Shown: piece after piece, positions 1 through 64,000 of the stretch
How positions within the stretch are numbered: the stretch's first letter is position 1
How the letters are laid out: each line of letters begins with the position of its first letter
Assembly (NCBI GenBank): GCA_965198175.1
Contig: OZ240245.1
Span: 2,015,278 to 2,079,277, forward strand
Origin: Candidatus Poribacteria bacterium
GTDB taxonomy: Bacteria > Poribacteria > WGA-4E > PCPOR2b
Direction of reading: 5' to 3'
Length of the DNA: 64,000 nucleotides
The notes under the pieces: generated by a model
The model's database searches: none
What the model was told of the DNA's origin: nothing
The model's input: only the letters and a program-made list of their open reading frames with translations
Made by a program: the position numbers and the translations under genes

Positions 1-708
1 TGAAAGATCAATGACTTCGACATCGTCGGGAATCACAAACTTAAAGGCATCAGGTGCTACTTTCTCATCCCGCCGAATTTTTTTCAACGAAACTGTTACA
101 CTGAGGGCGCTTCTGTCTTCCCTTTCAGATCTGTAACCAAACTGCACAGGCAACCAATCACTTGACTGAACCCATACCTCTAAGGTTTCGCGCGCGGGAC
201 GGGTTTCATCTACCGGTTGGGTTAACATATGAGGCTTAGGCGTCAATTCGATCTGGTAGACGCCTTTCTTGTTGGCAGTGGGATCTGGAACTAGGCTCAT
301 ATCATAATTCTCCTGGACATCTTCCAATGTAGCCCCGATTCCCGGTAATAATTCTTTGCGATCCGGATTGTTCCAACGCATCTTATTGACCTGATTCAGC
401 ATCGGCGTATAAGACCAAGAGTGATCGCCATCAAGTATAATTAATTGTACAGTCTGAGTTGGATCCTCTCGGCTCAAATACTCCTTGCGCAACAGGTTGG
501 GCTTGCTAAATACCAATCTTCCACTCGCAATGCTTTTGTTGCCATCTTGAAGCGTCGTCTCCTCAAACTCAGCGCTAAAGCTCCTGGACGTTTCATAAGC
601 AGCTTTAAACTTGTGAAATATCTCATCAACCGTATAAGCAAATCCCAACTTCCCACCGGCAATCAACAAGAACACCAGCATTTTTCCAAAACATAGCCGT
701 TTCATCAT
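1..708 (-). CDS. LolA-like outer-membrane lipoprotein carrier protein (3' end runs off the window)
   Basis: Hand-translated open frame from ATG at 708 (RBS GGGGGA). N-terminal signal-like segment, FSAEFEETT...GRLVFSKPNLLRKEY...LDGDHSWSYTPMLNQV, and C-terminal FKFVIPDDVEVIDL typical of the LolA fold. Absent from the ORF track because no stop lies in the window. Confidence 0.8.
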   Translation of the reverse strand, partial: MMKRLCFGKMLVFLLIAGGKLGFAYTVDEIFHKFKAAYETSRSFSAEFEETTLQDGNKSIASGRLVFSKPNLLRKEYLSREDPTQTVQLIILDGDHSWSYTPMLNQVNKMRWNNPDRKELLPGIGATLEDVQENYDMSLVPDPTANKKGVYQIELTPKPHMLTQPVDETRPARETLEVWVQSSDWLPVQFGYRSEREDRSALSVTVSLKKIRRDEKVAPDAFKFVIPDDVEVIDLS

Positions 709-746
709 CTTAATCCCCCGGACTTTAATTCTGGATTTACGGTTGC

Positions 747-775
747 AGTATAGCACCTGCAAACCTATTTGTCAA
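747..775 (-). promoter_or_regulatory. sigma70-type promoter for the lolA-like gene
   Basis: TTGACA-17 bp-TATACT with extended -10 TG on the minus strand. Confidence 0.75.
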
Positions 776-1295
776 CGCTGTTTTTGAAGTCTGTCACTAA
801 ATTTCATTAGACGTCGGGGTGTGTCCGCAGTTGGAAAAAAAGGCGCATCCCGGTTAGCTTACACTGTCCGTATCCGCGATTATACGTCAATGTGTCTTGA
901 AGCCATCAAAGCGTCGCTTGAATGCATTCACACCCTCATTTACCCCCGGCTACCAGCGTTTGTTCCGCATATCTACAACAACCATGGCTCGCTCCGATGG
1001 CAGCTAAGTCATTTCGCTCGACAATCTACCACTCCTGTGGACCGGTGGTTTTGGGATTTGGTTGGTGAAATGTGAAGCTAGTGTCTTTTCCCTCCAGGGA
1101 ATTAACGCTCGGGTGATTGCATCTGCTGAGTTGTTCCACGGGCTTGAGCAGAACCAGACGTAACGTCTCAGAAAATACAATCGTCTTTCTTTTTGTAACT
1201 TTTCATTACGGGATGCGTTTGGTATGGATAGAATTAACCCAAATTAAGGATTGGGGCTGATTCTCCCCTATTCATTAACGAGGAGACTATTTCAA

Positions 1296-2303
1296 ATGAC
1301 CAACAAACATTATACTTATCTAATCACCTGTGTCAGGAAAACGTCGATCGAATGGGGCATTGAATTTAAATCACTCGGCGATTCAGTGCCACCGAAAGTC
1401 GTTCGATTACCACACCTGGCGCAACCGCTAACTGAAACGCCATATTTTCAATCGAAATGTAACCCGGTAACTTATCTTAAGCAGCTAATCAAGGGCATGA
1501 CGGACATGCTTCGTGACTACCACACACGCGTTTTCAGAAAGATTCAAAGTAGACTTGAAGAGTTGCAGATTGGGGAACGTTGCTATGTCCAGGTTTCCTA
1601 CACCGATAATGGTGCGGAAATCAAACCTCATAACTACGAAATTCAACTTCTTCAGCACCCACCCTCTGAAACGCGAGACGCAAATCGTGAAAAATCAGTT
1701 GCATTGAATGCAAATAATCTATCTGTTCCTCATGGCGTTGAGACCGTCCTAGATTGGAAAGACACGACTCGATCGAGTGCGGGCAATCAAAGAAAACTTC
1801 CTGTTGAAAATACAACTGAGGTAGTGAAACAGATTACGCAATTGCGGGAGCGTGTTAGGCAACTGCAATCCGACATGGAGTTGATGCAGGAGCGACTTGC
1901 CGATGGGCGACGCTTGTCAGAAAGGATTTTGAGTGAAAGGGAGCGACATACATTCAATACGTCAGGTGTTACCGGAGGACCCAATGCGCCCCGCATTGGG
2001 AGCAGACGGATGTACATTCGTCCTGTCGGAGGAAGAGACCAACAGAAAAAGGATAGCATTATGCTCAATCGGGATGAAAGTACTGCTATCCAATACATTA
2101 TGGACCAGAAAGTTATAACTGAATCCCAGCTAAGGAGGCAATACCATATTGGTAATGCATCTGAAGTTATGGCGGGCTTGATTGACAAGATGGAACAATA
2201 CAATTCCCCCTGGATTGATGTTCAGAGAGATGAAAATGGGAAATTGATTTATCACTGGACGCAGCCGGATGAAGGCGCGATGGCTATGGCAAATACTCCT
2301 TGA
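1296..2303 (+). CDS. hypothetical protein with central coiled coil and possible C-terminal winged-helix domain
   Basis: 350-aa ORF; likely start ATG 1296 after GAGGAG; heptad-rich segment VKQITQLRERVRQLQSDMELMQERL; no family recognised. Confidence 0.55.
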   Translation: MTNKHYTYLITCVRKTSIEWGIEFKSLGDSVPPKVVRLPHLAQPLTETPYFQSKCNPVTYLKQLIKGMTDMLRDYHTRVFRKIQSRLEELQIGERCYVQVSYTDNGAEIKPHNYEIQLLQHPPSETRDANREKSVALNANNLSVPHGVETVLDWKDTTRSSAGNQRKLPVENTTEVVKQITQLRERVRQLQSDMELMQERLADGRRLSERILSERERHTFNTSGVTGGPNAPRIGSRRMYIRPVGGRDQQKKDSIMLNRDESTAIQYIMDQKVITESQLRRQYHIGNASEVMAGLIDKMEQYNSPWIDVQRDENGKLIYHWTQPDEGAMAMANTP

Positions 2304-2504
2304 GGAACGGGATCCGCGCCTCGGCATGAACCTCATGTCCATCTTGCAAAGTAGTCTAAAAGGTAAGATTTTCTCGAAGACTTGACGCTGTGTAAATCTA
2401 CTTTGGCATCTGACTTGATAAAGTATGTATCATCAGGTAGGCATCGCAGCTAAATCTAGCAAAGGTTCATCCAATTTCAACTGAGTAGAGCGCTCTTCCG
2501 AAGT

Positions 2505-2834
2505 CTAACTTTCTAGCGGTGCGTCAATCTCCATCTCAAGCAGAATCGCGCTAAATCCCTTACCGTGCCCATCAATCATCAACGAACGCGAAACCCCGCC
2601 TCCAAGTGCGTTACGAACAACGAAGTTTAACGCGCCAATTCTCGGCAGTTCGTAGCGCTCTATTTGCCCGTGCGGTATGTCCTTGAGAAAGTCATCTACA
2701 GCTTCAACCGTCACGTGTTCCTTCACCCACTCGTAGTGAGCTTGGTTGTAGACAATCAGCCCGATATTGACGGTGTCCGCCTTGTCACCCGATCGCGAGT
2801 GACATATCTGTCTAAGTTTAATCCGATCAGCCAT
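2505..2834 (-). CDS. AtuA C-terminal-domain-like small protein
   Basis: HSRSGDKADTVNIG and LGGGVSRSLMIDGHGK motifs; directly downstream of the AtuA-family gene; ATG at 2834 after GGGGAA. Confidence 0.8.
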   Translation of the reverse strand: MADRIKLRQICHSRSGDKADTVNIGLIVYNQAHYEWVKEHVTVEAVDDFLKDIPHGQIERYELPRIGALNFVVRNALGGGVSRSLMIDGHGKGFSAILLEMEIDAPLES

Positions 2835-2847
2835 AGTAATTCCCCTT

Positions 2848-4215
2848 TCACTCCACAACGAATTCGTGTACGTCAAACTGCACGGCTTCTTGTGGCAACA
2901 GCGTGGTATAAAGTCCAATGACTTGCTCTGGCCCCGCTTGGTAATCGAGCCGCAGTCCTTGGCTTACGCCCGCCGGTCCGTTCAGAGCGAGTGACTCAAC
3001 GTCGTGCAATACTTCCCACGCCTGTTCTTGGGTCTCAAAATAGCCGCTCACTCTCAGCTCAACTTCTTTTACGGCAGACAGATCTATATCCGGCCAGGGG
3101 AAGAGTGCGTTGACCCCAACGAAATCGAACCGCAAGGCAGATCTGTCAATACCGTGAACGTGGGTTGCCCGCTCGGCAATTGTATCGGCTGCTAGCTTTG
3201 CTCTCGCATACGCCCCAGTTCCACCATAGTAGGCTCGGCTAACTGCCACAAAGTTTTCACGCACACCGAGAAGTACCTTGACCATTGAAGGTCGAGGATG
3301 CCCTCTCGTCCCGGTTACGCTAACTCGATTTGAGCCAGCTTGTTTAATCTCGGTGTTGGTGAAATCGACTACGCCATCGTTATGGATGTAGTTGCTAGGG
3401 TCATGAAGTTCGTAGAGCAGTTGCTCTTTGACAGTTCGCTCGGATACTACCCCACCGGTATTGGAAACCTTCGTGATAATGGCGTCTCCATTCGCTTGCA
3501 CCTCTGCGATAGGCATTCCAATGTCGTCTAAACCCGATACATCCTTCATCCCGGGATCTGCGTGGTATCCACCGGAAAGCTGTGCACCGCACTCCATCAA
3601 GTGTCCAATGCTAAGCCCTCTCGCCATCAGATCCCAATCATCCAGCCGCCAATCCATTTCAAATATCAACGGCGCGAGAAATTGGGTGGAATCACCGGCT
3701 CTGCTCGTAATCACGATATTTGCGCCGCGCCGCAACCCCTCAACAATCAGCGGTGCACCTTGATAGGTGATGGCTGCTACAAGCCTATCGCCGAAGGTAG
3801 AGACTGGTTCACCTGTCTCGGTTGTTACTGGATTTATTTCTTTGATGAGATCGGCACTACTGTCCGGCTGGGTATAAGCGACTTTGATGCCGCTAATGTT
3901 CAGCTCATCGCAGATTTCGGCTGCTAGCTTAACCGCACCCTCTACATCTGCACTTCCACCATTGTGAATAATCTTAACACCATTCTTGACGCATGTTGGG
4001 AGTACAGTTCGCAGTGTCCTACCAAGCGTTACATCGTATCCGATATCACCCTTTGCCTTGCGTAGGGCGGATTCAGAATACGCTTTTTCCGACTGAGCGT
4101 CAAAAATTAGATAATCAATCTCACCATACTCCGCTAGTTTAAGTGCGGCGTCTATGCGATCTCCACCGGCGCCGGAGCCGCTTCCTAACCGAACTGTTGA
4201 TTTTCGTGTTTTTAT
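2848..4215 (-). CDS. acyclic terpene utilisation AtuA family protein (DUF1446)
   Basis: GHLMECGAQLSGG, VKEQLLYELHDPSNY and GPAG motifs; start uncertain (ATA 4215 behind AAGGAGG, or GTG 4296). Confidence 0.85.
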   Translation of the reverse strand: MKTRKSTVRLGSGSGAGGDRIDAALKLAEYGEIDYLIFDAQSEKAYSESALRKAKGDIGYDVTLGRTLRTVLPTCVKNGVKIIHNGGSADVEGAVKLAAEICDELNISGIKVAYTQPDSSADLIKEINPVTTETGEPVSTFGDRLVAAITYQGAPLIVEGLRRGANIVITSRAGDSTQFLAPLIFEMDWRLDDWDLMARGLSIGHLMECGAQLSGGYHADPGMKDVSGLDDIGMPIAEVQANGDAIITKVSNTGGVVSERTVKEQLLYELHDPSNYIHNDGVVDFTNTEIKQAGSNRVSVTGTRGHPRPSMVKVLLGVRENFVAVSRAYYGGTGAYARAKLAADTIAERATHVHGIDRSALRFDFVGVNALFPWPDIDLSAVKEVELRVSGYFETQEQAWEVLHDVESLALNGPAGVSQGLRLDYQAGPEQVIGLYTTLLPQEAVQFDVHEFVVE

Positions 4216-4283
4216 TGTCTTACCCTCCTTAACACTTAGCAGTGTGAATTTCGAAGACCGACAACCTTTCGACACGCCTATCT

Positions 4284-6221
4284 CTACTCCCACCACCTGA
4301 CGGGGTGCCAGCCCATGTTATACGTCATGATTTTGAATGCTGCGTTCATGATGCTCCAAATGCCCCCCATGGCGTAATCTCCTAGTATCAAACCCGCAAA
4401 GAACGGGATGGCTTTTCGATACGCTCGCAAGCCGCCATACCGAAGAATGGTGAATTTTAGACACCAACTTATCAGCACGGGCACCCAGATATAGATCATC
4501 TCCGCAGGACTCACCCCCAGAACATAACCGACCGGGTGAAATGGCCACCACAGAAAGCGCATCTTCATCGCTAACAGAAATCCCGTGATTGCCGCACCTA
4601 GTCCCATAAAGCCGATTGTCGCGTAGTTTGTTGTTGTTGGAAAAGTTAGCCACAGCTGGAGACGTTGTGCAAAGCTTTCCCGTCCCATGCCCCCGATTTC
4701 CGATTGATTCTCAACGCCAAAGTGGTACGAAAGACCAAAGTATATCACAAAGGTTGCTGGTATGCCGACGGCAAAGGCAAGAATCATCGCCCATGTTAGC
4801 TTTCGACGATTAATATTCGCGTGTTCACCGATTCGGAAAGCTTCCAGTTGATTTGGCATCGGATGACCGGGCTGGTCTCGATTAAGTCCAAAAAAGAAGG
4901 ACAGAATCGTCAAGTTTCGGGCTCCAAAGGTTCGCGTCCCCAGTGAGGTTACCATTGTTCGCCCCGGATCCAGCCAAAGCAGTTCATGCACGGGTAATCC
5001 AAGTCCACTCCGCATCTTGGTAACGCCCAGGGCACCACAGCAGTATAGCGTTAAGAACAGCAGGATGACCCACAGAGAAAGTCCGGCGTTATAGGCGAAA
5101 ACGAACAGAAAAGCCACACCCGCTAGGATACCCAGGATTGCGGCCCGGTACGACATTGGCTCCATCGCATCATCGATTGCCTCCTTTCCCGTGAATATCT
5201 GCGAAAAGACCCGCTTGAGATGTCTCCGTCCAACCCACAGCGCTAGAATCCCCAAGCCAATCCACGCCCCTTGAGCTTGTTCCTCGAGATAAAGTTCGCG
5301 CCAGCCCATTGTGACGCCCAGCGACAATTGCGTCATTTTTTTGAAAAAGTAAAAGAACCATGCCGAAAACGCGAGATCCAGCGGCATAAAATAGGAGAGT
5401 CCAATGACAAACGGCTGGAAGGAGATTCGGGTTCCGTGCATATAACTCCACGGCTTTTCCGGAAAATTGATCTGCGTCCAGCCGACCGGTATATAAGGGA
5501 CAAAAGGATAGAAAGCCTTCAGACCGTTAAAAAGACTAATGCCAGCCGCAATCCCAAAGCCTACCCACATTAACCGATTCTTCAAGAATCCAATCGGGTC
5601 CCGCCCCATCTCCAGCGGCAACCAAGTAATAGGGTACGTGAGTCGCTCATGATCGGAGAACTGTCGTTTGATAATCGTGTTGATGCAGATGAGAATGAAG
5701 CAGAGGACAAATAGAAAGGCAGACCAGTAAAACAGCGGACCAATCCAAGCCTTGATGTACTGTAAGGAAAAGAAAGAGGTTTCACCAAGAAAAAAGCCTC
5801 GTAGGTCATTTTCGTCCTCGACGGTGAACCATCCCGGGATATAATGCCAGAAGAGATTACGCCAGTCGTTTTCCGCTGTGGCGTACCAATAGGGGTGAGC
5901 GATTGGCCCAAGCAGCCGCGTCATTCGGTGTCCGGATATGGACGACACCATGACGACCATGACGTAGATGACCAACAAATCGGAGTGTTTGAAGGCGTAT
6001 CTTCCAACAATCTTCTTTGACAGGAGATTTATCAATATCAGCACAAACAGCGTGAATACCGCATTACTGAACAGCGACATATACGTGTGATTTAGCCCTT
6101 TTAGGTAGTCGTTGGCTGAGATCCAGTAGGAATTGACGACCACCAAAATCACGCCGATAGCCAGCGCACTAAGGGAAATCCCACTTGGCGCTTGGCTTCT
6201 AGTGCCTGGCAAATTATCCAA
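4284..6221 (-). CDS. multi-pass membrane protein, DUF6785/DUF6784 (putative peptide transporter) type
   Basis: 645 aa, many TM segments, QFSDHERLTYPI and C-terminal LRFLWWPFHPVGY...ILRYGGLRAYRKAIPFFAGLILGD motifs. Confidence 0.7.
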   Translation of the reverse strand: MDNLPGTRSQAPSGISLSALAIGVILVVVNSYWISANDYLKGLNHTYMSLFSNAVFTLFVLILINLLSKKIVGRYAFKHSDLLVIYVMVVMVSSISGHRMTRLLGPIAHPYWYATAENDWRNLFWHYIPGWFTVEDENDLRGFFLGETSFFSLQYIKAWIGPLFYWSAFLFVLCFILICINTIIKRQFSDHERLTYPITWLPLEMGRDPIGFLKNRLMWVGFGIAAGISLFNGLKAFYPFVPYIPVGWTQINFPEKPWSYMHGTRISFQPFVIGLSYFMPLDLAFSAWFFYFFKKMTQLSLGVTMGWRELYLEEQAQGAWIGLGILALWVGRRHLKRVFSQIFTGKEAIDDAMEPMSYRAAILGILAGVAFLFVFAYNAGLSLWVILLFLTLYCCGALGVTKMRSGLGLPVHELLWLDPGRTMVTSLGTRTFGARNLTILSFFFGLNRDQPGHPMPNQLEAFRIGEHANINRRKLTWAMILAFAVGIPATFVIYFGLSYHFGVENQSEIGGMGRESFAQRLQLWLTFPTTTNYATIGFMGLGAAITGFLLAMKMRFLWWPFHPVGYVLGVSPAEMIYIWVPVLISWCLKFTILRYGGLRAYRKAIPFFAGLILGDYAMGGIWSIMNAAFKIMTYNMGWHPVRWWE

Positions 6222-6483
6222 AAATAAGTCCTCACTTTAACAGATGCGTACTATCGTTCAATCCATGTTCAACGGCACAACCACTGTTCTAACATATTTC
6301 ATAACTGAGTGTAATAGCGTAATGCGTAAAGATATCAAGAGACTATACCGAAGCATTACGTATATTCTCGAACTCGATACATCGCGGCTTTGGAAATCCG
6401 TCTCTCAAATTTGACCAATATAACGTTGCGGCGACGGTGTCGGACATTTGACGCATTGTTGATTGTTCCGCACACTAGGTTAT

Positions 6484-6512
6484 ATTATAAAACTTTCGCC
6501 CGTTGTTGTCAA
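6484..6512 (-). promoter_or_regulatory. perfect consensus sigma70 promoter
   Basis: TTGACA-17 bp-TATAAT on the minus strand, about 260 bp upstream of the membrane-protein gene. Confidence 0.8.
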
Positions 6513-6714
6513 CACACTCAATGCTTGGCATTTTCAGTTGAAATTTGGGGTTTGTTGGGATATTATTTTAGTGCCACGATACGAAAACTTCATCCAGCAA
6601 TTCGAGCTTGTCAACACAACTTAGAAGACATAAAAGTCCAACCGAAATGACGGGGCTGTTTTTTGCTAAATAGGCACGCCCCTTGTCTGAGTTTCTATCT
6701 CTAGATTTTTTCTG

Positions 6715-6743
6715 TTGACATCTCTGATGTTTTTGATTAAGAT
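6715..6743 (+). promoter_or_regulatory. sigma70-type promoter of the molybdoenzyme operon
   Basis: TTGACA-17 bp-TAAGAT. Confidence 0.7.
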
Positions 6744-6858
6744 AAAGCGTGTGACAAACAAGTGCCGTAAAATGTGCAGCCCCGGTCGATGATCGGGATC
6801 CCACTGCGCTCACCAAGTTCCACTTGTGAACCATCTATCTTGAAAGGAGATTGATGCC

Positions 6859-7734
6859 TTGCGAGCGTTTGACTATATTCCCGCAAAAACCGTTAATGAG
6901 GCACTGGCTTTGCTCGCTGAAAAAGGCGATCAGGCAAAACCACTGAGCGGCGGAACAGATCTCATTGTTATGGTTAGAGAGGGCAGGCGGCAGTTAGAAT
7001 TGATGGTAGATGTCAAAGACATCCCCGAAACCAACGTGCTTGCGTATTCCCATGAAACCGGCTTACATCTCGGTGCGGCTGTACCCTGCTATAAAATCTA
7101 TGGAGATGATGCTATTTGCGCTGCATATCCGGGGCTTGCAGACGCTGCCAAGATTATCGGTGGCACCGCAATTCAAGGCAGGGCGAGTGTCGGCGGCAAT
7201 TTGTGCAACGCCTCGCCTGCTGCGGATACGATACCACCGTTGATTGTGCTAGAAACTACCTGCGTCATTGCGGGTCCAAACGGGACGCGCGAAGTCCCGG
7301 TAGTGCAGTTTTGTACAGGACCGGGGCAAACAGTCTTGGAACGGGGAGAATTTCTCCTATCGTTCAAGATTCCCCCACCAAAGAAAAATTCAAGTTCTTA
7401 TTATCTTCGATTCATCCCACGCAATGAAATGGACATCGCTGTTGTGGGCGCTGGCGCATCAGTCGTTCTGGACGACGCAAAATCGTCGTTCGTCTCAGCC
7501 CGAATCGGACTGGCTGCGGTCGCCCCAACACCATTATTCGCCGAGGAAGCCAGCGCGTCGCTTGCTGGGGTGGAAGTTTCCGACGAAGCAGTCAATGCAG
7601 CGGCTGAAGCAGCGCGCCAAATTGCCCGACCAATCAGCGACATGCGCGGAACGATTGAACAGAGGGTTCACCTCGTTGAAGTGCTGACGCGTCGCGCCTT
7701 AAATGGCGCAATTCAAAGAGTGAAGGAGTCGTGA
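6859..7734 (+). CDS. xanthine dehydrogenase family FAD-binding subunit (CoxM-like)
   Basis: LSGGTDL and ASVGGNLCNASPAAD FAD-binding motifs. Confidence 0.92.
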   Translation: MRAFDYIPAKTVNEALALLAEKGDQAKPLSGGTDLIVMVREGRRQLELMVDVKDIPETNVLAYSHETGLHLGAAVPCYKIYGDDAICAAYPGLADAAKIIGGTAIQGRASVGGNLCNASPAADTIPPLIVLETTCVIAGPNGTREVPVVQFCTGPGQTVLERGEFLLSFKIPPPKKNSSSYYLRFIPRNEMDIAVVGAGASVVLDDAKSSFVSARIGLAAVAPTPLFAEEASASLAGVEVSDEAVNAAAEAARQIARPISDMRGTIEQRVHLVEVLTRRALNGAIQRVKES

Positions 7735-7740
7735 AAATAG

Positions 7741-8229
7741 ATGCCCAGAAAAGTTCATGTTCAAACGACAATTAACGGCGAAACAGTTGAATTTCTGTGT
7801 GAGCCTCGCCAGAGCCTGCTTGAAGTCTTGCGAGATGAACTCGGGTTGACCGGCGCCAAAGAAGGATGCAACAACGGCAACTGCGGCGCTTGCAGCGTAA
7901 TGCTTGATGGACGGCTGGTCAATTCCTGTATTGTGCTTGGCGTTGAAATAGAAGGGAAATCGGTAGAAACCGTTGAAGGTCTCGCCGAACCGGGCAAACT
8001 CCATCCGATCCAGGAAATCTTCCTGGAAGACGCTGCGCTTCAGTGCGGTATCTGCACGCCCGGCTTTATCGTAGCAGCAAAGGCGCTGCTGGACAAAAAC
8101 CCTAACCCAACTGAGTACGAAGTCCGTTACTGGCTGGCAGGCAATCTGTGCCGTTGTACCGGTTACGATAAGATTGTCCGTGCTGTGCTCGATTCGGCTC
8201 AAATCGTGTCTTCGGAGGTAGGTACATAA
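7741..8229 (+). CDS. xanthine dehydrogenase family (2Fe-2S)-binding subunit (CoxS-like)
   Basis: GCNNGNCGAC, QCGICTPG and NLCRCTGY iron-sulfur motifs. Confidence 0.95.
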   Translation: MPRKVHVQTTINGETVEFLCEPRQSLLEVLRDELGLTGAKEGCNNGNCGACSVMLDGRLVNSCIVLGVEIEGKSVETVEGLAEPGKLHPIQEIFLEDAALQCGICTPGFIVAAKALLDKNPNPTEYEVRYWLAGNLCRCTGYDKIVRAVLDSAQIVSSEVGT

Positions 8230-10484
8230 TGTCAGAGAAGAAAGAATACAAAGTCCTCGGAACCCGTCCCATCCGTCACGACGGTGTCGATAAGGTGACA
8301 GGTCGTGCCCTCTACGGCGCAGACTTCCAAACCACAGGTCTGCTGCACGGCAAGGTTCTGCGCAGCCCACATGCCCATGCACGCATCAAATCGATTGACA
8401 CTAGCCGTGCAGAAGCCCATCCCGGTGTGAAAGCGGTCGTGACCGCGGAAGACCTCCCTACGGCGGCGGATAAAATCGCCGATCTCGGAGAGGGCGCGGT
8501 CAATCTGAAATATCTGTGTGATAATATTCTCGCGAGCGACAAAGCTCTCTACACAGGCCATGCAGTTGCTGCACTCGCAGCGAACGACCCCCACACCGCT
8601 GAAGAAGCGCTCGAACTCATTGATGTCGAGTACGAGTTGCTACCGCCGGTGCTTGAGGTGCGCGAAGCGATGAAAGATGATGCGCCGCTGCTGCATGAGA
8701 GTCTGAAAACCGACGCGATGGGAGAAAAGTCTGAAAAGTCGAGTAATATTGCGAGTCATTTCCAACACAAAAAGGGAGATATCGAGGTAGGTTTCGCAGA
8801 AGCAGATATTATCATTGAACACGATTTTGTCACAGGGACCGTGCATCAAGGCTACATTGAGCCTCACAATGCAACCGCGTTGTACAATCCCGACGGACAA
8901 CTCACCATCTGGTGCAGCACTCAAGGCGCATTTACAGTTCGGCAACAAATGGCAGAAATTCTCCAGATACCAATTTCCAAGATTAAAGTGGTGCCGATGG
9001 AGATTGGCGGCGGATTTGGCGGGAAGATTAGTGTTTACCTTGAGCCGGTTGCCGCGCTGCTTTCCAAGAAATCGGGTCGTCCTGTCAAGGTCTTGATGAA
9101 TCGGACAGAAGTTTTTGAAGCCACCGGACCAACCCCCGCATCTTACATCCGTGTAAAAATGGGAGTTACTAATGATGGGCGTATCACCGCGGCGGATGGA
9201 TACTTGGCTTTTGAAGCTGGCGCGTATCCGGGTTCACCCGTTGGCGCAGGAGCGATGTGTATTTTCTCTCCTTACAATATCCCCAATGGGCTGATTGATG
9301 GGTATGATGTTGTCGTTAATAAACCGAAAAGCAATGCATATCGCGCCCCCGGCGCAACAAATGCTGAGTTCGCCGCTGAAATCGTCGTTGATGAAATCTG
9401 TGAAAAAATCGGGATGGACCCGCTCGAATTCCGTATTCTCAACGCAGCAGAAGAGGGTGTCAGTCGTATTGATGGTCCGGTATTCCCGCGTATCGGTTGC
9501 ATCGAAACAACTGAAGCGGCAAAGGAACACCCGCACTACGCAGCTCCCCTCGAAGGGGAAAATAGAGGGCGCGGCGTCGCTTCCGGTTTCTGGTTCAATG
9601 TCGGTTTGAAATCAAGCGTCTCAATTAACGTGAACCCCGATGGGACGATAAGCCTTGTCGAAGGTTCGACTGACATCGGCGGCACACGGGCTTCGATTGC
9701 AATGCAAGCCGCGGAGGTATTGGGGATTCCCGCCGAAGCGGTTTATCCCACCGTGGTCGATACAAATTCGGTCGGTTATACAGATGTGACCGGTGGCAGC
9801 CGTACCACATTTTCGACGGGATACGCCGCTTATGAAGCCGCTCAGGATGTCAAGCGGCAGATGGTGGAACGCGCAGCAAAATTGTGGGACGTAGATTCAG
9901 GAGAGGTGCAGTTCGCCGACGGCGATTTTATATGCGTGAACGGCAAAGATGAACGTATGAGTTTCAAACAGTTGGCTGCGAGACTTGATGAGGTCGGTGG
10001 TCCAGTTACGGGACGCGCCTCCGTCGATCCAACGGGGGTTGGCGGCGCATTCGCAACCCATATCGTTGATGTTGAGGTCGATCCAGACACCGGGAAAGTT
10101 CAAATCCTGCGCTACACAGCGGCGCAAGACGCTGGAAAAGCCGTCCACCCCAGTTATGTCGAAGGGCAGATGCAAGGCGGCGTAACGCAAGGGATTGGCT
10201 GGGCGTTGAATGAGGAATATATCTACAACGACGAAGGAAGAATGACCAACGCTAGTTTCCTCGATTACCGCATGCCAACCTGCCTAGATTTGCCGATGAT
10301 TGACACGGTTATCGTTGAAGTTCCCAACCCTGGTCACCCGTATGGTGTCAGGGGTGTGGGGGAAGTCCCAATCGTTCCGCCCCCCGCAGCGATTGCCAAC
10401 GCAATATATCGTGCCGTAGGCGTTCGGATGAAAGAACTACCGATGTCACCTGGTCGGATCCTCAAAACGATGGGAAAGCTCTAA
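8229..10484 (+). CDS. xanthine dehydrogenase family molybdopterin-binding subunit
   Basis: GGGFGGK, AYRAPG and GVGE (catalytic Glu) motifs; start overlaps the upstream stop (TAATG). Confidence 0.93.
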   Translation: MSEKKEYKVLGTRPIRHDGVDKVTGRALYGADFQTTGLLHGKVLRSPHAHARIKSIDTSRAEAHPGVKAVVTAEDLPTAADKIADLGEGAVNLKYLCDNILASDKALYTGHAVAALAANDPHTAEEALELIDVEYELLPPVLEVREAMKDDAPLLHESLKTDAMGEKSEKSSNIASHFQHKKGDIEVGFAEADIIIEHDFVTGTVHQGYIEPHNATALYNPDGQLTIWCSTQGAFTVRQQMAEILQIPISKIKVVPMEIGGGFGGKISVYLEPVAALLSKKSGRPVKVLMNRTEVFEATGPTPASYIRVKMGVTNDGRITAADGYLAFEAGAYPGSPVGAGAMCIFSPYNIPNGLIDGYDVVVNKPKSNAYRAPGATNAEFAAEIVVDEICEKIGMDPLEFRILNAAEEGVSRIDGPVFPRIGCIETTEAAKEHPHYAAPLEGENRGRGVASGFWFNVGLKSSVSINVNPDGTISLVEGSTDIGGTRASIAMQAAEVLGIPAEAVYPTVVDTNSVGYTDVTGGSRTTFSTGYAAYEAAQDVKRQMVERAAKLWDVDSGEVQFADGDFICVNGKDERMSFKQLAARLDEVGGPVTGRASVDPTGVGGAFATHIVDVEVDPDTGKVQILRYTAAQDAGKAVHPSYVEGQMQGGVTQGIGWALNEEYIYNDEGRMTNASFLDYRMPTCLDLPMIDTVIVEVPNPGHPYGVRGVGEVPIVPPPAAIANAIYRAVGVRMKELPMSPGRILKTMGKL

Positions 10485-10505
10485 ATATCGGGCTGGTTAA
10501 AAAAA

Positions 10506-10540
10506 GTGCCTGCCCTTAATCGGAGCGAAGGGGCAGGCAC
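10506..10540. terminator. GC-rich hairpin, probable intrinsic terminator
   Basis: GTGCCTGCCCTT...AAGGGGCAGGCAC inverted repeat, preceded by an A-tract and followed by GTTT. Confidence 0.6.
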
Positions 10541-10597
10541 GTTTCACACACTATTCTCTGTATTCCCAACTTCCCCGCATTCATGAAAGGCTATACC

Positions 10598-10891
10598 ATG
10601 CCAATTGTATCAATCCCCTCCCTCATGCAGAATCTCACCAATGGCGTAGATAAAGTTAACGTGGACGGCAAAACACTGCGAGAAGTGATTTCCAATTTAG
10701 AGGAATCCTATCCAGGCTTTGCAGCACGTCTCTGCGATGGCGATCGAATTCGTCAAAATATCTCGTTGTACATTGACGGCATCATCTCACGGGAAGGGAT
10801 GCGTCAACTTGTAAAAGCAGATACGGAGATTCACTTTATCCCCGCCATCAGCGGTGGTTGCAGCCCCATACCTGCCAAGGTTAGTCAATAA
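10598..10891 (+). CDS. MoaD/ThiS family ubiquitin-like sulfur carrier with C-terminal extension after GG
   Basis: beta-grasp pattern ending EIHFIPAISGG, then CSPIPAKVSQ; follows the molybdoenzyme operon. Confidence 0.85.
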   Translation: MPIVSIPSLMQNLTNGVDKVNVDGKTLREVISNLEESYPGFAARLCDGDRIRQNISLYIDGIISREGMRQLVKADTEIHFIPAISGGCSPIPAKVSQ

Positions 10892-11127
10892 ATTGCCGTC
10901 TAGGCGCAGCACATTTGGGATCATGCTTAAATGGTGCCCAATTCTCGCCCAACTGCGCAATCCTTAGCGCTAGTGGATACGGCAAGGCATATCGCGTTCA
11001 CACCCCAACACCCCGCGCCTACTGTGGTACCCCCGCGTCGCCAAAGGGAAGCCCTCACAATTTCTTCGCAAGAATCGGTTGATTTGTAGACCAACCACCG
11101 CTAGTCCCATAGACAAACGGAGCAATC

Positions 11128-13221
11128 ATGACGCAACAAGACACCATCCAAACGATACTCAAGGACAGTGATTATCATCTTTCCTTGTTTAAGGAAAACG
11201 AGATTGAAGTGCTGTGCGACAATACCTTCATCAAAACTGTTAAAGGTGAAGAGAAGCCATTTGTAAACTGCATCGTGCGGGATAAAAGCATTCAGCTCAA
11301 ACCAGAAGAAGTCGTCCGCCAGCTTTATGCAGCGAGGCTAATCAATGAATACGGCTATCCCAAAACACGATTGGCTTTTGAGCATTCTGTAAACTTTGGT
11401 CGGCAGAAGAAAAGTGCCGATGTTGTTATCCTCGACAAAGACCGCCCTGATACTGCCTATATCATCGTTGAGTTGAAAAAACCCAAACTCAAGGACGGAA
11501 AAAACCAACTTAAATCCTACTGCAATGCGACCGGTGCCCCAATCGGTGTTTGGACAAACGGGGAGCAGATTTCTCATTACAATCGCAAGGATCCGAATTT
11601 CTTTGAAGAAATCACTGATATTCCCAACGTTGACCACGGTCTTGAGGATATCCTCGCCGAACACTTCACGCTGAAAGATCTAATTCTCAAAGACAAAATT
11701 GCCAATGAGCGGAAATCCTTGAAAAGCATCGTTCTGGAAATGGAGGATGAAGTACTGGCAAATGCTGGGGTGGATGTCTTTGAGGAGGTTTTCAAACTCA
11801 TATTCACCAAACTTTATGACGAATTCCGTAGTCGCGACGACAAGAAGGTAATCAACTATTTCTTGGCGCCAGTAATCAATACACTCGTGCATGATGAAGC
11901 CGACACGAACGATGTCGGCGCTGAAGATTACGATGTGCTCAAAGCAGAGGTTGCGAAGATTGTAGATGACCGCTTTCGAGTAATGGAGTTTAGGAATACC
12001 GGGCAGACCGACACCGAGCTAAAAGTTAAGATTCAGCGTCTTTTCGAAGCGGCGAAAAACCAATGGCCGGGCGTTTTTCCAGAAGGTGCTGCTTTTGAAC
12101 TCACGGACAGCCATTTAGCCATCTGTGTATCTAGCCTGCAAGATATAAAGCTCTTCAACTCCAATCTGCTGGTGGTGGATGAAGCTTTCGAATACTTGGT
12201 GAACAAATCCGCCAAAGGGGAAAAGGGGCAGTATTTTACACCCCGCCATGTGATTGATATGTGCGTTCAGATGCTGAATCCCCAACCCGGTGAGTATATG
12301 ATTGACACCGCGTCAGGCAGTTGTGGTTTCCCGGTGCATACCACTTTCAAAATCACCGGCCACCTTTTTTCCAATCAAGAAATCCCAGAAACAGATAAGC
12401 AGGAGGTACGCAAAGTCTTTGGCATTGACTTCGACGAAAAAACTGTGAGAGTTGCCAGAACATTGAACTTAATCGCCGGGGATGGAGAAAGCAACGTCTT
12501 ACATTTGAATACGTTGGATTTTGAACGTTGGAGGGACAGGACAGAGAGTGACAGAAAATGGATAAGAACTTATGGCGACGGCTTCTCGCGGTTGGAGAAA
12601 CTGAGAACCGACACAGAGGAAAATAAACGATTTAACTTTGATATCCTGATGGCAAATCCGCCCTTTGCTGGAGACATCAAAGAGAGCCGCCTGCTGCATC
12701 AATACCAACTCGGTTTCAAGGCAAACGGTGCGGCGCAGAGTAAAGTCGGGCGTGACATCTTGTTTATCGAGCGCAATCTGGACTTTCTCAAGCCCGGTGG
12801 ACGCATGGCGATTGTGTTGCCGCAGGGCAGATTCAACAACGCTTCCGACAAACGTATCCGCGATTATATCGCCGAACGTGCACGTATCCTTGCGGTCGTC
12901 GGTTTACATGGCAACACTTTCAAACCCCACACCGGCACGAAGACCAGCGTCCTGTTTGTGCAGAAGTGGGATGACAAGCTGTGTCCCAAAGTGGAAGACT
13001 ACCCGATTTTCTTTGCCGTGAGCGAAAAGGCTGGGAAAAACAATTCGGGTGATTATGTCTATGCAAAGAACTGTAACGGACAGTATAAATTAGACAATAA
13101 CGGCCATCTGATTGTTGAACATGATTTGCATAGCCATGAGGGAAAATTAGATGATGGCATCGCTGAAGCCTTTGTTGAGTGGGCAAAGGGTGAAAAATTG
13201 TCATTTTCGCGTGATGATTAA
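11128..13221 (+). CDS. fused restriction endonuclease (HsdR_N-like) / N6-adenine DNA methyltransferase, Type IIB-like R-M subunit
   Basis: N-terminal PEEVVRQ...ADVVI...IVELKK PD-(D/E)xK core; GQYFTPRHV, IDTASGSCGF (motif I) and NPPF (motif IV). Confidence 0.9.
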   Translation: MTQQDTIQTILKDSDYHLSLFKENEIEVLCDNTFIKTVKGEEKPFVNCIVRDKSIQLKPEEVVRQLYAARLINEYGYPKTRLAFEHSVNFGRQKKSADVVILDKDRPDTAYIIVELKKPKLKDGKNQLKSYCNATGAPIGVWTNGEQISHYNRKDPNFFEEITDIPNVDHGLEDILAEHFTLKDLILKDKIANERKSLKSIVLEMEDEVLANAGVDVFEEVFKLIFTKLYDEFRSRDDKKVINYFLAPVINTLVHDEADTNDVGAEDYDVLKAEVAKIVDDRFRVMEFRNTGQTDTELKVKIQRLFEAAKNQWPGVFPEGAAFELTDSHLAICVSSLQDIKLFNSNLLVVDEAFEYLVNKSAKGEKGQYFTPRHVIDMCVQMLNPQPGEYMIDTASGSCGFPVHTTFKITGHLFSNQEIPETDKQEVRKVFGIDFDEKTVRVARTLNLIAGDGESNVLHLNTLDFERWRDRTESDRKWIRTYGDGFSRLEKLRTDTEENKRFNFDILMANPPFAGDIKESRLLHQYQLGFKANGAAQSKVGRDILFIERNLDFLKPGGRMAIVLPQGRFNNASDKRIRDYIAERARILAVVGLHGNTFKPHTGTKTSVLFVQKWDDKLCPKVEDYPIFFAVSEKAGKNNSGDYVYAKNCNGQYKLDNNGHLIVEHDLHSHEGKLDDGIAEAFVEWAKGEKLSFSRDD

Positions 13222-13345
13222 TGGTCCCAACAGAATTCAAATCGGCTATAGAATTAGGTTTACTCGCAAGCAGGATATTCGCGCTCATTTTCATGACACG
13301 GCGTATATTTTATAAAACATAGTCGTTTCAGGTGGGGGATAACTA

Positions 13346-14755
13346 GTGCATTTTTCAATTGCCGCTTATTCGGAATTAGAACGAACCAAGAGAATTGATG
13401 CTGAATTTTTTTTGCCTGTGTATCGTGAATTGAATAAGGTGTTGTCTGCGAAGACAGTTCAGCCATTAACGGCATTGTGCAATGTATCAGATGGCAATCA
13501 TATGTCGGTCGCTCATCATTTTCAGGACGAAAAGGGTATTCCTTATTTTCGAGGACAAGATATCAATACAGATTTCTTTATTGAGAATGCCACACCTACA
13601 TTCATCCCGGAGAACATTTACGCCCTCCCCTATATGAAAAGGTCATGGTTTCAAAATGGAGATATATTGTTATCTATCGTTGGGACAATTGGGAGCTTGT
13701 CTATTGTCACGGATAAAATCAAGAAATCTACTGGAAGTTGCAAAATTGCTATTCTTCGCCCCAAGAGAAAGAGTAGTGAATATATTGCTACCTTTCTACA
13801 ATCAAAATATGGCCAATTCCAAATAAAGCGAAATACGAGAGGTGCAGTTCAGCAAGGTCTTCTTTTGGAAGACATGGAGCAGATTAAGGTTTATATTCCA
13901 TCAGAAAAGTTGGAGAAATCCATCTGCAGAGATATCCAAGCTTCTATTGAATTAAATAGATCTTCAACAGAGATGTACAGAGAAGCCCAAACCCTCCTAC
14001 TTTCAGAACTCGGACTTAACGACTGGCAACCCAAACACCGGCTGACCTTTGTCAAAAACTACTCCGACGCTGAACAAGCTGATCGCATCGATGCAGACTA
14101 TTTTCAACCAAAATATGAGGAAATTGTCCAAATTATCAAAAGCTATTCTGGCGGTTGGGATACGCTGGGGAATCTGGTGACAATAAGGAAATGTGTAGAG
14201 GTGGGAAGCAAAGAATACCGTACCGAGGGTGTTCCTTTTGTGCGTGTGAGCAATCTAAGCCCTTTTGAAATCACCGAAGAAAAGTACATTTCCGAGGAAT
14301 TGTATGGAAAAATTATACAGTATCAACCTGAACAGGGCGAGATACTATTCAGCAAAGACGCAACCCCAGGCATAGCCTATTACTTGAGCGAACAACCCAA
14401 GAAAATGATACCCTCTGGCGGGATACTCCGCCTGAGAAGCAAAACGAATAAAATCAAGAACGAATATTTGATGCTTGTGCTCAATTCAATACTGACAAGA
14501 GAACAAGTAAACCGTGATGTCGGGGGATCCTTAATTCTACATTGGCGCCCAGAACTGGTCAAAGCAACAGTCATTCCATTGTTACCCGAAGAAAAACAAA
14601 TCCAAATCCAGCAGAAGGTCATTGAATCCTTTAGCTTGCGAAGACAGTCCAATCACCTAGTGGAATGTGCCAAGCACGCGGTGGAGATGGCCATTGAGCA
14701 AGACGAACAAACCGCGATTGACTGGCTGGAAAATAAAACGCAGGAGGTAACCTGA
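13346..14755 (+). CDS. restriction-modification specificity (S) subunit with two target-recognition domains
   Basis: Repeated RIDAEFF / RIDADYF conserved blocks flanking two variable regions; visibly AT-rich; GTG start after GGGGGA. Confidence 0.85.
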   Translation: MHFSIAAYSELERTKRIDAEFFLPVYRELNKVLSAKTVQPLTALCNVSDGNHMSVAHHFQDEKGIPYFRGQDINTDFFIENATPTFIPENIYALPYMKRSWFQNGDILLSIVGTIGSLSIVTDKIKKSTGSCKIAILRPKRKSSEYIATFLQSKYGQFQIKRNTRGAVQQGLLLEDMEQIKVYIPSEKLEKSICRDIQASIELNRSSTEMYREAQTLLLSELGLNDWQPKHRLTFVKNYSDAEQADRIDADYFQPKYEEIVQIIKSYSGGWDTLGNLVTIRKCVEVGSKEYRTEGVPFVRVSNLSPFEITEEKYISEELYGKIIQYQPEQGEILFSKDATPGIAYYLSEQPKKMIPSGGILRLRSKTNKIKNEYLMLVLNSILTREQVNRDVGGSLILHWRPELVKATVIPLLPEEKQIQIQQKVIESFSLRRQSNHLVECAKHAVEMAIEQDEQTAIDWLENKTQEVT

Positions 14756-16080
14756 TGAACATCACTCAATTCACAATAGAGGAAGTACGCTGTTTTGCCG
14801 GACGGCAAGAGTTCAACATTCGTCCCTTAACGTTTTTAGTCGGGGAAAATAGTACCGGCAAGACCACAACATTGGCGTGTTTTGAGATGTTAGCAAATTA
14901 CTTGGCAACGGGAGAAATAGATTTTAATTCGCACCCTTATTCAATGGGAATCTTTAAAGATATTGTCAGAAGGACCACAAAAAAAGACAAAGCCTTTAAG
15001 CTTGGACTTGCCTTTAGGTGGCCTGGGAAAACTGGTCCCGTTGAACATACCGTTGAATTTGTTGAAAAAGAGGGAGGCATTGAACCCGCTGTCAGGTCAG
15101 TGACGCTGAAATTCACTGACGGCGAAATCGTGATTAGCGCTGATGATACAAGGGAAGAGGGTGTGCCTTTCATCTCCTGTGATAAAGAACAGAATCAGTA
15201 TCGTATAGGAGTGCATTCTGCTATTCTAGATAGGCGCTCGCCACTCTTCTTTTTAGACAGACCTGTTCATAGAGAGGAACAGCCGTCTGATGGCGAAATG
15301 GCCTTAGCGAACTATTTACAGGAGAAGCGTGGAGGTATGATATACCCATCGTGGAGGACAAGGGCTGGCGCCGTATTTAGTACTTCGCCGGTTCGTTCTC
15401 AACCGAAGCGGACCTATGACCCGACAAGGGAATTTGATGACCCTGAGGGCAGCGATATTCCGATGCGGTTAATGCGGATAAAGGCTACGGATGAAAAGAA
15501 ATGGGAAGACTTGAAAGCGGAGTTGGTTAAATTTGGTAAAAGCTCGGGTCTTTTTCAGAACATAGAGGTTAAAAACCTTGGTAGATCTATGGGCAGCTCA
15601 TTCCAATTGACAGTCAAAGTAAGGGGACCAAACTCCAATATCATTGATGTTGGCTACGGAGTCAGTCAAATTTTGCCGATTTTGGTGTATATTTTTGATC
15701 AGCCTGTCTCTCGGCGGCGTATTTATAGAAGCGGAAGAATTCCCTTCTTTCTATTACAACAACCTGAGGTCCATCTGCACCCGAGGGCGCAGGCAGAACT
15801 CTCTTCTTTACTAGCTAAGTCGGCACGCCGGGGTCCGAGTGGGTGGACCTTCATTGTTGAAACGCACAGTGACTATATGATTGACCGGGCACGCGTTGAA
15901 ATCAGGAAAGGCAATATCCGCCCTGAAGATGTGTCGCTGATATATCTGGAGCCAAAGGGGCGTGTTGTCAAGGTGCATAATATCAGTTTTGATAAGATGG
16001 GCAATATGGAGGGGGTGCCGCCGCATTACAGAGAATTTTTCCTGAACGAAACCGACCGCCTCATGGGTTTTGAGGATTAA
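14755..16080 (+). CDS. ABC/AAA_21-type ATPase (DUF3696-like C-terminus)
   Basis: Walker A GENSTGKTT, signature-like DVGYGVSQILP, Walker B region LLQQPEVHLHP, H-loop VETHSDY; ATG overlaps the S-subunit stop (TGATG). Confidence 0.88.
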   Translation: MNITQFTIEEVRCFAGRQEFNIRPLTFLVGENSTGKTTTLACFEMLANYLATGEIDFNSHPYSMGIFKDIVRRTTKKDKAFKLGLAFRWPGKTGPVEHTVEFVEKEGGIEPAVRSVTLKFTDGEIVISADDTREEGVPFISCDKEQNQYRIGVHSAILDRRSPLFFLDRPVHREEQPSDGEMALANYLQEKRGGMIYPSWRTRAGAVFSTSPVRSQPKRTYDPTREFDDPEGSDIPMRLMRIKATDEKKWEDLKAELVKFGKSSGLFQNIEVKNLGRSMGSSFQLTVKVRGPNSNIIDVGYGVSQILPILVYIFDQPVSRRRIYRSGRIPFFLLQQPEVHLHPRAQAELSSLLAKSARRGPSGWTFIVETHSDYMIDRARVEIRKGNIRPEDVSLIYLEPKGRVVKVHNISFDKMGNMEGVPPHYREFFLNETDRLMGFED

Positions 16081-16082
16081 TT

Positions 16083-16517
16083 ATGTGTATTATCTTGGAC
16101 ACCAACGCGTTTGGTGAATTTAAAAAACGAGACAAGGGGAAGAAAAACAAACACATGGCGCCTATATGGAATTGGTTGGACGGAAAGCACGGCAAAATTG
16201 TCTATTCTCCTACCGAGAAGATCAAAAGAGAATGGCTAAAGGGAGGAATGAAAAATCATATGAGAACATTAAATCAAGCCGGGAAACTCAAACTTATTCC
16301 CGCTAAGGATGTACAAGCGAAAGCTAATGTATTAGACCAAACAGGTGCACTCAAATCTGATGACGCACATATTATCGCGCTGGCGATGATTGCGAGAGTA
16401 GAGGTATTGGTCTCCGCTGACAAGGCATTGCACGCCGATTTTAGGGCTATGGTCGGGGGCGAAGTGTACATGACAAAAAGCCATTCGCACTTGCTGACTA
16501 GAGATACCTGCCCTTAG
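16083..16517 (+). CDS. PIN-domain protein (putative ribonuclease)
   Basis: ILDTN...KREW...SDDAHII...VSADK acidic tetrad typical of the PIN fold; starts 2 nt after the ATPase stop. Confidence 0.8.
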   Translation: MCIILDTNAFGEFKKRDKGKKNKHMAPIWNWLDGKHGKIVYSPTEKIKREWLKGGMKNHMRTLNQAGKLKLIPAKDVQAKANVLDQTGALKSDDAHIIALAMIARVEVLVSADKALHADFRAMVGGEVYMTKSHSHLLTRDTCP

Positions 16518-16694
16518 TAGGGAATAACGATCCTTACGCTGGGATCCCAACATGCACTTATCCCAAAAACCGACATATGCCAAGCGAGCGGTAGAGATTG
16601 GTGGGCTTCATCGTTAGGTGTTTCACCCTTCCTTGCCGTTGAGGCCTGGGGATATTCGCCGTAACCTAACGCAGCAAACACACAGGAGAATCAC

Positions 16695-17156
16695 ATGACA
16701 GATGTCAAATCGTTGGTAGTTGGCATGGATGCGCCGGACTTAGAGATGGAAGATGCGGATGGCGTTGTCCATCGCCTGCGCGATTACGTCGGGAAGAAAA
16801 ACGTCGTTCTGGCGTTTTATCCCAAAGACTTTACCAGTGGCTGAACGGCGGAGGTTTGCTCGCTCCGGGATGAGTCGAGCCAATTTGCAGCGCACGATGT
16901 ACAAGTTTTCGGTGTTAGTGTACAGGACGCTGAAAGCCACAAAAAGTTTGCGGAACAGTACGACCTGAACTTTCCGCTTCTTGTAGACACGGACCGCTCA
17001 TTCAGCTTGCTATTCGGCGCTACTGACCAGCCGGATGGCATGAGTAGCCGTATGACGGTCGTCATTGATAAAGCCGGAAAGATTATCAAGCTTGATAAGC
17101 AGGTCAACGCGAAAGCGCACGGCAAAGATTTAATCGACTTCTTCGAGTCGAGGTAA
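16695..17156 (+). CDS. selenocysteine-containing peroxiredoxin (BCP/PrxQ, AhpC-TSA family), 153 aa, copy 1
   Basis: RBS CAGGAG, ATG 16695; FYPKDFTSG-U(TGA 16842-16844)-TAEVCSLRD matches BCP FYPKDxTPGCTxEAC; frame continues with DLNFPLLVD and RMTVVIDKAG to TAA 17156. Confidence 0.9.
16858..16880 (+). promoter_or_regulatory. bacterial SECIS-like hairpin
   Basis: GCTCG-CTC-[CGGGAT]-GAG-T-CGAGC; loop starts 22 nt after the UGA with G in the second loop position, consistent with the bacterial SECIS model. Confidence 0.7.
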
Positions 17157-17240
17157 TCCGATAACGCTCTCGAACGCGGAACGTTTGCCCGACTTTTACC
17201 GCTAGCCGGTATTCGACATGAAAACTGGCGCTTTTTGCGC

Positions 17241-18150
17241 TCGGGATCGCCTCCGGGGGAAAAGTGATTCACAAGGAAACTTCCTTCAACTGCCATCCCT
17301 CCGATTTCAACTAAATCTGGTCTATCCCAGCCATCGGCACCGAGGAACGTTGCTAGAATGCTGAAATCGGCGGACTTTGCCTGCTTAACTGCCACCGGGA
17401 ATTCGGAACCCAAGCCGGCGAGAAAGACAACATCAACCGCAGGATCAACTGCGGCAATTGGTGTCAGTTGCTCGGTAAAATCTGTTGCGCCCGTGACGTA
17501 AAATTGTTGAATTGTAATTGTGCCGCCTTGCGCAGAAAAATGTTTAAATAAAAGCCTTCGAAACTCCCTCCGAGTAAGCATCACCTATTTCTGTGAGCAC
17601 TGCCGCCGTCGATGCCCCCAACTGTTGCGTAGCGAATCTAGCTACCACCCCCGCCTGAAACGGATCGGTGTAGGCACCCATGAACGAAAAATTTACCGGG
17701 CCGGTAACTTTAGGATTTGTTGGATAGGTTGTAACCATCGGAACGCCGTGCTGTAAAGCAACCTTGCCCACCACCACACCTTCTTCATCGTAGTCGGGAC
17801 CAACGATTGCGGATACGCCCGCAGCAATCAGTTCTTCTGCGTGTTGGGCGCTGAGTGAAGGATTCCTTTTGTCATTTCGAACGAGGGGTTCTATCGGTAT
17901 GCCGCTTATGCCTCCGGTTTCATTTGCAAGGGCGACAGCCAACTCGGCACCATTCCGAGTCGTGCCTGGATCAGGCGGACTATAGCGGACTATAAATGAA
18001 ACCTATTTTGACTGTTACTGCGCTGTCAAGTGTTTCCGAATCTGCTGAAGCAGTGAACTGTTGAATCAGCTCGCCCCCTAAAATGAAAATGCCCATTAAG
18101 AAAAATGAGGCAATGCACCTGAACGTTGTTCTGTGCTGTTGAAACATCAT
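17241..18150 (-). pseudogene. branched-chain amino acid ABC transporter substrate-binding protein (LivJ-like) pseudogene
   Basis: Signal-peptide start ATG 18150; 10-bp tandem duplication GCGGACTATA (17975-17994) and a +1 T near 17547 break the frame; 3' end truncated at SPGGDPE by the duplicated block. Confidence 0.85.
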
Positions 18151-18334
18151 AAGGATTTCCTACTCATTTGATGTAACCTCTAGAAACTGTGATTGAACCT
18201 TAGTATACCAGAGTATACCAGAAAACGCAGCCGATTCCAAGCGGGTCGAATTGCTGTACCTGTTCCCCGGATGTGAGCCAATTCATTTTCGTCAGTGGTG
18301 CACTTGATGCGAACGCGATTCCATACAGACCCTG

Positions 18335-18658
18335 TTAATCTTCGATGAAAGAGGTTGTTCGAGATTTAACAACCTTATAGACAGTTTCGCCAGGTTTGAT
18401 AAAACCAAATTGTCGTACGAGACGCTCTTGGTTGAGTTCGTCGCTCTTGAGTTTTTCTGCCCTCAATTTCAGGCGATCCCGTTTCTGCTCAAGTTCCCCT
18501 AATTTCTCCAGATAGTCCTGCTTAACCTGACGCGCTTTTTGCCAATTCTGAAATTCTTCGACGAATCGATATGAACTGATAAGTAACACAGGAAGTGTAA
18601 CTATGAACAGCCAAGATTGAAGAAATCGCATGATGTCCCTTCCATTAATGCTTAACAC
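18335..18658 (-). CDS. septum formation initiator family protein (FtsB/DivIC-like)
   Basis: TM helix, coiled coil and RQFGFIKPGETVY motif. Confidence 0.8.
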   Translation of the reverse strand: MLSINGRDIMRFLQSWLFIVTLPVLLISSYRFVEEFQNWQKARQVKQDYLEKLGELEQKRDRLKLRAEKLKSDELNQERLVRQFGFIKPGETVYKVVKSRTTSFIED

Positions 18659-18703
18659 ACATGCTTGTATCCCGCGAAATTAGGGAACATTTTATGTTGG
18701 TTA

Positions 18704-19501
18704 TTACTGAGAACCTGAACCCCAGAGTTCACGATTATCGGTTAAAATCTCCGGACCATCGGAAAGGATTGCGACAGTATGTTCAAAGAGAGCGGATAGG
18801 CGACGATCCGCCGTGACGGCAGTCCAGCCATCTTCGAGCGTTACTGCTTCGTGTGTGCCTGCGTTGGTCATGGCTTCTATGGCAAGGACTGTACCAGGTC
18901 TTAATCGAATGCCTCTACCGGGCTCCCCGTAATTAGGGATTTGAGGTTCCTCGTGTAGATTGCGCCCAATTCCATGACCAACAAAATCCCGAACAGCTGA
19001 GAATCCGTGCGCTTCGACATGGGTTTGCAACGCGGAACAAGCGTCGCCGAGTCGACTGCCCGGCTTTGCAGCATCAATCGCTTTATAGAGCGCGTCTTTG
19101 GTCACGTCAAGTAGACTATGCGCTTCAGGCGAAATATCTCCGACAGGAAAAGTGAAGGCATTATCCCCATGAAATCCTCCGAGAAAGATTGCCGTGTCAA
19201 TGCCAATGATGTCACCCTCTTTTAGTAAACAGTCTTTACTTGGAATGCCGTGAACAATCTCCTCGTTAATTGAAACGCAGATAGTTGCTGGATAGGGCGG
19301 ATGATTCGGGAGCTGATACCCTAAGAAGGATGAAATACCGCCAATTTCCTTAATCGCTTCTCGCGATATTTGATCTAATTCGTAGGTTGAAATACCGGGT
19401 CTTACAGCCTCTCCAATTCTCTGAAGTACAATCGATGCCGCTTTACCACTGCGGCGCATTGTCTCGATTTCAGATTGCGACTTGATTCTGACCTTTCTCA
19501 T
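18704..19501 (-). CDS. map: methionine aminopeptidase type I
   Basis: CVSINEEIVHGIP, GFHGDNA, FVGHGIG, HEEPQ, AIEAM and FEHTV metal-binding motifs. Confidence 0.95.
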   Translation of the reverse strand: MRKVRIKSQSEIETMRRSGKAASIVLQRIGEAVRPGISTYELDQISREAIKEIGGISSFLGYQLPNHPPYPATICVSINEEIVHGIPSKDCLLKEGDIIGIDTAIFLGGFHGDNAFTFPVGDISPEAHSLLDVTKDALYKAIDAAKPGSRLGDACSALQTHVEAHGFSAVRDFVGHGIGRNLHEEPQIPNYGEPGRGIRLRPGTVLAIEAMTNAGTHEAVTLEDGWTAVTADRRLSALFEHTVAILSDGPEILTDNRELWGSGSQ

Positions 19502-19705
19502 TTGACGCTTTTCCTAACGTGGAATTCACGATTGACAATTAACCCTCCGTGCAGTTAGCCTTCCACTGATTTGGGGCGTGGGGAATTGGCGTTTTGTCAC
19601 TCCAAAGATGTAACGATTGATACCCTTAAAGGGATTCAACCAGGGACTCGCTTTCACCGGCGATTGCCTTTATAACTTGCGTGATTTTTGGCTTTCTCAC
19701 TCCGA

Positions 19706-21094
19706 CTAAGCGACAATCTCCCCAAGTAACGTGTGCGCTGTCGCAGAATTGATATTCACCGGTACAAAATCGCCGAACGTTGAATTCCCTTTCGGAAACA
19801 CAATCGTCTTGAAGCTGTCGGTTTTACCGTGGTATTCTTCGGGGTTGCGGCGAGATTTTCCTTCGACCAGTACCTTCACTCTGTTGCCAACTAACTCCTG
19901 ATTGATTTCTTGAGAGATTTGCTCTTGCAGTTCAACAATTTTCCGCAAGCGCCGCCCCTTCTCGGCGTCGCTCACGTCGTCATCAAGTGTCTTGTAGGCA
20001 AGCGTTCCTTCACGAGGTGAGTATTTGAACATAAATGCGGAATCGTATCGGATTTGAGCCATGAGGTGATAGGTTTCCATGAAATCGTGCTCAGTCTCGC
20101 CGCAGAAGCCGACGATAATATCCGTTGAAATTGCCAGATTCGGAATGCGCTCCCGCATTTTCGCTACAAGCTCACGATACGCTTCCGCCGTGTATGTGCG
20201 CCGCATCGTCTTAAGCACCTTCGTCGAACCGGATTGGAGCGGTAGATGGATCTGCTTACAGACCTTATCGCCGGCTGCAATTGCTTCGATCATTGTGTCT
20301 GTCGCATCGCTTGGATGCGGCGACGTAAAACGTATCCGTTTGATGCCTTCCACATCGTTAATTGCAAAGAGCAAATCGGCGAAATCGTGGGTCGCATCGT
20401 GATAAGAGTTCACCGTCTGACCGAGGAGGACAACTTCTTTAAACCCTTCATCAACTAACCTCTTGACCTCATTGACCAGAAGTTTTACAGGAACACTCCG
20501 CTCACGACCACGCACGAAAGGCACGATACAGAAGGTACACATCTTGTCACAGCCTCGTTGGATGGTTAACCACGCTCGTATCCCATCCTTGCGAATAGGC
20601 GCGACATCGGCATAGTCTTCGTCTTGGTCCAGCTTCAAATTCACGAACGCATCACCAGTTGTCACTGAGCGGAGCGCCATGGGAAGGCTGCGGTAGGCAT
20701 CAGGGCCTAGCACCAGATCTAAGAATGGTGCGGCGTCAAGTATTTTTTCCCGCGCGTGCTGCGCCATACAACCGCAGACGCCCAGAACAAGATTGGGATG
20801 TACTCGTTTCCGATAATTGAGTTGTTTGAGACGATTGAGCACCTTCGTTTCAGCATTTTCACGGATGGCACACGTATTCAGGAGCACTACGTCAGCGTCC
20901 TCTAACTCATTCACAGTTTCGTAGCCGTTTCGGACCAAAATACCCGCCAGCAACTCGCTGTCACTCACATTCATCTGACACCCATACGTTTCAATATAGA
21001 CGCGTTGTGGGGTCGGTCGCTGAACTTCGGATTCAAATGTTGGCGCCGCCTTGTATAATGGCAGTCGGGTTTTAATTGGAATTTTCGAGTTCAC
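19706..21094 (-). CDS. miaB: tRNA (N6-isopentenyl adenosine(37)-C2)-methylthiotransferase
   Basis: TYGCQMN, LNTCAIRE, GCDKMCTFCIVP radical SAM motif, C-terminal TRAM domain. Confidence 0.93.
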   Translation of the reverse strand: MNSKIPIKTRLPLYKAAPTFESEVQRPTPQRVYIETYGCQMNVSDSELLAGILVRNGYETVNELEDADVVLLNTCAIRENAETKVLNRLKQLNYRKRVHPNLVLGVCGCMAQHAREKILDAAPFLDLVLGPDAYRSLPMALRSVTTGDAFVNLKLDQDEDYADVAPIRKDGIRAWLTIQRGCDKMCTFCIVPFVRGRERSVPVKLLVNEVKRLVDEGFKEVVLLGQTVNSYHDATHDFADLLFAINDVEGIKRIRFTSPHPSDATDTMIEAIAAGDKVCKQIHLPLQSGSTKVLKTMRRTYTAEAYRELVAKMRERIPNLAISTDIIVGFCGETEHDFMETYHLMAQIRYDSAFMFKYSPREGTLAYKTLDDDVSDAEKGRRLRKIVELQEQISQEINQELVGNRVKVLVEGKSRRNPEEYHGKTDSFKTIVFPKGNSTFGDFVPVNINSATAHTLLGEIVA

Positions 21095-21216
21095 TGTTTT
21101 CTCCTGCTCTACATGATCCGAATCGTGCGCTTTTATGTATCGTTGGCTTCAATCCGCTTTCTGGGCTACATAAATCGGTTGGGAATGCACTGCCTAACGC
21201 CATCTCACTGATTGAT

Positions 21217-21246
21217 ATTATACCCCCCCTAGTAGATATGACGCAA
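21217..21246 (-). promoter_or_regulatory. putative sigma70 promoter of miaB
   Basis: TTGCGT-18 bp-TATAAT. Confidence 0.5.
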
Positions 21247-21325
21247 GCGAATTCACGAGTTTTTCACGTCGGATTTAACCGTCGCAGCATAAAATCAGAA
21301 GAGAGTATAGATGTGGAAAAGAAAT

Positions 21326-21353
21326 TTGCAAATACTGCATTTTGGTGTATAAT
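21326..21353 (+). promoter_or_regulatory. putative sigma70 promoter, divergent from miaB
   Basis: TTGCAA-16 bp-TATAAT. Confidence 0.5.
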
Positions 21354-21515
21354 ATCCGTTCAAAACATGCTCTTTCTTGCCACAACATTCCTTCCTTGCA
21401 GAGCTAACCGTGTATTTTCTGCAACTTACCTCCAAAGATTGTTGAGTGGAGATACACTTCATATCAATGGGCTGTAGCCTGTTGTGTCGAACTAATGACG
21501 GGTTTTTAGGAGAGA

Positions 21516-22571
21516 TTGATGCCAAATTTTACGCCAGAACAGTTGAACCAGATAGCCACCGACATTTTTGAGTCAGCGTCGGTGCCGTCTGAAGAGGCAC
21601 AGATTATCAGTGAGATGCTTGTTGACGCGAACCTTGTGGGACACGACTCGCACGGCGTTATTCGTATTCCGTCCTACATCCAACGCCTCAAGGATGGAAA
21701 TATCCAGCCTGGCGCACCGATAGATATTGAACGCGAGTCTCCATCACATGCTGTGATTAACGGCAACTGGGGGTTCGGACAAGTTATCGGTAAAAAGGCG
21801 ATGTTGCTGGCAATTCGTAAAGCGAGATCGAGTGTTGTGAGTGCCGTAAGTATTAACAACTGCAACCATATCGGACGGCTGGGCAGCTATACCATGATGG
21901 CAGCGGAACAGGGATTGATTGGAATAACAATGGTGAATGCCGGCGGTGCAGCGCTATCGGTCGCTCCGTTTGGCGGCATTGATAGACGACTCGGAACAAA
22001 CCCAATTTCTGTTGGAGTGCCGGCTGACGATGCGGGCCCGATTGTTCTGGATATCACAAGCAGTGTTGTCGCACACGGAAAGATAGAGGTCGCTATTAAC
22101 CGCTGTGACTCTGTGCCTCTTGGCTGGCTGATTGACAGCAAAGGAGAACCAACTACCAATCCACACGACCTTGATGGCTCGCCCCTTGGTTCGATATTGC
22201 CGCTCGGCGGACCGGCAGGACACAAAGGCTTTGGGCTAGGTTTAATAATTGACGTGTTAGCTGGTACACTGTCCGGCAGCGGCTGCAGCGGTTCCGACAA
22301 CTCACGAGTCTGCAACGCCACGTTGATGATTGTCATCGACATCGCGCGTTTTATCCCACTTGAAGATTACCACCGTCATATTGATAAACTTGTGACGTTC
22401 ATGAAATGTTCGCCACCAGCCCCTGGCTTTGATGAAATTTTGATGCCTGGTGAAATCGAGTCGCGTCAAAAGCGGCATCGTTTAAGTGAAGGAATACCAG
22501 TCGATGATGAAACATGGCGGCAGATTCAGGAAACAGCAGCCAATGTCGGCATTTCGGAGCTTATTTTTTGA
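21516..22571 (+). CDS. Ldh_2 family oxidoreductase (malate/L-lactate/ureidoglycolate dehydrogenase-like)
   Basis: GHDSHGV, NHIGRLG, GTNPIS and GHKGFGL motifs. Confidence 0.9.
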   Translation: MMPNFTPEQLNQIATDIFESASVPSEEAQIISEMLVDANLVGHDSHGVIRIPSYIQRLKDGNIQPGAPIDIERESPSHAVINGNWGFGQVIGKKAMLLAIRKARSSVVSAVSINNCNHIGRLGSYTMMAAEQGLIGITMVNAGGAALSVAPFGGIDRRLGTNPISVGVPADDAGPIVLDITSSVVAHGKIEVAINRCDSVPLGWLIDSKGEPTTNPHDLDGSPLGSILPLGGPAGHKGFGLGLIIDVLAGTLSGSGCSGSDNSRVCNATLMIVIDIARFIPLEDYHRHIDKLVTFMKCSPPAPGFDEILMPGEIESRQKRHRLSEGIPVDDETWRQIQETAANVGISELIF

Positions 22572-22723
22572 TTTATACAGTACGGTAGTAGTATTTCATT
22601 ATGAGGATAATAATCGAGCCTTTATCAATTTTGTTTTCCTCACCGCGATCTGGATTACGGTCAAAAATCAGATATTGTATCAAGAATTGCATTGACTGAA
22701 ATACCCCAGTAAAGCATACGAAC

Positions 22724-23620
22724 ATGGAAAAGCAGGGCACATTTAAATCGGGATACGTCAGCATCATCGGTGAGCCAAACGTTGGGAAATCAACGCTATT
22801 GAACGCGATGATGGAAGAAAAATTAGCCATTGTCACTCCCAAGCCGCAGACGACCCGTAACCAAATCACAGGCATTGTCACCACGGATGAATATCAGATC
22901 GTTTTTCTGGATACTCCCGGCGTGCTTAAGCCCAAATACCGCCTGCACAACCGGATGTTGAAAGTCGCGTACAGCGCACTCAAAGACGCAGATCTTATCC
23001 TGTACATGATTGATGTAAACCACCTAGCTACCCAGGTTGAGGAACAGATTTTTGCAGCGATTAGGAAAGATGGACAGAAAGCGATTCTCGTCATTAACAA
23101 GGCAGATTTGGTGCCAAAGTTAGCCATCTTGCCAATCATCGCAAAGTACAAAGAGGAACCTTTGTTTGTCGAGATTATTCCGATTTCCGCGAAAACCGGT
23201 GACGGAGTTAGCCAACTTCGGGAGCGTATCATTAAATATCTACCGGAAGGTCAGCTCTATTTCCCCGACGACCAAATAAGTGATTTGCCGGAGCGGTTCT
23301 TTGTTGCTGAAACAATTCGGGAAAAGATTTTCCTCAAAACCGAGCAAGAAATCCCTTATGCTTCAGGTGTCATCATCACAGAATTCAAACAGCGGATAAA
23401 CGGAACAATTTATATCAGTGCTACGGTTTATGTGGAGCGTCCTTCGCAAAAGCGAATATTAATTGGGAAAGGGGGAACAATGATTAAATTCATTGGACAA
23501 CTTGCCCGAACTGAAATTCAACAATTCTTGACTGCTTCTGTATTTCTGGATTTGCATGTGTCGGTCAAGGAAGACTGGCGACGAGATGAACAGAAACTAA
23601 AAGATATGGGATATGCGTGA
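22724..23620 (+). CDS. era: GTPase Era
   Basis: GEPNVGKST, PQTTR, DTPG, NKAD, QEIPY and KH domain (ILIGKGG). Confidence 0.95.
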   Translation: MEKQGTFKSGYVSIIGEPNVGKSTLLNAMMEEKLAIVTPKPQTTRNQITGIVTTDEYQIVFLDTPGVLKPKYRLHNRMLKVAYSALKDADLILYMIDVNHLATQVEEQIFAAIRKDGQKAILVINKADLVPKLAILPIIAKYKEEPLFVEIIPISAKTGDGVSQLRERIIKYLPEGQLYFPDDQISDLPERFFVAETIREKIFLKTEQEIPYASGVIITEFKQRINGTIYISATVYVERPSQKRILIGKGGTMIKFIGQLARTEIQQFLTASVFLDLHVSVKEDWRRDEQKLKDMGYA

Positions 23621-23803
23621 AAAATATATTCTTATTTCGTTTCAGCGAGATTACGGAATATCGTGTTTTCTTTTTTGGATACCCCCAATATGTTGAAATC
23701 GGCAGTGAAAAATGAGCGCAAAAAACGCTTGATCTCTTTTTGATTTTTTGATAGACTATCATCCAATCGGGTCCCCTCATTCTTTTGTACTTTTATGAAT
23801 TAA

Positions 23804-25009
23804 TTGTCCCGGAATAATCAGCATATTGTAAGATATATTCAATCTCCAATTCCAAGGAAGACAGTAATGACTTTGAATGGAGTTAGCGACGATACCTCCA
23901 CCCCATCCGACTTATCTGCAGAGCATCAGTCTTCCGAGTTGCCAGCAGTTGCGCCAACTTCAGTCCCTCGTACACCTCAAAATTCAGGATTGAATCTCGC
24001 CTTAACCTTTGATCGATTTGTGGTAGGAGAAAGTAATAAAAAGGCTTGTGAAGCGGCGATAGCCGTGAGCAATCAAGCAATGCACGTAGACAAGTTAATT
24101 GTTCATGGCGGTGTAGGGCTCGGCAAGACGCACTTGTTACATGCAATTGGGAACCAATTTCATCAAAAAAATCTGAATCACACAACGTATTGCCCATCTG
24201 CTGAGAAATTCATGGGTGAATGGATTCAATCAATTGCAAATCCCCAGAAATCAAATGCCTTACGGCAGCGGTATCACACCATTGATTTGTTATTGATTGA
24301 CGACATTCACTTTTTATCCAAGAATACGAAAGTTCAAGAGGAATTTGTTCACCTGCTCAACCACTTGAGTAGGCAAAACCAGCGCATTGTATGTACGTGC
24401 GATCGCCTACCTCAGTTTCTCAAAGACTTTCTGGCGTCTTCGAATGTCCTCAAGAATGGCTTAATCGTTGAAATTTCTCCGCCTGAGTTTGAATTGCGGG
24501 TTTCTATCCTAAAGCGGAAGTTACGGGAACGGAATTTCGGACCTGTACCCTTGAGGGTGCTTAATTATCTTGCGAAACATCTGACACAACACGTCCGCCA
24601 GCTCGAAGGGGTTTTAAACCGTCTTATGGCGGAAGTCCGTTTGGGGTCGAATTTAAATCTTGAAATTGCGCGCCGCGTTGTAGAGAAGCGGTCAAACTTG
24701 AATCTTTCAGGCACAATCACGCTTGAAACAATTCAAGAGGCAGTCGCTCGATATTTCCATCTTACCTTATCGGACTTATGCTCTCGAAAGCGTGGACGAC
24801 GGTTTGTGCTGCCGCGGCAAGTGGGGATGTATCTTACTCGCGAGTTAACCGCGCTTTCTCTATCACAAATCAGCCAGGGTTTTGGTCAAAGCCACCATAC
24901 AATCGTTGTCAGGAGCTATCAACGAATCGAATCACTTCTCAAGGTGGATCTGGTTCTTAGCCAGTCCATTGAAACCTTGAAAACAGAGCTGACACAACCC
25001 CAAAAATGA
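23804..25009 (+). CDS. atypical DnaA paralogue (AAA+ domain III and domain IV, no domain I)
   Basis: TFDRFVVG, GGVGLGKTHLL, LLIDDIHF, QEEF, VRQLEG and PRQVGMYL; lacks RLxSR and GGRDHTTV. Confidence 0.85.
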   Translation: MSRNNQHIVRYIQSPIPRKTVMTLNGVSDDTSTPSDLSAEHQSSELPAVAPTSVPRTPQNSGLNLALTFDRFVVGESNKKACEAAIAVSNQAMHVDKLIVHGGVGLGKTHLLHAIGNQFHQKNLNHTTYCPSAEKFMGEWIQSIANPQKSNALRQRYHTIDLLLIDDIHFLSKNTKVQEEFVHLLNHLSRQNQRIVCTCDRLPQFLKDFLASSNVLKNGLIVEISPPEFELRVSILKRKLRERNFGPVPLRVLNYLAKHLTQHVRQLEGVLNRLMAEVRLGSNLNLEIARRVVEKRSNLNLSGTITLETIQEAVARYFHLTLSDLCSRKRGRRFVLPRQVGMYLTRELTALSLSQISQGFGQSHHTIVVRSYQRIESLLKVDLVLSQSIETLKTELTQPQK

Positions 25010-25136
25010 ACATATCCGTACCCCTTGATTTAATAATTGAGACTGTGGCAAGACACACTTCCCGAGTGAGTTAACGATTGCCGATAAAATCGCCGATTGT
25101 CTCTTTTTTCCCTCCTATCTTACTTCTCGGATCAAC

Positions 25137-25163
25137 GGGGGCAGGTTTGAAACCTGCCCCTAC
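25137..25163. repeat. REP-like palindrome
   Basis: GGGGCAGGTTT-G-AAACCTGCCCC followed by TAC (end complementary to GTAG). Confidence 0.65.
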
Positions 25164-25181
25164 TTTTATGATTATCAACGA

Positions 25182-25211
25182 TTGACATCTTAATGCGATT
25201 TGGTGTATCAT
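25182..25211 (+). promoter_or_regulatory. putative sigma70 promoter
   Basis: TTGACA-18 bp-TATCAT upstream of the NUDIX gene. Confidence 0.55.
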
Positions 25212-25285
25212 TAGCCCGTTACCGAGTCGTACGCGAAGATTTCTTCACACCTTCGAATTTTACAGTTACGGGGTGGAATTGAACG

Positions 25286-25822
25286 ATGAACACGGGGGCG
25301 CATACTTCTCATACCACAGTCCACTCCAAATCAAAGGCAAAATATTGTCTGAAATGCGCAGGTCAACTCGAAGACCGCATCAGTGAAGAAAAAGTGCGCC
25401 AAGCATGCACGAAATGTGACTTTGTCTTCTATGAAGACCCGAAGCCTGTCGCCGGAGTCCTTGCCCTGAAAGATGGAAAATTGTTACTGATACAACGTGG
25501 AAACGAACCCAAACGTGGTCTCTGGAGTTTTCCAACGGGTTACATTGATGTTGGCGATACACCGGAAGAAACAGCAATCCGAGAGGCAAAGGAAGAGGCA
25601 AACGTTGATGTACAACTCAATCGCTTACTAGGGGTTTACTCCGATATCCGTCGCACGGTCGTTCTTATAATTTATACCGGCACAATTGCTTCGGGCAACC
25701 CGGCTGTCGGAGCGGAGGCATTGGACGCACGATTATTCAATCTTCAAGCGTTGCCTAAACTGGCATTTGATCACGATTACCATGTCTTGGCAGATCTGTT
25801 GTCAGAAAAGACCGAAGGCTGA
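25286..25822 (+). CDS. NUDIX hydrolase with N-terminal zinc ribbon
   Basis: CLKC...CTKC and Nudix box GYIDVGDTPEETAIREAKEEANV. Confidence 0.9.
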   Translation: MNTGAHTSHTTVHSKSKAKYCLKCAGQLEDRISEEKVRQACTKCDFVFYEDPKPVAGVLALKDGKLLLIQRGNEPKRGLWSFPTGYIDVGDTPEETAIREAKEEANVDVQLNRLLGVYSDIRRTVVLIIYTGTIASGNPAVGAEALDARLFNLQALPKLAFDHDYHVLADLLSEKTEG

Positions 25823-25951
25823 GAGAATGAGATGGCAGATGAGTTAGGCAGAGTAGGGGGAAAAACAGAAAGAAAAGGATGCCACTGTCGTTTATTTAGC
25901 TGGAACACGCGACACGGATTATCCCTCATATTCCACGCATAGGGAGGAAAC

Positions 25952-27313
25952 ATGTCACATACAATCCTGGAACGTTATCAGAAGGTTTTTTCAAAAGACC
26001 GAGAGCTCTCGCAACGAGCAAACCATACTTTTCCGGACGGTGTAACGCATGATAGCAGGCATGCGGATCCGTTCCCAGTTTACATTGATCATGCGCAGGG
26101 GTCGAAGAAGTGGGGAATTGGTGGAAAGGAGTTTATTGATTATTGGGCAGGACACGGTGCGCTCTTATTGGGACACAGTCATCCCAAAATTGTCCAAGCC
26201 GTAATGCATCAGACGCAACGGGGTACGCACTACGGCGCTTGTCATCCCCTTGAACTGGAGTGGGCAAGTTTAATAATGGAGTTGATACCGTCAGCAGAAC
26301 GTGTACGTTTCGTCAGTTCTGGAACAGAAGCGACCCTGATGGCGATTCGACTTGCTCGCACCTATACCGGCAAGAACAAGTTGTTGAAATTCGCGGGACA
26401 TTTCCACGGCTGGCACGATGCCGTAATTTTGGGGGCAAACCCACCGTATGAGGTGCCTGTTCCAGGAATTCCACAAGGCGTCATTGACACAACAGTGATT
26501 TGCCCGCCAAATGATATTGACGCTGTCGAAGGCTGTTTACGAAGCGATTCAGATATTGCTTGCGTCATTCTAGAGCCAACTGGAGGCTCCTTCGGTGCAA
26601 TTCCAACAAATGTGGAATTTCTTCAGCAATTACGAGAACTCACCCGCCATTTCGGCGTGCTGCTAATCTTCGACGAAGTGATTACCGGTTTTCGCGTTTC
26701 CCCGGGCGGTGCTCAAGAGTACTACCATATCACACCGGATTTGACAACACTCGCCAAGATTTTAGCCGGCGGATTGCCTGGCGGCGCTGTTGTTGGGAAG
26801 CGGGAGATTATCAATCTAATCTCTATCAAAGAAGAAAAAGTCGCGAATCGTGGCAAAAAAATGCCCCACCCGGGTACCTTTAACGCCAATCCGTTGTCTG
26901 CGTCGGCAGGTATCGCCACACTGAAAATCGTTCGAACAGGTGTTCCTCACAAGCAGGTTAACCACACGGCGGCGATGCTAAGGAGTCAGTTGAACGAGAT
27001 TATCGATCAACACCGTCTTGATTGGGCAGTTTACGGAGAGTTTTCAGAAATCAAGTTTCTCATCGGACACGGCGCTCGCGAGATGCGCACTGCGGATTTC
27101 AATCCCGATGAGTGGGATTATCGCGACCTTAAAGAGGGTGGCGACAAAGAATTACTCATTAACCTGCGATGTGGTCTGCTGCTCAACGGAATTGATATTT
27201 CTGAAGCGGGCGGCATGACAATGGCATCCCACACAGAATCAGATGTGCAAAAAACAAGGGCTGCGTTTAATCAGACCGTTGAATGGATGAAAGCAGATAG
27301 ACTTCTGCACTGA
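25952..27313 (+). CDS. class III aminotransferase, glutamate-1-semialdehyde aminomutase-like
   Basis: SSGTEAT, FHGWHD, IFDEVITGFR, PLP lysine in TTLAKILAGG, GTFNANP. Confidence 0.88.
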   Translation: MSHTILERYQKVFSKDRELSQRANHTFPDGVTHDSRHADPFPVYIDHAQGSKKWGIGGKEFIDYWAGHGALLLGHSHPKIVQAVMHQTQRGTHYGACHPLELEWASLIMELIPSAERVRFVSSGTEATLMAIRLARTYTGKNKLLKFAGHFHGWHDAVILGANPPYEVPVPGIPQGVIDTTVICPPNDIDAVEGCLRSDSDIACVILEPTGGSFGAIPTNVEFLQQLRELTRHFGVLLIFDEVITGFRVSPGGAQEYYHITPDLTTLAKILAGGLPGGAVVGKREIINLISIKEEKVANRGKKMPHPGTFNANPLSASAGIATLKIVRTGVPHKQVNHTAAMLRSQLNEIIDQHRLDWAVYGEFSEIKFLIGHGAREMRTADFNPDEWDYRDLKEGGDKELLINLRCGLLLNGIDISEAGGMTMASHTESDVQKTRAAFNQTVEWMKADRLLH

Positions 27314-27467
27314 GTTCGCGGGATGAACTTGGGCTAATTACTTGCGTCTGTTTCTGGTTTACCTCCGCCAGATTTGAGCCAATATACAGAATATGCCGCA
27401 GCATCGCTCGGCGACAATTCTGTGAATGCGAAATGATGTCGACCGACACAGCAATTAGGAGATTTAG

Positions 27468-29108
27468 ATGAAAGGTATTGACGCAGTTGCAAAAGTATTG
27501 AAAATTGAAGGTGTTGAATATCTGTTCTGTTTTCCAGCGAACACACTCATTGACGCTTCAGCGAAGATTGGAATTCGACCGATTATGGCGCGCACCGAGC
27601 GAACCCTGATCAACATGGCAGACGGTTTCAGCCGTATCTCCAACGGTGAACGCATCGGCGTTGCCGTGGTACAACGTGGACCTGGAAGCGAGAATGCCTT
27701 CGGCGGCGTGGCGCAAGCGTTCTCGGATTCTGTTCCCATTCTGGTGCTGCCCGGCGGTCTTAATCGTCGGAGCCTCGGCATTCCCACCAATTTTGAGGCG
27801 GTCAATAATTACGCTGGCGTCACCAAGTGGGTCGCCCAGATTAATCTTGCGGAGCGCATTCCGGAAATGATGAGACGAGCGTTCAGTTTGCTACGAATGG
27901 GACACCCAGGGCCTGTAATGCTTGAAACGCTTCAGGATGTTGAGGATGAAGAAATTGACGAAAATTTTGTCTATACACCGCCCAAGTCTGTCAAGCCTGC
28001 TGGAGATCCACAGGAGGTCGAAGCATCCGTCAAAGCTCTTCTTGCCGCGGAACATCCGATGCTGCATGTCGGGCAGGGCGCCCTTTACGCAGACGCAACA
28101 GAAGAGTTGATTGAGTTTGCTGAGTTGCTGCAAGTTCCCGTGATGACAACGATGGCAGGAAAGAGTGTGTTTCCCGAAAATCATCCCTTGTCGATTGGAT
28201 CGAGTGGCTACAGCGGCACAGGAATGGTCAAGCACTTCCTGAGTAAGGCAGATCTCGTTTTTGGGATTGGGTGTAGTTTTTCAAAGTCTATTATGGCGAC
28301 TCCGATTCCGAGCGGCAAAGTGCTCATCCAGAACTCAATTGATGAACTCGACATCAACAAAGATTACGCCGTCGACCACGCCATTCTCGGCGATTCGAGG
28401 ATCGTCTTGAAGCAACTGATTGATGAGGCAAAAAAACAACTAGGAGACGAGGGACAGCGGGAAGGAAAGACTGTGGTAGATGAGATTAAAACGGTGAAGG
28501 CGAATTGGTTGTCAGAGTGGATGCCGAAGCTAACGTCGGACGAAATTCCAATCAATCCGTATCGCGTCATCTGGGACTTGATGGACGCTGTCGATAGAAC
28601 ACAAACAATCGCCACGCATGACTCCGGAAATCCACGAGATCAGATGCTCCCCTTCTACGAGGCGATTACCCCACGCAGCTACATTGGTTGGGGTAAATCC
28701 ACGCAGTTGGGATATGGTCTGGGGTTAACCATGGGAGCAAAACTAGCGGCTCCCGAAAAACTCGCCCTCAACGTAATGGGAGATGCGGCATTCGGCATGT
28801 CTGGGATGGATTTTGAAACCGCCGTACGGGAGCACATACCCATCCTGACGATTGTCCTTAATAACTCCGCACTCGGTGGTTATGAGAATCATATGCCGGT
28901 TGCTACAGAACGCTACGGCACGAAGTTTCTCTCCGGAGATTATGCGAAGGTCGCGGAAGGCTTAGGTGGCTATAGCGAAAAGGTCGAGAACCCTGCCGAT
29001 ATTATCTCCGCTATCCATCGCTGCCAAAAAGTGCTTGAAGCTGGAAAACCCGCCCTTCTCGAAATAATTACGCGCGAAGAAGGTAAGGTGTTTTCGAGGG
29101 GATTTTAA
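27468..29108 (+). CDS. thiamine pyrophosphate-dependent enzyme (acetolactate synthase-like family)
   Basis: Catalytic Glu RTER...ADG, GPGSEN, ThDP motif GDAAFGM...N. Confidence 0.88.
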   Translation: MKGIDAVAKVLKIEGVEYLFCFPANTLIDASAKIGIRPIMARTERTLINMADGFSRISNGERIGVAVVQRGPGSENAFGGVAQAFSDSVPILVLPGGLNRRSLGIPTNFEAVNNYAGVTKWVAQINLAERIPEMMRRAFSLLRMGHPGPVMLETLQDVEDEEIDENFVYTPPKSVKPAGDPQEVEASVKALLAAEHPMLHVGQGALYADATEELIEFAELLQVPVMTTMAGKSVFPENHPLSIGSSGYSGTGMVKHFLSKADLVFGIGCSFSKSIMATPIPSGKVLIQNSIDELDINKDYAVDHAILGDSRIVLKQLIDEAKKQLGDEGQREGKTVVDEIKTVKANWLSEWMPKLTSDEIPINPYRVIWDLMDAVDRTQTIATHDSGNPRDQMLPFYEAITPRSYIGWGKSTQLGYGLGLTMGAKLAAPEKLALNVMGDAAFGMSGMDFETAVREHIPILTIVLNNSALGGYENHMPVATERYGTKFLSGDYAKVAEGLGGYSEKVENPADIISAIHRCQKVLEAGKPALLEIITREEGKVFSRGF

Positions 29109-29174
29109 TGCCCAATGGTGCTAGCACATCTTGCGCCCAAATCATGAAGAATTCTGGATTACCGTTTTTCGTCT

Positions 29175-29927
29175 TTGGTTGACGCACACCCTGAAATGAC
29201 TATCTTACCTTCCAACGTTGCACCCCAGACGAGTCAGCCATCGGCACTCGTGCGGCTAGATTGCTTGAGCAAAGTCTATACAGAAGGCAATCAACGCCGA
29301 ACAGTCATAGATGAACTGAGCGGAGGATTATACGAAGGCGAGTTTGTCTGTCTGCTAGGTAAATCTGGCAGCGGGAAAAGCACACTACTCAATCTAATCT
29401 CTGGTATTGATACACCTAGCAGCGGACACGTGTACATTCGAAAGGACGATCAGGAAATTGCCATCACGGGACTGAACGATTATCAACGAACCCGCTTCCG
29501 CCGTTGCTATATCGGCATCGTTTTCCAGTTTTTTAACCTCATTCCAACGCTCACCACCCTTGAAAATGTCAAATTACCACTAGAACTTGCCGGCATTGCA
29601 AGCGTGAGCGAACTCTCCCGTGCGCGTGTACTGCTTGAGCAAGTTGGACTAGGAGATCGCCTCAACACCTATCCAGACAAGTTGAGCGGCGGGGAGCAAC
29701 AACGGGTTGCCATTGCGCGTGCACTCGTTCATAATCCTCTGCTGCTGTTAGCCGATGAGCCAACGGGTAATCTAGACGCGGAAACCAGCGAGATTGTCCT
29801 ATCGCTATTGCTAGAGATGAACAGCAACGCTGGTAAGATGCTGTTAATGGCAACTCATGCGCCGGAATTAGCTCGCCGTGCGGACCGGGTTTTGAATATT
29901 CAAGATGGAAAGCTAGTCAGCGATTAA
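29175..29927 (+). CDS. ABC transporter ATP-binding protein (LolD/MacB-like)
   Basis: [27 protein letters not shown]. Confidence 0.93.
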
Positions 29928-30060
29928 AATGTGGAGAATACCTCACCCAAATCTCTGAATGAACGAACACATGGCGGAGCTAGGGCAGGAGAGGTTAGGA
30001 ACAAGCAATGAACACGAGAAAAAGGGAACTGCCCCCATCGTATTTCCCACATGTTGACTG

Positions 30061-32793
30061 ATGGTTATCCACAGAAAGAGAAGCGGTATTGGCATTGTTC
30101 ACACCTTATTGCGCTTGGCTTTGGGACACGCTTGGCGTCGCCCTCTTCAGAGTGCTTTCCTCATCATCGGGGTGGCATTGGGGGTAGGGATTATCGTTGC
30201 AATGGACCTCGCCAACAACGCTGCCAATCGTGCTTTCGCCCTGAGCACAGAAGCTGTGGTCGGTAAAGCCACACATCAGATTGTTGGAGGTCCTACCGGA
30301 CTGGATGAGGGTGTTTATGTTGCTTTGCGACACCAGTCGGGTTATCGACTCAGTGCACCGGTTGTGGCAGATTATGTCGCTGTCGGAGAACTGGATGCTC
30401 AACCGATGCAACTGTTTGGGGTGGACAGCTTCGCCGAATCTCCTTTTCGAAGTTATCTGGGCGATAAGAATACCAGCTTTGGAGACACTAGAACACTCAG
30501 GGCTTTTTTAACTCAGCCGCGAACCGTTTTGATGAGCGCCGATATCGCCCGTCGCTACAACTTGACTATTGGCGATCAACTTCATGTGCAGGTGGGAAGT
30601 CGAAATTATGCGCTGGAGATTGTCGGTCTGCTATGTCCAGAGGACAAACGAAGTCGGCGTGCGCTAGAAGGTCTGCTAATCGCCGACATCGCGACCGCCC
30701 AAGAGGTTCTAGGCAAGATTGGTAGGCTGGATCGAATTGATCTAATTGTCCCGGATGGCAAAGCTGGCACCGCAATTCTCAAACACATCGCCGCAATCTT
30801 GCCGCCCGGCGCCCGTATCGAAAGACCTGATGCCCGCAGTGAGGTGGTGGCGGAAATGACCTCCGCATTCCAACTTAACCTCACTGCTCTCAGTCTGCTA
30901 GCACTGCTAGTTGGCGTGTTCCTGATTTATAATACCGTCGCTTTCAGTGTGGTGCAGCGACGCCCTGTACTGGGCAGTCTACGCGCTTTGGGCATGACCC
31001 GCGGTGAGATTTTCACGATTGTTCTGATTGAGGCGGGGGTTCTTAGCATCATCGGAACGTTAATCGGTCTCGGATTAGGGATACTTTTGAGTCGTAGTGC
31101 TGTACAACTAGTAACGCAGACGCTCAACGACATCTTTTTTGTGGTCACTGTACGTCAGATTAACGTCCCGCTACACACCTTGTTCAAAGGTGTTGTCAGT
31201 GGTTTAGCAGCGGCGCTAACGGCGGCGATGCTGCCAGCCTACGAAGCCACCTGTGTCCCTCCCGCTGGGGCTTTTCAGCGCAGCAATATTGAAGAACGCA
31301 CTTATGCTATTCTACCTTGGGTCAGCGGGGCTGGCGTAGGCGTGCTACTGTTAGGCGCAATCCTGCTCCTTCCAGAATGGCATCTAAGCATCACTTTTGC
31401 CGGGGTTTTTGCCATAATCATCGGCATCGCTCTGCTCACACCCGCAATGACCTTGCGACTGATGCGGGTCATCGAATTCGTAAACAACGCGATTATTTCG
31501 ATACGACTTCGCCACTCTACCCAAACCACAACCCCTTGTATTGCTTTACCGGGTGCACATCGGCGTGAAGCCGATCGACTCAATCCGAGCCGCAATACAC
31601 AATACGTCAGATTCAACCCCGCACACGTTTCACATTTCACGCTCCATGCCTTGGCACGTATGGCAATCCGGGACATCACACGCTCGCTAAGCCGCACCTC
31701 CGTCGCCATTGGTGCTTTGATGGTCGCGGTTAGCGCAATTATTGGTGTCAGCTTGATGATAAGCAGCTTCCGCCTGACAGTCGAGCGGTGGCTAACAGAC
31801 CTCCTACAAGCTGACATTTTTGTTTCCCCTCCGACTTTAGGCAGCACGACAGCGTCGCTCGATCAAGCGGTTGTAACCAAACTGACATCATTCCCGGGTG
31901 TCGCCCAAGTTGCCACTAGTCGCGTGGTGGATGTACACGCAGGTGAACTAGGTGTAATCCAACTGGTTTCAGTTAACATGGATATTGCTGGCGCTCAACG
32001 ACACTACAAAGCCGCTGTGGGAAATCACGCCGCCACATGGCAAGCGATGGAAGCCGGTGGGCTGATTGTTAACGAACGGATGGCGAATCGGTTCGATCTG
32101 GATGTGGGAGATCGGATTGCACTGTTCACGAATTACGGTAAACAGCAACTTCCAGTTGTGGCTATCGACTTTGACTTTAATGTCCAACTTCGCGCGTTGA
32201 TCTACGACCCCATCTATCGCAAGTTCTGGGACGATCCCAATTTGTCATCTGCGGCACTCTTTGTTGAACCTGATGTCGATGTAGACGCCAAAATCGATGC
32301 CCTGCGAAAGACATTTGCGGGCAGCTTCGAATTGACGATCCAATCTAACCGGGGGCTTCGAGCGAACAGCCTTGCTATTTTCGATCGCGCTTTCAGCACC
32401 ACGGTTGCGCTACAAATGCTTGCGACGGTGGTGGCATTTATTGGTGTACTCAGTACGCTGATGAGCCTGCAACTCGAACGCCACCGGGAAATTGGCACAT
32501 TGCGAGCAATCGGGATGACACGCCAACAGTTGTGGAAACTGACATTCCTCGAAACAGGACTCATCGGAGGCAGCGCGGGGCTGATTGCTATACCGACGGG
32601 GATTCTCCTGTCCGCGATTCTCATCTATATTATTAACCTCCGCTCGTTTGGCTGGACGCTACAGATGCAACTTCAGGCGGTTCATTTCCTTCAAGCGTTT
32701 ATCATTGCACTCGCTGCCGCGCTGCTCGCAGGTATCTACCCCGCCTGGCGATTAGGCAAAATGACGCCTGCAGATGCGTTACGGATGGAGTAA
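30061..32793 (+). CDS. FtsX/MacB-like ABC transporter permease (duplicated architecture)
   Basis: Two periplasmic and two FtsX halves; RALGMT and RAIGMT motifs; adjacent to the ATPase. Confidence 0.88.
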
Positions 32794-33014
32794 AAACGCC
32801 CAATGCCTGAGTACCAACTGCATGATAAATCGCAAAAATTGAGGAGCAATAAACGAACCGTACGAAGCAACAGTCTAATGTGCAGTGACCCGTGCAATTG
32901 CACCAACTTCAATCGGTGATTGACACCTTTGGACAAAGAATGATAAAATTCGTTGACTTTCATTTACATAATATATGAAAAATACAATAACGCTTCAGTG
33001 CAGGAGTGTAAACC

Positions 33015-34256
33015 ATGAAGAAATTCGTCGTTTTCGAAGTCGTCGTTATCGTTGCGTTTTCGATTGGTGTTTTCGTTGGGTATCTGTGGTTCAACCCGGA
33101 CGACAGTTATCAGAATTACTATGAGAGAGCTGAGAAAGCATGGTCAGAAGCTGAGAAAGCAAATACGCCTCCCGTGACACTTGACGACCTAGATTTAGAC
33201 CGTATCCGGGAGGTCAGAGCTGCATATCGCACCGTCTTCGATGATTACCCAGATAGCCGTTGGGCAGATGATGCAATCTACCAATTGGCTTCAGGGATTG
33301 CACGAACTGATGAAGAGGCGTTTGCTCTATACCGACGTCTCATCAACAACTACCCCGACAGTGAATGGGCAGATGACTCGTTATACACTATCGCCTTCGC
33401 CTCCTATCTCGCTGCGCAAGATATGCGAAAGACGGATGATTTAGATGCGGCAGACCTCTATTATGATCGCGCCTTTGTCCTGTTTACTCAGTTGATTCGA
33501 GAGTACCCCGGCACCAGGCTTGCCGATGTGTCCCGTCTGAATCGGGAAATGTGTCATTACGGCAAAGGCAACTTAAACCGCGCACTCGAAGGGCTCAGTA
33601 AGCTCACGGAGGATTTCAGGGATAACCAACTCATCCACAGTATTGTATATCAGATCGGCATGATTTATACCGAAAAGCAAGAATACGGCAACGCTCGTAT
33701 TCAATTCAAAAATGTCGTGTTGTCAGGGCATCTGGAATTCGCGCCGCTTGCGAAGTTTGGCATCGCTCAAACACTGTTCGCAGAAAAAAAATTTGAAGAC
33801 GCAATTAAGACTTATAAAGAGGTCATTCAAGGATATCCAGAAACAAAATCTGCAGAGGATTCCTATTTTCACATCGGTTGGGCTTTTGAGAAGTTGGAAA
33901 AGTATGACGAAGCGATTATCCAGCTTGAGACAGCAATTGAGAAATATCCACATAACAAAGACACCCAGACTTACCAAGTTTATGTTGCTCAAGTCTACTA
34001 TGCGAAAAACGATATGGATGGGGCAATTCAGGCATATCGGAAGGTCGCCGACAACTCAACATTTGACTACGATACAAGGAGATCCGCTCAATATTGGATT
34101 GGCAGTATTTATGAAAAGACCGGGGACGTTAATCAAGCGGTGGCGGAGTATCAAAAACTGCTAAAGAACTTCTTAGAACCTCACCGTGTTCCTCGTCACC
34201 CATCGAATGAAATCAGCGAGAACTACATTAAAGACCTGCAATCAGGGGATTTATAA
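33015..34256 (+). CDS. membrane-anchored tetratricopeptide repeat protein (BamD/CpoB-like)
   Basis: N-terminal TM helix; repeated YPDSxWADD and AQYWIG TPR_6-like units. Confidence 0.75.
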   Translation: MKKFVVFEVVVIVAFSIGVFVGYLWFNPDDSYQNYYERAEKAWSEAEKANTPPVTLDDLDLDRIREVRAAYRTVFDDYPDSRWADDAIYQLASGIARTDEEAFALYRRLINNYPDSEWADDSLYTIAFASYLAAQDMRKTDDLDAADLYYDRAFVLFTQLIREYPGTRLADVSRLNREMCHYGKGNLNRALEGLSKLTEDFRDNQLIHSIVYQIGMIYTEKQEYGNARIQFKNVVLSGHLEFAPLAKFGIAQTLFAEKKFEDAIKTYKEVIQGYPETKSAEDSYFHIGWAFEKLEKYDEAIIQLETAIEKYPHNKDTQTYQVYVAQVYYAKNDMDGAIQAYRKVADNSTFDYDTRRSAQYWIGSIYEKTGDVNQAVAEYQKLLKNFLEPHRVPRHPSNEISENYIKDLQSGDL

Positions 34257-34459
34257 TTTTCCGAAATCATTGACGCTGTTTTTTTTTGGAAAGAGACTCT
34301 CCCTATGGTTGTCCTAGTGCGCCAAGACGGAATCCCCCGGCGACAAACCCAAAAACCGACTCCAGTTGCCTGATTCATCGGGAGGTGCAATCCGATGATG
34401 AATCACCGAAGTACGAGGCTTTAGACGTTCAACGGTGTTGGGCGTAAAGGAGTTCCTAC

Positions 34460-36445
34460 ATGAAAACAACTTTAACGTTACTTGCGCTTTTCATCCTGTC
34501 CTCATGCAACACCTCCTCCCATGATTCCCCGCAATGGGGTTTACCTGAAGGGGTTAAAGTACGCCTCGGAAAGGGCGCGATAGGTCAAATACAATATTCT
34601 CCCGATGGCACGCGGCTTGCCGTCGGCAGTGGTATCGGTATCTGGCTCTACGATACAACGACCCATCAAGAGGTTGCCCTGCTCACCGGACATTCGGGGG
34701 TTGTCATGAGTGTCGCGTTCAGCCCGGATGGCAGCATACTGGCGAGCGGGAGTTCGGACAAAACCGTTCGTCTGTGGGATGCCGCAACGGGTGCACACCT
34801 ACACACATTGGAGCGACATGCGGATGCCATCATGAGTGTCGCGTTCAGCCCGGATGGCGGCACGCTAGCAAGTGTGTCGCATACGACCATTCGTCTGTGG
34901 GATGTCGAGACGAAAACATCTAAGCGGTCATTGGAACTGCGAACCCTGAAAGGAGATACATTTTCCGTCAGCACTGTCGCGTTCAGCCAGGACATCTCGA
35001 TGTTGGCGGGCGGGAGTTATGGCAAGACCTTCCATCTATGGGATGCGGTGACAGGTATACAACTTCACACACTAGAAGGTCATACGGAGTATGTGACTAG
35101 CTTCGCTTTTAGTCCGGATGGCGGTACACTGGCAAGTGGAAGTTGGGGTGATAGCATCCGCCTGTGGGATGCTAAGACGGGGATACACCTTCGGAAACTG
35201 GAAGAACGTGTACCTATGGTCTCGTGCGTCGCCTTCAGCCCGGATGGCGGCGCGCTCGCAAGTGGTGGACCTGGCACGACCATCGATTTGTGGGATGCTG
35301 CAACCGGCGCGCGGCTGCGTACACTGGAAGGACATGCGGGTTGGGTCACTGATGTCGCCTTCAGTCGGGACGGCGCAACGCTAGCAAGTGGGAGTGACGA
35401 CTCGACCATCCGTCTGTGGAATCGGGCGACGGGCGCACACCTAGGAACACTAAAGGGACATATAAGTTATGTCAATAGCCTCGCCTTCAGCCCGGACAAC
35501 GCAACGTTGGCAAGTGCGAGTCGGCGAGATCCCATCCGTCTATGGGATGCAGCGACGGGCGCGCACAAGCGGTCACTGCACCGGTATCTATCGCACGCCA
35601 ATAACGTCGCATTTAGCCCTGATGGACGAACGCTGGTGAGTGGGAGCGATGATTACCATACCATTGAGTTCTGGAATGTCAGGACAGGCGCGCACCTGCG
35701 ATCACTGAGAAGCGATACGGGCGATCACTACAGCATCGCATTCAGCTCAGATGGTTCTACCCTCGCGAGTGGGGATGGAAACACTTCCGTTCACCTGTGG
35801 AATGCGATGACAGGCGCGCACCTGCGATCACTGAGAAGCGATACGGGCGATCACTACAGCATCGCATTCAGCTCAGATGGTTCTACCCTCGCGAGTGGGG
35901 ATGGAAACACTTCCGTTCACCTGTGGAATGCGATGACAGGCGCGCACCTGCGATCACTGAGAAGCGATACGGGCGATCACTACAGCATCGCATTCAGCCC
36001 GGATGGCGCTACACTGGCAAGTGGGAGTGGCGACCATACCGTCCGTCTTTGGGATGTCGTGACAGGGGCACACCAGCAAACTCTGAAGGGGCATACGGCG
36101 GACATCATTAGCGTCACCTTCAGCCCGGATGGCGCGACGCTAGCAAGTGGGAGTGGGGACAATACCGTCCGACTTTGGGAGGCCGTGACGGGGACACATC
36201 GCCGGACCTTAGAGGGACATACGTTGGATGTCTGCACCGTCGCTTTTAGTCCGGATGGTGGCACAGTAGCAAGTGGGAGTGGGGACACTACCATACGTCT
36301 TTGGGATACCGGGACAGGCGCACACCAGCAAACCCTGAAGGGGCATACGTCAACCGTCAAAAGCCTCGCATTCAGCCCGGATGGCAGCACACTGGGAAGT
36401 GGGAGTTACGACGGCACCGTGCTCCTGTGGAATCTTTCCCGTTAG
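34460..36445 (+). CDS. WD40-repeat lipoprotein (15 repeats)
   Basis: Lipobox LSSC at residue 16; 15 AFSPDG-type repeats. Confidence 0.9.
   Translation: MKTTLTLLALFILSSCNTSSHDSPQWGLPEGVKVRLGKGAIGQIQYSPDGTRLAVGSGIGIWLYDTTTHQEVALLTGHSGVVMSVAFSPDGSILASGSSDKTVRLWDAATGAHLHTLERHADAIMSVAFSPDGGTLASVSHTTIRLWDVETKTSKRSLELRTLKGDTFSVSTVAFSQDISMLAGGSYGKTFHLWDAVTGIQLHTLEGHTEYVTSFAFSPDGGTLASGSWGDSIRLWDAKTGIHLRKLEERVPMVSCVAFSPDGGALASGGPGTTIDLWDAATGARLRTLEGHAGWVTDVAFSRDGATLASGSDDSTIRLWNRATGAHLGTLKGHISYVNSLAFSPDNATLASASRRDPIRLWDAATGAHKRSLHRYLSHANNVAFSPDGRTLVSGSDDYHTIEFWNVRTGAHLRSLRSDTGDHYSIAFSSDGSTLASGDGNTSVHLWNAMTGAHLRSLRSDTGDHYSIAFSSDGSTLASGDGNTSVHLWNAMTGAHLRSLRSDTGDHYSIAFSPDGATLASGSGDHTVRLWDVVTGAHQQTLKGHTADIISVTFSPDGATLASGSGDNTVRLWEAVTGTHRRTLEGHTLDVCTVAFSPDGGTVASGSGDTTIRLWDTGTGAHQQTLKGHTSTVKSLAFSPDGSTLGSGSYDGTVLLWNLSR
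35684..35998 (+). repeat. perfect 126-bp tandem repeat (2.5 units) inside the WD40 gene
   Basis: Units start at 35684, 35810 and 35936; encode HLRSLRSDTGDHYSIAFSSDGSTLASGDGNTSVHLWNAMTGA. Confidence 0.92.
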
Positions 36446-36504
36446 CTAGCGAAGCCTCACTGTGAAACACCGAGCCGACACCAAATAAAAAAGGGAGATT
36501 TTTC

Positions 36505-36533
36505 TTGACCGAAAATTGGAAAACTGATAAGAT
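36505..36533 (+). promoter_or_regulatory. putative sigma70 promoter
   Basis: TTGACC-17 bp-TAAGAT. Confidence 0.55.
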
Positions 36534-36639
36534 TGATTATCGGCTTTAGGGATTGACGGTAAAGACCATCGAACATTAACGATTGCCAAGGTTACTTCAA
36601 CCAGAATCAGGCATTCGAAAACATCTAAAGGGGAACGCC

Positions 36640-38304
36640 ATGCGTAAACTCCGCATCGGAATTATCGACCTTGTCACCAAAGGTCCGACGAAAGCATTAT
36701 GGGCGCGTGTGATGCATGCAAATTTTGCCAGCATTATGCCCCAAGTCATCGGCGCGTGGTGTGAAGAAGAAGGGCATGATGTCACACTTGTTTGCTATAC
36801 CGGTTTTGAGAATCTGACCGAGGAATTACCAGAGGATGTCGATTTGGTCTTTATCGGCGCGTTCTCGCAGGCGGGGCAATTAGCATATGCGTTGAGCAAC
36901 CTGTTCCGATCGAAAGGCGCTATCACTGTGCTTGGAGGTCCCCACGCTCGGTGCTACCCGCAGGATTCACAAAAGTATTTCGACTATGTCCTCGGTTTCA
37001 CGGATAAAGCGTTGATTCGTGATGTCCTGCGTGACTGCTCGCAGCACCGACCGATCGGCGTGCACCTCGCAGCCAAGCAGCAGCCTAAAACGCTGCCCGG
37101 AGTCCGCGAACGTTGGAAGTTTATCGAGCAGACGCTCCACAAAGCACCCCTCATCAAGATTGTCCCAATGATTGGCAGTCTCGGTTGTCCATACACATGC
37201 AGCTTCTGCATCGACTCTGTCGTACCGTATCAGCAATTGAGCTTCGACGTTATCAAGGACGATTTGCGATTCCTCTTGCGTAAATTTAGACGACCGCGCG
37301 TTGGTTGGCACGATCCAAACTTTGGCGTGCGATTTAACGATTACATGGATGCGATAGAGGAAGCAGTACCGCCCGACAGCATTGATTTCATCGCCGAGAG
37401 CAGTCTCGCTCTCCTGTCAGAACCGCACCTGAAGCGACTCAAACGCAACGGATTCAAAGCCATTTTACCCGGTATTGAATCGTGGTACGACATGGGAAAC
37501 AAGTCGAAGACCGGCAAGACGAAAGGAATTGACAAGGTCAGGCAGGTCTCCGAGCATGTTAACACCATGTTACGGTATATTCCCTACGTCCAAACCAACT
37601 TCGTGTTTGGTCTCGACGTTGACGAAGGATTAGAACCCTTTGAGCTCACAAAGCGATTTTTGGATATGACCCCAGGCGCGTTTCCCGCCTATTCGTTGAT
37701 TTCGTCGTTCGGACAAGCTGCACCACTCAATCTCGAATACCAGCGCGCCAACCGCGTCCTACCTTTCCCATTCCACTTCTTGAACAACAATCACGCCATG
37801 AACGTCAAGCCAAAGCACTATGTCTGGCCCGATTTTTATGATCGGGTGGTTGATGTGAGCAAACATTCGTTTTCGCGGAATGCCATTCTCAACCGCTATC
37901 GCGTCATCAAGGATACAATCCCGCGGTGGCTGAACGTGGTCAGGGCTGTTTCGTCAGAAGGTTTTGGTCGAATCAAGTATTTCACTGAGGTTCGCCAACG
38001 GCTAGACACAGACAAGCAGTTCCGCCCCTATTTTGAAGGTGAGACAGCCGAACTTCCACAGTTCTTTGCGGACCGGGTGCGCAGAGACCTTGGAACGCTG
38101 TGGGAATGGCTTCCGGAGGGGGCGCTACATCACGACCCCAACGCTTATCTCAAGTCCGAGAACACGTCACAGCTAACGCCTTCGAGCGTCAGAGACGCAA
38201 CCCATTCACGTCAAGCCGTTTCCCCAGATTTTAGCGGGGATGCCGCGAGTCTCGATTCCCCTGAGTTAACGACCTTACCTCCAAGCAGGGGCTTTGTCGT
38301 GTGA
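36640..38304 (+). CDS. B12-binding domain radical SAM protein
   Basis: N-terminal Rossmann-like cobalamin domain (VLGGPHA), CPYTCSFC motif; ATG 36640 after AAGGGGA. Confidence 0.85.
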   Translation: MRKLRIGIIDLVTKGPTKALWARVMHANFASIMPQVIGAWCEEEGHDVTLVCYTGFENLTEELPEDVDLVFIGAFSQAGQLAYALSNLFRSKGAITVLGGPHARCYPQDSQKYFDYVLGFTDKALIRDVLRDCSQHRPIGVHLAAKQQPKTLPGVRERWKFIEQTLHKAPLIKIVPMIGSLGCPYTCSFCIDSVVPYQQLSFDVIKDDLRFLLRKFRRPRVGWHDPNFGVRFNDYMDAIEEAVPPDSIDFIAESSLALLSEPHLKRLKRNGFKAILPGIESWYDMGNKSKTGKTKGIDKVRQVSEHVNTMLRYIPYVQTNFVFGLDVDEGLEPFELTKRFLDMTPGAFPAYSLISSFGQAAPLNLEYQRANRVLPFPFHFLNNNHAMNVKPKHYVWPDFYDRVVDVSKHSFSRNAILNRYRVIKDTIPRWLNVVRAVSSEGFGRIKYFTEVRQRLDTDKQFRPYFEGETAELPQFFADRVRRDLGTLWEWLPEGALHHDPNAYLKSENTSQLTPSSVRDATHSRQAVSPDFSGDAASLDSPELTTLPPSRGFVV

Positions 38305-38353
38305 GGGCACGTCATTTGCCCTGATGGAGCGTAAGAATAGGTTACGCATCACA

Positions 38354-39421
38354 TCAATCGACCCATGCCGTCTTCGGGTTCATGATATTGGGGTCATCAT
38401 CCAGCGTGAATCTTTCAGAAGCGCTTAACATCGGATCCTCTTCATCCTCGCCTTCAAGTTCAAACCCCGCATCCTTTACCATCTGGTAAACTTTGTTCTT
38501 GAGGTCCCCCCGAGTTACGAGGTAACCATCGACAAACAGCGAGTTTGCTGGAAAAAGCGCGAGTGACTGGAGTCCGCGTAAGTGCCCTTCACGACCGCCA
38601 CCGATGCGAATCTCGGCAGTTGGATTGACGAATCGAAACATACAAAGAATTCTCAAGCACCGTTCTGGGGTCAACTGCTTGAAGTCGTATATTGGATTTC
38701 CGTGGATGGGAACAAGGAAATTGATGGGGATCGATGGGACTTTCATGCGTCGAAGGACATGGGCAACGTCCAGAATATCTTCATCCGATTCCCCCATGCC
38801 AACAATCATACCGCTACAGGTTTGCAGTCCCGCCTCATTTGCCGCGTTAAGCGTATCGATCCGATCTTGGTAGGTATGTGTACTGACAATTTTGGGTGTG
38901 TGAGTTTCGCTAGTATTCAGGTTGTGATTGAGGCGGTCTAGCCCAGCAGCTTTGAGCATTTTCGCTTTTTCTAAATCGACAATTCCGACTGAAAGACAGG
39001 TCTTGATTCCAACCTCATCATTGATGCGCTTGATAATTCGAGCAAGCTGCTTAGATTTTTTCTGGGTTGGCCCACGACCACCGGACACCATGCAGTAGCG
39101 GTAGACACCGCTCGCTTTAGCATCATGTGCCTCCTGGACAATCTCATCTTCGTCCTTCATTGGGTATCGCTTAATTGGCGCCTTGGATACTTTTGATTGA
39201 CCGCAATACCCGCAATCTTCGGGACAGAGTCCATTTTGGATGTTATTGATTTTGTGAATTTTGACCTTTTTCCCAAAAGTCGCCATACGGACATCGCCCG
39301 CGGCGGTTGCCATGCGCAGGATATCGACACGCGGATTCGTCAGCATCGTTACGGTGTCCACCCGTGAAAATTCATCGCCACGAAGAGCGGTTTGTGCCCA
39401 TCTTTCATAGTCAATGCTCAT
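38354..39421 (-). CDS. bioB: biotin synthase
   Basis: CPEDCGYCGQS, LNHNLNTS, CSGMIVGMGE, IPINFL, EIRIGGGRE and NSLF motifs. Confidence 0.92.
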   Translation of the reverse strand: MSIDYERWAQTALRGDEFSRVDTVTMLTNPRVDILRMATAAGDVRMATFGKKVKIHKINNIQNGLCPEDCGYCGQSKVSKAPIKRYPMKDEDEIVQEAHDAKASGVYRYCMVSGGRGPTQKKSKQLARIIKRINDEVGIKTCLSVGIVDLEKAKMLKAAGLDRLNHNLNTSETHTPKIVSTHTYQDRIDTLNAANEAGLQTCSGMIVGMGESDEDILDVAHVLRRMKVPSIPINFLVPIHGNPIYDFKQLTPERCLRILCMFRFVNPTAEIRIGGGREGHLRGLQSLALFPANSLFVDGYLVTRGDLKNKVYQMVKDAGFELEGEDEEDPMLSASERFTLDDDPNIMNPKTAWVD

Positions 39422-39464
39422 AATATGAGTCTCCTAGCCTCGCCGGAATTCGATGCAATTGATA

Positions 39465-39493
39465 ATTTTATCATGTATTTCAGATGTGAGCAA
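39465..39493 (-). promoter_or_regulatory. putative sigma70 promoter of bioB
   Basis: TTGCTC-17 bp-TAAAAT with extended TG. Confidence 0.55.
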
Positions 39494-39774
39494 GCGATAA
39501 AACGCCCGAGCCTGTAATTGAGCGAATGGGGCACATCAATAAACGATTGTAGAAGTAGGGTGGAGCCAAAAAGAAAAGGACAGAGAGGTCAAGCATTACA
39601 CATACGTATTGCATCTTAGCACCGAGAAAAAAATTGTCAGTCTTCATAGAGTCATGTTAGAATATAAACGTGCTCGAATACACGTGAACCAAGCTACTCA
39701 GCCGTTATTTCATGATCGAAACTGAAGGAGCACAGCCGTAAAGAAACCGCTCAAATAATCTTTGGAGGGATTCT

Positions 39775-40833
39775 ATGTATAAAATTGGCTTAATTCCCGG
39801 CGACGGGATTGGTCCCGAAATTACGCGAGAAGCCATGAAGGTCGTCGGGGCAGCAGCCGAAAAAACTAACTTCAAGTACGAAACCGTTGAATACGACTTT
39901 GGCGGCGATCGCTATCTTGAGACGGGTGAAGTTTTACCGGACGCCGCGCTCAATGAGTTTCGAGGGTTGGATGCAATCTTCTTGGGAGCGATAGGACACC
40001 CAGATGTTAAGCCGGGGATTTTGGAGAAAGGAATCTTATTAAGAACCCGTTTTGAATTAGATCTGTATATCAACCTGCGTCCTGTAAAGCTGTATCCCGG
40101 CGTGTGGACACCTATTAAGGACAAGGGGCCGGAGGATATCGAGTTTGTCATCGTCCGTGAGAACACGGAAGGCTTATACGTTGGAGGGGGCGGCTTCTTG
40201 AAGCGTGGAACGTCTGATGAAGTGGCGATTCAGGAGCTCATCGCCACCCGCAAAGGAACAGAGCGCTGCATCCGCTACGCTTTTGAGTTGGCGCGGAAAA
40301 GGAACAAAGCGAAGAAGCTGACCTCGTGCGATAAGGCAAATGTGCTCACCTATGCGCACGATCTCTGGCGGCGCGTATTTGAAGAAGTTGCCGCGGAATA
40401 TCCCGACATTGAGACAGAATATGCCTTCGTCGATGCGACAACGATGTGGATGGTGAAAAACCCCGAATGGTTCGATGTCATTGTGACTTGCAACATGTTC
40501 GGTGACATTATCACCGACCTCGGTGCGATGATTCAAGGCGGTATGGGCGTTGCCGCATCCGGGAATCTCCATCCTGGTAACATAGCAATGTTTGAACCGA
40601 TTCACGGATCCGCCCCGCGGTACACCAACAAGAACCAAATCAACCCCATCGCAGCGATTCTCGCGGCGGGCATGATGCTTGAATACCTGGGTCAAACCGA
40701 GGCGGCTGGTTTAGTAGATCAGTCGGTAAGTGACCTTCTCGGCAGTAAGAAACTTCGAGATCTCGCCGCCGGAAAAATGGGATATACAACCTCCCAAGTC
40801 GGTGATATGATTGCCGAATCCGTGTCGGCATGA
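39775..40833 (+). CDS. leuB: 3-isopropylmalate dehydrogenase (isocitrate/isopropylmalate dehydrogenase family)
   Basis: [33 protein letters not shown] and EPIHGSAP. Confidence 0.8.
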
Positions 40834-40904
40834 AACGTGACGCTGTGAACAGGGGAAGATAGAACAGATTCTCATCGCGCTCAAGTTCAGCAAGAGATTC
40901 CCTC

Positions 40905-41858
40905 ATGAAGAAACCTTACTACCTCTGCTGTTTCATTCTCATTACCCTTTGGTCGCCCATAACACACGGAAATACCGGCAAACCGTGGAACACGCTAGAA
41001 ACGACACACTTCCGAACCTACTATCAATCCCATGCAAAATCAGCGCAAGAGGTTGCCGACATTGCCGAAAACTTCTACTCGCAACTAGGTCGCTTGATGA
41101 ACGGGATGGTGATAGACAAAATCGAGATTTGGATCTGCGATACAGAAGCGCAGTTTCAGTCGGCTGTGCATGCCCCAATCCATGACTGGGCAATCGGTTG
41201 CGCCTTCCCATTGAGCCGCCGTATTGTCATCCAGAACCCGCGTGTTATCATTGAACGAAAGTTCCAATTGTCACAGATCGTTCGCCATGAAATTGTCCAC
41301 GTTGTTTTTGGACAGCGCACGCAAAAGATAATGGAAGCCATTCCCTTGTGGTTTGTAGAGGGAATTGCGATGTATCTATCCGACGAATGGGCGCCTCATC
41401 ACCACGACCTCTTGCTCAAACACATCTTCTCAAACTCGATTATCTCACTTACGGATCTCGTTGCGGAATTTCCTCGGTCAGAAACCCACGCTCAACTTGC
41501 GTACGCGGAAAGCTTGAATGCCGTTGCGTGGCTCGTGGAACTTGGGGGAATCGACAAGTTGTGGGAAATCATCGCTCGACTTGAAGGCGGCGAAGATTTA
41601 AACACCGCTTACGAACAAACCATCGGTTGGAACCTCATAACATTTGATACAGAATGGCGCGCATCGCTTCCCCAGCGCTATCACCGAGCAGCGATATTTG
41701 CCAACCCATATATCCTTTGGGGCGTCATTACGACGGTATTCGTTCTGATTTTTCTATACCGCCGGCAGCAGTTGCGAAAACGACTTGTTGAACTCAATAG
41801 GCAAGAGTCGCAGATTGATCCGTTTTTTAGGTCAGATGGAACTCCCGCAAAGGACTGA
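40905..41858 (+). CDS. peptidase MA family metalloprotease (gluzincin-like), secreted with a C-terminal TM
   Basis: Signal peptide, HEIVH zinc motif, WFVEGIA. Confidence 0.8.
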   Translation: MKKPYYLCCFILITLWSPITHGNTGKPWNTLETTHFRTYYQSHAKSAQEVADIAENFYSQLGRLMNGMVIDKIEIWICDTEAQFQSAVHAPIHDWAIGCAFPLSRRIVIQNPRVIIERKFQLSQIVRHEIVHVVFGQRTQKIMEAIPLWFVEGIAMYLSDEWAPHHHDLLLKHIFSNSIISLTDLVAEFPRSETHAQLAYAESLNAVAWLVELGGIDKLWEIIARLEGGEDLNTAYEQTIGWNLITFDTEWRASLPQRYHRAAIFANPYILWGVITTVFVLIFLYRRQQLRKRLVELNRQESQIDPFFRSDGTPAKD

Positions 41859-41912
41859 AACACAGTCCTATACGGGTAAAACAGCCCAACCTCACCCCAC
41901 AGTCCCAAGATT

Positions 41913-41942
41913 CCCCCTTTGGCAAGGGGGAGTTAGAGGGGG
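41913..41942. repeat. short dispersed repeat of CCCCCTT-nnn-AAGGGGG-x-GGGG type
   Basis: CCCCCTTTGGCAAGGGGGAGTTAGAGGGGG. Confidence 0.5.
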
Positions 41943-42099
41943 TATACTACACCTTTCCCACGGTAGGTCATGGCAATTCACGAGGATTCTCAAGTTGAGG
42001 CTCTTGCCGTTCAATGCACAAAAAGAGCCAGTTTTCATGTCGAATGCTGGCTAGCGGTAAAAGTCAGACAAACGTTCCGCGTTCGAGAGCGTTATCGGA

Positions 42100-42561
42100 T
42101 TACCTCGACTCGAAGAAGCCGATTAAATCCTCGCCGTGCGCATTCGCGTTTACCTGCTTATCATGCTTGATTATCTTTCCAGCTTTATCAATGACGACCG
42201 TCATGCGGCTACTCATGCCATCCGGCTGGTCAGTAGCGCCGAATAGCAAGCTGAATGAGCGGTCCGTGTCTACAAGAAGCGGAAAGTTCAGGTCGTACTG
42301 TTCCGCAAACTTTTTGTGGCTTTCAGCGTCCTGTACACTAACACCGAAAACTTGTACATCGTGCGCTGCAAATTGGCTCGACTCATCCCGGAGCGAGCAA
42401 ACCTCCGCCGTTCAGCCACTGGTAAAGTCTTTGGGATAAAACGCCAGAACGACGTTTTTCTTCCCGACGTAATCGCGCAGGCGATGGACAACGCCATCCG
42501 CATCTTCTATCTCTAAATCCGGCGCATCCATACCAACTTCCAACGATCTAAAGTCCGTCAT
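42100..42561 (-). CDS. selenocysteine-containing peroxiredoxin (BCP/PrxQ), 153 aa, copy 2
   Basis: ATG 42561 after CAGGAG; in-frame TGA at 42412-42414 in FTSG-U-TAEVC; same 462-bp length as copy 1. Confidence 0.9.
42376..42398 (-). promoter_or_regulatory. bacterial SECIS-like hairpin (identical to copy 1)
   Basis: Reverse complement of GCTCGCTCCGGGATGAGTCGAGC. Confidence 0.7.
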
Positions 42562-42757
42562 CTGTTTCTCCTGTGTGATTGCTGCATTAGGTTACGCTGA
42601 ATATCCCGATGTCACAACGGCAAGGAAGGGTGGAACCCGTAACATAATGACCCCCACCAATCTCCACCGCTCGCTTGGCGTATGCCGATAGGTGTAGCGA
42701 GATGATTTTTGGGATAAGTGCATTTTGGGATCCCATTGTAAGGACCGTTATGCCTTA

Positions 42758-43301
42758 CTAAGGGCAGGTATCTCTAGTCAGCAAGTGCGAATGGCTTTTT
42801 GTAATATACACTTTACCTCCAACAAAATTGCGATCCTTAAAGTCTTTCTGCAATTCTGGGTCGGCACCCCTTGGTCTTCTTCTTCCTCTACTCGGTATGC
42901 CGGGCAGGCGTTGGACAGCTAATACTTTCACACTCGCAATCATAGCCAATGCGATAATGTGTGGATCGTCGGACATAAGTTCACCTGTTTGCTCTAATGC
43001 ATCCGCTTTTGCTGGCACATCTTCAGCCGGCAGCAATTTGAATTTACCCATCCTTTGCAGTATCATCATTACTTGCTCCCAGCCCATTCTAATGGAGGAG
43101 GATGGACTTGCGCCTGGATATAGCAGTTTTATCATCAACTCGTACCCCCCCTCCTGCTTCCCATTCACTCCTAAATTTCTCGGTGGAAGAATAGACGATT
43201 TTGCCGTTTTCGCTCTCCAACCAATTCCGCACAGGTTCCATATCTTCATCAGTTGTGTTCCTGAAATTACTGAAACTATTGACATCCCAAATAATCCACA
43301 T
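42758..43301 (-). pseudogene. PIN-domain gene, frameshifted copy
   Basis: MWIIWDVN... and ...SDDPHII...SHSHLLTRDTCP lie in different frames, joined by removing one G from the G7 run (43145-43151). Confidence 0.8.
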
Positions 43302-43304
43302 TGC

Positions 43305-44437
43305 TTAATCCTCAAAACCCATGAGCCGCTTGGTTTCTTTCAGGAAAAATTCTCTGTGATGAGGCGGCACTTCCTCCATATTACCCATCGTATCGAAACT
43401 GATATTATGCACCTTGACAACATTCCCTTTTGGCTCCAAATATATCAGCGACACATCTTCGGGGCGGATGGTGCGATTCCTGATTTCAATGCGTGCGCGG
43501 TCAATCATATAGTCACTGTGCGTTTCAACAATAAACGACTGCCCACTCCGACCCCGGCTTGCCGGCGTAGCTAGTAAAGAGGAAAGTTCCGCCTGCGCCC
43601 CTCGGATGCAGATGGACTTCAGGCTGTTGTAATAGGAAGATGGGAATTCTTCCGCTTCTATAAATGCGCCGACGAGAGACAAGCTGATCGAAGACATTCA
43701 CTAAAATTGGCAAAATTTGACTGACACCATAGCCTACATCAATGACATTGGAGTTTGGTCCCCTTACCTTGACTGTCAGTTTGAATGGGTCGCCCATAGC
43801 CCCACCGAAGTTTCTAACGTCAATGTTGTGAAATAGCCCCGCACTCTTACCAAATTCGACTAACCTTGCTTTTAAAGCTTCCCATTTGTCTTTATTCGTC
43901 GCCTTTATCCGCATTAACCGTATCGGTATATCGCTCCCCTCAGGGCCATCAAATTCCCTCATTTGGTCATACGTCCGTTTCGGTTGAGAACGAATCGGTG
44001 ACATACTAAATACGGGACTTCCTCCCCACTCCCATGAATCTCCCAAACCTCCCTGCTTTTCCTGTAAATAGTTTGCTAATGCATTTTCTTCCTCATAACC
44101 CCGTTCTCCTCTATGACGAAAACGATCCAAAAAAAAAGAGGGAGAATTGCTATCCAAAATAGCAGAATTAACACCTATACTATACTGATCCTGTTCCTTA
44201 TCTACAGTACGTGTAAGGCATACCCCCTTTCCCTGCATCGTCAGCACTTAAAACGATTTCACCGTCAGTGTATTTCAGCGTCACTGACCTAACAGAGGGT
44301 TCAACCCCTCCCTTTTTTTCAACGAATTCAACTATCCATTCACCATCTCTCTTATTCTTGCCGCCAAAGGTACACCCAAGCCTAAACCCTTTCTCTTTTT
44401 TTATGCTGTTCCTGACAATACCCTTAAAGTTTCCCAT
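43305..44437 (-). pseudogene. ABC/AAA_21 ATPase, truncated and frameshifted copy
   Basis: Lacks the first 63 codons including Walker A; +1 insertions near 44203 and in the G4 run at 43598-43601. Confidence 0.88.
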
Positions 44438-44439
44438 TA

Positions 44440-45421
44440 GACATCTTTCCAAAATAGATTTGTGTAGTTATAGTAATCTTGGAGCATAGAATAACTATGG
44501 CGTTTGGCAGCTTGTCGAGGAGTGTCTCAAGTTAACAATTGCGGCAATCACATTCCATGTTTTCCCATAGTTGCGATGTTTGCCTCGATAGATGTCTTTG
44601 GTGATGCGAAAAATCTTACACCGTCTGACGATATGCTCAATGGCAACCCTTTGTGTTGCCAACCGTCGGTTGAATTGCTTCGCCTCCTGAGTCAAGGGCT
44701 TGCTCCGACATTTCTTGATGGGCGTCGAACTGTTGGCATACCGTTTGGCTATGCCCTGATAACCACTATCAGCCAACTTCTCAGTATCGGGGGAAATCGC
44801 CAGACGGCTTTCCTCTAGAATTCTGTAATCGTGAACGCTCCCTTTGCGGCAGATAACCGACAATAGTTCTAACAACGCCAAACACGCAATCAATTGAACT
44901 TTTATGGGTTTTTTTTACCGCTGTAGTAAGCACGCTGTCCTTTTGTTGGACGTTCAATGGGTTGCTCGGTGGCATCAATGACGATTGTTTGGAGATTGCC
45001 CGCTAACAAGTGCTTTCGATTCTTTATCGAAAACACGTTTACTAACACATCAAGTATCTGATGATAGATTTTATTTGCATAAGACTCACTGATACCGAAC
45101 TCCGAGCCTAACCTGGCAAAGGTTGGATAGTGACGCAAATAGGTGAATGTCAATAGAAGGCGGTCAATCAATGGCAGCCCCGATTTCCGTCCTCGCTTCT
45201 TCATCGGCTGTTCATCTCGAAGACTTTCGATATGAACAGCGACACGCTCCAAAATAAGGTTGAAAGTTGCCTTGTCTACACCAACGGCTCGCAGAAATTG
45301 CTCATCTGACAACTCTACTGCTTTTTCAAATTGACTCATGGTTATCCTTTCTACAATAGAAGATGTTTGAAAGGAATAACCTAAAATCATAACAAACGGA
45401 TACTTATTTTGGAAAGATGTC
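44440..45421 (-). mobile_element. IS5-family (ISL2/IS702-like) insertion sequence, 982 bp
   Basis: Perfect 17-bp terminal inverted repeats GACATCTTTCCAAAATA, flanked by TA on both sides; DDE_Tnp_4-type transposase. Confidence 0.85.
44495..45339 (-). CDS. IS5-family transposase split by a -1 frameshift at an A8 run
   Basis: HTH region, IDATE, YSGKK then (-1 frame) KVQL, ADSGY, RVAIEH; slippery GGTAAAAAAAAC near 44909-44919. Confidence 0.82.
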
Positions 45422-45452
45422 TAGTCTGTAAAACCTGAAAATTTCTACGCCA

Positions 45453-45482
45453 ATTATATCATTCACGCCATTGCATAGTCAA
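45453..45482 (-). promoter_or_regulatory. sigma70-type promoter reading into the IS
   Basis: TTGACT-18 bp-TATAAT with extended TG, about 30 bp outside the IS end. Confidence 0.6.
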
Positions 45483-45744
45483 ATGAAGGGACCCCGTTTT
45501 TCGCCAATCCCTGCCTACCCAGTCCAAATTTAGATCGCGCTGTTGGTTGTGCTGCATCTAAGATAACAATGTGGCTGCGAGCGCGAACGCTAACCGCTCG
45601 GTACACATTTCATTGACCGTCCGATTCAACTTGCATCACGAAGAAATGTAGGGAAAATACCACAGAAAGAGCAGCCAAGGACACTACTCTATGTAACAAG
45701 GTTCAAACGTCCCAAAAAACTAAAGAAATCGAGTTGCCGACCCC

Positions 45745-46063
45745 GCTCTACCCAACCTACGAATGCTACATCACGAAGAAATATAGGAAAATCTTACGGA
45801 AAGCGCAGCAAATCACAACTTGTTTTGTTGCAAACTCAAAACGTCGCTTTCCTCGCGACGAATTCCCCCTTTTTTTATAGACTGTAAAAACTGTAATTTT
45901 ACTGACCCAAATATATCATTCACGCCATGAAGTTCTTGTAGGTTGGGTTGAGATTAACTGAGCGATCAAACGAGCGAATAGATCAAGCGACTGGATAAGG
46001 AGCGCGATAGCGATTTTAGGCGATAGTTTTTTCCGCTCATCAATACCGCTCCACCCAACCTGC
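45745..46063. repeat. cluster of REP-like GTAGGTTGGG elements
   Basis: GCTCTACCCAACCTAC (45745), GTAGGTTGGGTTGAG (45938) and GCTCCACCCAACCTGC (46048); the last two form an inverted pair. Confidence 0.65.
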
Positions 46064-46107
46064 CGTCACTGCGTTCTTGAGTGAGATTGAGGACTGCAAA
46101 TAAACGC

Positions 46108-46136
46108 TTGCAATCTGGTGTGGGATCGAATACAAT
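46108..46136 (+). promoter_or_regulatory. putative sigma70 promoter of the NCS2 permease
   Basis: TTGCAA-17 bp-TACAAT. Confidence 0.55.
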
Positions 46137-46220
46137 TTAGGGCATTCGCAAGGTGATTTTTTTGGCGAGATGTAAACCCCTAGCCTTGTGAGAGGGGATT
46201 TCTACTTCAGAAGGCGATTC

Positions 46221-47549
46221 ATGATTGAAAAATTATTCCAGTTACGTGCATCGGGGACGACTTTGAAACGCGAAATTGTCGCAGGTTGTACGACGTTCAT
46301 GACACTTTCGTATATTATCTTCGTTCAACCGGCGGTGCTGTCAGCGGCGGGAATGGATTCCGGCGCAGTGATGGCGGCGACGTGTATTACCAGCGCGTTC
46401 GCGATGGTATTGATGGCATTGCTCGCTAATTATCCAATCGCGCTTGCGCCTGGGATGGGGCATAACTTCTATTTCACTTTCACAGTCTGTCTTACGCTCG
46501 GAATATCGTGGCAAATCGCGCTCGGTGCGGTCTTTATTGCAGGGGTATTGTTTGTCCTGCTCTCCTTTGTCGGGTTGCGCGAAAAGGTAATGGGCATTCT
46601 GCCGGTTTCGTTGAGGAACGCCATTCCCGCTGGGATTGGGTTGCTGATTGCCCTTGTAGGTTTGGAGTGGGCAGGTCTTATCGTTGACAGCCCGGCGACG
46701 TATGTCATGCTCGGCGATTTGAAATCGGCGCCCGCGCTGCTCTCGGTGTTCGGTCTGGTCGTGATTGCGATTCTCTTCGCTCTGAATGTACGCGGCGCAA
46801 TCTTGATCGGCATTCTGGCTTCGACGGTTGCCGGACTCATCTTCGGGCTGGTAAAGTTCGAGGGAGTTGTTTCCGCACCGCCTTCGATTGCTCCCACCTT
46901 CTTCAAGCTTCAGATTCCGAACATTTTTGTGGCCCCGGAGCTGATTGCGATTATTGTCATGTTCATCTTTCTGGATCTGTTCGATACGGTTGGAACGCTG
47001 GTCGGAGTCGGGCAACAAGCCGGTTTGATGGTCGACGGGAAGCTGCCGAGGGCGCGGCAGGCGCTGTTTACAGATGCGGTTGCGACCAGCACGGGCGCAC
47101 TGCTCGGCACCTCAACGGTTACCAGTTACATTGAGAGCGCATCGGGAATTTCCGCAGGGGGGCGCACCGGCTTGACGAACATCGTTACGGCAATCCTGAT
47201 GCTGCTTGCGTTATTCTTTAGTCCACTGATAAAGATGGTTGGGGCCGGATACGCTGGTGGTGAAAATATGACCCTGTATCCTGTGATTGCGCCGGCGCTG
47301 ATTATTATCGGATGCCTGATGCTGAAGAATGTGGTGTCTATCAATTGGGACGATTTCACCGAATCCATCCCCGCATTTCTGACATTGCTGATGATGCCGC
47401 TCACGATAAGTATAACGGAAGGGATTGCGTTCGGGTTCATTTCCTACGCGCTGCTAAAACTTGTCAGCGGTCGTGGTCGGCAGGTGCACTGGTTAATTTA
47501 CCTGTTCGCTGTGCTTTTCGTAGCTCGGTATATCTGGCTCGTCGGTTAG
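46221..47549 (+). CDS. NCS2 family nucleobase permease (AzgA/PbuG-like)
   Basis: NYPIALAPGMG, DLFDTVGT, TSYIESASG and GGRTGL motifs. Confidence 0.92.
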   Translation: MIEKLFQLRASGTTLKREIVAGCTTFMTLSYIIFVQPAVLSAAGMDSGAVMAATCITSAFAMVLMALLANYPIALAPGMGHNFYFTFTVCLTLGISWQIALGAVFIAGVLFVLLSFVGLREKVMGILPVSLRNAIPAGIGLLIALVGLEWAGLIVDSPATYVMLGDLKSAPALLSVFGLVVIAILFALNVRGAILIGILASTVAGLIFGLVKFEGVVSAPPSIAPTFFKLQIPNIFVAPELIAIIVMFIFLDLFDTVGTLVGVGQQAGLMVDGKLPRARQALFTDAVATSTGALLGTSTVTSYIESASGISAGGRTGLTNIVTAILMLLALFFSPLIKMVGAGYAGGENMTLYPVIAPALIIIGCLMLKNVVSINWDDFTESIPAFLTLLMMPLTISITEGIAFGFISYALLKLVSGRGRQVHWLIYLFAVLFVARYIWLVG

Positions 47550-47636
47550 GGTCAGTGGACTCACACAAAATCAGTAGACGCGAGGGGGCGAAACGCAGTA
47601 AAATAACTGAAGTATAGGTCACCGTGGAGGTAACAC

Positions 47637-48590
47637 ATGGTCAGTTTGGGTAGCGGGAGTTTAACGTATGAAGTCTCCGGCGATAATTGGGGCAATATAC
47701 CGGAGGATTGGACGTACAAAGAAGCGACGGCTGTCGCTGTGGACTCCAAGGATAACGTCTATGTATTTAACCGGGGCACTCACCCGATGATTGTGTTTAA
47801 TCCTGAAGGAAATGTGCTGCGAACCTGGGGCGATGGGATATTCACGAATCCACACGGTGTCACCATAGGACCCGACGATTCGGTTTATTGCGTGGACAAC
47901 TTCGATCACACCGTCCGAAAGTTTACACCGGGTGGCAAACTCTTGATGACCCTCGGCGCGGAAAACCAGCATTCGCCTGCGATGAGCGGCATTCCATTTA
48001 ACGAGCCGACGCACCTCGCTGTTGATCCACACACCGCGGATCTCTATGTCGCCGATGGCTACGCAAATGCGCGAGTTCACAAATTTTCTCCCGATGGACG
48101 CCTCCTCTTTTCATGGGGGGAATCCGGTACGGATCCAGGCCAGTTCAATATTGTGCATAACATCGTGACGGACAAAGACGGCTGGGTGTACGTCGCTGAC
48201 CGGGAGAACCACCGAATCCAAGTGTTTGATTCTAACGGAAAGTACGAGGCGCAGTGGGTCAACTTGTCGAGAGCAGCCTGCATTTATGTGGACCATCGTG
48301 ACAATCAGTTGGTTTACGTGGGGGAATACTATGGAGGCATCCAGACAAACGTCGCAGGTAAACACTTGGGACCTCGAGTCTCCATTCTAGACCTCAAGGG
48401 AAATGTGTTGGCACGGGTGAGCGATGTATCGTACGGCGACGAGCGCGGCAGGTTTTATTCGCCCCACGGGATTGCTGCCGACTCCAAAGGGGATATCTAC
48501 GTCGCGGAGGTGTCTTGGAGTGACTATGGCAGTCGCATGCAGCCGCCTCGGGAGCTGCGTTCGCTCCAGAAATTGATTAGGCAGCGTTGA
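47637..48590 (+). CDS. NHL-repeat protein (peptidylglycine alpha-amidating lyase-like)
   Basis: FNRGTHP, YVADGYANARV, GQFNIVH, YVADRENHRIQVF and SPHGIA repeats. Confidence 0.85.
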   Translation: MVSLGSGSLTYEVSGDNWGNIPEDWTYKEATAVAVDSKDNVYVFNRGTHPMIVFNPEGNVLRTWGDGIFTNPHGVTIGPDDSVYCVDNFDHTVRKFTPGGKLLMTLGAENQHSPAMSGIPFNEPTHLAVDPHTADLYVADGYANARVHKFSPDGRLLFSWGESGTDPGQFNIVHNIVTDKDGWVYVADRENHRIQVFDSNGKYEAQWVNLSRAACIYVDHRDNQLVYVGEYYGGIQTNVAGKHLGPRVSILDLKGNVLARVSDVSYGDERGRFYSPHGIAADSKGDIYVAEVSWSDYGSRMQPPRELRSLQKLIRQR

Positions 48591-48718
48591 AGATTTCAAA
48601 ATCCTCGGATGGCTATCCGCTTGTGGTCGCCCGGCTGCCCTGCCGGGAACCAGTGTATCTTGTTGCCATCTGAGCCGCCGGTTCAGCGCATCAATTATGA
48701 GGTTAGGAGGATGGTGCT

Positions 48719-49483
48719 ATGCCCGATGCTGCCTCAATCATTCCAACACAGCAGGAAATTCATGAGACGGATGTCGACGCTAACCCTGGTCTGGAGCGGG
48801 ATGTCGCCTTTTTCCTGAGATGGGGTTACCTCGTCGTGGAAAACGCACTCTCCGCGGAACAGGTCGAGACGTTGCGCGCAGCCCTGGATGAGAGCTATCA
48901 ACGGCGTCAATCTCAGTTCATTGGCGAGCTTCTGGAAGAGGACGACCGTTTCAGTTTTCTGCTTGACAACCCACCCGTCTTCAACCGTATACGCGCGCTA
49001 TTGGGAAGTTGCGTTCAACTTCACAGTGCAACCGGCAGAGTGACCGAGTCCGGTACGCCCGATCAGGACTGGCATCGTGACAATCCTTGGCCGATGGAGC
49101 CTTCTGGTACACCGTCCGGCAGTCTGCCGCCGGGTCACATCAACTGTGGCTATTACCTAGACGAAATTACGATGGATAACGGTCCAATCGTTATCGTGCC
49201 TGGGAGCAGCAGGGCGCCTTTTCGACCGCCCATTGGCAGTGTGCAGATGCCTGACCAAAAATATGTACTTGCCAAGCCCGGTCAAGCGGTGATCTTTGAC
49301 GGATGGACTTGGCATCGGGGCACCGAGAACAGATCTTCAGAAAGGCGCCGCGTCTGTCTAATGTGCTATCAAAACGCTTGGATGAAGTCCCGTGAACCCT
49401 TTGACGGCCCTCGTGTGACGCGATTACGTGAGGAAGGATCGACAGAACGTAAGCTGCTGCTGGGCGGTATTCGAGCATGGTAA
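48719..49483 (+). CDS. phytanoyl-CoA dioxygenase (PhyH) family Fe(II)/2-oxoglutarate dioxygenase
   Basis: WHRD...WHRG facial triad, NGPIVIVPGS, conserved Arg in RRVCL. Confidence 0.85.
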   Translation: MPDAASIIPTQQEIHETDVDANPGLERDVAFFLRWGYLVVENALSAEQVETLRAALDESYQRRQSQFIGELLEEDDRFSFLLDNPPVFNRIRALLGSCVQLHSATGRVTESGTPDQDWHRDNPWPMEPSGTPSGSLPPGHINCGYYLDEITMDNGPIVIVPGSSRAPFRPPIGSVQMPDQKYVLAKPGQAVIFDGWTWHRGTENRSSERRRVCLMCYQNAWMKSREPFDGPRVTRLREEGSTERKLLLGGIRAW

Positions 49484-49568
49484 ATTCAGGTTCAGAAACA
49501 TCGTCTTCCCAATCGCTGAGGGACTCATACCAGAGCAGACCGAGAATAACAGGAGACGCACTTGAGTC

Positions 49569-49994
49569 ATGGGTTGGATCCACTATGCGCTCATCACCGC
49601 TTTGGCGTTGGCGAGTGCTGATTTTTTCGTGAAACTTGCAGCAGGTAGGCTTTCTAGTAGCTTGGGGGTGCTGTTATACGGGAGTTGTACATTCCTCACA
49701 GGGGTGGTCTGGGTTGCGTGGCAGTGGGCTCACGGTGTGCCGCAACATGCTCAGACATCGGGCGTTTTGGCGGCTTTGGGCGTGGGAGTGGCATTTAGCG
49801 GGGTTACGTTGGGGTTGTACGCCACGTTCGGCTCGGGGGCGCCAATTTCTGTGGGGGCACCGGTTATCCGGCTTGGAGGGTTGGTGTTGGCGAGTTTAGC
49901 TGGTTTAATTCTGCTTCAAGAACCGCTCACGTTACGATATGTCATTGGTATGATTCTCGTCTGTAGCGGCGTTTATTTGATTGTCACAAGGTAG
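49569..49994 (+). CDS. EamA/DMT-like small membrane transporter
   Basis: Five hydrophobic helices, ILLQEPLT...GMIL motif. Confidence 0.7.
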   Translation: MGWIHYALITALALASADFFVKLAAGRLSSSLGVLLYGSCTFLTGVVWVAWQWAHGVPQHAQTSGVLAALGVGVAFSGVTLGLYATFGSGAPISVGAPVIRLGGLVLASLAGLILLQEPLTLRYVIGMILVCSGVYLIVTR

Positions 49995-50077
49995 GCATCA
50001 ATCAAGCGGATTGTTCAGAACCTGTTTTTCAATCCGCGATGCGCAAGAATTATCGTTGAAAATCACTAGAAGTTCAT

Positions 50078-50572
50078 ATGTCCAATAAAATCTACTCTAA
50101 AATACCGAATTCAACCCTAGATTCCAACTCCGAACCCCTTCAACCTTTTCACAATCTCGACTCATCGGGCATGACGCGCGTTCAGTTGCTCATCTTAATT
50201 GGATTAGCAGTGCTCATCGCTGTGTTGGCCCTGCCGCCCTGGCTGCAATATCGCAAGGTCAGTCAAGCGGACGGCGATGTGGAAGAGATTGCGTTAGCCA
50301 TCCAAAAGTATCACCGATATACTGGCGAATACCCCAAGGCATTGAAAGACCTCATCACCGATCCGGGGGTTGAGGGATGGCGAGCGAGCTCGATCGAATC
50401 CCTCTCGGAGACGCCTTGGGGCGGCGGCTATCAACTCCTCTCAGATTCGTACAAAGTCTGTATTCGGGCAGACCATCCCCGCGCTCCTGAAAAGTACCGC
50501 GTCGGCGGCATTACTGAGATTAGCCGTGTTTACCTCGTGAATCGAGAAAAGGCGGAACGATATTGGTGGTAG
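50078..50572 (+). CDS. pseudopilin / type II secretion GspG-like protein
   Basis: Prepilin-like G|MTRVQLL hydrophobic helix, YPKALKDLITDPG..GW and TPWGGGY. Confidence 0.65.
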   Translation: MSNKIYSKIPNSTLDSNSEPLQPFHNLDSSGMTRVQLLILIGLAVLIAVLALPPWLQYRKVSQADGDVEEIALAIQKYHRYTGEYPKALKDLITDPGVEGWRASSIESLSETPWGGGYQLLSDSYKVCIRADHPRAPEKYRVGGITEISRVYLVNREKAERYWW

Positions 50573-50629
50573 GGCGTGTGGAATGCGGGCATCGAGAGTG
50601 TTAGGGAAATAGCATGCAAAGGAGTTAAT

Positions 50630-51829
50630 ATGGCTAAGCGCATTGGGGTTTTGACAGGCGGTGGAGATACGAGTGCGCTCAACGCAACTCTCGAAGGCGT
50701 GGCGCTCAAGGCAGAAGAACTCGGTTTTGAATTGATTGGATTTATGAAGGGATGGCAAGGCGTTCTCAACGGCGGGTCCTACTTCACCCTCACACCAGAT
50801 TTGATTGACGAAAATCAAGGCGGTTCCCTGCTAAAAAGCTCGCGGACGAATCTCATCGCCGAAAACAGGATGGATGAAGCTATTAATAATCTCCGCAAAT
50901 TTCACATTGATGGACTTATCCCAATCGGAGGCGATGACACGTTGAGCATTGGCGCCGCGCTCTCGGAAATCTTCACGACAACATTTGTGGCGAAGACTAT
51001 TGATAACGATGTCGGTTTAAATGCTCCGAACGGCGATTCTGTTGATTATTCGAAGATAGTCAACTACTTCTGCCTAGGTTTCCCGACAGCCGCGAACCGT
51101 CTAATTGATTGCGTACGCGATTTACGAACGACCGCATATTCGCACGATAGGATTTTCTTTGTTGAAACGATGGGGCGACACGCTGGTTGGCTCACACTGT
51201 CATCTGCTTTTGGACACGCAGATCTGATTGTTGTGCCCGAAGTTCGTTACGATTCAGATCGGCTTGCAGCCGCGATTGAAAAGAAGTATGCCGAGAAAGG
51301 CAACGTCATCGTAGTTGTTGCGGAAGGGATACGGAATCAGAAGGGTGAATTAATGATTAGTTCGCAGGAAGAAATTGATGCTTTTGGAAACACCACGCCC
51401 GGAGGCTGTTCAGAACTCATTGCAGCCGCAATGAAAAGGCGTCTTTCACCGGCAATTCCAGTGTCTAGTTTCCGTCATCTCATCCTCGCGCATCTCCAAC
51501 GGTGTGGAGGCCCCATACCGATAGATCGGGATTCCGCGGTCAAAGCGGGAAGGTTAGCTGTAGACGCCATCGCCAACGGGCAGGCAAACCATGTCGCAGC
51601 GATTACGCGTACCGAAGCGGGGCTTCAGCCAAAGTTGTTTCCTTTAGATGAGATTATCAAGCTTGATGATGCCGGAAAGGTTATCCCTCGTAATATAGAT
51701 CTCCGCTTTTATGATGCGGTAAACCTCCAGATTTCACGTGCTGGCAGCGGATATTTCCGCCCCATTTTCGGCGATCTGCCTAGACCATATTATGTTCCTT
51801 TGACTGCGTTGGATATCCAACAGATCTAG
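50630..51829 (+). CDS. 6-phosphofructokinase family, PPi-dependent signature
   Basis: TGGGD, GGDDT (Asp), AKTIDND (Lys), ETMGR. Confidence 0.85.
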   Translation: MAKRIGVLTGGGDTSALNATLEGVALKAEELGFELIGFMKGWQGVLNGGSYFTLTPDLIDENQGGSLLKSSRTNLIAENRMDEAINNLRKFHIDGLIPIGGDDTLSIGAALSEIFTTTFVAKTIDNDVGLNAPNGDSVDYSKIVNYFCLGFPTAANRLIDCVRDLRTTAYSHDRIFFVETMGRHAGWLTLSSAFGHADLIVVPEVRYDSDRLAAAIEKKYAEKGNVIVVVAEGIRNQKGELMISSQEEIDAFGNTTPGGCSELIAAAMKRRLSPAIPVSSFRHLILAHLQRCGGPIPIDRDSAVKAGRLAVDAIANGQANHVAAITRTEAGLQPKLFPLDEIIKLDDAGKVIPRNIDLRFYDAVNLQISRAGSGYFRPIFGDLPRPYYVPLTALDIQQI

Positions 51830-51924
51830 GTCAAGGTACCCATATGTCCGCCGAAAAAAAACCTAAGCTGTTCTTGTTGAGTTAAGTCTCAGTTGTTCTA
51901 GGAATAATTTCCTGTGAGTATATC

Positions 51925-52767
51925 ATGAAATTTGGCGAATTTGAGTTGTTTGTCATTAACGCCGGCACATTTCGTTTGGATGGCGGAGCCATGTTCGGCA
52001 CCATACCCAAGGTCATTTGGGAGAAATCGAATCCCGCTGATGAGCGCAATCGAATTCTGCTGGGTCTTAATTGCCTCCTAATCCGGAGTCCCACAGAGAT
52101 TATCTTGGTCGACACAGGCTTGGGAACGATTTACGACGAAAGATTCGCCTTTCTGTATGACGTGGACAGATCCCAGACCAATCTGGTAATGAGTCTTGAC
52201 ATTGCGGGTGTAGGGGCATCGGATGTCACCAAGGTGATTCTAACACACCTGCATTTCGACCACTGCGGCGGGAACTGTTTCAAGGATGACAACGGCGAAT
52301 TAAAGCCCGCATTTGCGAACGCTGTTTATTACATCAATCGAGACGAGCTAGCCTACGCCAAGCAGCCGGACCATCGCAGTAAGCCTAGTTATCTGTCACA
52401 CAATTGGGAACCGCTCGAAGAGCGAGAGCAAGTGATTCTTACTTCCCATGACGAGGAGATTTCACCCGGAGTATCGGTTATGTCCGCACCGGGCCACACG
52501 GCGAATCATCAGATCGTTATGGTGCGCTCGGGAGGACTAACTGCCTGTTTTCTGGCAGATCTCGTACCGACGCCGTCGCACCTCAAAACACACTATGTCA
52601 TGGGATACGATCTCTTTCCGAAGACTACAATGGAAACCAAGGAACGGGTGCTGAAGCAGGCATGGGAGGAAAACTGGCTGCTTATTTTCGAACATTCAGC
52701 GGAGATTACCGCCGGTTACTTGACGCCAGAGTTGCAGCTTAAACCGGTCGAAATGGCTTCGTTGTAA
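51925..52767 (+). CDS. MBL-fold metallo-hydrolase (YtnP-like)
   Basis: LDGGAMFG, THLHFDHCGG, PGHT and MGYD motifs. Confidence 0.88.
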   Translation: MKFGEFELFVINAGTFRLDGGAMFGTIPKVIWEKSNPADERNRILLGLNCLLIRSPTEIILVDTGLGTIYDERFAFLYDVDRSQTNLVMSLDIAGVGASDVTKVILTHLHFDHCGGNCFKDDNGELKPAFANAVYYINRDELAYAKQPDHRSKPSYLSHNWEPLEEREQVILTSHDEEISPGVSVMSAPGHTANHQIVMVRSGGLTACFLADLVPTPSHLKTHYVMGYDLFPKTTMETKERVLKQAWEENWLLIFEHSAEITAGYLTPELQLKPVEMASL

Positions 52768-52909
52768 ATATGGTGATAGAAATTTTAGCCGAACGGGTTT
52801 GTCGGTTGGCTTTCGTTTTTTCGCGGCAGATTAGGTTGTGACGCACAAGCTGTCGTAATGATGACTAAAGTATATCAACCCCAACGCAAATATTATTGTT
52901 GAGTCAGAG

Positions 52910-54400
52910 ATGAATATCACAATGGTATCAGATAGACCGATTAGGGTTCGCTTCGCACCTTCTCCAACGGGATTCCTCCACATCGGGGGTGCACGCACAG
53001 CTCTATTTAACTGGCTTTTTGCAAGACATTTCGGTGGGAAGTTTATTCTCCGACTTGACGATACTGATGAAGCGAGATCAACGGAGGAGTCCACCCGGTC
53101 AATCTTTGAGTTGCTAGAATGGCTTGGACTCGATTGGGATGAAGGGCCCATTGCGGGCGGACCTTATGCCCCGTATACCCAGTCTGAACGACATAATCTC
53201 TATCAAGAATACATACACAGATTGCTTGACAGCGGCGCTGCATATTATTGCTATTGCACTGCCGACGAATTGAAGCAGATGCGGGAAAGTGCTCGCGCTG
53301 AAGGACGACAGCCCCACTATCCGGGAAAATGTCGTCATTTAACAGAGGAGCAGCGGTGCGGGCTGGAAGCGCAAGGACGAAAACCGACAGTCCGGCTAAA
53401 AATCACAAGTGGCACAATAATTGTGCACGATTTGGTTCAGGGTGAGGTGAAGTTTGAAGCCGATACGCTCGATGACTTTATTGTTGTCAAATCTGACGGT
53501 TTTCCTTTGTACAATTTTACATCTGCAATTGATGACCATGAGATGCAGATTTCTCACGTTATTCGCGGCAAGGATCACTTACCCAATACCCCGAAACAAA
53601 TATTGATCTATCGCGCTCTCGGTTTTGAATTACCGCATTTCGCTCACCTGCCGCTTGTGCTTGGCAGCAACAAAGGTGAAAAACTCAGTAAACGGCGCCA
53701 CGGCGACTTGGTCGCTGTGGGTACGTACCGTGAAGCTGGATATTTGCCAGAGGCAATGGTAAACTTCCTCGTGCGGCTTGGCTGGTCCTACGACGACAAA
53801 TCGGAGATATTCTATCGGGATGAACTCATTGAGAAATTCAACATTGAGCGCATCGGAAGAAGTGAGGGTGTCTTTGACATCAAAAAACTCCAGTGGCTGA
53901 ATCAAACCTACATTATGAAACTTGACCTATCTACGCGGACCGAGGCGGTTCTCCCCTTTCTACAGAAGGAAGGGTTACTGGACACCCAAGTAGTAAAAGA
54001 GCATAGGGCTTGGCTGGAGAAGATTGTTGAGGCAATTGAGGATCGGATGAAAACTTTGGCTGACATTACCGATTACAGTTACTTCTTCACAGACGCTTTT
54101 AACTATGACCCGCGGGCAGTCAAGAAGTGGTGGAAAGGCGACCTCGCCGGAATTGTGCAGGGTTTGCGCGAGGTTTTAAGGGCGTTCGAAGTGTTTGAAG
54201 TGGATAAAATCGAATCCGCTATCTGGGATTTTCTGGACGAAAAAGGAATCAAGCGCATTCGTGGAATGCAGCCATTAAGAATTGCACTCACGGGAGCCTC
54301 CGGCGGACCGGGCTTGTTTGATATTATCGTCCTGCTCGGCAGGGAGAAAGTAATCGAAAGATTGGATCGAGCAGTCGACTATATACACACTGCGAACTGA
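52910..54400 (+). CDS. gltX: glutamate--tRNA ligase
   Basis: RFAPSPTGFLHIGG, SHVIRGKDH, KLSKR and anticodon-binding domain. Confidence 0.95.
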   Translation: MNITMVSDRPIRVRFAPSPTGFLHIGGARTALFNWLFARHFGGKFILRLDDTDEARSTEESTRSIFELLEWLGLDWDEGPIAGGPYAPYTQSERHNLYQEYIHRLLDSGAAYYCYCTADELKQMRESARAEGRQPHYPGKCRHLTEEQRCGLEAQGRKPTVRLKITSGTIIVHDLVQGEVKFEADTLDDFIVVKSDGFPLYNFTSAIDDHEMQISHVIRGKDHLPNTPKQILIYRALGFELPHFAHLPLVLGSNKGEKLSKRRHGDLVAVGTYREAGYLPEAMVNFLVRLGWSYDDKSEIFYRDELIEKFNIERIGRSEGVFDIKKLQWLNQTYIMKLDLSTRTEAVLPFLQKEGLLDTQVVKEHRAWLEKIVEAIEDRMKTLADITDYSYFFTDAFNYDPRAVKKWWKGDLAGIVQGLREVLRAFEVFEVDKIESAIWDFLDEKGIKRIRGMQPLRIALTGASGGPGLFDIIVLLGREKVIERLDRAVDYIHTAN

Positions 54401-54406
54401 CATACA

Positions 54407-55525
54407 ATGACACGAAAATCATACTGCTTTTTAATCTTTGTATTCCTCGTCTTGAGTTTAATCGCTCATGGTGACTCTGATGATACTCATGATGCTCACG
54501 GAATAGAAGGGTGGATTGAATCTAAATTTGGAAATCTCCACACGGTTTGGCTGTTTGTTATCATTGCGGTCACTCTTTATCTCCTTGGGAAGGGCGCAGA
54601 TGTGCTGGTTGAAGAAGCTGTTACCCTTTCGACGCGATGGGGCATCCCGAAAACGCTAATCGGAGCCACGATTGTGAGCCTTGGGACAACGACGCCTGAA
54701 GCCGCTGTTTCCGTTCTCGCCGCCATTCAGGGAGATCCAGATATCGCCCTCGGGAACGCAGTTGGCTCAATTATTTGCGATACCGGACTCATCCTCGGTA
54801 CTGCCGCACTGATCGCCCCTCTACCACTCAATCGGAAAATTGTCAATCGTCAGGGCTGGCTGCAACTGGGAGCAGGGTTTCTGCTGGTGATTGCTTGTCT
54901 CTCCTTTGGTTCATTGGATAGTACTTTCTCAGCGGGTGGGCGGCTTCCTCAGTTGATGGGTTTTATCTTTCTTGCCTTGCTTGTTGTTTATCTGTGGCAG
55001 TCTATTCGTTGGTCACGCGATGCGGGCGGCACGATAGAAGCAGATCATCACGAGGACAAATCGGCTAATACGTTTCTTGTCGTCATTAGATTGGTGTTCG
55101 GCATTGTATTGGTCGTTGGCGCTTCGTCAGTTCTGATTCCGGCGGTTAAGATTGTTGCCGAAAGAGTAAACGTCCCCGAAAGTATCATTGCTGCGACATT
55201 GGTGGCGTTCGGCACCTCGCTTCCGGAATTCGTTACAGCGGTCACAGCTGCAAGAAGGGGACACGGCGAACTCGCCGTTGGAAACGTTATCGGCGCAGAC
55301 ATCCTCAACGTTCTTTTTGTCGCCGGCGCGTCCGCGGCAGTGACGAGCGGCGGGTTGGAAGCGCCACCACATTTTTTCAACCTGCTTTTCCCACTCATGT
55401 TATTTATCTTGGTCGTTTTTCGGGTTGGGATATTTGTCTCGGGTGACAGGTTGAAACGTCCTTTCGGCGTCGTCCTAATCGGTGCCTATGTTCTTGTGAC
55501 CACCCTGAGTTATTTTAAGTTATAA
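54407..55525 (+). CDS. calcium/sodium antiporter (YrbG-like)
   Basis: Alpha repeats GTTTPE...GNAVGS and GTSLPE...GNVIGA. Confidence 0.9.
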   Translation: MTRKSYCFLIFVFLVLSLIAHGDSDDTHDAHGIEGWIESKFGNLHTVWLFVIIAVTLYLLGKGADVLVEEAVTLSTRWGIPKTLIGATIVSLGTTTPEAAVSVLAAIQGDPDIALGNAVGSIICDTGLILGTAALIAPLPLNRKIVNRQGWLQLGAGFLLVIACLSFGSLDSTFSAGGRLPQLMGFIFLALLVVYLWQSIRWSRDAGGTIEADHHEDKSANTFLVVIRLVFGIVLVVGASSVLIPAVKIVAERVNVPESIIAATLVAFGTSLPEFVTAVTAARRGHGELAVGNVIGADILNVLFVAGASAAVTSGGLEAPPHFFNLLFPLMLFILVVFRVGIFVSGDRLKRPFGVVLIGAYVLVTTLSYFKL

Positions 55526-55613
55526 CGAGTGGCCGTGCTAATCGAGAGTTGGTGATAACTCTCCTAGATTCAAGGAATTGGGAATATGTCAACAGGAGAT
55601 AACGGAGAAAATA

Positions 55614-56699
55614 ATGAACTCAAACATTAGTGTATTACCCGGAGACGGAATTGGTCAAGAGGTAACCACTGAAGCAGTCCGCGTGTTAGATGCAATTCAA
55701 GAGAAATATGGACATCGCTTTGAACACGAATACGCCCTAATCGGCGGTTGTGCTATTGATCGGATGGGGACGGCTTTGCCCCCCAAGACGTTAGATCTTT
55801 GCCGGGCATCCGATGCAATCTTATTCGGCGCGGCTGGGGGACCTAGTTGGGATGATGTGCCCAGTGAAGGACGCCCTGAACGAGCGGTAGCGACCATCCG
55901 AAAGGAACTAGATCTCTTCGTGAACCTCCGCCCGATTCGGGGAAGGAAGGCACTCGTTTCTGTATTGCCTGTTAAGGCGGAGCTTATTGGTGAAGGTTTG
56001 GATTTTGTCGTCATCCGTGAGTTGGCTGGCGGCATCTACTACGGTGAACCGCGAGGATTCGTAAAGGAAAGCGATGGGGAACGTGGGTTCAATACCATGT
56101 CTTACACCACCAGAGAAGTCGATCGTGTGGTGCGCGAAAGCTTTGAACTGGCGCGAAAGCGATCAAAAAAACTGACCTCGGTGACAAAAGAGAACATGCT
56201 TGAAAGTTCAAGGCTCTGGCGTGAGGTTGCGGCAAAAGTTAGTCAGGATTATCCTGATGTGGAGACGGAGCATATTTTGATTGATGCGTGCGCGTACTAC
56301 ATCATTCAGAATCCGAGCCAATTTGATGTCATCGTGACTGGGAACATCTTCGGAGATATCCTCTCTGATGAAGCCGGTGCGTTGGTAGGTTCACTGGGGA
56401 TGTGTCCCTCAGCAAGCTATGGGCACACAAAGCAAGGATTATATGAACCAATCCACGGCACTGCCCCGGACATCGCAGGGAACGGCATCGCCAATCCAAT
56501 CGCCGCTATCCTAAGTGCAGGACTGCTTCTTCGCCACACCTTCGATCTCAATTCAGAGGCTGAGGACATTGAAGCCGCTGTTGATAGCGTTATCGATAAG
56601 GGTTATCGTACCATAGATATTCAGCAAGGTGGACTGACAACCGTGGGTACCGTCGAAATGGCAGATGCGATTATTGCCGAAATCCGATCCGACTCGTGA
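55614..56699 (+). CDS. second 3-isopropylmalate dehydrogenase-like enzyme
   Basis: [33 protein letters not shown] and [12 protein letters not shown]; divergent SVTKENML. Confidence 0.8.
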
Positions 56700-57496
56700 A
56701 GCGTAGTAAGCTCATGGTAAAAGTTGATTATGATCGGAATCTTTACAAGAATTATCAGCGGGGACGCGCACTTTCCGAGGAAACGATTCGCCTCTGGATG
56801 GGGGCAATTGCGAAGTATCTTCCCAAGCCGAGTGGGTTTACCGTTCTCGATCTTGGATCGGGGACCGGTCGATTTGCACCTCATTTGGCGGAGTATTTTC
56901 ATGCGTGCGTTCTCGGTGTCGAACCATCGGATAGAATGCGGGAAATTGCTGCGGACAGTAATACGGATTCAAGAGTTTCGTATATCAAGGGCAAGGCTGA
57001 ACGCATCCCCGTAGACGATCAGCAGTGCGATTTTGCTTTCCTATCAATGACTATCCACCACTTTGACGACCTATCGCTCGGCAGCCGGGAGTTGTATCGC
57101 GTGCTAAAACCGGACGGTCTCGTGTTTATCCGAAATGGGTTCAAGGACCGGATTGATAGGGTGAGATATCACGAATTCTTTCCAAGCGCATGGGCAATTG
57201 ATAACCAGAATTTGCCGAGCACAGACGTGGTTGAAGCGTCATTCTCTGCCAACTGTTTTGAGAAGGTGGCTTTGGAACGCATCGTGCAGCAAATCAACGA
57301 CAGTTTTCAGGCGTACTATCAACGTATCAAGTCGAGATCATTGTCAACATTTGAGTTCATTTCAGATGAGGAATTTCAAGCGGGGTTGCTTGCGATGAAA
57401 AAAGCTGCGGATAATGAAAAAAAACCATCGGCAGTGACTGAAGCGTTTGATTTGTTAGTTTTCAAGAAGCGTGAGTTGCAAGGAAATCTCTTTTGA
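56696..57496 (+). CDS. class I SAM-dependent methyltransferase
   Basis: LDLGSGTGRF motif I; VLKPDG. Confidence 0.88.
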   Translation: MKRSKLMVKVDYDRNLYKNYQRGRALSEETIRLWMGAIAKYLPKPSGFTVLDLGSGTGRFAPHLAEYFHACVLGVEPSDRMREIAADSNTDSRVSYIKGKAERIPVDDQQCDFAFLSMTIHHFDDLSLGSRELYRVLKPDGLVFIRNGFKDRIDRVRYHEFFPSAWAIDNQNLPSTDVVEASFSANCFEKVALERIVQQINDSFQAYYQRIKSRSLSTFEFISDEEFQAGLLAMKKAADNEKKPSAVTEAFDLLVFKKRELQGNLF

Positions 57497-57497
57497 T

Positions 57498-58130
57498 ATG
57501 TCTGAACTTCGCAGGGAATACACCGACGCCGGCTTGGACGAGCGAGACTTGGATGCGAATCCCTTTAAGCAGTTTGAGAAGTGGTTTCAAGAGGCGATTG
57601 ACGCGAAACTCGATTTGCCCGATGCGATGACACTGGCGACAGCAACGGGGGACGGTATACCTTCGGCAAGGATTGTGCTGCTCAGGGGGCACGATGAGCG
57701 GGGATTCGTTTTTTATACGGGCTACGGAAGCCAAAAAGGGAAGGAACTTGCAGAAAATCCGAATGCAGCACTGGTTTTTTACTGGCGAGAGCTGGATCGA
57801 CAGGTGCGTATCACTGGGCAGATGAGTAAGGTTTCTCGTGAAAACTCCAACAACTATTTTCAGAGCCGGCCTGTCGGTAGCCGTTTGGCTGCGTTGGCGT
57901 CAAGACAGAGCGAAGTTATCCCTGACCGAAAGGACCTAGAAGAACGATTCAAACAGTTAAAAAAGCAATATCAGGACGGAGAAGTCCCGCTGCCGTCAAA
58001 TTGGGGTGGTTACCGTTTATCCCCCAACATGATTGAGTTCTGGAGTGGTCGCCCAAACCGGCTGCATGACCGTCTTCGCTACACCCGCCAGCCCAATGAT
58101 GATTGGCGAGTTGAACGACTTTCTCCGTGA
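57498..58130 (+). CDS. pdxH: pyridoxamine 5'-phosphate oxidase
   Basis: PSARIVLL, RQVRITG, YFQSRP, EFWSGRPNRLHDR. Confidence 0.95.
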   Translation: MSELRREYTDAGLDERDLDANPFKQFEKWFQEAIDAKLDLPDAMTLATATGDGIPSARIVLLRGHDERGFVFYTGYGSQKGKELAENPNAALVFYWRELDRQVRITGQMSKVSRENSNNYFQSRPVGSRLAALASRQSEVIPDRKDLEERFKQLKKQYQDGEVPLPSNWGGYRLSPNMIEFWSGRPNRLHDRLRYTRQPNDDWRVERLSP

Positions 58131-58307
58131 AAAGAGACGTTTGAAAAGATGTTTTCAGTGTCCAAACAGGGAAGACATCACAGAAGGAATACTGAATACC
58201 GACCACAACCCCAAACTTCGTTATAGTGATTTAGCTATTGTCTGTTTCCTTTGCGCCTATAATAAATCCTGCCAATCAGAGTTTTGTTAGACTTCGCATG
58301 TCCCATG

Positions 58308-58688
58308 CTAGAGTAGTTGTCTCCCAGCCGCACCTGCCTCGAGATCGTGCCAGTAGTGAATTTCCTTCTCCCCCGACTTCCAGCAGAGATAGACTTCTCT
58401 GCCCTCCCGCAAGTGCGGAAAGTCAATTAACCCTTCATCTACACCTTTCAACAGGCAGCCGTGCGAACGGATGCGCTCGACAATTTCGTGGAATCGAGCA
58501 ACGGCTTGGATAAACTGAGGTGTTTTGGGATGTCCACCATTGTGGTGAACAATCTCAAAAAGAGGAGTCAATTTTGCTCCGAGCGCCTCAAGTTTCCGGC
58601 GAAGCACTTTTAACGCTCCGATGTATTGTTCTAACTTGGGAATAAGTTGGTTTGCTTCTTCTACGGTAAAGTATCTCTTTCGTTGCAT
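58308..58688 (-). CDS. DUF2203 domain protein
   Basis: YFTVEEAN, LIDFP and YLCWKSGE...WH...GAAGRQ motifs. Confidence 0.85.
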   Translation of the reverse strand: MQRKRYFTVEEANQLIPKLEQYIGALKVLRRKLEALGAKLTPLFEIVHHNGGHPKTPQFIQAVARFHEIVERIRSHGCLLKGVDEGLIDFPHLREGREVYLCWKSGEKEIHYWHDLEAGAAGRQLL

Positions 58689-58794
58689 CGTTAATCACTC
58701 TTCCTAAAAATTGAACCACTATGGCTATAGAGGCGTCATTATATACTGAGAAATTTGATGTTAATCCCCTAGAGTGTACCCCAAATTCGGTGAA

Positions 58795-60441
58795 ATGACA
58801 AACGAAAATCATCAACTGACTTCCACAACCAGTGAAAATGAAAAGCGTTTAACGCGATCTGCGGGAATCGTTAGCATTGCCGTGATGGGGTCGCGCCTAC
58901 TGGGGCTTGTGCGGGAACAAGTGATTGCCTATTTTTTTGTTTCAGGAACCAGCGCCGACGCTTTCTACGCCGCTTTCCGCATCCCGAACCTGATGCGAGA
59001 TCTCTTTGGTGAAGGAGTGTTGAGCAAGGCATTTGTTACAACGTTCACGGCAACAGAGATGGAAGATGGTAAAGAAGCTGCATGGCGTTTAGCAAGCCGG
59101 ATTTTTAATATAACAGTTCTAGTGCTCATGGGGATCACGCTGATTTGTGTCTTTGCCGCACCACTAATCGTTGATATACTGTTTATTGGTAAAGGGTTTC
59201 AAGATGTTGCCTTAAATCCTTCAGAAGACTTCGGCATCAATAACAAACGAGATTTAACGGTCTATCTCACGCGAATTATGTTCCCGTTCCTAATCGTGGT
59301 TTCGCTTGCAGCAGTTGCGATGGGACTACTCAACAGCAGGGGAAAATTTGGCGTTCCCGCCTGTGCTTCGTTGTTTTTTAATCTCGGATCGATCGTTGTT
59401 GGCGTTTGGGGATATTACACCCTACCCCGTATAGGACTACACCCTGTAACAGGTATGGCATTCGGTGTACTCGTGGGCGGTGCCTTGCAGTTCATAATTC
59501 AGGTTCCATTGATGTGGCGGTGTGGGTTTCGCCATCGCCTTCTCGTTAGCTTCCGCGATGAGCGGGTGAGGCAGGTGATGCGTCTGATTGGACCTATGAT
59601 TTTGGGGGTTGCTGCGTTACAGGTGAACCTGTTCGTGAACTCAATTTTCGCATCAGAAGGTAAAGGCTGGATGACTTGGATAATTCGAGCATTTCGACTA
59701 ATGCACCTGCCAATCGGAATTTTTGGCGTAGCGATTTCTACTGCTGCGTTGCCGAATCTCACTAAATTGATTGCACGCGGAGAGGTAGAAAGCTTCCGTC
59801 AATCTTTTTCGTATGCCCTGCGGCTAATGTTGTTGTTGACACTTCCTGCTTCTGTTGGATTGATGGTATTGGATGAGCCAATTTGCCGACTCGTCTTTGA
59901 ATGGGGAATGACAGGTAAGGATGACACGAGCCAAACAGCGGGCGCACTGTTGTGCTATGCCTTTGGATTGTGCGGTTTCTCAATGGTCAAGATTGCAACG
60001 GACGGATTTTACGCTTTCAACGACACGCGCACGCCTGCCAAGGTGAGCCTTTGCACAGTCGCACTTAATATTGTGCTGAATTATCTTCTTATATATCAGT
60101 TCAATTTCGGACCCCGCTCGCTTGCGCTATCGACGTCCTGCACAATCACCTTGAACTGTCTGATTCTTCTCGTCCTCTTGCGACGCAGAGCCGGGGGATT
60201 GGGGCTGCGCGGAATATGGAGGCTGTTTTTCAAAATCGTTGCGGCTTCTGCTGGAATGGGCTTCATCTGCATGTGGACGAACGAATGGCTTGAGAATTGG
60301 CTCGGTATCGAGAGCCTCATCGCAAAAGTCTTCGGCGTGTTTGTCCCAATCGGGATAGGTGTTGTTGTTTTCTTTGGGTTGGCTAGGCTTCTGAAGATTA
60401 GAGAATTGAATCAACTGTTAGGCGCAATCGTCCGTCGTTGA
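58795..60441 (+). CDS. murJ: lipid II flippase MurJ (MviN)
   Basis: SRLLGLVRE, DAFYAAFRIPNLMR..FGEG and RLMHLPIGIFG motifs. Confidence 0.93.
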   Translation: MTNENHQLTSTTSENEKRLTRSAGIVSIAVMGSRLLGLVREQVIAYFFVSGTSADAFYAAFRIPNLMRDLFGEGVLSKAFVTTFTATEMEDGKEAAWRLASRIFNITVLVLMGITLICVFAAPLIVDILFIGKGFQDVALNPSEDFGINNKRDLTVYLTRIMFPFLIVVSLAAVAMGLLNSRGKFGVPACASLFFNLGSIVVGVWGYYTLPRIGLHPVTGMAFGVLVGGALQFIIQVPLMWRCGFRHRLLVSFRDERVRQVMRLIGPMILGVAALQVNLFVNSIFASEGKGWMTWIIRAFRLMHLPIGIFGVAISTAALPNLTKLIARGEVESFRQSFSYALRLMLLLTLPASVGLMVLDEPICRLVFEWGMTGKDDTSQTAGALLCYAFGLCGFSMVKIATDGFYAFNDTRTPAKVSLCTVALNIVLNYLLIYQFNFGPRSLALSTSCTITLNCLILLVLLRRRAGGLGLRGIWRLFFKIVAASAGMGFICMWTNEWLENWLGIESLIAKVFGVFVPIGIGVVVFFGLARLLKIRELNQLLGAIVRR

Positions 60442-60581
60442 CAACCACTATCTGATTAGACATTTTTCTTGAAACTGCCCGATATCTGTGTTACAATCTG
60501 AATTTCTTAAAATCACTGGTCGTGCGAATGCCTTACTTACAGGACTTACGCAGTGGAACCTCCAAAATAATAACGATATCT

Positions 60582-60632
60582 GTAGGAGGGGCTTCCTAGC
60601 CCCGAAGGTCGGGACAAGGATGTCCCTCCTAC
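60582..60632. repeat. REP-like palindromic element
   Basis: GTAGGAGGG...CCCGA-AGG-TCGGG...CCCTCCTAC. Confidence 0.7.
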
Positions 60633-60708
60633 AGGAACAGAAGGATCAAGGGGGAAAGGCGTTTAACTGCGTAAGTCCTATTAAATATATACTATCAGCT
60701 AACAGATA

Positions 60709-62058
60709 ATGAACGATATTATTATGAGAAATTCGAGAAAAGCGTTCCTGTGCTTCACAGCTTTGTGGCTTTCCTTGTGCAGTATAACAACTGTGGCATC
60801 TGCACAGACCGCCGAGCAGATTGCCGAAAAAGCGCTAGCGGCTACAGTCTATTTAGAGATGACGGATAGGAACGGCAAAACTCTCGGATTTGGCAGCGGC
60901 TTCTTTGTCGGGAAGAAACATATCGCAACCAACTTCCACGTTATTGAGGGAGCGGCAAAAGGCACCGCAAAACAGGTCGGCAAATACACGAAATATACCA
61001 TCGAAGGCATATCCGCGACCGATAAAAAAAACGACCTGGCCATCCTAAAGGTCACGGCGTTTAGGGGCGAACCCCTTCCCCTCGGTGACAGCGATGCGGT
61101 TAGAATTGGCGAAACGGTTTACGTTGCGGGCAACCCGAGAGGACTGGAGGGCACGTTCTCGAATGGCATCGTCAGCAGTCTCCGCGCGAGGTACACGCGA
61201 AAACGGATTCAGATGACCGCCCCAATTTCCCCGGGAAGCAGTGGTGGTCCCGTGCTAAACAGCAACGGAAAAGTCATTGGAGTCTCTTTCATGACTATTG
61301 AAGGCGGCCAGAACCTGAACTTTGCCATTCCGTCAAACTATCTCAAATCGCTGCTTCGACAGTTTGAACCAGCGAAACCTTACCGGCAAGCGGTACAAAC
61401 CACGGCTGATGCAGTCGAACTTGTCGCCGCCATCGCACATTATGACAAGGCAATTCGCTTGAAACCCGATCACGCCGATGACTACGTTAATCGGGGACTT
61501 TTGAAGTCTAAATTAAGCCAATATTCCGGCGCCATCGCTGATTATAGCAGGGCAATCCGTCTCAAACCCAATTACGCCAATGCCTATTACTATCGAGGGA
61601 AAGCGAAGCATGATTTAGAAAAGTATTCCGGTGCAATCGCCGATTATAGCAAGTCCATCCGCATAAAACCTGATTATGCTGCTGCCTACAACAATCGCGG
61701 GAAGGCGAAGGCTGACTTAGGTGAACACAACGCCGCCATCGCAGATTATGACAAGGCTATCCGCCTCAAACCCGATTATGTCGATGCATACGTCAATCGG
61801 GGACTTGCAGAGTATGACTTAGGTCAATACTCCGCTGCAATCACTGATTATGATGCTGCAATCCGTCTGAAACCCGATCTTGCCGCTGCCTACTACAATC
61901 GGGGACGTGCAAAGATTCTACTAGGGCTCACTAGAGAAGCCAAGCAGGATCTGCAATCCGCAATTAAACTGGCGGAACGGGGTGGCGATGGTAACCTCAA
62001 AGCTAAGAGTAGTTTAGTTCTTAGGCCAATCGAGTTGAAATCCCAACGATTGCGATGA
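60709..62058 (+). CDS. trypsin-like serine protease with C-terminal TPR repeats
   Basis: Signal peptide; catalytic triad TNFHV, NDLAIL, GSSGGP; about five 34-aa TPRs. Confidence 0.9.
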   Translation: MNDIIMRNSRKAFLCFTALWLSLCSITTVASAQTAEQIAEKALAATVYLEMTDRNGKTLGFGSGFFVGKKHIATNFHVIEGAAKGTAKQVGKYTKYTIEGISATDKKNDLAILKVTAFRGEPLPLGDSDAVRIGETVYVAGNPRGLEGTFSNGIVSSLRARYTRKRIQMTAPISPGSSGGPVLNSNGKVIGVSFMTIEGGQNLNFAIPSNYLKSLLRQFEPAKPYRQAVQTTADAVELVAAIAHYDKAIRLKPDHADDYVNRGLLKSKLSQYSGAIADYSRAIRLKPNYANAYYYRGKAKHDLEKYSGAIADYSKSIRIKPDYAAAYNNRGKAKADLGEHNAAIADYDKAIRLKPDYVDAYVNRGLAEYDLGQYSAAITDYDAAIRLKPDLAAAYYNRGRAKILLGLTREAKQDLQSAIKLAERGGDGNLKAKSSLVLRPIELKSQRLR

Positions 62059-62071
62059 GGATGGTTACACA

Positions 62072-62335
62072 ATGAACAGATCGCTAAGTGAATTCGATCC
62101 CCAGATTGTTGACATAATGCGCCAAGATTTGAATCGGCAGCAAAACTGTTTAACACTGATTCCGTCGGAAAACTATGCCAGTAAAGCGGTTATGCAGATG
62201 CAGAGCAGTATCCTTGCTAACAAGTATGCCGAGGGCTACGCTGGTGACCGATATTACAATGGCTGCGAGTTTATAGATCAAATAGAGACACAGTCACAAT
62301 TTGAATTGCCTAGAGAACGGTGTGGGTTGGGTTGA
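62072..62335 (+). pseudogene. glyA: 5' fragment of serine hydroxymethyltransferase
   Basis: LIPSENYAS...NKYAEGY..RYYNGCEFIDQIE, then homology stops after about 74 codons. Confidence 0.85.
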
Positions 62336-62413
62336 GAGCATATGTCTGTTAAGGAGAAGCATTGTTCTGTTTTTGAGAAGGTGGCGTTGTAAAGCTAGAA
62401 GCGATACAAACGG

Positions 62414-64000
62414 ATGATGAGCAATTTAGTTATGAAAAATCCGAGAAAAGCGTTCCTGTGCTTCACAGTATTGTGGCTGTTCTTGTGCAGCATAATAACT
62501 GCAGCGGATGCACAGACCGTCGAGGAGATTGCTGAAAAAGCGTTAGCGGCTACGGTCTATTTAGAGATGACAGATAGGAACGGCGAATCCGCGGGTTTTG
62601 GCAGCGGTTTCTTTGTCGCGCAGGACCAAGTAGCTACCAACTTCCACGTTATTGAGGGAGCGGCGAAAGGTACGGCGAAGCAGGTCGGCAAATACACGAA
62701 ATATACCATCGAAGGTATATCCGCGACTGATAAAGAAAACGACCTTGCTATCCTAAAGGTCACGGCGTTTGGGATCGAACCACTTCCCCTCGGTGACAGC
62801 GAAACGGTTAAAATTGGCGAGACGGTTTATGTTGCGGGCAATCCGAGAGGGCTGGAAGGCACGTTCTCGGATGGCATAATCAGCAGTCTCCGCGAACGGT
62901 ACACCCGAAAACGGCTCCAGATGACCGCCCCGATTTCACCGGGCAGCAGCGGTGGTCCCGTCTTAAACGGCAAGGGGAAAGTCATCGGGGTCTCTTTCAT
63001 GATTCTTGAAGGTGGGCAGAACCTTAATTTTGCCATTCCGTCAAGATATCTCAAGGCGCTTCTTTCCCGGTCAAAGCCAGCGAGACCTTTCGCGCCAGGG
63101 AAACAACCCATCTCTGCCGAGACGTACTTTAGTTTGGGGAATATGAGGTACGACCTAGGACTATATAAGATAGCGATTGAGGATTATGACAGGGCAATCC
63201 GATTGAAACCCGATTTCGTCGATGCCTACGTCAATCGGGGGTCTTCGAAGGCTGGCTTAGGCAAATACATTGCCGCCATATCCGACTATGACAGAGCAAT
63301 CTGCCTGCAACCCGATTTAGTCCAAGCATACTACAATCGCGGATTAGCGAAGGACGAATTAGGCGAACACATTGCCGCCATAGTCGATTATAACGCTGCA
63401 ATTCGCTTAAAACCTGATTATGCCGACGCCTACGTCAATCGGGGGCATGCGAAGGCTGGCTTAGGCGAATACATTGCCGCCATATCCGACTATGACAGAG
63501 CAATCTGGATCGAACCCGATGATGCCAAAACCTACAACAATCGTGGAGTTGCTAAAGATGAATTAGGCGAACACATTGCCGCCGTAGTCGATTATAACGC
63601 TGCAATTCGCCTAAAACCCGATTATGCCGTTGCCTACGTCAATCGGGGGTCTTCGAAGGCTGGCTTAGGCAAATACATTGCCGCCATATCCGACTATGAC
63701 AGAGCAATCTGCCTGCAACCCGATTTAGTCCAAGCATACTACAATCGTGGGGTTGCGAAGGCTGAATTAGGCGAACACATTGCCGCGATCGCCGACTATG
63801 ATGCTGCAATCCGTCTGAAACCCGATGATGCCGATGCGTACTTTGATCGGGGATCTTCGAAGCACAACCTAGGACAATACATTGCCGCGATCGCCGATTA
63901 TGATGCTGTAATCCGCCTCCAGCCCGATTCTGCCGATGCCTACTTGAATCGGGGATTAGCGAAGAATGATTTAGGCGAATACATTGCCGCCATAGTCGAT
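62414..64000 (+). CDS. second trypsin-like protease-TPR protein (runs off the window)
   Basis: Paralogue of 60709-62058 with intact H/D/S motifs; long TPR array; no stop before the window end. Confidence 0.88.
   Translation, partial: MMSNLVMKNPRKAFLCFTVLWLFLCSIITAADAQTVEEIAEKALAATVYLEMTDRNGESAGFGSGFFVAQDQVATNFHVIEGAAKGTAKQVGKYTKYTIEGISATDKENDLAILKVTAFGIEPLPLGDSETVKIGETVYVAGNPRGLEGTFSDGIISSLRERYTRKRLQMTAPISPGSSGGPVLNGKGKVIGVSFMILEGGQNLNFAIPSRYLKALLSRSKPARPFAPGKQPISAETYFSLGNMRYDLGLYKIAIEDYDRAIRLKPDFVDAYVNRGSSKAGLGKYIAAISDYDRAICLQPDLVQAYYNRGLAKDELGEHIAAIVDYNAAIRLKPDYADAYVNRGHAKAGLGEYIAAISDYDRAIWIEPDDAKTYNNRGVAKDELGEHIAAVVDYNAAIRLKPDYAVAYVNRGSSKAGLGKYIAAISDYDRAICLQPDLVQAYYNRGVAKAELGEHIAAIADYDAAIRLKPDDADAYFDRGSSKHNLGQYIAAIADYDAVIRLQPDSADAYLNRGLAKNDLGEYIAAIVD
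63224..63747 (+). repeat. TPR-coding repeats with 204/408-bp periodicity
   Basis: Exact 116-bp repeat at 63224-63339 and 63632-63747; second repeat family near 63356 and 63560. Confidence 0.85.

What the first reader, a model, noticed from the sequence alone, without database searches (positions are those of the whole stretch)
11128..16517. Candidate new defence system: Type IIB-like R-M translationally coupled to an ABC ATPase plus PIN nuclease
Seen: R-M fusion, S subunit, ATPase and PIN in one operon; the ATPase ATG overlaps the S stop (TGATG at 14753-14757) and PIN starts 2 nt after the ATPase stop. Established: ABC-ATPase sensors paired with nuclease effectors guard R-M systems (PrrC = ABC ATPase plus HEPN tRNase inside EcoprrI; PARIS AriA/AriB senses the anti-restriction protein Ocr; Septu pairs PtuA with HNH). 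Inference: this ATPase-PIN pair could be an analogous second-line or abortive module that releases PIN RNase activity when restriction is inhibited. I do not recognise it as a named system.
Basis: partly seen in the sequence, partly recalled or inferred. Interest (0 to 1): 0.8.

Follow-up and report, generated by a model that had tools for sequence, protein, structure and literature searches.

The report
R-M operon carrying ATPase–PIN defence pair
A restriction-modification operon in a sponge-symbiont genome is followed by a two-gene ATPase plus PIN-nuclease pair; the pair usually occurs without this R-M, and it is a new variant of a recently described kind of anti-phage module, not a new four-gene system.

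Summary

They form two separable modules:
- **R-M module.** A BsaXI/BcgI-like Type IIB-like R-M. The RM fusion has intact nuclease and methylase motifs, and the S subunit has two target-recognition domains.
- **ATPase–PIN pair.** An ABC ATPase of the NsnB/DUF3696 type, followed 2 nt later by a stand-alone PIN protein of 144 aa with intact D-E-D-D residues.

The ATPase–PIN pair is the conserved unit. It is present in all 84 related loci fetched, with the ATPase stop and PIN start 0-4 nt apart. The PIN family has about 1,200 clusters at 50% identity.

The window's type of R-M lies upstream only in one ATPase clade of 15 loci. There it looks ancestral and has been lost repeatedly, leaving stubs of the S gene's 3' end.

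Elsewhere the pair sits next to housekeeping genes or next to other R-M types, including once inside a Type III Mod/Res pair.

A validated system with the same logic already exists: HEC-03 (Payne et al. 2024) is an ABC ATPase plus PIN pair found embedded in R-M-like systems. Menshen NsnB-NsnC is the closest ATPase relative. The PIN here belongs to neither partner family.

Verdict: a new variant of a known kind. A role as guard of the R-M is possible but untested.

The parts
11128..13221 (+). RM fusion protein (697 aa) of a Type IIB-like (BsaXI/BcgI-like) enzyme. It has an N-terminal PD-(D/E)xK nuclease (D98, E115, K117) and a gamma-class N6-adenine methyltransferase (IDTAxGSxGF, NPPF at 510-513).
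   Evidence: Pfam HSDR_N_2 and N6_Mtase. PADLOC MTase_I model PDLC03034, E=3e-285. Best solved relative is RM.BsaXI (1.1e-19), and its N-terminal nuclease stretch also aligns. The motifs are invariant in 8 homologues.
13346..14755 (+). Specificity (S) subunit, 469 aa, with two target-recognition domains. GTG start preceded by GGTGGGGG.
   Evidence: Two Methylase_S stretches. PADLOC Specificity_I models down to 7.6e-45. Internal 34-nt repeat at 13447-13480 and 14637-14670.
14531..14755 (+). 3' end of the S gene. Relatives that have lost RM and most of S keep this segment as a stub directly upstream of the ATPase gene. It contains the AGGAGG ribosome-binding site for the ATPase.
   Evidence: blastn of the window against L001: similarity resumes at window 14531. 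tblastn finds S remnants in L001, L019, L038, L011, L033 and L059. The upstream sequence is conserved.
14753..14757 (+). TGATG, where the S stop overlaps the ATPase start.
   Evidence: Read directly. Relatives L008, L021 and L026 have the equivalent ATGA overlap.
14755..16080 (+). ABC ATPase (441 aa) of the NsnB/DUF3696 type. Walker A is GENSTGKT. Walker B is degenerate: LLQQPE, with QQ in place of DE. The signature motif is GYGxSQ, an Arg replaces the Q-loop Gln, and the H-loop is ETHSD.
   Evidence: Pfam AAA_15 and AAA_21. PADLOC NsnB 3e-38 over the full length, PDC-M55A 9e-36, HEC-03B 1e-19. The motifs are invariant in 78 homologues. It aligns with DUF3696 proteins of HEC-03 and PDC-M55. 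The AlphaFold2 model (pLDDT 67.7) matches Rad50, SMC and PtuA heads.
16072..16085 (+). ATPase-PIN junction, GAGGATTAAttATG. The last ATPase codons (GAG GAT) form a Shine-Dalgarno-like GAGGA, followed by the TAA stop, 2 nt and the PIN ATG.
   Evidence: The same junction, with a gap of 0-4 nt, is present in nearly all of the 84 related loci.
16083..16517 (+). Stand-alone PIN-fold nuclease (144 aa) with conserved D6, E50, D94 and D113 (plus D119), and invariant Cys2 and Cys143-Pro144.
   Evidence: Alignment A1. AlphaFold2 pLDDT 93.7. Top Foldseek matches are VapC, HARP and Nob1 PIN domains. A profile search finds 1,786 representatives at 50% identity with E<=1e-3, and the best 150 are all stand-alone proteins of about 140-150 aa.

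Best explanation
The region holds two separable defence-type modules that became joined in one lineage.

**Module 1** is a BsaXI/BcgI-like Type IIB-like restriction-modification enzyme. One polypeptide carries both the nuclease and the methylase, and a separate S subunit sets the target sequence.

**Module 2** is an autonomous two-gene cassette: an NsnB/DUF3696-type ABC ATPase and a small, catalytically intact PIN nuclease, translated as a tightly coupled pair.

**Proposed mechanism (inferred, not shown).** This rests on homology to Menshen NsnB-NsnC and HEC-03, and on analogy to PARIS and Septu.
- The ATPase oligomer holds the PIN inactive through its C-terminal DUF3696-like tails.
- An infection cue changes the ATPase's nucleotide state or conformation.
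- The PIN is then released or activated and cleaves RNA (tRNA, rRNA or mRNA), which stops translation and aborts the infection.
- The invariant QQ in place of the Walker B DE dyad suggests that the ATPase acts as an ATP-binding switch rather than as a fast hydrolase.

**Joining of the two modules.** In the window's clade the cassette was captured directly behind the S gene. The resulting four-gene unit spread between chromosomal sites and phyla. RM and S were later lost several times, while the pair and an S stub that carries its ribosome-binding site were kept.
For: **Shown: the pair is the conserved unit**
- The pair is conserved in 84 of 84 loci, with the stop and start 0-4 nt apart.
- 322 species-level genomes encode a relative of the PIN, and 1,222 representatives at 50% identity match at E<=1e-10.
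- Distant members (33% identity) are still preceded by the ATPase.

**Shown: the R-M link is confined to one clade**
- All loci with the window-type RM/S or its remnants fall in one clade of 15 on the ATPase tree.
- L001 lies at the same chromosomal site (XDH-ThiS) but lacks RM and most of S, keeping a stub.
- L019 and L021 show the same contrast at another site.
- The same R-M family occurs alone on plasmids.

**Shown: protein features**
- PIN fold and catalytic residues.
- The ATPase shares the motif deviations typical of NsnB, aligned here with HEC-03 and PDC-M55 ATPases.
- The nearest annotated relatives are DUF3696 proteins.

**From the literature**
- HEC-03 protects E. coli against phage, and both genes are required (10.1101/2024.01.29.577857).
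- The NsnB4-NsnC2 model has the DUF3696 tails clamping the PIN-like domain (PMC12065111).

**R-M affinity of the pair**
- It is embedded between the Mod and Res genes of a Type III system in L081.
- It lies next to an ISP-type methylase in L052 and L043, and next to a Res gene in L065.
- MmeI-type enzymes lie about 3.5 kb away in 4 loci.
- 23 of 83 loci have an R-M gene from my panel within 10 kb.
Against: - No experiment exists for this family, so the defence role is inferred only.
- Most relatives sit among housekeeping genes and are syntenic across many Poribacteria and Latescibacterota species. That is unusual for fast-turnover defence genes.
- The PIN shows no sequence-level relation to the HEC-03 PIN (hhalign probability 0.3%) or to any PADLOC partner model except a weak PDC-M11A hit.
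- Pfam DUF3696 is not detected in the window ATPase, and only weakly (E=0.004) in a distant family member.
- The ATPase model is of moderate confidence (pLDDT 67.7), and no complex prediction could be run.
Confidence: 0.6

Rival explanations
1. Integrated four-component system. The ATPase-PIN pair is a dedicated guard of this Type IIB-like enzyme. It contacts the RM/S complex and fires its RNase when an anti-restriction protein inhibits the enzyme, as in PrrC-EcoprrI. Alternatively, RM-S takes the place of Menshen's NsnA as the DNA sensor.
For: - The S-ATPase stop/start overlap is kept in all four relatives with an intact junction (window, L008, L021, L026).
- The four-gene unit occurs at three or more chromosomal sites and in a Bacteroidota MAG (L026).
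- The pair recurs immediately next to other R-M types, including inside a Type III Mod/Res pair.
- PARIS and PrrC are precedents for triggering by Ocr or Stp (cited).
Against: - About 60 of 83 related loci have no panel R-M gene within 10 kb.
- RM-S was lost 5 or more times while the pair was kept.
- Other genes are inserted between S and the ATPase in L011, L033 and L059 without loss of the pair.
- The same overlap occurs with a sulfatase gene.
- The partner R-M types are heterogeneous, which argues against a specific protein contact.
Confidence: 0.15
2. Toxin-antitoxin-like addiction module. The PIN is a VapC-like toxin and the ATPase is its proteinaceous antitoxin. The pair persists because it is hard to lose, and it stabilises whatever lies next to it, without sensing phage.
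For: - The pair is retained after the neighbouring R-M is lost.
- It persists for a long time in housekeeping contexts.
- The PIN resembles VapC in structure.
- Several copies have decayed: an IS insertion in L082 and truncations in L048, L057 and L071.
Against: - There is no VapB-type antitoxin.
- The gene order is ATPase then PIN with strict coupling, and the ATPase has a conserved nucleotide-binding site. Both are typical of sensor ATPase plus effector defence systems.
- Copies in which the ATPase is broken but the PIN is kept (L082, L048) would be lethal if the ATPase were a simple antitoxin, unless the PIN is also inactive.
Confidence: 0.12
3. A housekeeping or regulatory RNase, for example ATP-gated RNA processing or a stress response in sponge symbionts, that merely lies next to an R-M here.
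For: - The pair is syntenic and apparently vertically inherited across many Poribacteria and Latescibacterota species, next to sulfatase, TPP-enzyme, VWA/BatA and cupin genes.
- No homologue was found in the phage or plasmid collections.
Against: - The ATPase belongs to a clade known so far only from defence systems (Menshen, HEC-03, PDC-M55).
- There were repeated independent captures next to, or inside, R-M operons.
- The cassette is only about 72% identical where the flanks are 83-87% identical, which indicates exchange at a hotspot.
- It occurs patchily across six or more phyla.
Confidence: 0.08

Closest known systems
HEC-03 (Payne, Hughes, Fineran, Jackson 2024, bioRxiv 10.1101/2024.01.29.577857)
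   Same: - A two-gene system: a DUF3696-type ABC ATPase followed by an overlapping small PIN-domain protein.
- It was discovered embedded inside R-M-like (Hma) systems.
- Its ATPase shares the (E/Q)QPExHLHP Walker B, the GxGxSQ signature and the Arg in place of the Q-loop Gln.
   Different: - The window ATPase matches the PADLOC HEC-03 ATPase model only partly (1e-19, against 3e-132 for a true member).
- It is 21-23% identical to HEC-03 ATPases.
- The PIN is an unrelated sequence family (no PADLOC hit; hhalign probability 0.3%) and is shorter (144 aa against 177 aa).
- The HEC-03 loci examined carry an RNA ligase gene downstream. The window does not.
Menshen NsnB-NsnC (Millman 2022; Li et al. 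2025, PMC12065111)
   Same: - NsnB is the best PADLOC match of the ATPase (3e-38, full length).
- Both have a non-DE Walker B, a GxG signature and an Arg in place of the Q-loop Gln.
- In both, the partner immediately downstream has a PIN fold.
- 27.9% of Menshen operons lie near BREX or R-M systems.
   Different: - There is no NsnA (ParB-DUF262) sensor gene.
- The partner is a stand-alone PIN with intact catalytic residues, not an inactive PIN fused to a C-terminal toxin domain.
PARIS (AriA/AriB), Septu (PtuA/PtuB) and PrrC
   Same: The logic is the same: an ABC ATPase controls a nuclease effector. PARIS and PrrC are triggered by anti-restriction proteins, and prrC is embedded in a Type Ic hsd operon.
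   Different: - The AriA models match only the C-terminal ATPase motifs (4.5e-20).
- The effector is a PIN, not a Toprim (AriB), an HNH (PtuB) or a fused HEPN-like anticodon nuclease (PrrC).
BsaXI / BcgI Type IIB restriction-modification enzymes
   Same: An RM polypeptide with an N-terminal PD-ExK nuclease and a gamma-class N6A methylase, plus a separate S subunit with two target-recognition domains and no translocase subunit. RM.BsaXI is the best solved relative.
   Different: - Similarity to BsaXI is low (1e-19, mainly in the methylase core).
- Closer relatives are annotated only as 'N-6 DNA methylase'.
- The recognition site and the cleavage pattern are unknown.
- The protein also resembles MADS MAD2 and MAD5, but scores below the family cut-offs.

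Membership tests
Type IIB R-M (BcgI/BsaXI-like) | One polypeptide carrying both a PD-(D/E)xK nuclease and an N6-adenine methyltransferase | tested here: met
   HSDR_N_2 at 59-166 and N6_Mtase at 350-623. D98, E115, K117 and NPPF are invariant in 8 homologues. The nuclease stretch aligns with that of RM.BsaXI.
Type IIB R-M (BcgI/BsaXI-like) | Separate specificity subunit with two target-recognition domains | tested here: met
   Two Methylase_S stretches. Full-length matches to Specificity_I models.
Type IIB R-M (BcgI/BsaXI-like) | No HsdR-type translocase partner | tested here: met
   None of the 19 window ORFs scanned (the ten around the locus and nine other large ones) has a ResIII or helicase domain. 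Not every ORF of the window was scanned.
Type IIB R-M (BcgI/BsaXI-like) | Cuts on both sides of the recognition site | not testable with these tools
   Needs enzyme assays.
HEC-03 | ABC ATPase of the HEC-03 family | tested here: inconclusive
   The PADLOC HEC-03 ATPase model matches at 1.1e-19 over residues 257-424 only. The NsnB and PDC-M55A models score better. True members score 2.7e-132. The shared motifs are shown.
HEC-03 | PIN partner of the HEC-03 family | tested here: not met
   No PADLOC hit to the HEC-03 PIN model. Profile-profile comparison of A1 with A5 gives probability 0.3%.
HEC-03 | Phage protection that needs both genes | not testable with these tools
   Shown for HEC-03 in E. 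coli. Untested for this pair.
Menshen (NsnABC) | NsnA sensor with ParB-DUF262 and ParBDB domains directly upstream of NsnB | tested here: not met
   The genes upstream are the S subunit and the RM fusion. Among the neighbour-cluster representatives annotated with Pfam none is a DUF262 protein.
Menshen (NsnABC) | NsnB-type ABC ATPase (non-DE Walker B, GxG signature, Arg in place of the Q-loop Gln, DUF3696 tail) | tested here: met
   PADLOC NsnB 3e-38 over 2-343 of 345 model positions. QQPE, GYG and R214 are invariant. The DUF3696 tail is seen only by alignment to DUF3696 proteins and a weak Pfam hit in a family member.
Menshen (NsnABC) | NsnC: an inactive PIN-like N-terminal domain fused to a C-terminal toxin domain | tested here: not met
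   The partner is 144 aa, consists of a PIN domain only, and has D6, E50, D94 and D113 conserved. The best 150 family representatives are all stand-alone.
PARIS | AriA ATPase plus AriB (DUF4435/Toprim) effector | tested here: not met
   The AriA models match only the C-terminal part (4.5e-20). The partner has a PIN fold, not a Toprim fold.
MADS | Eight-gene mad1-mad8 cluster, with MAD2, MAD3 and MAD5 at family score | tested here: not met
   MAD2 scores 284 bits against a cut-off of 720, MAD5 171 against 400, and MAD3 19 against 420. No further mad genes lie nearby.
VapBC toxin-antitoxin | Small VapB antitoxin gene directly upstream of the PIN toxin | tested here: not met
   The gene upstream is the 441-aa ABC ATPase, in all 84 loci.

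The most novel reading that the evidence does not exclude
In the clade that includes the window, the ATPase-PIN pair has become a true accessory of the Type IIB-like enzyme. Either it monitors the RM/S complex and fires its RNase when an anti-restriction protein blocks restriction, or it uses the DNA-bound RM/S complex as its sensor in place of Menshen's NsnA. More broadly, this large PIN/ATPase family would be a general 'R-M guard' that works with Type IIB, Type III and ISP-like enzymes.
Probability: 0.13. Interest if true: 0.7.

Novelty: new variant of a known kind. Interest (0 to 1): 0.4.

Why it matters
- **An unmodelled family.** The ATPase-PIN pair is large: about 1,200-1,800 clusters at 50% identity and 322 species-level genomes. 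It is especially common in sponge symbionts. Its PIN matched no model above cut-off in Pfam, NCBIfam or PADLOC-DB v2, so the defence annotation tested here (PADLOC-DB v2 models) does not call it as a system.
- **A link between Menshen and HEC-03.** The pair has the ATPase type of Menshen NsnB and a stand-alone PIN that is catalytically intact. It could show what the NsnB-NsnC module looked like before the PIN became an inactive adaptor.
- **A natural data set for an open question.** The pair was captured repeatedly next to or inside R-M operons of different types. It also survived after the R-M was lost. These cases bear on why defence genes embed in R-M systems, and on whether ABC-ATPase modules guard restriction.

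Tried and rejected
- **Promoter and terminator scan of 10800-16900.** Counts were no higher than in shuffles, so it says nothing about the operon structure.
- **Rfam scan of 9000-19000.** No match.
- **Repeats flanking the cassette.** The only candidate is an imperfect 24-nt pair sharing ATACCTGCC at 10868 and 16504. I treat it as chance, not as an att site.
- **Sequence search of solved structures.** A profile of the PIN family found nothing meaningful. The ATPase found only a marginal OLD-family hit.
- **PIN against the plasmid and phage collections.** No match.
- **Literature.** A search for 'PDC-M55' found no paper. The search for MADS papers was swamped by plant MADS-box papers. The ABC ATPase classification of Krishnan et al. 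2020 (PMC7544218) is not held.
- **MADS membership.** Considered because of the MAD2 and MAD5 hits. Rejected because the scores are far below the cut-offs and the other mad genes are absent.
- **A conserved third component.** I considered the small membrane protein of cluster c3, which lies upstream in about 16 Poribacteria loci. I rejected it because it is clade-specific, varies in copy number and is absent from the window.
- **Complex prediction.** An ATPase-PIN or ATPase-S complex could not be predicted with the tools on hand.

Full report
**1. Observation**

The four ORFs are at the stated coordinates, all on the + strand.

| Gene | Coordinates | Length |
|---|---|---|
| RM fusion | 11128-13221 | 697 aa |
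| S subunit | 13346-14755 (GTG start) | 469 aa |
| ATPase | 14755-16080 | 441 aa |
| PIN | 16083-16517 | 144 aa |

- The S stop and the ATPase start share TGATG at 14753-14757, with AGGAGG nine bases upstream.
- The ATPase stop TAA (16078-16080) is followed 2 nt later by the PIN ATG.
- Pfam gives HSDR_N_2 plus N6_Mtase for the first protein, two Methylase_S stretches for the second, and AAA_15/AAA_21 for the third. For the fourth it gives only sub-threshold PIN and DUF4411 hits.
- The flanks are housekeeping genes. Upstream lie xanthine-dehydrogenase-family genes and a ThiS-like gene. Downstream lie a truncated AhpC/TSA fragment, Map and MiaB. The other large ORFs I scanned in the window carry no defence-type domain.

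**2. The R-M module**

- The RM fusion has an intact PD-(D/E)xK motif (D98, E115, K117), an AdoMet-binding motif and NPPF. All are invariant in eight homologues of 56-80% identity.
- Its best solved relative is the RM subunit of the Type IIB enzyme BsaXI, and the N-terminal nuclease stretch aligns as well.
- NCBIfam sees a resemblance to MADS MAD2 and MAD5, but far below the family cut-offs.
- The same RM family occurs without any ATPase-PIN pair. On a Klebsiella pneumoniae plasmid it appears as RM plus S. On Picosynechococcus pAQ6 it is a single, longer (1,179-aa) protein that extends well beyond the RM region.

**3. The PIN**

- 107 homologues were found by word-indexed search. A profile search of 1.84 billion representatives found 1,786 at E<=1e-3 and 1,222 at E<=1e-10. 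The best 150 are all stand-alone proteins of about 140-150 aa.
- The alignment shows invariant D6, D113 and D119, and nearly invariant E50 and D94. Cys2 and the C-terminal Cys143-Pro144 are also invariant.
- The AlphaFold2 model has pLDDT 93.7.
- The conserved acidic residues sit where the PIN catalytic residues should be: D6 after strand 1, E50 in a helix, D94 at a helix start and D113 after a strand.
- The best Foldseek matches are VapC toxins, HARP RNase P and Nob1, with probability about 1 and TM-score 0.5-0.59.
- It is therefore a PIN-fold protein with an apparently active site. This differs from the inactive PIN-like domains of Menshen NsnC (PMC12065111).

**4. The ATPase**

- The best PADLOC hits are NsnB (3e-38, full length) and PDC-M55A (9e-36), followed by AriA and HEC-03B with partial coverage.
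- Across 78 homologues the following are invariant:
  - Walker A GENSTGKT;
  - the signature DVGYGxSQ;
  - the Walker B region LLQQPExHLHP;
  - the H-loop ETHSD.
- These are the deviations described for NsnB: a non-DE Walker B, a GxG signature and an Arg in place of the Q-loop Gln.
- The DUF3696 ATPases of HEC-03 and PDC-M55 share them, with EQPE at the Walker B position.
- The nearest annotated relatives in the plasmid collection are 'DUF3696 domain-containing proteins' at 21-29% identity. By PADLOC these are HEC-03 (Azotobacter and Aeromonas plasmids) and PDC-M55 (Bacillus plasmids).
- Pfam does not detect DUF3696 in the window protein. It scores E=0.004 in a distant family member.
- The AlphaFold2 model is of moderate quality (pLDDT 67.7) and matches Rad50, SMC and PtuA heads.

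**5. The conserved unit is the pair**

- A scan of one genome per species found 322 loci that encode a relative of the PIN. The best 80 are mostly sponge-associated MAGs: Poribacteria, Latescibacterota, Caldilineaceae, Binatia, Alpha- and Gammaproteobacteria and Flavobacteriales.
- In all 84 loci fetched, the ATPase gene lies directly upstream of the PIN.
- The stop and start are 0-4 nt apart, and the junction GAGGAT-TAA-nn-ATGTGT is conserved.
- A member with only 33% identity is still paired with the ATPase.

**6. How the window's type of R-M relates to the pair**

- **Distribution.** Full RM plus S of the window's family occurs in the window and in L008, L011, L021, L026 and L033. L059 has the S gene only.
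- **Remnants.** Remnants of the last 30-75 codons of S lie directly upstream of the ATPase in L001, L019 and L038. They also lie there in L011, L033 and L059, where other genes have been inserted between S and the ATPase.
- **One clade.** On a neighbour-joining tree of the ATPase, all these loci form a single clade of 15. The other 63 loci have neither RM/S nor remnants.
- **L001, at the same site as the window.**
  - The left flank is 83-87% identical.
  - RM and most of S are replaced by a Laminin_G_3 gene.
  - Similarity resumes at window 14531, inside S, at only about 72% identity.
  - There is no similarity to the right of the PIN.
- **L019 and L021** show the same contrast at another site.
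- **L026** carries the four-gene unit on a 2.25-Mb contig assigned to Owenweeksia, a member of the Bacteroidota.
- **Reading.** A four-gene cassette is ancestral to this clade. It moved between sites and phyla and then lost RM-S repeatedly. The pair was kept, together with a stub that carries its ribosome-binding site.

**7. Neighbours elsewhere**

- The largest neighbour clusters are metabolic genes: TPP enzyme, VWA/BatA, sulfatase, 2-hydroxyacid dehydrogenase, cupin, oxidoreductases, Ogt and Fur.
- In 9 Latescibacterota loci a sulfatase gene overlaps the ATPase start by 4 nt. The ATPase begins ATGA(A/G)C, so a stop/start overlap is not in itself evidence of functional coupling.
- A PADLOC scan of 140 neighbour-cluster representatives covered 548 of the 686 neighbour ORFs. 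Its 25 most frequent families were almost all methyltransferase or R-M families, each matched by no more than 7 representatives.
- Follow-up of those hits found the following:
  - L081: the pair lies between a Type III Mod gene (0 nt upstream) and a Res gene (7 nt downstream).
  - L052 and L043: an N6_Mtase plus Type_ISP_C protein lies 105-264 nt upstream.
  - L065: a Res gene lies 55 nt downstream.
  - Four Latescibacterota loci: an MmeI-type enzyme lies about 3.5 kb upstream.
  - L004, L025 and others: further methylases lie nearby.
- In total 23 of 83 loci, counting the window, have an R-M gene from my panel within 10 kb. This is a lower bound and is not corrected for relatedness.
- The pair therefore has a real but partial affinity for R-M loci of several types.

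**8. Comparison with known systems**

- Payne et al. (bioRxiv 10.1101/2024.01.29.577857) described HEC-03. It is an ABC ATPase plus a VapC-like PIN protein, found embedded in Hma (helicase-methylase-ATPase) systems. It reduces plaquing in E. coli, and both genes are required.
- Li et al. (PMC12065111) modelled Menshen as an NsnB tetramer whose DUF3696 tails clamp the PIN-like domain of NsnC. They note that 27.9% of Menshen operons lie near BREX or R-M systems.
- The window pair has the same logic and the same ATPase clade. It fails membership of both on defining features:
  - it has no NsnA;
  - it has a stand-alone active PIN in place of NsnC;
  - its PIN family shows no profile-level similarity to the HEC-03 PIN.
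- It also fails the tests for PARIS, MADS and VapBC.

**9. Mechanism**

- Shown:
  - two separable modules;
  - a strictly coupled ATPase-PIN pair;
  - a PIN fold with conserved acidic residues;
  - a conserved nucleotide-binding site with a non-canonical Walker B.
- Inferred from homologues: the ATPase oligomer sequesters the PIN through its C-terminal tails. It then releases or activates the PIN on an infection cue, and RNA cleavage aborts the infection.
- The invariant QQ in place of DE resembles the classical hydrolysis-dead E-to-Q mutation. This suggests an ATP-binding switch, which is speculation.
The recurrent R-M adjacency makes it reasonable. The many stand-alone copies and the repeated loss of RM-S argue against an obligatory tie to this enzyme.

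**10. Verdict**

- This is not a new four-gene system. It is a Type IIB-like R-M operon carrying an embedded ATPase-PIN module.
- That module is a new, large and unmodelled variant of the HEC-03/Menshen-type ABC-ATPase-plus-effector kind.
- Interest is moderate.

Noticed in passing
window 16695-16844 and 16817-17584 (- strand): A 49-aa N-terminal fragment of an AhpC/TSA peroxiredoxin ends in a stop directly after the PIN gene. A partial Peripla_BP_6 ORF follows on the other strand. This is gene debris on the right side of the cassette.
   Followed up: partly
window 6004-16537 compared with L001: The left flank is 83-87% identical to a Poribacteria MAG, but the S-stub/ATPase/PIN segment is only about 72% identical, and nothing matches to the right. 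The cassette seems to have been exchanged at a chromosomal hotspot downstream of the ThiS-like gene.
   Followed up: partly
window 16086-16088 and 16509-16514 (PIN residues C2, C143, P144): Cys2 and the C-terminal Cys-Pro are invariant in all 41 aligned PIN homologues. A disulfide, a metal site or a contact with the ATPase are all possible. Unexplained.
   Followed up: no
L081 6560-13090: In a Gammaproteobacteria MAG the ATPase-PIN pair lies between a Type III Mod gene (which overlaps the ATPase start) and a Res gene 7 nt after the PIN. This is a clear case of embedding inside an R-M operon.
   Followed up: partly
L003, L005, L007, L009, L010, L014, L015, L017, L023 (upstream of the ATPase): In Latescibacterota a sulfatase gene lies directly upstream of the ATPase. 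In most of these loci it overlaps the ATPase start by 4 nt (ATGA), because the ATPase begins ATGAAC or ATGAGC.
   Followed up: yes
L088 6876-7568 and L089 6298-6999: HEC-03 loci on Azotobacter and Aeromonas plasmids carry an RNA ligase family gene (PF09414) directly after the PIN gene. This hints at an RNA target and at RNA repair.
   Followed up: no
L026 6123-6695, L011 5103-6371, L008 6975-7328, L033 7696-8430: Relatives of the R-M operon carry other cargo between RM and S, or between S and the ATPase: DUF4145, DUF5677, a RAYT-like transposase and a trypsin-like protease. The operon is a repeated site of gene insertion.
   Followed up: partly
L082 8409-9668; also L048, L057, L071: The ATPase gene is interrupted by an insertion of about 1.26 kb in L082, which was not annotated, and is truncated or frameshifted in three other loci, while the PIN ORF stays intact.
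   Followed up: no
window 23804-25009: A DnaA-family protein (Bac_DnaA plus Bac_DnaA_C, 401 aa) lies about 7 kb downstream. The cumulative GC skew has its minimum near 6-7 kb, so the window may lie close to a replication origin.
   Followed up: no
window 34460-36445: A 661-aa protein made almost entirely of WD40 repeats. A similar WD40 protein lies near the pair in L064.
   Followed up: no

What the first reader, a model, noticed from the sequence alone, without database searches (positions are those of the whole stretch)
16695..17156. Hidden selenoprotein: BCP peroxiredoxin with Sec at the peroxidatic site
Seen: RBS, ATG, an in-frame TGA exactly where BCP/PrxQ has the peroxidatic Cys (T-S-G-U-T-A-E-V-C), 103 further homologous codons, and a SECIS-like hairpin whose loop starts 22 nt after the UGA. 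The ORF track misses it entirely. Established: Sec-Prx proteins exist but are rare and routinely misannotated. Implies selA/selB/selC/selD elsewhere in the genome.
Basis: partly seen in the sequence, partly recalled or inferred. Interest (0 to 1): 0.7.

Follow-up and report, generated by a model that had tools for sequence, protein, structure and literature searches.

The report
Selenocysteine BCP peroxiredoxin gene, two copies
The in-frame TGA is very probably a selenocysteine codon at the catalytic site of a small peroxide-detoxifying enzyme (BCP/PrxQ peroxiredoxin) of a sponge-symbiont Poribacteria genome; gene callers truncate this gene, but it belongs to a selenoprotein family described since about 2005, so it is a correct but ordinary find.

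Summary
Window 16695-17156 (+) is a 153-codon frame with an RBS, an ATG and one in-frame TGA at codon 50 (16842-16844). That TGA aligns with the peroxidatic Cys of BCP/AhpE peroxiredoxins (P-K-D-F-T-S-G-U, then C at +5).

- **Conservation:** the TGA is kept in all 13 orthologous sequences examined, 63-94% identical, all or nearly all Candidatus Poribacteria.
- **Selection:** the coding sequence downstream of the TGA is under purifying selection (dN/dS 0.04-0.14).
- **SECIS:** a hairpin, GCUCGCUC-CGGGAU-GAG(U)CGAGC at 16858-16880, meets all four published bacterial SECIS criteria. It coincides with the deepest drop in synonymous variation in the gene and shows G-C/G-U/A-U covariation.
- **Code:** TGA is otherwise the commonest stop codon in the window.
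- **Machinery:** no sel genes or tRNA-Sec lie in the window, but published tables list SelA, SelB and SelD in three Poribacteria genomes.

In most relatives the gene is a tandem BCP-BCP fusion with two Sec codons.

Sec-peroxiredoxins with TxxU, filed under COG1225 (Bcp as I recall), are already a known and abundant marine selenoprotein family. Verdict: new member of a known kind, modest interest.

The parts
16684..16688 (+). Shine-Dalgarno-like AGGAG, 6 nt upstream of the ATG
   Evidence: Read directly from the sequence.
16695..17156 (+). Sec-BCP peroxiredoxin CDS, copy A: 153 codons including U50, TAA stop included
   Evidence: Translation. Pfam AhpC-TSA E = 6.8e-36 and Redoxin E = 1.7e-23 spanning the TGA. 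Best solved-structure match is Bcp1 3drn, E = 2e-22. Orthologues in 9 Poribacteria genomes.
16833..16835 (+). Thr47 codon of the PxxxTxxU active-site motif
   Evidence: Invariant column T47 in alignment A3.
16842..16844 (+). UGA codon 50, read as selenocysteine at the peroxidatic position
   Evidence: Aligns with the peroxidatic Cys of AhpE and BCP. TGA at this column in all 13 orthologous sequences. No variant at these bases in DNA or RNA-library contigs.
16857..16859 (+). Cys55 codon, candidate resolving Cys (U-X4-C spacing typical of BCP)
   Evidence: Conserved in all domain-2-type orthologues. The resolving role is inferred from the BCP family.
16852..16886 (+). SECIS element. Core hairpin 16858-16880: 8 bp with a bulged U. 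Loop CGGGAU at 16866-16871. Weaker lower stem 16852-16855 with 16883-16886.
   Evidence: MFE -9.8 kcal/mol for the core. RNAalifold recovers it from 20 sequences. 159 of 160 core cells are paired, and pair 21-35 shows GC:11, GU:6, AU:2. Synonymous diversity is 0.07-0.10 here against about 0.5 gene-wide.
17049..17051 (+). Arg119 codon, the conserved active-site Arg of peroxiredoxins
   Evidence: Invariant column R119 in A3. Its role is inferred from the family.
42100..42561 (-). Sec-BCP peroxiredoxin CDS, copy B: 153 codons, UGA at 42412-42414, SECIS core at 42376-42398
   Evidence: Exact 23-nt SECIS core match. Sequence and ORFs. 8 aa differences from copy A, with codons 19-118 identical at the nucleotide level.
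15052..17240 (.). Arm 1 of the ~2.2-kb inverted repeat that carries copy A
   Evidence: the repeat finder pairs I1-I6, 72-94% complementary.
42016..44332 (.). Arm 2 of the inverted repeat, carrying copy B. A DDE transposase gene lies next to it at 44498-45390 (-).

Best explanation
Window 16695-17156 (+) encodes a 153-residue atypical 2-Cys peroxiredoxin of the BCP/PrxQ type whose peroxidatic residue is selenocysteine (U50).

**Inferred decoding mechanism.** During translation the UGA at 16842-16844 is decoded by Sec-tRNA(Sec), delivered by SelB. SelB is recruited by the mRNA hairpin 16858-16880, whose loop CGGGAU begins 22 nt after the UGA.

**Inferred enzyme mechanism.** The selenolate of U50, held by Thr47 and Arg119, reduces a peroxide and becomes a selenenic acid. 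Cys55 then attacks it to form an intramolecular selenenylsulfide. A thioredoxin-type reductant regenerates the enzyme.

**What is shown and what is inferred.** Shown here:
- homology across the stop
- conservation of the UGA
- purifying selection downstream
- conservation, limited covariation and correct geometry of the hairpin
- TGA acting as a normal stop elsewhere
- contigs from RNA libraries spanning the UGA

Inferred: actual Sec insertion, the identity of the reductant, and the roles of C55, T47 and R119.
For: 1. AhpC-TSA E = 6.8e-36 over residues 9-131, spanning the stop. NCBIfam's best models are PrxQ and BCP.
2. The stop column equals the peroxidatic Cys in PDB alignments.
3. TGA is at the same column in 9 of 9 Poribacteria genomes (72-94% identity) and in three further metagenome orthologues.
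4. dN/dS for the 100 codons after the TGA is 0.04-0.14.
5. The hairpin meets the published bSECIS criteria (PMC13188914). The loop is 6 nt, the stem 8 bp, G is at loop position 2, the spacing is 21 nt and the MFE is -9.8 kcal/mol.
6. The deepest synonymous-diversity minimum of the gene, 0.07-0.10 against about 0.5, lies exactly over the hairpin.
7. Core pairs are 159 of 160 paired. One pair goes G-C, G-U, A-U. Slid controls give 22-45% paired against 95%.
8. Among distant relatives, 28 motif matches carry TGA at this column (about 25 of them true active-site TGAs) and 57 carry TGC/TGT. The TGA forms have their own hairpin at the same distance.
9. TGA terminates 21 of 50 long ORFs in the window.
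10. Sponge metatranscriptome contigs span the UGA unchanged.
11. SelA, SelB and SelD COGs are present in Poribacteria bin70, bin44 and WGA-3G (PMC5649159 Table S4). Sec-hydrogenases are reported from Poribacteria MAGs (PMC13582414).
Against: - No selA, selB or selD domains and no tRNA-Sec were found in the 64-kb window, so the machinery was not shown for this genome.
- Rfam has no hit.
- The single-sequence folding energy of the region is not better than shuffles. The isolated hairpin is only marginally better (z = -1.8).
- Covariation is thin. One pair has double changes, one sequence (L003) has an A·C mismatch, and most stem columns are invariant. The structure therefore rests more on conservation than on compensatory change.
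- No protein-level evidence of selenium exists.
- The RNA-library contigs may include DNA carry-over.
Confidence: 0.9

Rival explanations
1. The UGA is recoded, but to cysteine or another standard residue. One route is a tRNA(ReC)-type Cys-tRNA with a UCA anticodon delivered by SelB. Another is low-level near-cognate read-through. Either would give an ordinary Cys-BCP.
For: tRNA(ReC) systems that use SECIS-dependent UGA recoding are described in the literature cited by PMC13582414. Nothing examined here distinguishes Sec from Cys at the protein level.
Against: SelA and SelD, needed only for Sec synthesis, are annotated in three Poribacteria genomes. A Cys codon would be simpler and is used by all the Cys homologues. 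The 13 orthologues all keep UGA plus the SECIS.
Confidence: 0.04
2. The gene is a pseudogene inactivated by a nonsense mutation in the catalytic Cys codon. Only a 49-aa stub is made.
For: The neighbouring periplasmic-binding-protein gene is a frameshifted, truncated pseudogene. The gene sits in a duplicated segment next to mobile DNA. Gene callers record only the 49-aa stub.
Against: The same TGA occurs in 13 orthologues with synonymous sites at or near saturation. dN/dS downstream is 0.04-0.14. There are no further stops or frameshifts in 103 codons in any orthologue. An RNA element is conserved immediately downstream.
Confidence: 0.02
3. The TGA is a sequencing or assembly error for TGC/TGT, or the organism reads TGA as a sense codon genome-wide (code 4 or 25).
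For: None beyond the bare presence of an in-frame TGA.
Against: Independent assemblies of 9 genomes and several metagenomes, plus Logan contigs of 4 runs, all carry TGA. TGA is the most frequent terminator of long ORFs in the window, 21 of 50.
Confidence: 0.005

Closest known systems
Bacterial selenoprotein family 'Peroxiredoxin (Prx)', TxxU motif, PF00578 / COG1225 (Zhang, Gladyshev and co-workers: PMC1088965, PMC1794560, PMC2398784; review PMC13188914)
   Same: Sec replaces the peroxidatic Cys in the PxxxTxxU motif. A bSECIS hairpin sits inside the coding region just downstream. Cys homologues are widespread. The setting is marine. Sargasso Table 1 files the family under COG1225, which I recall is the Bcp COG.
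   Different: It has not previously been reported for Poribacteria in the papers I could search. Here it is present as two copies in an inverted repeat and is related to tandem double-Sec fusions.
BCP/PrxQ atypical 2-Cys peroxiredoxins (E. coli BCP; Sulfolobus Bcp1, PDB 3drn)
   Same: Best structural-sequence match (E = 2e-22). Same length, about 150 aa. CP-X4-CR spacing. Conserved Thr and Arg.
   Different: Sec instead of Cys at the peroxidatic position. Scores are below NCBIfam's equivalog cut-offs for PrxQ (103 against 260 bits) and BCP (90 against 140 bits). The closest Cys homologues are 50% identical or less.
PrxU, the selenocysteine peroxiredoxin of Eubacterium acidaminophilum (NCBIfam NF040737; Sohling et al. 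2001, cited in PMC13188914)
   Same: The Sec-containing peroxiredoxin that the review lists as experimentally characterised. Sec is at the peroxidatic site.
   Different: PrxU is a larger protein (233-position model). The window protein scores 56 bits against a cut-off of 270, so it is not a PrxU orthologue.
Soil and freshwater metagenome Sec-Prx clade 'FFPAAFTGG-U-TKE..AYQAG' (loci L053-L117)
   Same: TGA at the same alignment column. About 107 codons follow it. A hairpin sits at the same distance.
   Different: Only 35-45% identity. No Cys at +5. A completely different SECIS sequence (GCAUACC-AGGCU-GGUAUGC).

Membership tests
Peroxiredoxin superfamily (AhpC/TSA, PF00578) | Significant match to the family profile above the curated cut-off | tested here: met
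   123.4 bits against a cut-off of 26, E = 6.8e-36, residues 9-131.
Peroxiredoxin superfamily (AhpC/TSA, PF00578) | PxxxTxxC(U) active-site motif plus a conserved Arg | tested here: met
   P43-K-D-F-T47-S-G-U50. R119 is invariant in A3. The stop column aligns with the peroxidatic Cys in AhpE.
BCP/PrxQ subfamily | Best matches are BCP/PrxQ models and structures | tested here: inconclusive
   The top NCBIfam models are PrxQ (103.5 bits) and BCP PRK09437 (90 bits), but both fall below the equivalog cut-offs of 260 and 140. The top PDB hit is Bcp1 3drn.
BCP/PrxQ subfamily | Resolving Cys five residues after the peroxidatic residue (CP-X4-CR) | tested here: met
   U50-T-A-E-V-C55, conserved in all domain-2-type orthologues. 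That this spacing defines BCP is from my own knowledge.
Bacterial Sec-Prx selenoprotein family (TxxU) | In-frame UGA aligned with the catalytic Cys of Cys-containing homologues (Sec/Cys pair) | tested here: met
   At that column, 57 motif matches carry TGC/TGT and 28 carry TGA (about 25 of these are true active-site TGAs).
Bacterial Sec-Prx selenoprotein family (TxxU) | UGA conserved in orthologues, with coding constraint downstream | tested here: met
   13 of 13 orthologues keep it. dN/dS is 0.04-0.14.
Bacterial Sec-Prx selenoprotein family (TxxU) | bSECIS: 3-9 nt loop, 4-16 bp stem, G in loop position 1 or 2, 16-37 nt from the UGA, MFE <= -7.5 kcal/mol | tested here: met
   The loop CGGGAU is 6 nt with G at position 2. 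The stem is 8 bp. The spacing is 21 nt. The MFE is -9.8 kcal/mol. The criteria are from PMC13188914.
Bacterial Sec-Prx selenoprotein family (TxxU) | selA, selB, selC and selD present in the same genome | not testable with these tools
SelA, SelB and SelD COGs are present in three other Poribacteria genomes.
Bacterial Sec-Prx selenoprotein family (TxxU) | Selenium actually incorporated | not testable with these tools
   Requires 75Se labelling or mass spectrometry.
PrxU (NF040737) | Score above the equivalog cut-off | tested here: not met
   56.4 bits against 270.

The most novel reading that the evidence does not exclude
The single-domain Sec-BCP genes of this genome may be deletion derivatives of a secreted tandem BCP-BCP double selenoprotein.

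- The tandem form carries two UGA codons, each with its own copy of the same SECIS, and is found in most other Poribacteria examined.
- The derivatives would have formed by recombination between the two near-identical 'NVVLAFYPKDFTxG-UGA-SECIS' repeats.
- The roughly 40-nt UGA+SECIS cassette appears to be kept almost invariant across domains, paralogues and even other peroxiredoxin genes of the sponge microbiome. This could reflect lineage-specific SelB recognition, gene conversion, or both.
- I found no description of a tandem double-Sec peroxiredoxin with a signal peptide in the papers searched.
Probability: 0.4. Interest if true: 0.45.

Novelty: new member of a known kind. Interest (0 to 1): 0.3.

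Why it matters
**Annotation.** This gene and its paralogue are recorded in public collections only as 49-aa stubs. Their orthologues are recorded as 78-125-aa fragments. Poribacteria selenoproteomes, and with them the antioxidant capacity of sponge symbionts, are therefore under-counted.

**Biology.** The result adds a direct selenoprotein target to the earlier observation that SelA and SelB are enriched in sponge symbionts (PMC5649159). A Sec peroxidatic residue is generally expected to be more reactive and harder to over-oxidise irreversibly than Cys. That would be plausible for symbionts living in heavily oxygenated sponge tissue.

**Limits.** It does not change what is known about Sec decoding or about peroxiredoxins.

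Tried and rejected
- **Rfam gathering-threshold scan and ARAGORN on the whole window** found nothing. This is uninformative, because bacterial SECIS elements are too variable for one family model.
- **Single-sequence folding z-scores** of 60- and 101-nt windows were not significant. I therefore relied on comparative evidence.
No 3-D model was made.
- **Promoter and terminator consensus scan** of 16400-17400 found no sites.
- **Pfam scan of the 50 longest non-overlapping ORFs** found no SelA, SelB or SelD domains in the window.
- **Literature searches** for 'bacterioferritin comigratory protein' or 'PrxQ' together with selenocysteine returned nothing specific. The link to BCP comes from the COG1225 assignment in PMC1088965.
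- **Rejected readings:** genome-wide TGA reassignment, pseudogene and assembly error.

Full report
**What is there**

Window 16695-17156 (+) translates to MTDVKSLVVGMDAPDLEMEDADGVVHRLRDYVGKKNVVLAFYPKDFTSG*TAEVCSLRDESSQ...FFESR*. That is 49 codons, a TGA at 16842-16844, 103 more codons, then TAA.

AGGAG (16684-16688) lies 6 nt before the ATG. The ATG is the first start codon after an in-frame stop 11 codons upstream.

The ORF listing shows why an ORF track misses the gene. It appears as two 49-aa ORFs under a 255-aa antisense ORF. The public protein collection holds exactly the 49-aa stub of this gene, from a 4,924,403-bp contig, and nothing for the remainder.

**Homology and the position of the stop**

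With C in place of the stop, the protein matches three things:
- Pfam AhpC-TSA (123 bits, E = 6.8e-36, residues 9-131) and Redoxin.
- NCBIfam PrxQ and BCP as its best models, though below their equivalog cut-offs. It scores far below PrxU, 56 against 270 bits.
- Sulfolobus Bcp1 (3drn, E = 2e-22), followed by AhpE and 2-Cys Prx structures.

In those alignments the stop column is the peroxidatic Cys. The motif reads P43-K-D-F-T47-S-G-U50, the PxxxTxxU motif of Sec-peroxiredoxins (PMC13188914). Cys55 is at +5, which is the CP-X4-CR arrangement of BCP enzymes as I recall it.

**Comparative evidence that the UGA is decoded**

A scan of GTDB species representatives returned nine Candidatus Poribacteria genomes with orthologues at 72-94% identity. 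All nine have TGA at the same column and an open frame to the same C-terminus.

Truncated gene calls in the protein database (P0001-P0003, P0013, P0059) led to three further metagenome contigs with the same TGA.

For the 100 codons after the TGA, Nei-Gojobori dN/dS between the window and these orthologues is 0.04-0.14. Synonymous sites are at or near saturation in the more distant pairs. That rules out a decaying pseudogene.

TGA also terminates 21 of the 50 longest non-overlapping ORFs in the window. The organism therefore does not read TGA as sense in general.

Logan contigs of one DNA run and three sponge metatranscriptome runs cover the site with no variant at 16842-16844. DNA carry-over in the RNA libraries cannot be excluded.

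**The SECIS**

The MFE fold after the UGA contains GCUCGCUC-CGGGAU-GAG(U)CGAGC (16858-16880). This hairpin has 8 pairs, one bulged U and a 6-nt loop that starts at the 22nd nt after the UGA. The isolated hairpin folds at -9.8 kcal/mol.

It meets all four constraints of the published bacterial SECIS model. Those are a loop of 3-9 nt, a stem of 4-16 bp, G in loop position 1 or 2, a spacing of 16-37 nt, and MFE <= -7.5 kcal/mol (PMC13188914).

Thermodynamics alone are not persuasive, with z = +0.24 and +1.49 for the wider windows. The comparative signal is stronger:
- In 13 orthologues the mean pairwise synonymous difference falls to 0.07-0.10 over codons +5 to +14 (C-S-L-R-D-E-S-S). Elsewhere it is about 0.45-0.6. 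This is the deepest minimum in the gene.
- RNAalifold on 20 UGA-downstream segments recovers the same hairpin.
- 159 of 160 core cells are paired. Pair 21-35 occurs as G-C (11), G-U (6), A-U (2) and A·C (1). Pair 17-39 occurs as G-C or G-U, and pair 23-32 as U-A or U-G.
- Sliding the 3' partners drops pairing from 95% to 22-45%.

Covariation is modest because the element is almost invariant.

**Sec machinery**

The window has no tRNA gene. Pfam found no SelA, SelB or SelD domain in its 50 largest ORFs.

Published data fill part of the gap. Table S4 of Slaby et al. 2017 lists COG1921 (SelA), COG3276 (SelB) and COG0709 (SelD) in three Poribacteria genomes. The counts are 2/1/1 in bin70, 4/1/2 in bin44 and 2/1/1 in the single-cell genome WGA-3G. 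The paper notes SelA and SelB as symbiont-enriched.

Sec-containing group 4 hydrogenases have also been reported from Poribacteria MAGs.

- **A second copy.** The 23-nt hairpin core occurs a second time in the window, at 42377-42399 on the minus strand. Shuffles give an expectation of 0. It belongs to a second intact copy of the gene, 42100-42561 (-), which has its own AGGAG, ATG, TGA (42412-42414) and TAA.
- **An inverted repeat.** The two copies lie in a ~2.2-kb inverted repeat, 15052-17240 against 42016-44332, at 72-94% identity. The repeat also carries the 3' part of an AAA_15/AAA_21 ATPase ORF and a 144/185-aa ORF. A DDE transposase gene abuts arm 2.
- **How the copies differ.** Codons 19-118 are identical at the nucleotide level, and 16 differences (8 synonymous, 8 not) cluster at the two ends. 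This pattern suggests gene conversion. At most of the eight replaced positions copy A keeps the residue found in the orthologues L001-L003. Copy B carries L133H, K144E and D148G at conserved sites, so copy A looks the better conserved.
- **A disrupted neighbour.** Arm 1 ends where a minus-strand periplasmic-binding-protein gene loses its homology. That gene is broken into three frames and has lost its 3' end. The repeat segment may have landed in it.

**Relatives with a different architecture**

In L004-L009, L037 and L038 the orthologue is a roughly 330-residue tandem BCP-BCP fusion. It is preceded by a signal-peptide-like leader (MSRISIFCITTIATFIITSAISA|EE...). It has two in-frame TGAs, each at the peroxidatic position of its domain:
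- Domain 1 reads FTGG-U-TTELRSLRDE, with no Cys at +5.
- Domain 2 reads FTGG-U-TAEVCSLRDE.

Each TGA is followed by the same hairpin. In L034-L036, domain 1 has lost the active site (FLIGSTVV) while domain 2 keeps the TGA.

The window protein appears to be a mosaic of the two domains:
- Its C-terminal 100 residues are clearly domain-2-like, 70-81% identical against 40-47% for domain 1.
- Its 41 codons before the TGA are closer to domain 1, 0.69-0.76 nucleotide identity against 0.59-0.63.
- The sequence just upstream of its ATG still resembles the end of the leader but contains stop codons.

A deletion by recombination between the two repeated active-site/SECIS segments would explain this. Unequal rates after a duplication could also explain it, so I treat the deletion as a hypothesis.

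**Wider family**

The metagenome scan returned 80 distant relatives at 30-47% identity. At the peroxidatic column, 28 motif matches carry TGA, about 25 of them true active-site TGAs, and 57 carry TGC/TGT.

The TGA forms are mostly a soil and freshwater clade reading FFPAAFTGG-U-TKE..AYQAG. Most continue for about 104-112 codons after the TGA. They carry a different hairpin (GCAUACC-AGGCU-GGUAUGC) at the same distance. L116 is another U-X4-C BCP-type example.

Sec at this position of small peroxiredoxins is therefore recurrent.

**Comparison with what is known**

- Sec-containing peroxiredoxins with TxxU are an established selenoprotein family. PrxU of Eubacterium acidaminophilum was characterised in 2001.
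- Zhang et al. counted 12 such genes in genomes, with five independent Cys-to-Sec events (PMC1794560).
- The Sargasso Sea data held 43 genes, filed under COG1225, which is the Bcp COG as I recall it (PMC1088965).
- GOS held 253 genes against 7,348 Cys homologues (PMC2398784).

The window gene is therefore a new member, from a new phylum, of a known kind. I found no description of tandem Prx-Prx double-Sec fusions. The GOS paper lists other Prx fusions but not this one. I searched only open-access text.

**Verdict**

The main residual alternative is SECIS-dependent insertion of Cys via a tRNA(ReC)-type system.

Interest is modest at 0.3. The gene class is well known. The useful additions are:
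- the corrected annotation
- the second copy
- the link to SelA/SelB enrichment in sponge symbionts
- the tandem double-Sec relatives and the possible recombinational origin of the single-domain form

Noticed in passing
window 42100-42561 (-): A second intact Sec-BCP gene (UGA at 42412-42414, identical SECIS core at 42376-42398). It has 8 aa differences from copy A. Codons 19-118 are 100% identical at the nucleotide level, with differences clustered at both ends, which suggests gene conversion.
   Followed up: yes
window 15052-17240 and 42016-44332: A ~2.2-kb inverted repeat (72-94% identity) carrying the 3' part of an AAA_15/AAA_21 ATPase ORF, a 144/185-aa ORF without a Pfam hit, and the Sec-BCP gene. 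A split DDE transposase (44498-45390, -) abuts arm 2.
   Followed up: partly
window 17160-18150 (-): A periplasmic binding protein gene (Peripla_BP_6) broken into three reading frames and lacking its 3' third. The homology ends at the boundary of repeat arm 1, as if the repeat segment had inserted into it.
   Followed up: partly
L004-L009 (about 2520-3432), L037 and L038 (about 2340-3267): The orthologues in other Poribacteria are tandem BCP-BCP fusions with a signal-peptide-like leader and two in-frame TGAs, one per domain. Each TGA has the same SECIS hairpin. Domain 1 lacks the Cys at +5.
   Followed up: partly
L034-L036: A tandem form in which domain 1 has lost the active site (FCPTDFLIGSTVV, neither Sec nor Cys) while domain 2 keeps TGA plus a hairpin with a compensated A-U pair.
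   Followed up: no
window 16837-16880, seen in read laying of runs X1, X3, X5, X8: A depth spike. Other contigs of the same sponge samples share only the ~43-nt TGA+SECIS core and then diverge on both sides (for example ...YPRDFG.G-TGA...). This points to further Sec-peroxiredoxin genes with the same cassette in the community.
   Followed up: no
L047-L117 (metagenome loci): About 25 soil and freshwater peroxiredoxin genes (FFPAAFTGG-U-TKE..AYQAG) have TGA at the peroxidatic column and a different conserved hairpin, GCAUACC-AGGCU-GGUAUGC, at the same distance.
   Followed up: partly
window 11128-16080 (+): A defence-type island upstream of copy A: a type I R-M methylase with an HsdR-N domain (11128-13221), a specificity subunit (13346-14755) and an AAA_15/AAA_21 ATPase (14755-16080).
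   Followed up: no
window 34460-36445, 60709-62058 and 61438-63991: Long WD40-repeat (126-nt units) and TPR-repeat (102-nt units) genes. Such eukaryote-like repeat proteins are, as I recall, typical of sponge symbionts. The repeat finder families are D1-D4.
   Followed up: no

Follow-up and report, generated by a model that had tools for sequence, protein, structure and literature searches.

To our knowledge DnaA is nearly always encoded by a single-copy gene, and this one protein both opens the origin and regulates genes. Its relative Hda requires its own arginine finger together with an N-terminal clamp-binding motif, of the QL[SD]L type, which sits just before the AAA+ domain. RIDA is the process by which Hda inactivates DnaA (PMC5742627). 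The contribution of the arginine finger to DnaA itself has been described through mutants: E. coli R285A retains nucleotide and box binding yet is inactive (PMC5742627), B. subtilis R264A eliminates strand separation (PMC10721633), and neither forms ATP-dependent oligomers or opens an origin (PMC5742627, PMC10721633). The residues R227, L290 and K243 are also required for assembly between domains III of E. coli DnaA (PMC5742627), and K222 of the B. subtilis protein is essential (PMC10721633). Residue numbers such as R285, K243 and R399 are those of E. coli DnaA, the alignments used the E. coli and B. subtilis proteins, and the equivalences R264 = R285 and K222 = K243 were mapped here. In Chlamydiae the extra copies DnaA2 and DnaA3 are viewed as possible initiator or transcription-factor paralogues (Waddlia ChIP-seq, PMC4989314). 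In Caulobacter, DnaA seems to be shifted between initiation and transcription according to its nucleotide state (PMC3193534). As a transcription factor in Caulobacter, B. subtilis and E. coli, DnaA binds promoters through domain IV, with both jobs held in one protein. A literature search found no description of a DnaA paralogue in Poribacteria or of a natural finger-less DnaA paralogue.

The paralogue considered here is encoded in the window, the whole stretch of 64,000 nucleotides that was analysed, and shares with canonical DnaA (TIGR00362; E. coli, B. subtilis 8BTG, A. aeolicus 2HCB/3R8F) the AAA+ motifs of domain III and a domain IV with R399, R407 and Q408. Unlike canonical DnaA it is without domains I-II, R281 and R285, has R227, K243 and L290 replaced and the signature at 432-439 recoded, and lies away from oriC and dnaN. 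It resembles Hda/HdaA (TIGR03420), itself not an initiator, in being a small AAA+ protein derived from DnaA, with a brief N-terminal tail in place of domain I; however, Hda has no domain IV, whereas the paralogue has domain IV, no finger, there being no arginine in its box VII segment, and at best a doubtful clamp motif, and its TIGR03420 score is 77.6 bits against a cut-off of 194.8. Like the finger mutants, it combines a kept ATP pocket and DNA-binding domain with the absence of the finger. Those mutants, however, are single substitutions in complete initiators, whereas the loss in the paralogue is natural, ancient and maintained by selection, and is accompanied by four further interface changes, by the absence of domain I and by new residues for reading DNA. 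As with the extra DnaA of Chlamydiae, an additional DnaA-family gene is present beside the initiator, but the tree indicates an independent duplication; the NF009087 (PRK12422) model, which presumably represents the chlamydial DnaA type, gives 121 bits against a cut-off of 657. Unlike Caulobacter-type DnaA, the paralogue would hold the regulatory job in a separate gene with a different specificity.

The gene, the canonical copy and descent

The open frame at 23804-25009 (+), given as the gene by the earlier note, exists and is longest when read from TTG 23804 (401 aa), but the true start is almost certainly ATG 23867, because a ribosome-binding site AAGGAAGA (23854..23861, read from the sequence) lies 5 nt upstream and all homologues, of 378-389 aa, start there. 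The coding sequence, defined by homologue starts, profile matches and dN/dS, is thus 23867..25009 with a product of 380 aa; all features of the locus lie on the + strand. Upstream, a putative promoter of its own (23720..23757) comprises an A-tract, a -35 element TTGATC (23729-23734), a 17-nt spacer and an extended -10 element TGATAGACT (23749-23757), and would start transcription near 23764. The 12 other paralogue loci examined in the two families that carry the gene (f1 and f2) all have the block AAAAAA-N-CTTGAT[CT]-N-TGATA[GA]ACT ahead of it, although their flanking genes differ, and a search of the 4.92-Mb genome with the strict pattern gives a single hit. An intrinsic-terminator-like hairpin (25137..25161; 11-bp stem with 7 G-C pairs and a T-rich tail) ends the transcription unit and, given the conserved putative promoter, the paralogue is therefore taken to be a single-gene unit. 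The gene upstream was identified as Era, with 370.6 bits against a cut-off of 237, in agreement with the earlier placement after era; era precedes the paralogue only in most of f1, leuC follows it in those f2 loci that were inspected, neither arrangement is seen in one f1 genome, and a gene-neighbourhood comparison across f1 and f2 found no conserved neighbour or operon partner. In complete genomes the distance between the paralogue and oriC ranges from 8% to 37% of the chromosome.

A search with PF00308 of the one-contig genome, which has Candidatus Poribacteria MAGs as its nearest named relatives, returned exactly two genes. The other is a canonical DnaA of 446 aa, with domain I present, the box VII sequence EERLRSRFEWG and the signature RDHTTVLHA, in the locus order rpmH-dnaA-oriC-dnaN at a distance of 1.66 Mb from the paralogue. 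At this gene 8 DnaA boxes, 4 of them perfect, lie within 600 bp, the only such cluster in the genome, and its oriC contains TAG DnaA-trios followed by an AT-rich stretch. A genome-wide box scan and inspection of the flanking sequence showed neither a DnaA-box cluster nor an AT-rich unwinding element beside the paralogue. The GC skew is too weak and irregular to place an origin and gives no pointer to dnaA. Given that the true initiator and the only recognisable oriC are located elsewhere, the paralogue is a second copy and not the only dnaA of the genome, and the earlier statement that it is neither beside dnaN nor near a DnaA-box cluster holds.

The paralogue arose by duplication within its order, with one burst of fast change followed by vertical inheritance. 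In the tree the paralogues form a single clade (100/100), whose stem measures 1.87 changes per site and which is nested in the order's own DnaA clade (100/100), with an internal topology that matches genera and families. Horizontal transfer from another phylum is ruled out by this nesting, and the kinship to second DnaA copies of PVC bacteria that the earlier note had raised is not borne out. The paralogues are placed as sister to the canonical copies of a third family, f3 (91/87), while a clade with the canonical copies of f1 and f2 is not rejected (AU p = 0.13). Every sampled genome of f1 (19 of 19) and of f2 (9 of 9) has the second copy, with the frame intact in all 28, and none was found among the f3 genomes of the same sample. 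In f1 and f2 it is kept under purifying selection: dN/dS between orthologues is 0.09-0.21, compared with 0.07-0.20 for the canonical copy, and 93 columns are invariant across 31 sequences at identities down to 57%.

Nucleotide pocket, assembly residues and DNA reading

Pfam Bac_DnaA matches residues 63-211 of the paralogue at 145 bits and Bac_DnaA_C (PF08299) residues 308-375 at 84 bits, while the TIGR00362 equivalog score of 337.5 bits falls just below the curated cut-off of 343.9 and covers profile positions 80-437 only. Identity to the genome's own DnaA is 39% over 363 residues, and the best structural matches of the model are DnaA chains. By sequence, the AAA+ nucleotide pocket is intact. 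Walker A is GGVGLGKT (aa 81-88, 24107..24130), with the equivalents of K178 and T179 present in 100% of 100 paralogues; Walker B is LLLIDD (aa 141-146, 24287..24304), with D235 at 100% and D236 at 99%; sensor I is TCDR (aa 177-180, 24395..24406), with D269 at 99%; and sensor II is VRQLEG (aa 243-248, 24593..24610), with R334 at 100%. Conservation of 99-100% extends to E204 and, in domain IV, to R399, R407 and Q408. When the same seven genomes are compared, the paralogues are as conserved as the canonical copies, or more so, in Walker A, the sensor II lid (identity 0.85 versus 0.74) and domain IV.

Given that the TIGR00362 match begins at profile position 80, domain I is missing, and the canonical copy of the same genome is longer by about 85 N-terminal residues. 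Domains I-II are replaced by a disordered S/T/P-rich tail (aa 1-39, 23867..23983), for which AlphaFold2 gives pLDDT values below 50; the first 40 residues are 45% S/T/P. A short motif conserved in the clade, [EQK]L[PS]xx[VIA]PTSxxR, lies in the tail directly before the AAA+ domain, and the tail is more conserved among paralogues than is the linker of the canonical copies in matched genomes (identity 0.57 versus 0.21).

All five residues of head-to-tail assembly, R285, R281, R227, L290 and K243, are replaced in the paralogues. The degenerate box VII, QFLKDFLASSNVLKNGL (aa 183-199, 24413..24463), is one residue shorter than the canonical box and has neither the arginine finger nor R281: EDRLKSRF aligns with KDFLAS-SNVL, which contains zero arginines. 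Both R281 and R285 are arginine in 48 of 48 canonical sequences, but in at most 1% (R281) and 0% (R285) of 100 paralogues; in 138 diverse DnaA-family representatives the two positions are arginine in 96-98%, R285 being kept in 98% and K243 in 90%. Across the clade R227 is replaced by K, Y, Q or H, K243 by E in 89%, and L290 is variable. No substitute arginine was found, with no column of the box VII helix core exceeding 1% R+K across the 100 paralogues; within the 16-residue box VII segment, 60 of the 100 are without any arginine and 25 are without R or K. Box VII is also the most variable block of the folded paralogue (identity 0.35, versus 0.90 in the canonical copies of the same seven genomes), and box VII, the ISM and alpha5/6 are relaxed as a group (0.35-0.58 versus 0.78-0.91). 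Four of the five residues with which B. subtilis DnaA captures ssDNA bases are kept (I190, I193, R202 and E228). The earlier note, which had described the kept Walker A/B, CDR and VRQLEG motifs, the loss of R281 and R285 from box VII and the exchange of domain I for a short S/T/P-rich linker, is reproduced on each of these points by the alignments to E. coli and B. subtilis DnaA, profile coverage, composition and pLDDT, and its proposal that the protein probably cannot initiate replication is supported by the loss of the finger and of domain I and further by the replacement of R227, L290 and K243.

Domain IV (aa 284-380, 24716..25006) contains the helix-turn-helix, and its model superposes on the DNA-bound domain IV of E. 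coli (1J1V) with a TM score of 0.95 and an rmsd of 0.9 Å over 93 columns. In DnaA, the helix at 434-451 reads TnCACA and R399 reads TTA (PMC5742627). In the paralogues the residues that contact the DNA backbone and minor groove are invariant, with R399, R407 and Q408 at 100%, and those that read the bases have been recoded. Where the recognition helix begins, the canonical GGRDHTTVLHA becomes GQSHHTIVVRS (aa 340-350, 24884..24916), a change noted before and reproduced in the alignments. Across the clade R432 is S in 95%, D433 is H in 37% or deleted in 61%, H434 is R in 69% or H in 30%, and H439 is R in 80%, so that the signature reading TnCACA (D433, H434, T435, H439) appears not to be matched. 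The base-reading loop itself varies, being SHHT in genus g1 and in f2, SHRT in g3 and, with a one-residue deletion, S-RT in g2. Given that the recoding affects the TnCACA reader only and R399 is kept, sites of the paralogue are predicted to keep the 5'-TTA half and to differ in the 3' half. The change of LPEIG to LSQIS, which the earlier note had also listed, is present but is not specific to the paralogue and P423 offers no argument: P423 is equally absent from the bona fide initiators of this genome and of related ones (FTEIA, LMEIA, LLDIA), and their oriC carries perfect TTATCCACA boxes.

Several searches for binding sites were made. Among the regions upstream of the paralogue at 13 loci only the promoter block was common, and the 1.2-kb gene-free upstream regions of f2 held only short two-copy chance matches. 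A palindrome, TGATAGACTATCA, over the -10 element was rejected as a site because it is not conserved in other genomes, and a box-like reading of the -10 element, TTATCAAAA, breaks down in loci that read TTATCAGAA. A genome-wide scan for clustered 9-mers, which recovered the DnaA-box cluster of oriC and was thereby shown to work, gave no non-coding cluster attributable to the paralogue; within the window, the highest-ranking clusters proved to be coding repeats of the WD40 and TPR types. Among intergenic-enriched 9-mers the repeat CGCTCAACCCAACCTACAAGAACT has about 205 copies and is abundant in f1 and in genus g6 of f2, but it was rejected as a site of the paralogue, since up to 49 copies occur in paralogue-free f3 and it is absent from one paralogue-bearing f2 genome. 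Comparison of f1 and f2 origins with f3 origins showed no paralogue-specific oriC motif.

Possible roles of the paralogue

It is suggested, with about half of our confidence, that the paralogue is a neofunctionalised non-initiator, namely a nucleotide-gated, sequence-specific regulator that binds dsDNA. The earlier note had proposed either a regulator with a changed sequence specificity or a dominant-negative modulator of canonical DnaA, and both are kept here as candidate functions. Such a protein would bind ATP or ADP, as the kept pocket residues suggest, and would bind DNA through domain IV at sites with a 5'-TTA half, read by R399, and an altered 3' half. Being unable, on this reading, to build a DnaA filament, the paralogue would work either as a monomer or by a new contact of a non-canonical kind; its nucleotide state would set its DNA affinity or activity, and target promoters or sites would thereby be informed of the energy or cell-cycle state of the cell. 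Counted against a regulator, the searches above gave no candidate site or conserved neighbour hinting at a target; the base-reading loop is variable within the clade, which is odd for one fixed motif; the kept ssDNA base-capture residues are needless for a pure dsDNA binder; and the hydrolysis residues of sensor II and Walker B are strictly kept in a protein without a finger of its own as trigger.

The kept capture residues speak for a doubtful alternative, in which the paralogue would terminate or cap the filament that canonical DnaA forms at oriC. It would then be a negative regulator replacing the missing Hda, its ATP site taking the finger of the last DnaA protomer while it offers no finger to a further protomer or the helicase loader and no domain I to the helicase, so that opening of the origin would be limited or blocked. 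The ATP pocket and sensor II are indeed invariant while R281, R285 and L290 of the donor face are gone, the fingers in the B. subtilis origin complex face the growing ssDNA end so that an incoming ATP-protomer docks by its ATP site (PMC10721633), and E. coli R285A is inactive despite binding nucleotide and boxes (PMC5742627). The genome also has no Hda, since it has only two PF00308 genes. However, R227 is lost and K243 is mostly glutamate, and both are needed for DnaA-DnaA contacts, on the donor or the acceptor face; the ISM and alpha5/6 are relaxed relative to the canonical copy; a strongly conserved domain IV with changed base readers is superfluous for a pure cap; and the oriC of paralogue-bearing genomes has no extra conserved motif when compared with f3 origins. 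It is an unlikely extension of this alternative that the ATP-bound paralogue docks with its nucleotide face on the exposed finger of the last protomer, where a helicase loader would also bind, and halts both filament growth and helicase loading, which would make it a hitherto unrecognised class of initiation inhibitor replacing control of the Hda/YabA type. A role as an adaptor that brings a partner such as the sliding clamp to DNA through its N-terminal motif, with the ATP site as a switch, is improbable. The motif [EQK]L[PS]xx[VIA]PTS, which reads QLSPGV in f2, is placed like the clamp motif of Hda and its tail is better conserved than the canonical linker, but unlike clamp-binding motifs it has no hydrophobic residues at positions four and five, the first residue in f1 is E or K and not Q, and Hda-like stimulation of DnaA-ATP hydrolysis is impossible for a protein that has no arginine finger.

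It could also be argued that the paralogue remains an initiator, active at another origin or in special circumstances by way of a rewired contact between subunits, given that B. subtilis DnaA that has lost domains I-II can still separate strands in vitro (PMC10721633) and that the weak GC skew does not point to the dnaA locus. This is very improbable: five assembly residues and domain I are lost, no box cluster or AT-rich unwinding element adjoins the gene, its distance from oriC varies among complete genomes and its neighbours differ between families, and the canonical gene has a complete classical origin next to it. The near-free evolution of the box VII segment could in turn be taken as the mark of a functionless, decaying duplicate, a reading that can practically be dismissed, as it is contradicted by the dN/dS values, by the frame intact in 28 of 28 f1 and f2 genomes, by the 93 invariant columns and by a promoter block conserved across two families.

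The paralogue is a natural separation-of-function allele, long kept by selection, in which the switch and the DNA-binding domain stay and the filament parts are shed. If it is a regulator, it would show a route from an initiator to a nucleotide-gated transcription factor and offer a system in which to study the ATP switch of DnaA outside initiation; if it is a filament cap, it would represent a new kind of replication control. Some public entries name members of the paralogue family "chromosomal replication initiator protein DnaA", labels that can lead astray both the prediction of origins and analyses based on single-copy markers. With regard to initiation the surrounding order seems unusually plastic: one pair of families carries the extra copy, one family uses altered DnaA boxes and one is without a detectable dnaA.

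A second DnaA-family gene in a genome with a canonical initiator

The DnaA-like frame read by the earlier note at 23804-25009 (+) is open, but the TTG at 23804 is not its likeliest start; that is the ATG at 23867, which is preceded 5 nt upstream by AAGGAAGA and shared by the homologues, all of which begin at the equivalent position and are 378-389 residues long. In profile searches the resulting 380-residue paralogue (23867-25009, +) matches PF00308, the DnaA ATPase domain, with 145 bits and PF08299, the helix-turn-helix of the DnaA C-terminus, with 84 bits; the NCBI DnaA equivalog model scores it slightly under its cut-off (337.5 versus 343.9 bits) and aligns from position 80 onward only, which indicates that domain I is missing. 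Era is encoded upstream (370.6 bits), and a Nudix hydrolase, an aminotransferase and a thiamine-pyrophosphate enzyme are encoded downstream.

The genome is a single 4.92-Mb contig, with Candidatus Poribacteria MAGs as its nearest named relatives, and it holds two PF00308 genes. The second is the canonical dnaA that the earlier note proposed to look for elsewhere: its 446-residue product is 39% identical to the paralogue and has domain I, box VII as EERLRSRFEWG and the signature RDHTTVLHA, and the gene lies in the order rpmH-dnaA-(intergenic)-dnaN. In a whole-genome scan, DnaA boxes cluster in this intergenic region alone (8 within 600 bp, each with no more than one mismatch and 4 perfect), in agreement with the absence of such a cluster noted beside the paralogue, which lies 1.66 Mb away; the runner-up site, with 4 boxes, is immediately upstream of dnaA. 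Beyond the boxes lie TAG-TAG-TAG-TAA trios and a stretch rich in AT, the elements that together form the basal unwinding system of B. subtilis (PMC10721633). The cumulative GC skew of the whole genome is weak and irregular, and its extremes (minimum at ~1.11 Mb, maximum at ~2.45 Mb) do not coincide with the dnaA-dnaN origin at 0.374 Mb.

Residues retained and lost in the paralogues

The earlier reading is borne out when the protein is aligned with the DnaA of E. coli, that of B. subtilis and further DnaAs: Walker A and B, sensor I (TCDR) and sensor II (VRQLEG) are preserved, box VII is degraded (KDFLAS-SNVLKNG, without a single arginine) and the DnaA signature is recoded (GQSHHTIVVRS). The S/T/P-rich N-terminus described there is also present, as residues 1-39, and is modelled as disordered. 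An argument from the loss of P423 (LPEIG) does not hold: the true initiators here and in related genomes also lack it, reading FTEIA, LMEIA or LLDIA, and since they have perfect TTATCCACA boxes at their origins this loss carries no weight. The AlphaFold2 model of the paralogue, which is of moderate confidence (mean pLDDT 69.8), finds its closest structural matches among DnaA chains, and its domain IV superimposes on that of E. coli bound to a DnaA box with a TM score of 0.95 and an rmsd of 0.9 Å.

Comparison of 100 paralogues with 48 canonical sequences (E. coli numbering) indicates that the nucleotide pocket (K178, T179, E204, D235, D236, D269, R334) is 99-100% kept in the paralogues and that R399, R407 and Q408 of domain IV are 100% kept. 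R281 and R285, of box VII and the arginine finger, are arginine in 0-1%; R227 of AID-1 is K, Y, Q or H; K243, which serves oligomerisation and contacts a DNA phosphate, is E in 89%; and L290 of AID-2 is variable. Among 138 diverse DnaA-family representatives, R285, R281, R227 and K243 are kept in 98%, 96%, 94% and 90%. No arginine elsewhere takes the finger position in the 100 paralogues, each helix-core column being at most 1% basic, and the 16-residue box VII segment is without any arginine in 60 of them. In B. subtilis, the finger substitution R264A abolishes strand separation, and K222, which maps to E. coli K243, is essential and contacts a DNA phosphate (PMC10721633). When both genes are compared in the same seven genomes, identity is lower in paralogues than in canonical proteins for box VII (0.35 versus 0.90), the ISM (0.58 versus 0.78) and residues 241-262 (0.53 versus 0.91), whereas Walker A is equally or more conserved and both the sensor II lid (0.85 versus 0.74) and domain IV (~0.72 versus 0.68) are higher. 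Selection therefore released the assembly and ssDNA-handling surfaces and retained the nucleotide switch and the DNA-binding domain.

Lesser observations from the representative library are that P0250, P0207 and P0255 also lack R285, the first (366 aa, reading DRLKHSFARG) lacking domain I as well; that P0140 and P0260 lack domain I and keep box VII; that P0121, P0123 and P0125 (673-697 aa) may hold two DnaA-like modules, given their two matched stretches; and that the DnaA-family proteins P0124 and P0127 are nearly 2000 aa long.

Descent, selection and expression unit

Homologues of the paralogue range from 100% to 56% identity, followed by a sharp fall to ~41%, the level at which canonical DnaAs of Poribacteria set in. 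Among 1.84 billion representatives searched by profile, the top hits are a single full-length cluster (676 bits) and a single fragment, the next scores being 339 bits or less. In a survey of 121 genomes from the phylum, all 19 members of family f1 and all 9 of family f2 carry such a second copy, which is absent from every sampled genome of f3, a family of the same order. In the maximum-likelihood tree the paralogues form a single clade (100/100; stem 1.87 changes per site) inside the DnaA clade of their own order (100/100), which indicates a duplication within the lineage followed by one burst of change; the nesting rules out transfer from another phylum. They are placed as sister to the f3 canonical copies (91/87), but a grouping with the canonical copies of f1 and f2 is not rejected (AU p = 0.13), and the duplication may fall before or after the split from f3. 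Pairwise dN/dS is 0.09-0.21 for the paralogue and 0.07-0.20 for the canonical gene. The family is thus old, lineage-specific and under selection, and it is unlikely that the paralogue is a decaying pseudogene.

An upstream block (A-tract / CTTGAT[CT] / 17-nt spacer / TGATA[GA]ACT) is conserved in 13/13 loci from the two families despite differing flanking genes, and a genome-wide search for its strict form gives a single occurrence. Together with a strong terminator-like hairpin 3' of the gene (25137-25161), this block leads to the prediction that the gene forms a transcription unit by itself, with its own promoter and a 5' leader of ~100 nt. Separately, a 28-nt promoter-like sequence, TTGACGCACTAGGTAATCCGCTTAGACT, recurs in near-identical copies ~14 times on both strands of the genome and is probably part of a repeated element. 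In f2, ~1.2 kb without an open frame of at least 100 aa lies upstream of the paralogue (L018 6030-7301, L022 7952-9174), and no repeats or boxes were found in these two stretches.

Function, DNA reading and initiation in relatives

That the paralogue is unable to act as an initiator is well supported: in the absence of domain I it would not recruit helicase, with the finger, R281, R227, K243 and L290 all gone it would not form an ATP-dependent filament, and no origin adjoins it. This case rests on the losses taken together and on a complete canonical system being present; loss of the finger on its own would not prove it. Continued initiation of replication is unlikely. The main rival to the reading favoured below, possible if improbable, is that the paralogue caps filaments, an ATP-bound, fingerless protomer adding once and halting both growth and loader docking. 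This would accord with the origin structure of B. subtilis, in which the fingers point to the growing end (PMC10721633), with the fact that sensor II and the base-capture residues I190, I193, R202 and E228 have been kept, and with the lack of Hda in the genome (PF00308 search); however, K243E, the altered R227, the relaxation of the ISM and a domain IV that is conserved yet recoded speak against it. The favoured reading, to which we give about an even chance, is that of a nucleotide-gated, site-specific DNA-binding regulator, in which the transcription-factor side of DnaA would have been split off; there is a precedent in Caulobacter, where nucleotide state appears to move DnaA between initiation and transcription (PMC3193534). 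The paralogue differs from DnaA proper in cut-off, domain I, box VII, signature and origin linkage, and from Hda in having domain IV and no finger (77.6 bits versus a cut-off of 194.8). Chlamydiae have extra DnaA copies whose role is not established (PMC4989314), and the present family is a separate duplication; a literature search found no publication on it.

In DnaA, recognition of the box is shared between helix 434-451, which reads TnCACA in the major groove, and R399, which reads TTA in the minor groove (PMC5742627). The paralogue retains R399 and the HTH scaffold, with R432 replaced by S, D433 by H or deleted, H434 by R (69%) and H439 by R (80%). The natural prediction from these residues is a site that shares the TTA half with the DnaA box and differs in the other half. 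The recognition loop reads SHHT, SHRT or, in genus g2, carries a one-residue deletion, depending on the subclade, and specificity may have drifted inside the family.

Initiation also seems to vary among relatives. In family f4 of the same order (G052, G063, G080, G121-G124; dnaN loci L040-L046; seven genomes of three genera, 80-96% complete), dnaA was not detected with PF00308 (0/3), the canonical DnaA of the present genome as query (0/7 at E<=0.01) or PF08299 (0/7), dnaN (PF00712) was found in 7/7 as a positive control, and locus L045 has no DnaA-box cluster upstream of dnaN; f4 may be a DnaA-less lineage beside a dnaA-duplicating one. The f3 origins (L027-L031) keep the same layout of box array, inverted pair, tandem pair, TAC/TAG trios and AT-rich stretch, but their boxes read TTATGCACA, TTATCAACA or TTATTAACA/TTATTATCA, not TTATCCACA, and are frequently mixed within an origin; the f3 DnaA signature has D433N (NHRTITYA in genus g5), and the gene past the origin is recF, not dnaN, in 4/4 readable loci.

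An intergenic dispersed repeat, CGCTCAACCCAACCTACAAGAACT, has ~205 copies in the genome, lying in the window at ~45749 and ~45937; family f1 and genus g6 of f2 are rich in it (13-mer core up to ~160 copies), f3 has fewer copies, f2 genus g4 lacks it, and of seven f4 genomes six lack it and the other has 4 copies. Within coding sequence, tandem repeats of 126 nt (WD40-like, with copies as much as 95% identical) and of 102 nt (TPR-like) are found at 35672-36406 and 61425-64000 of the window.
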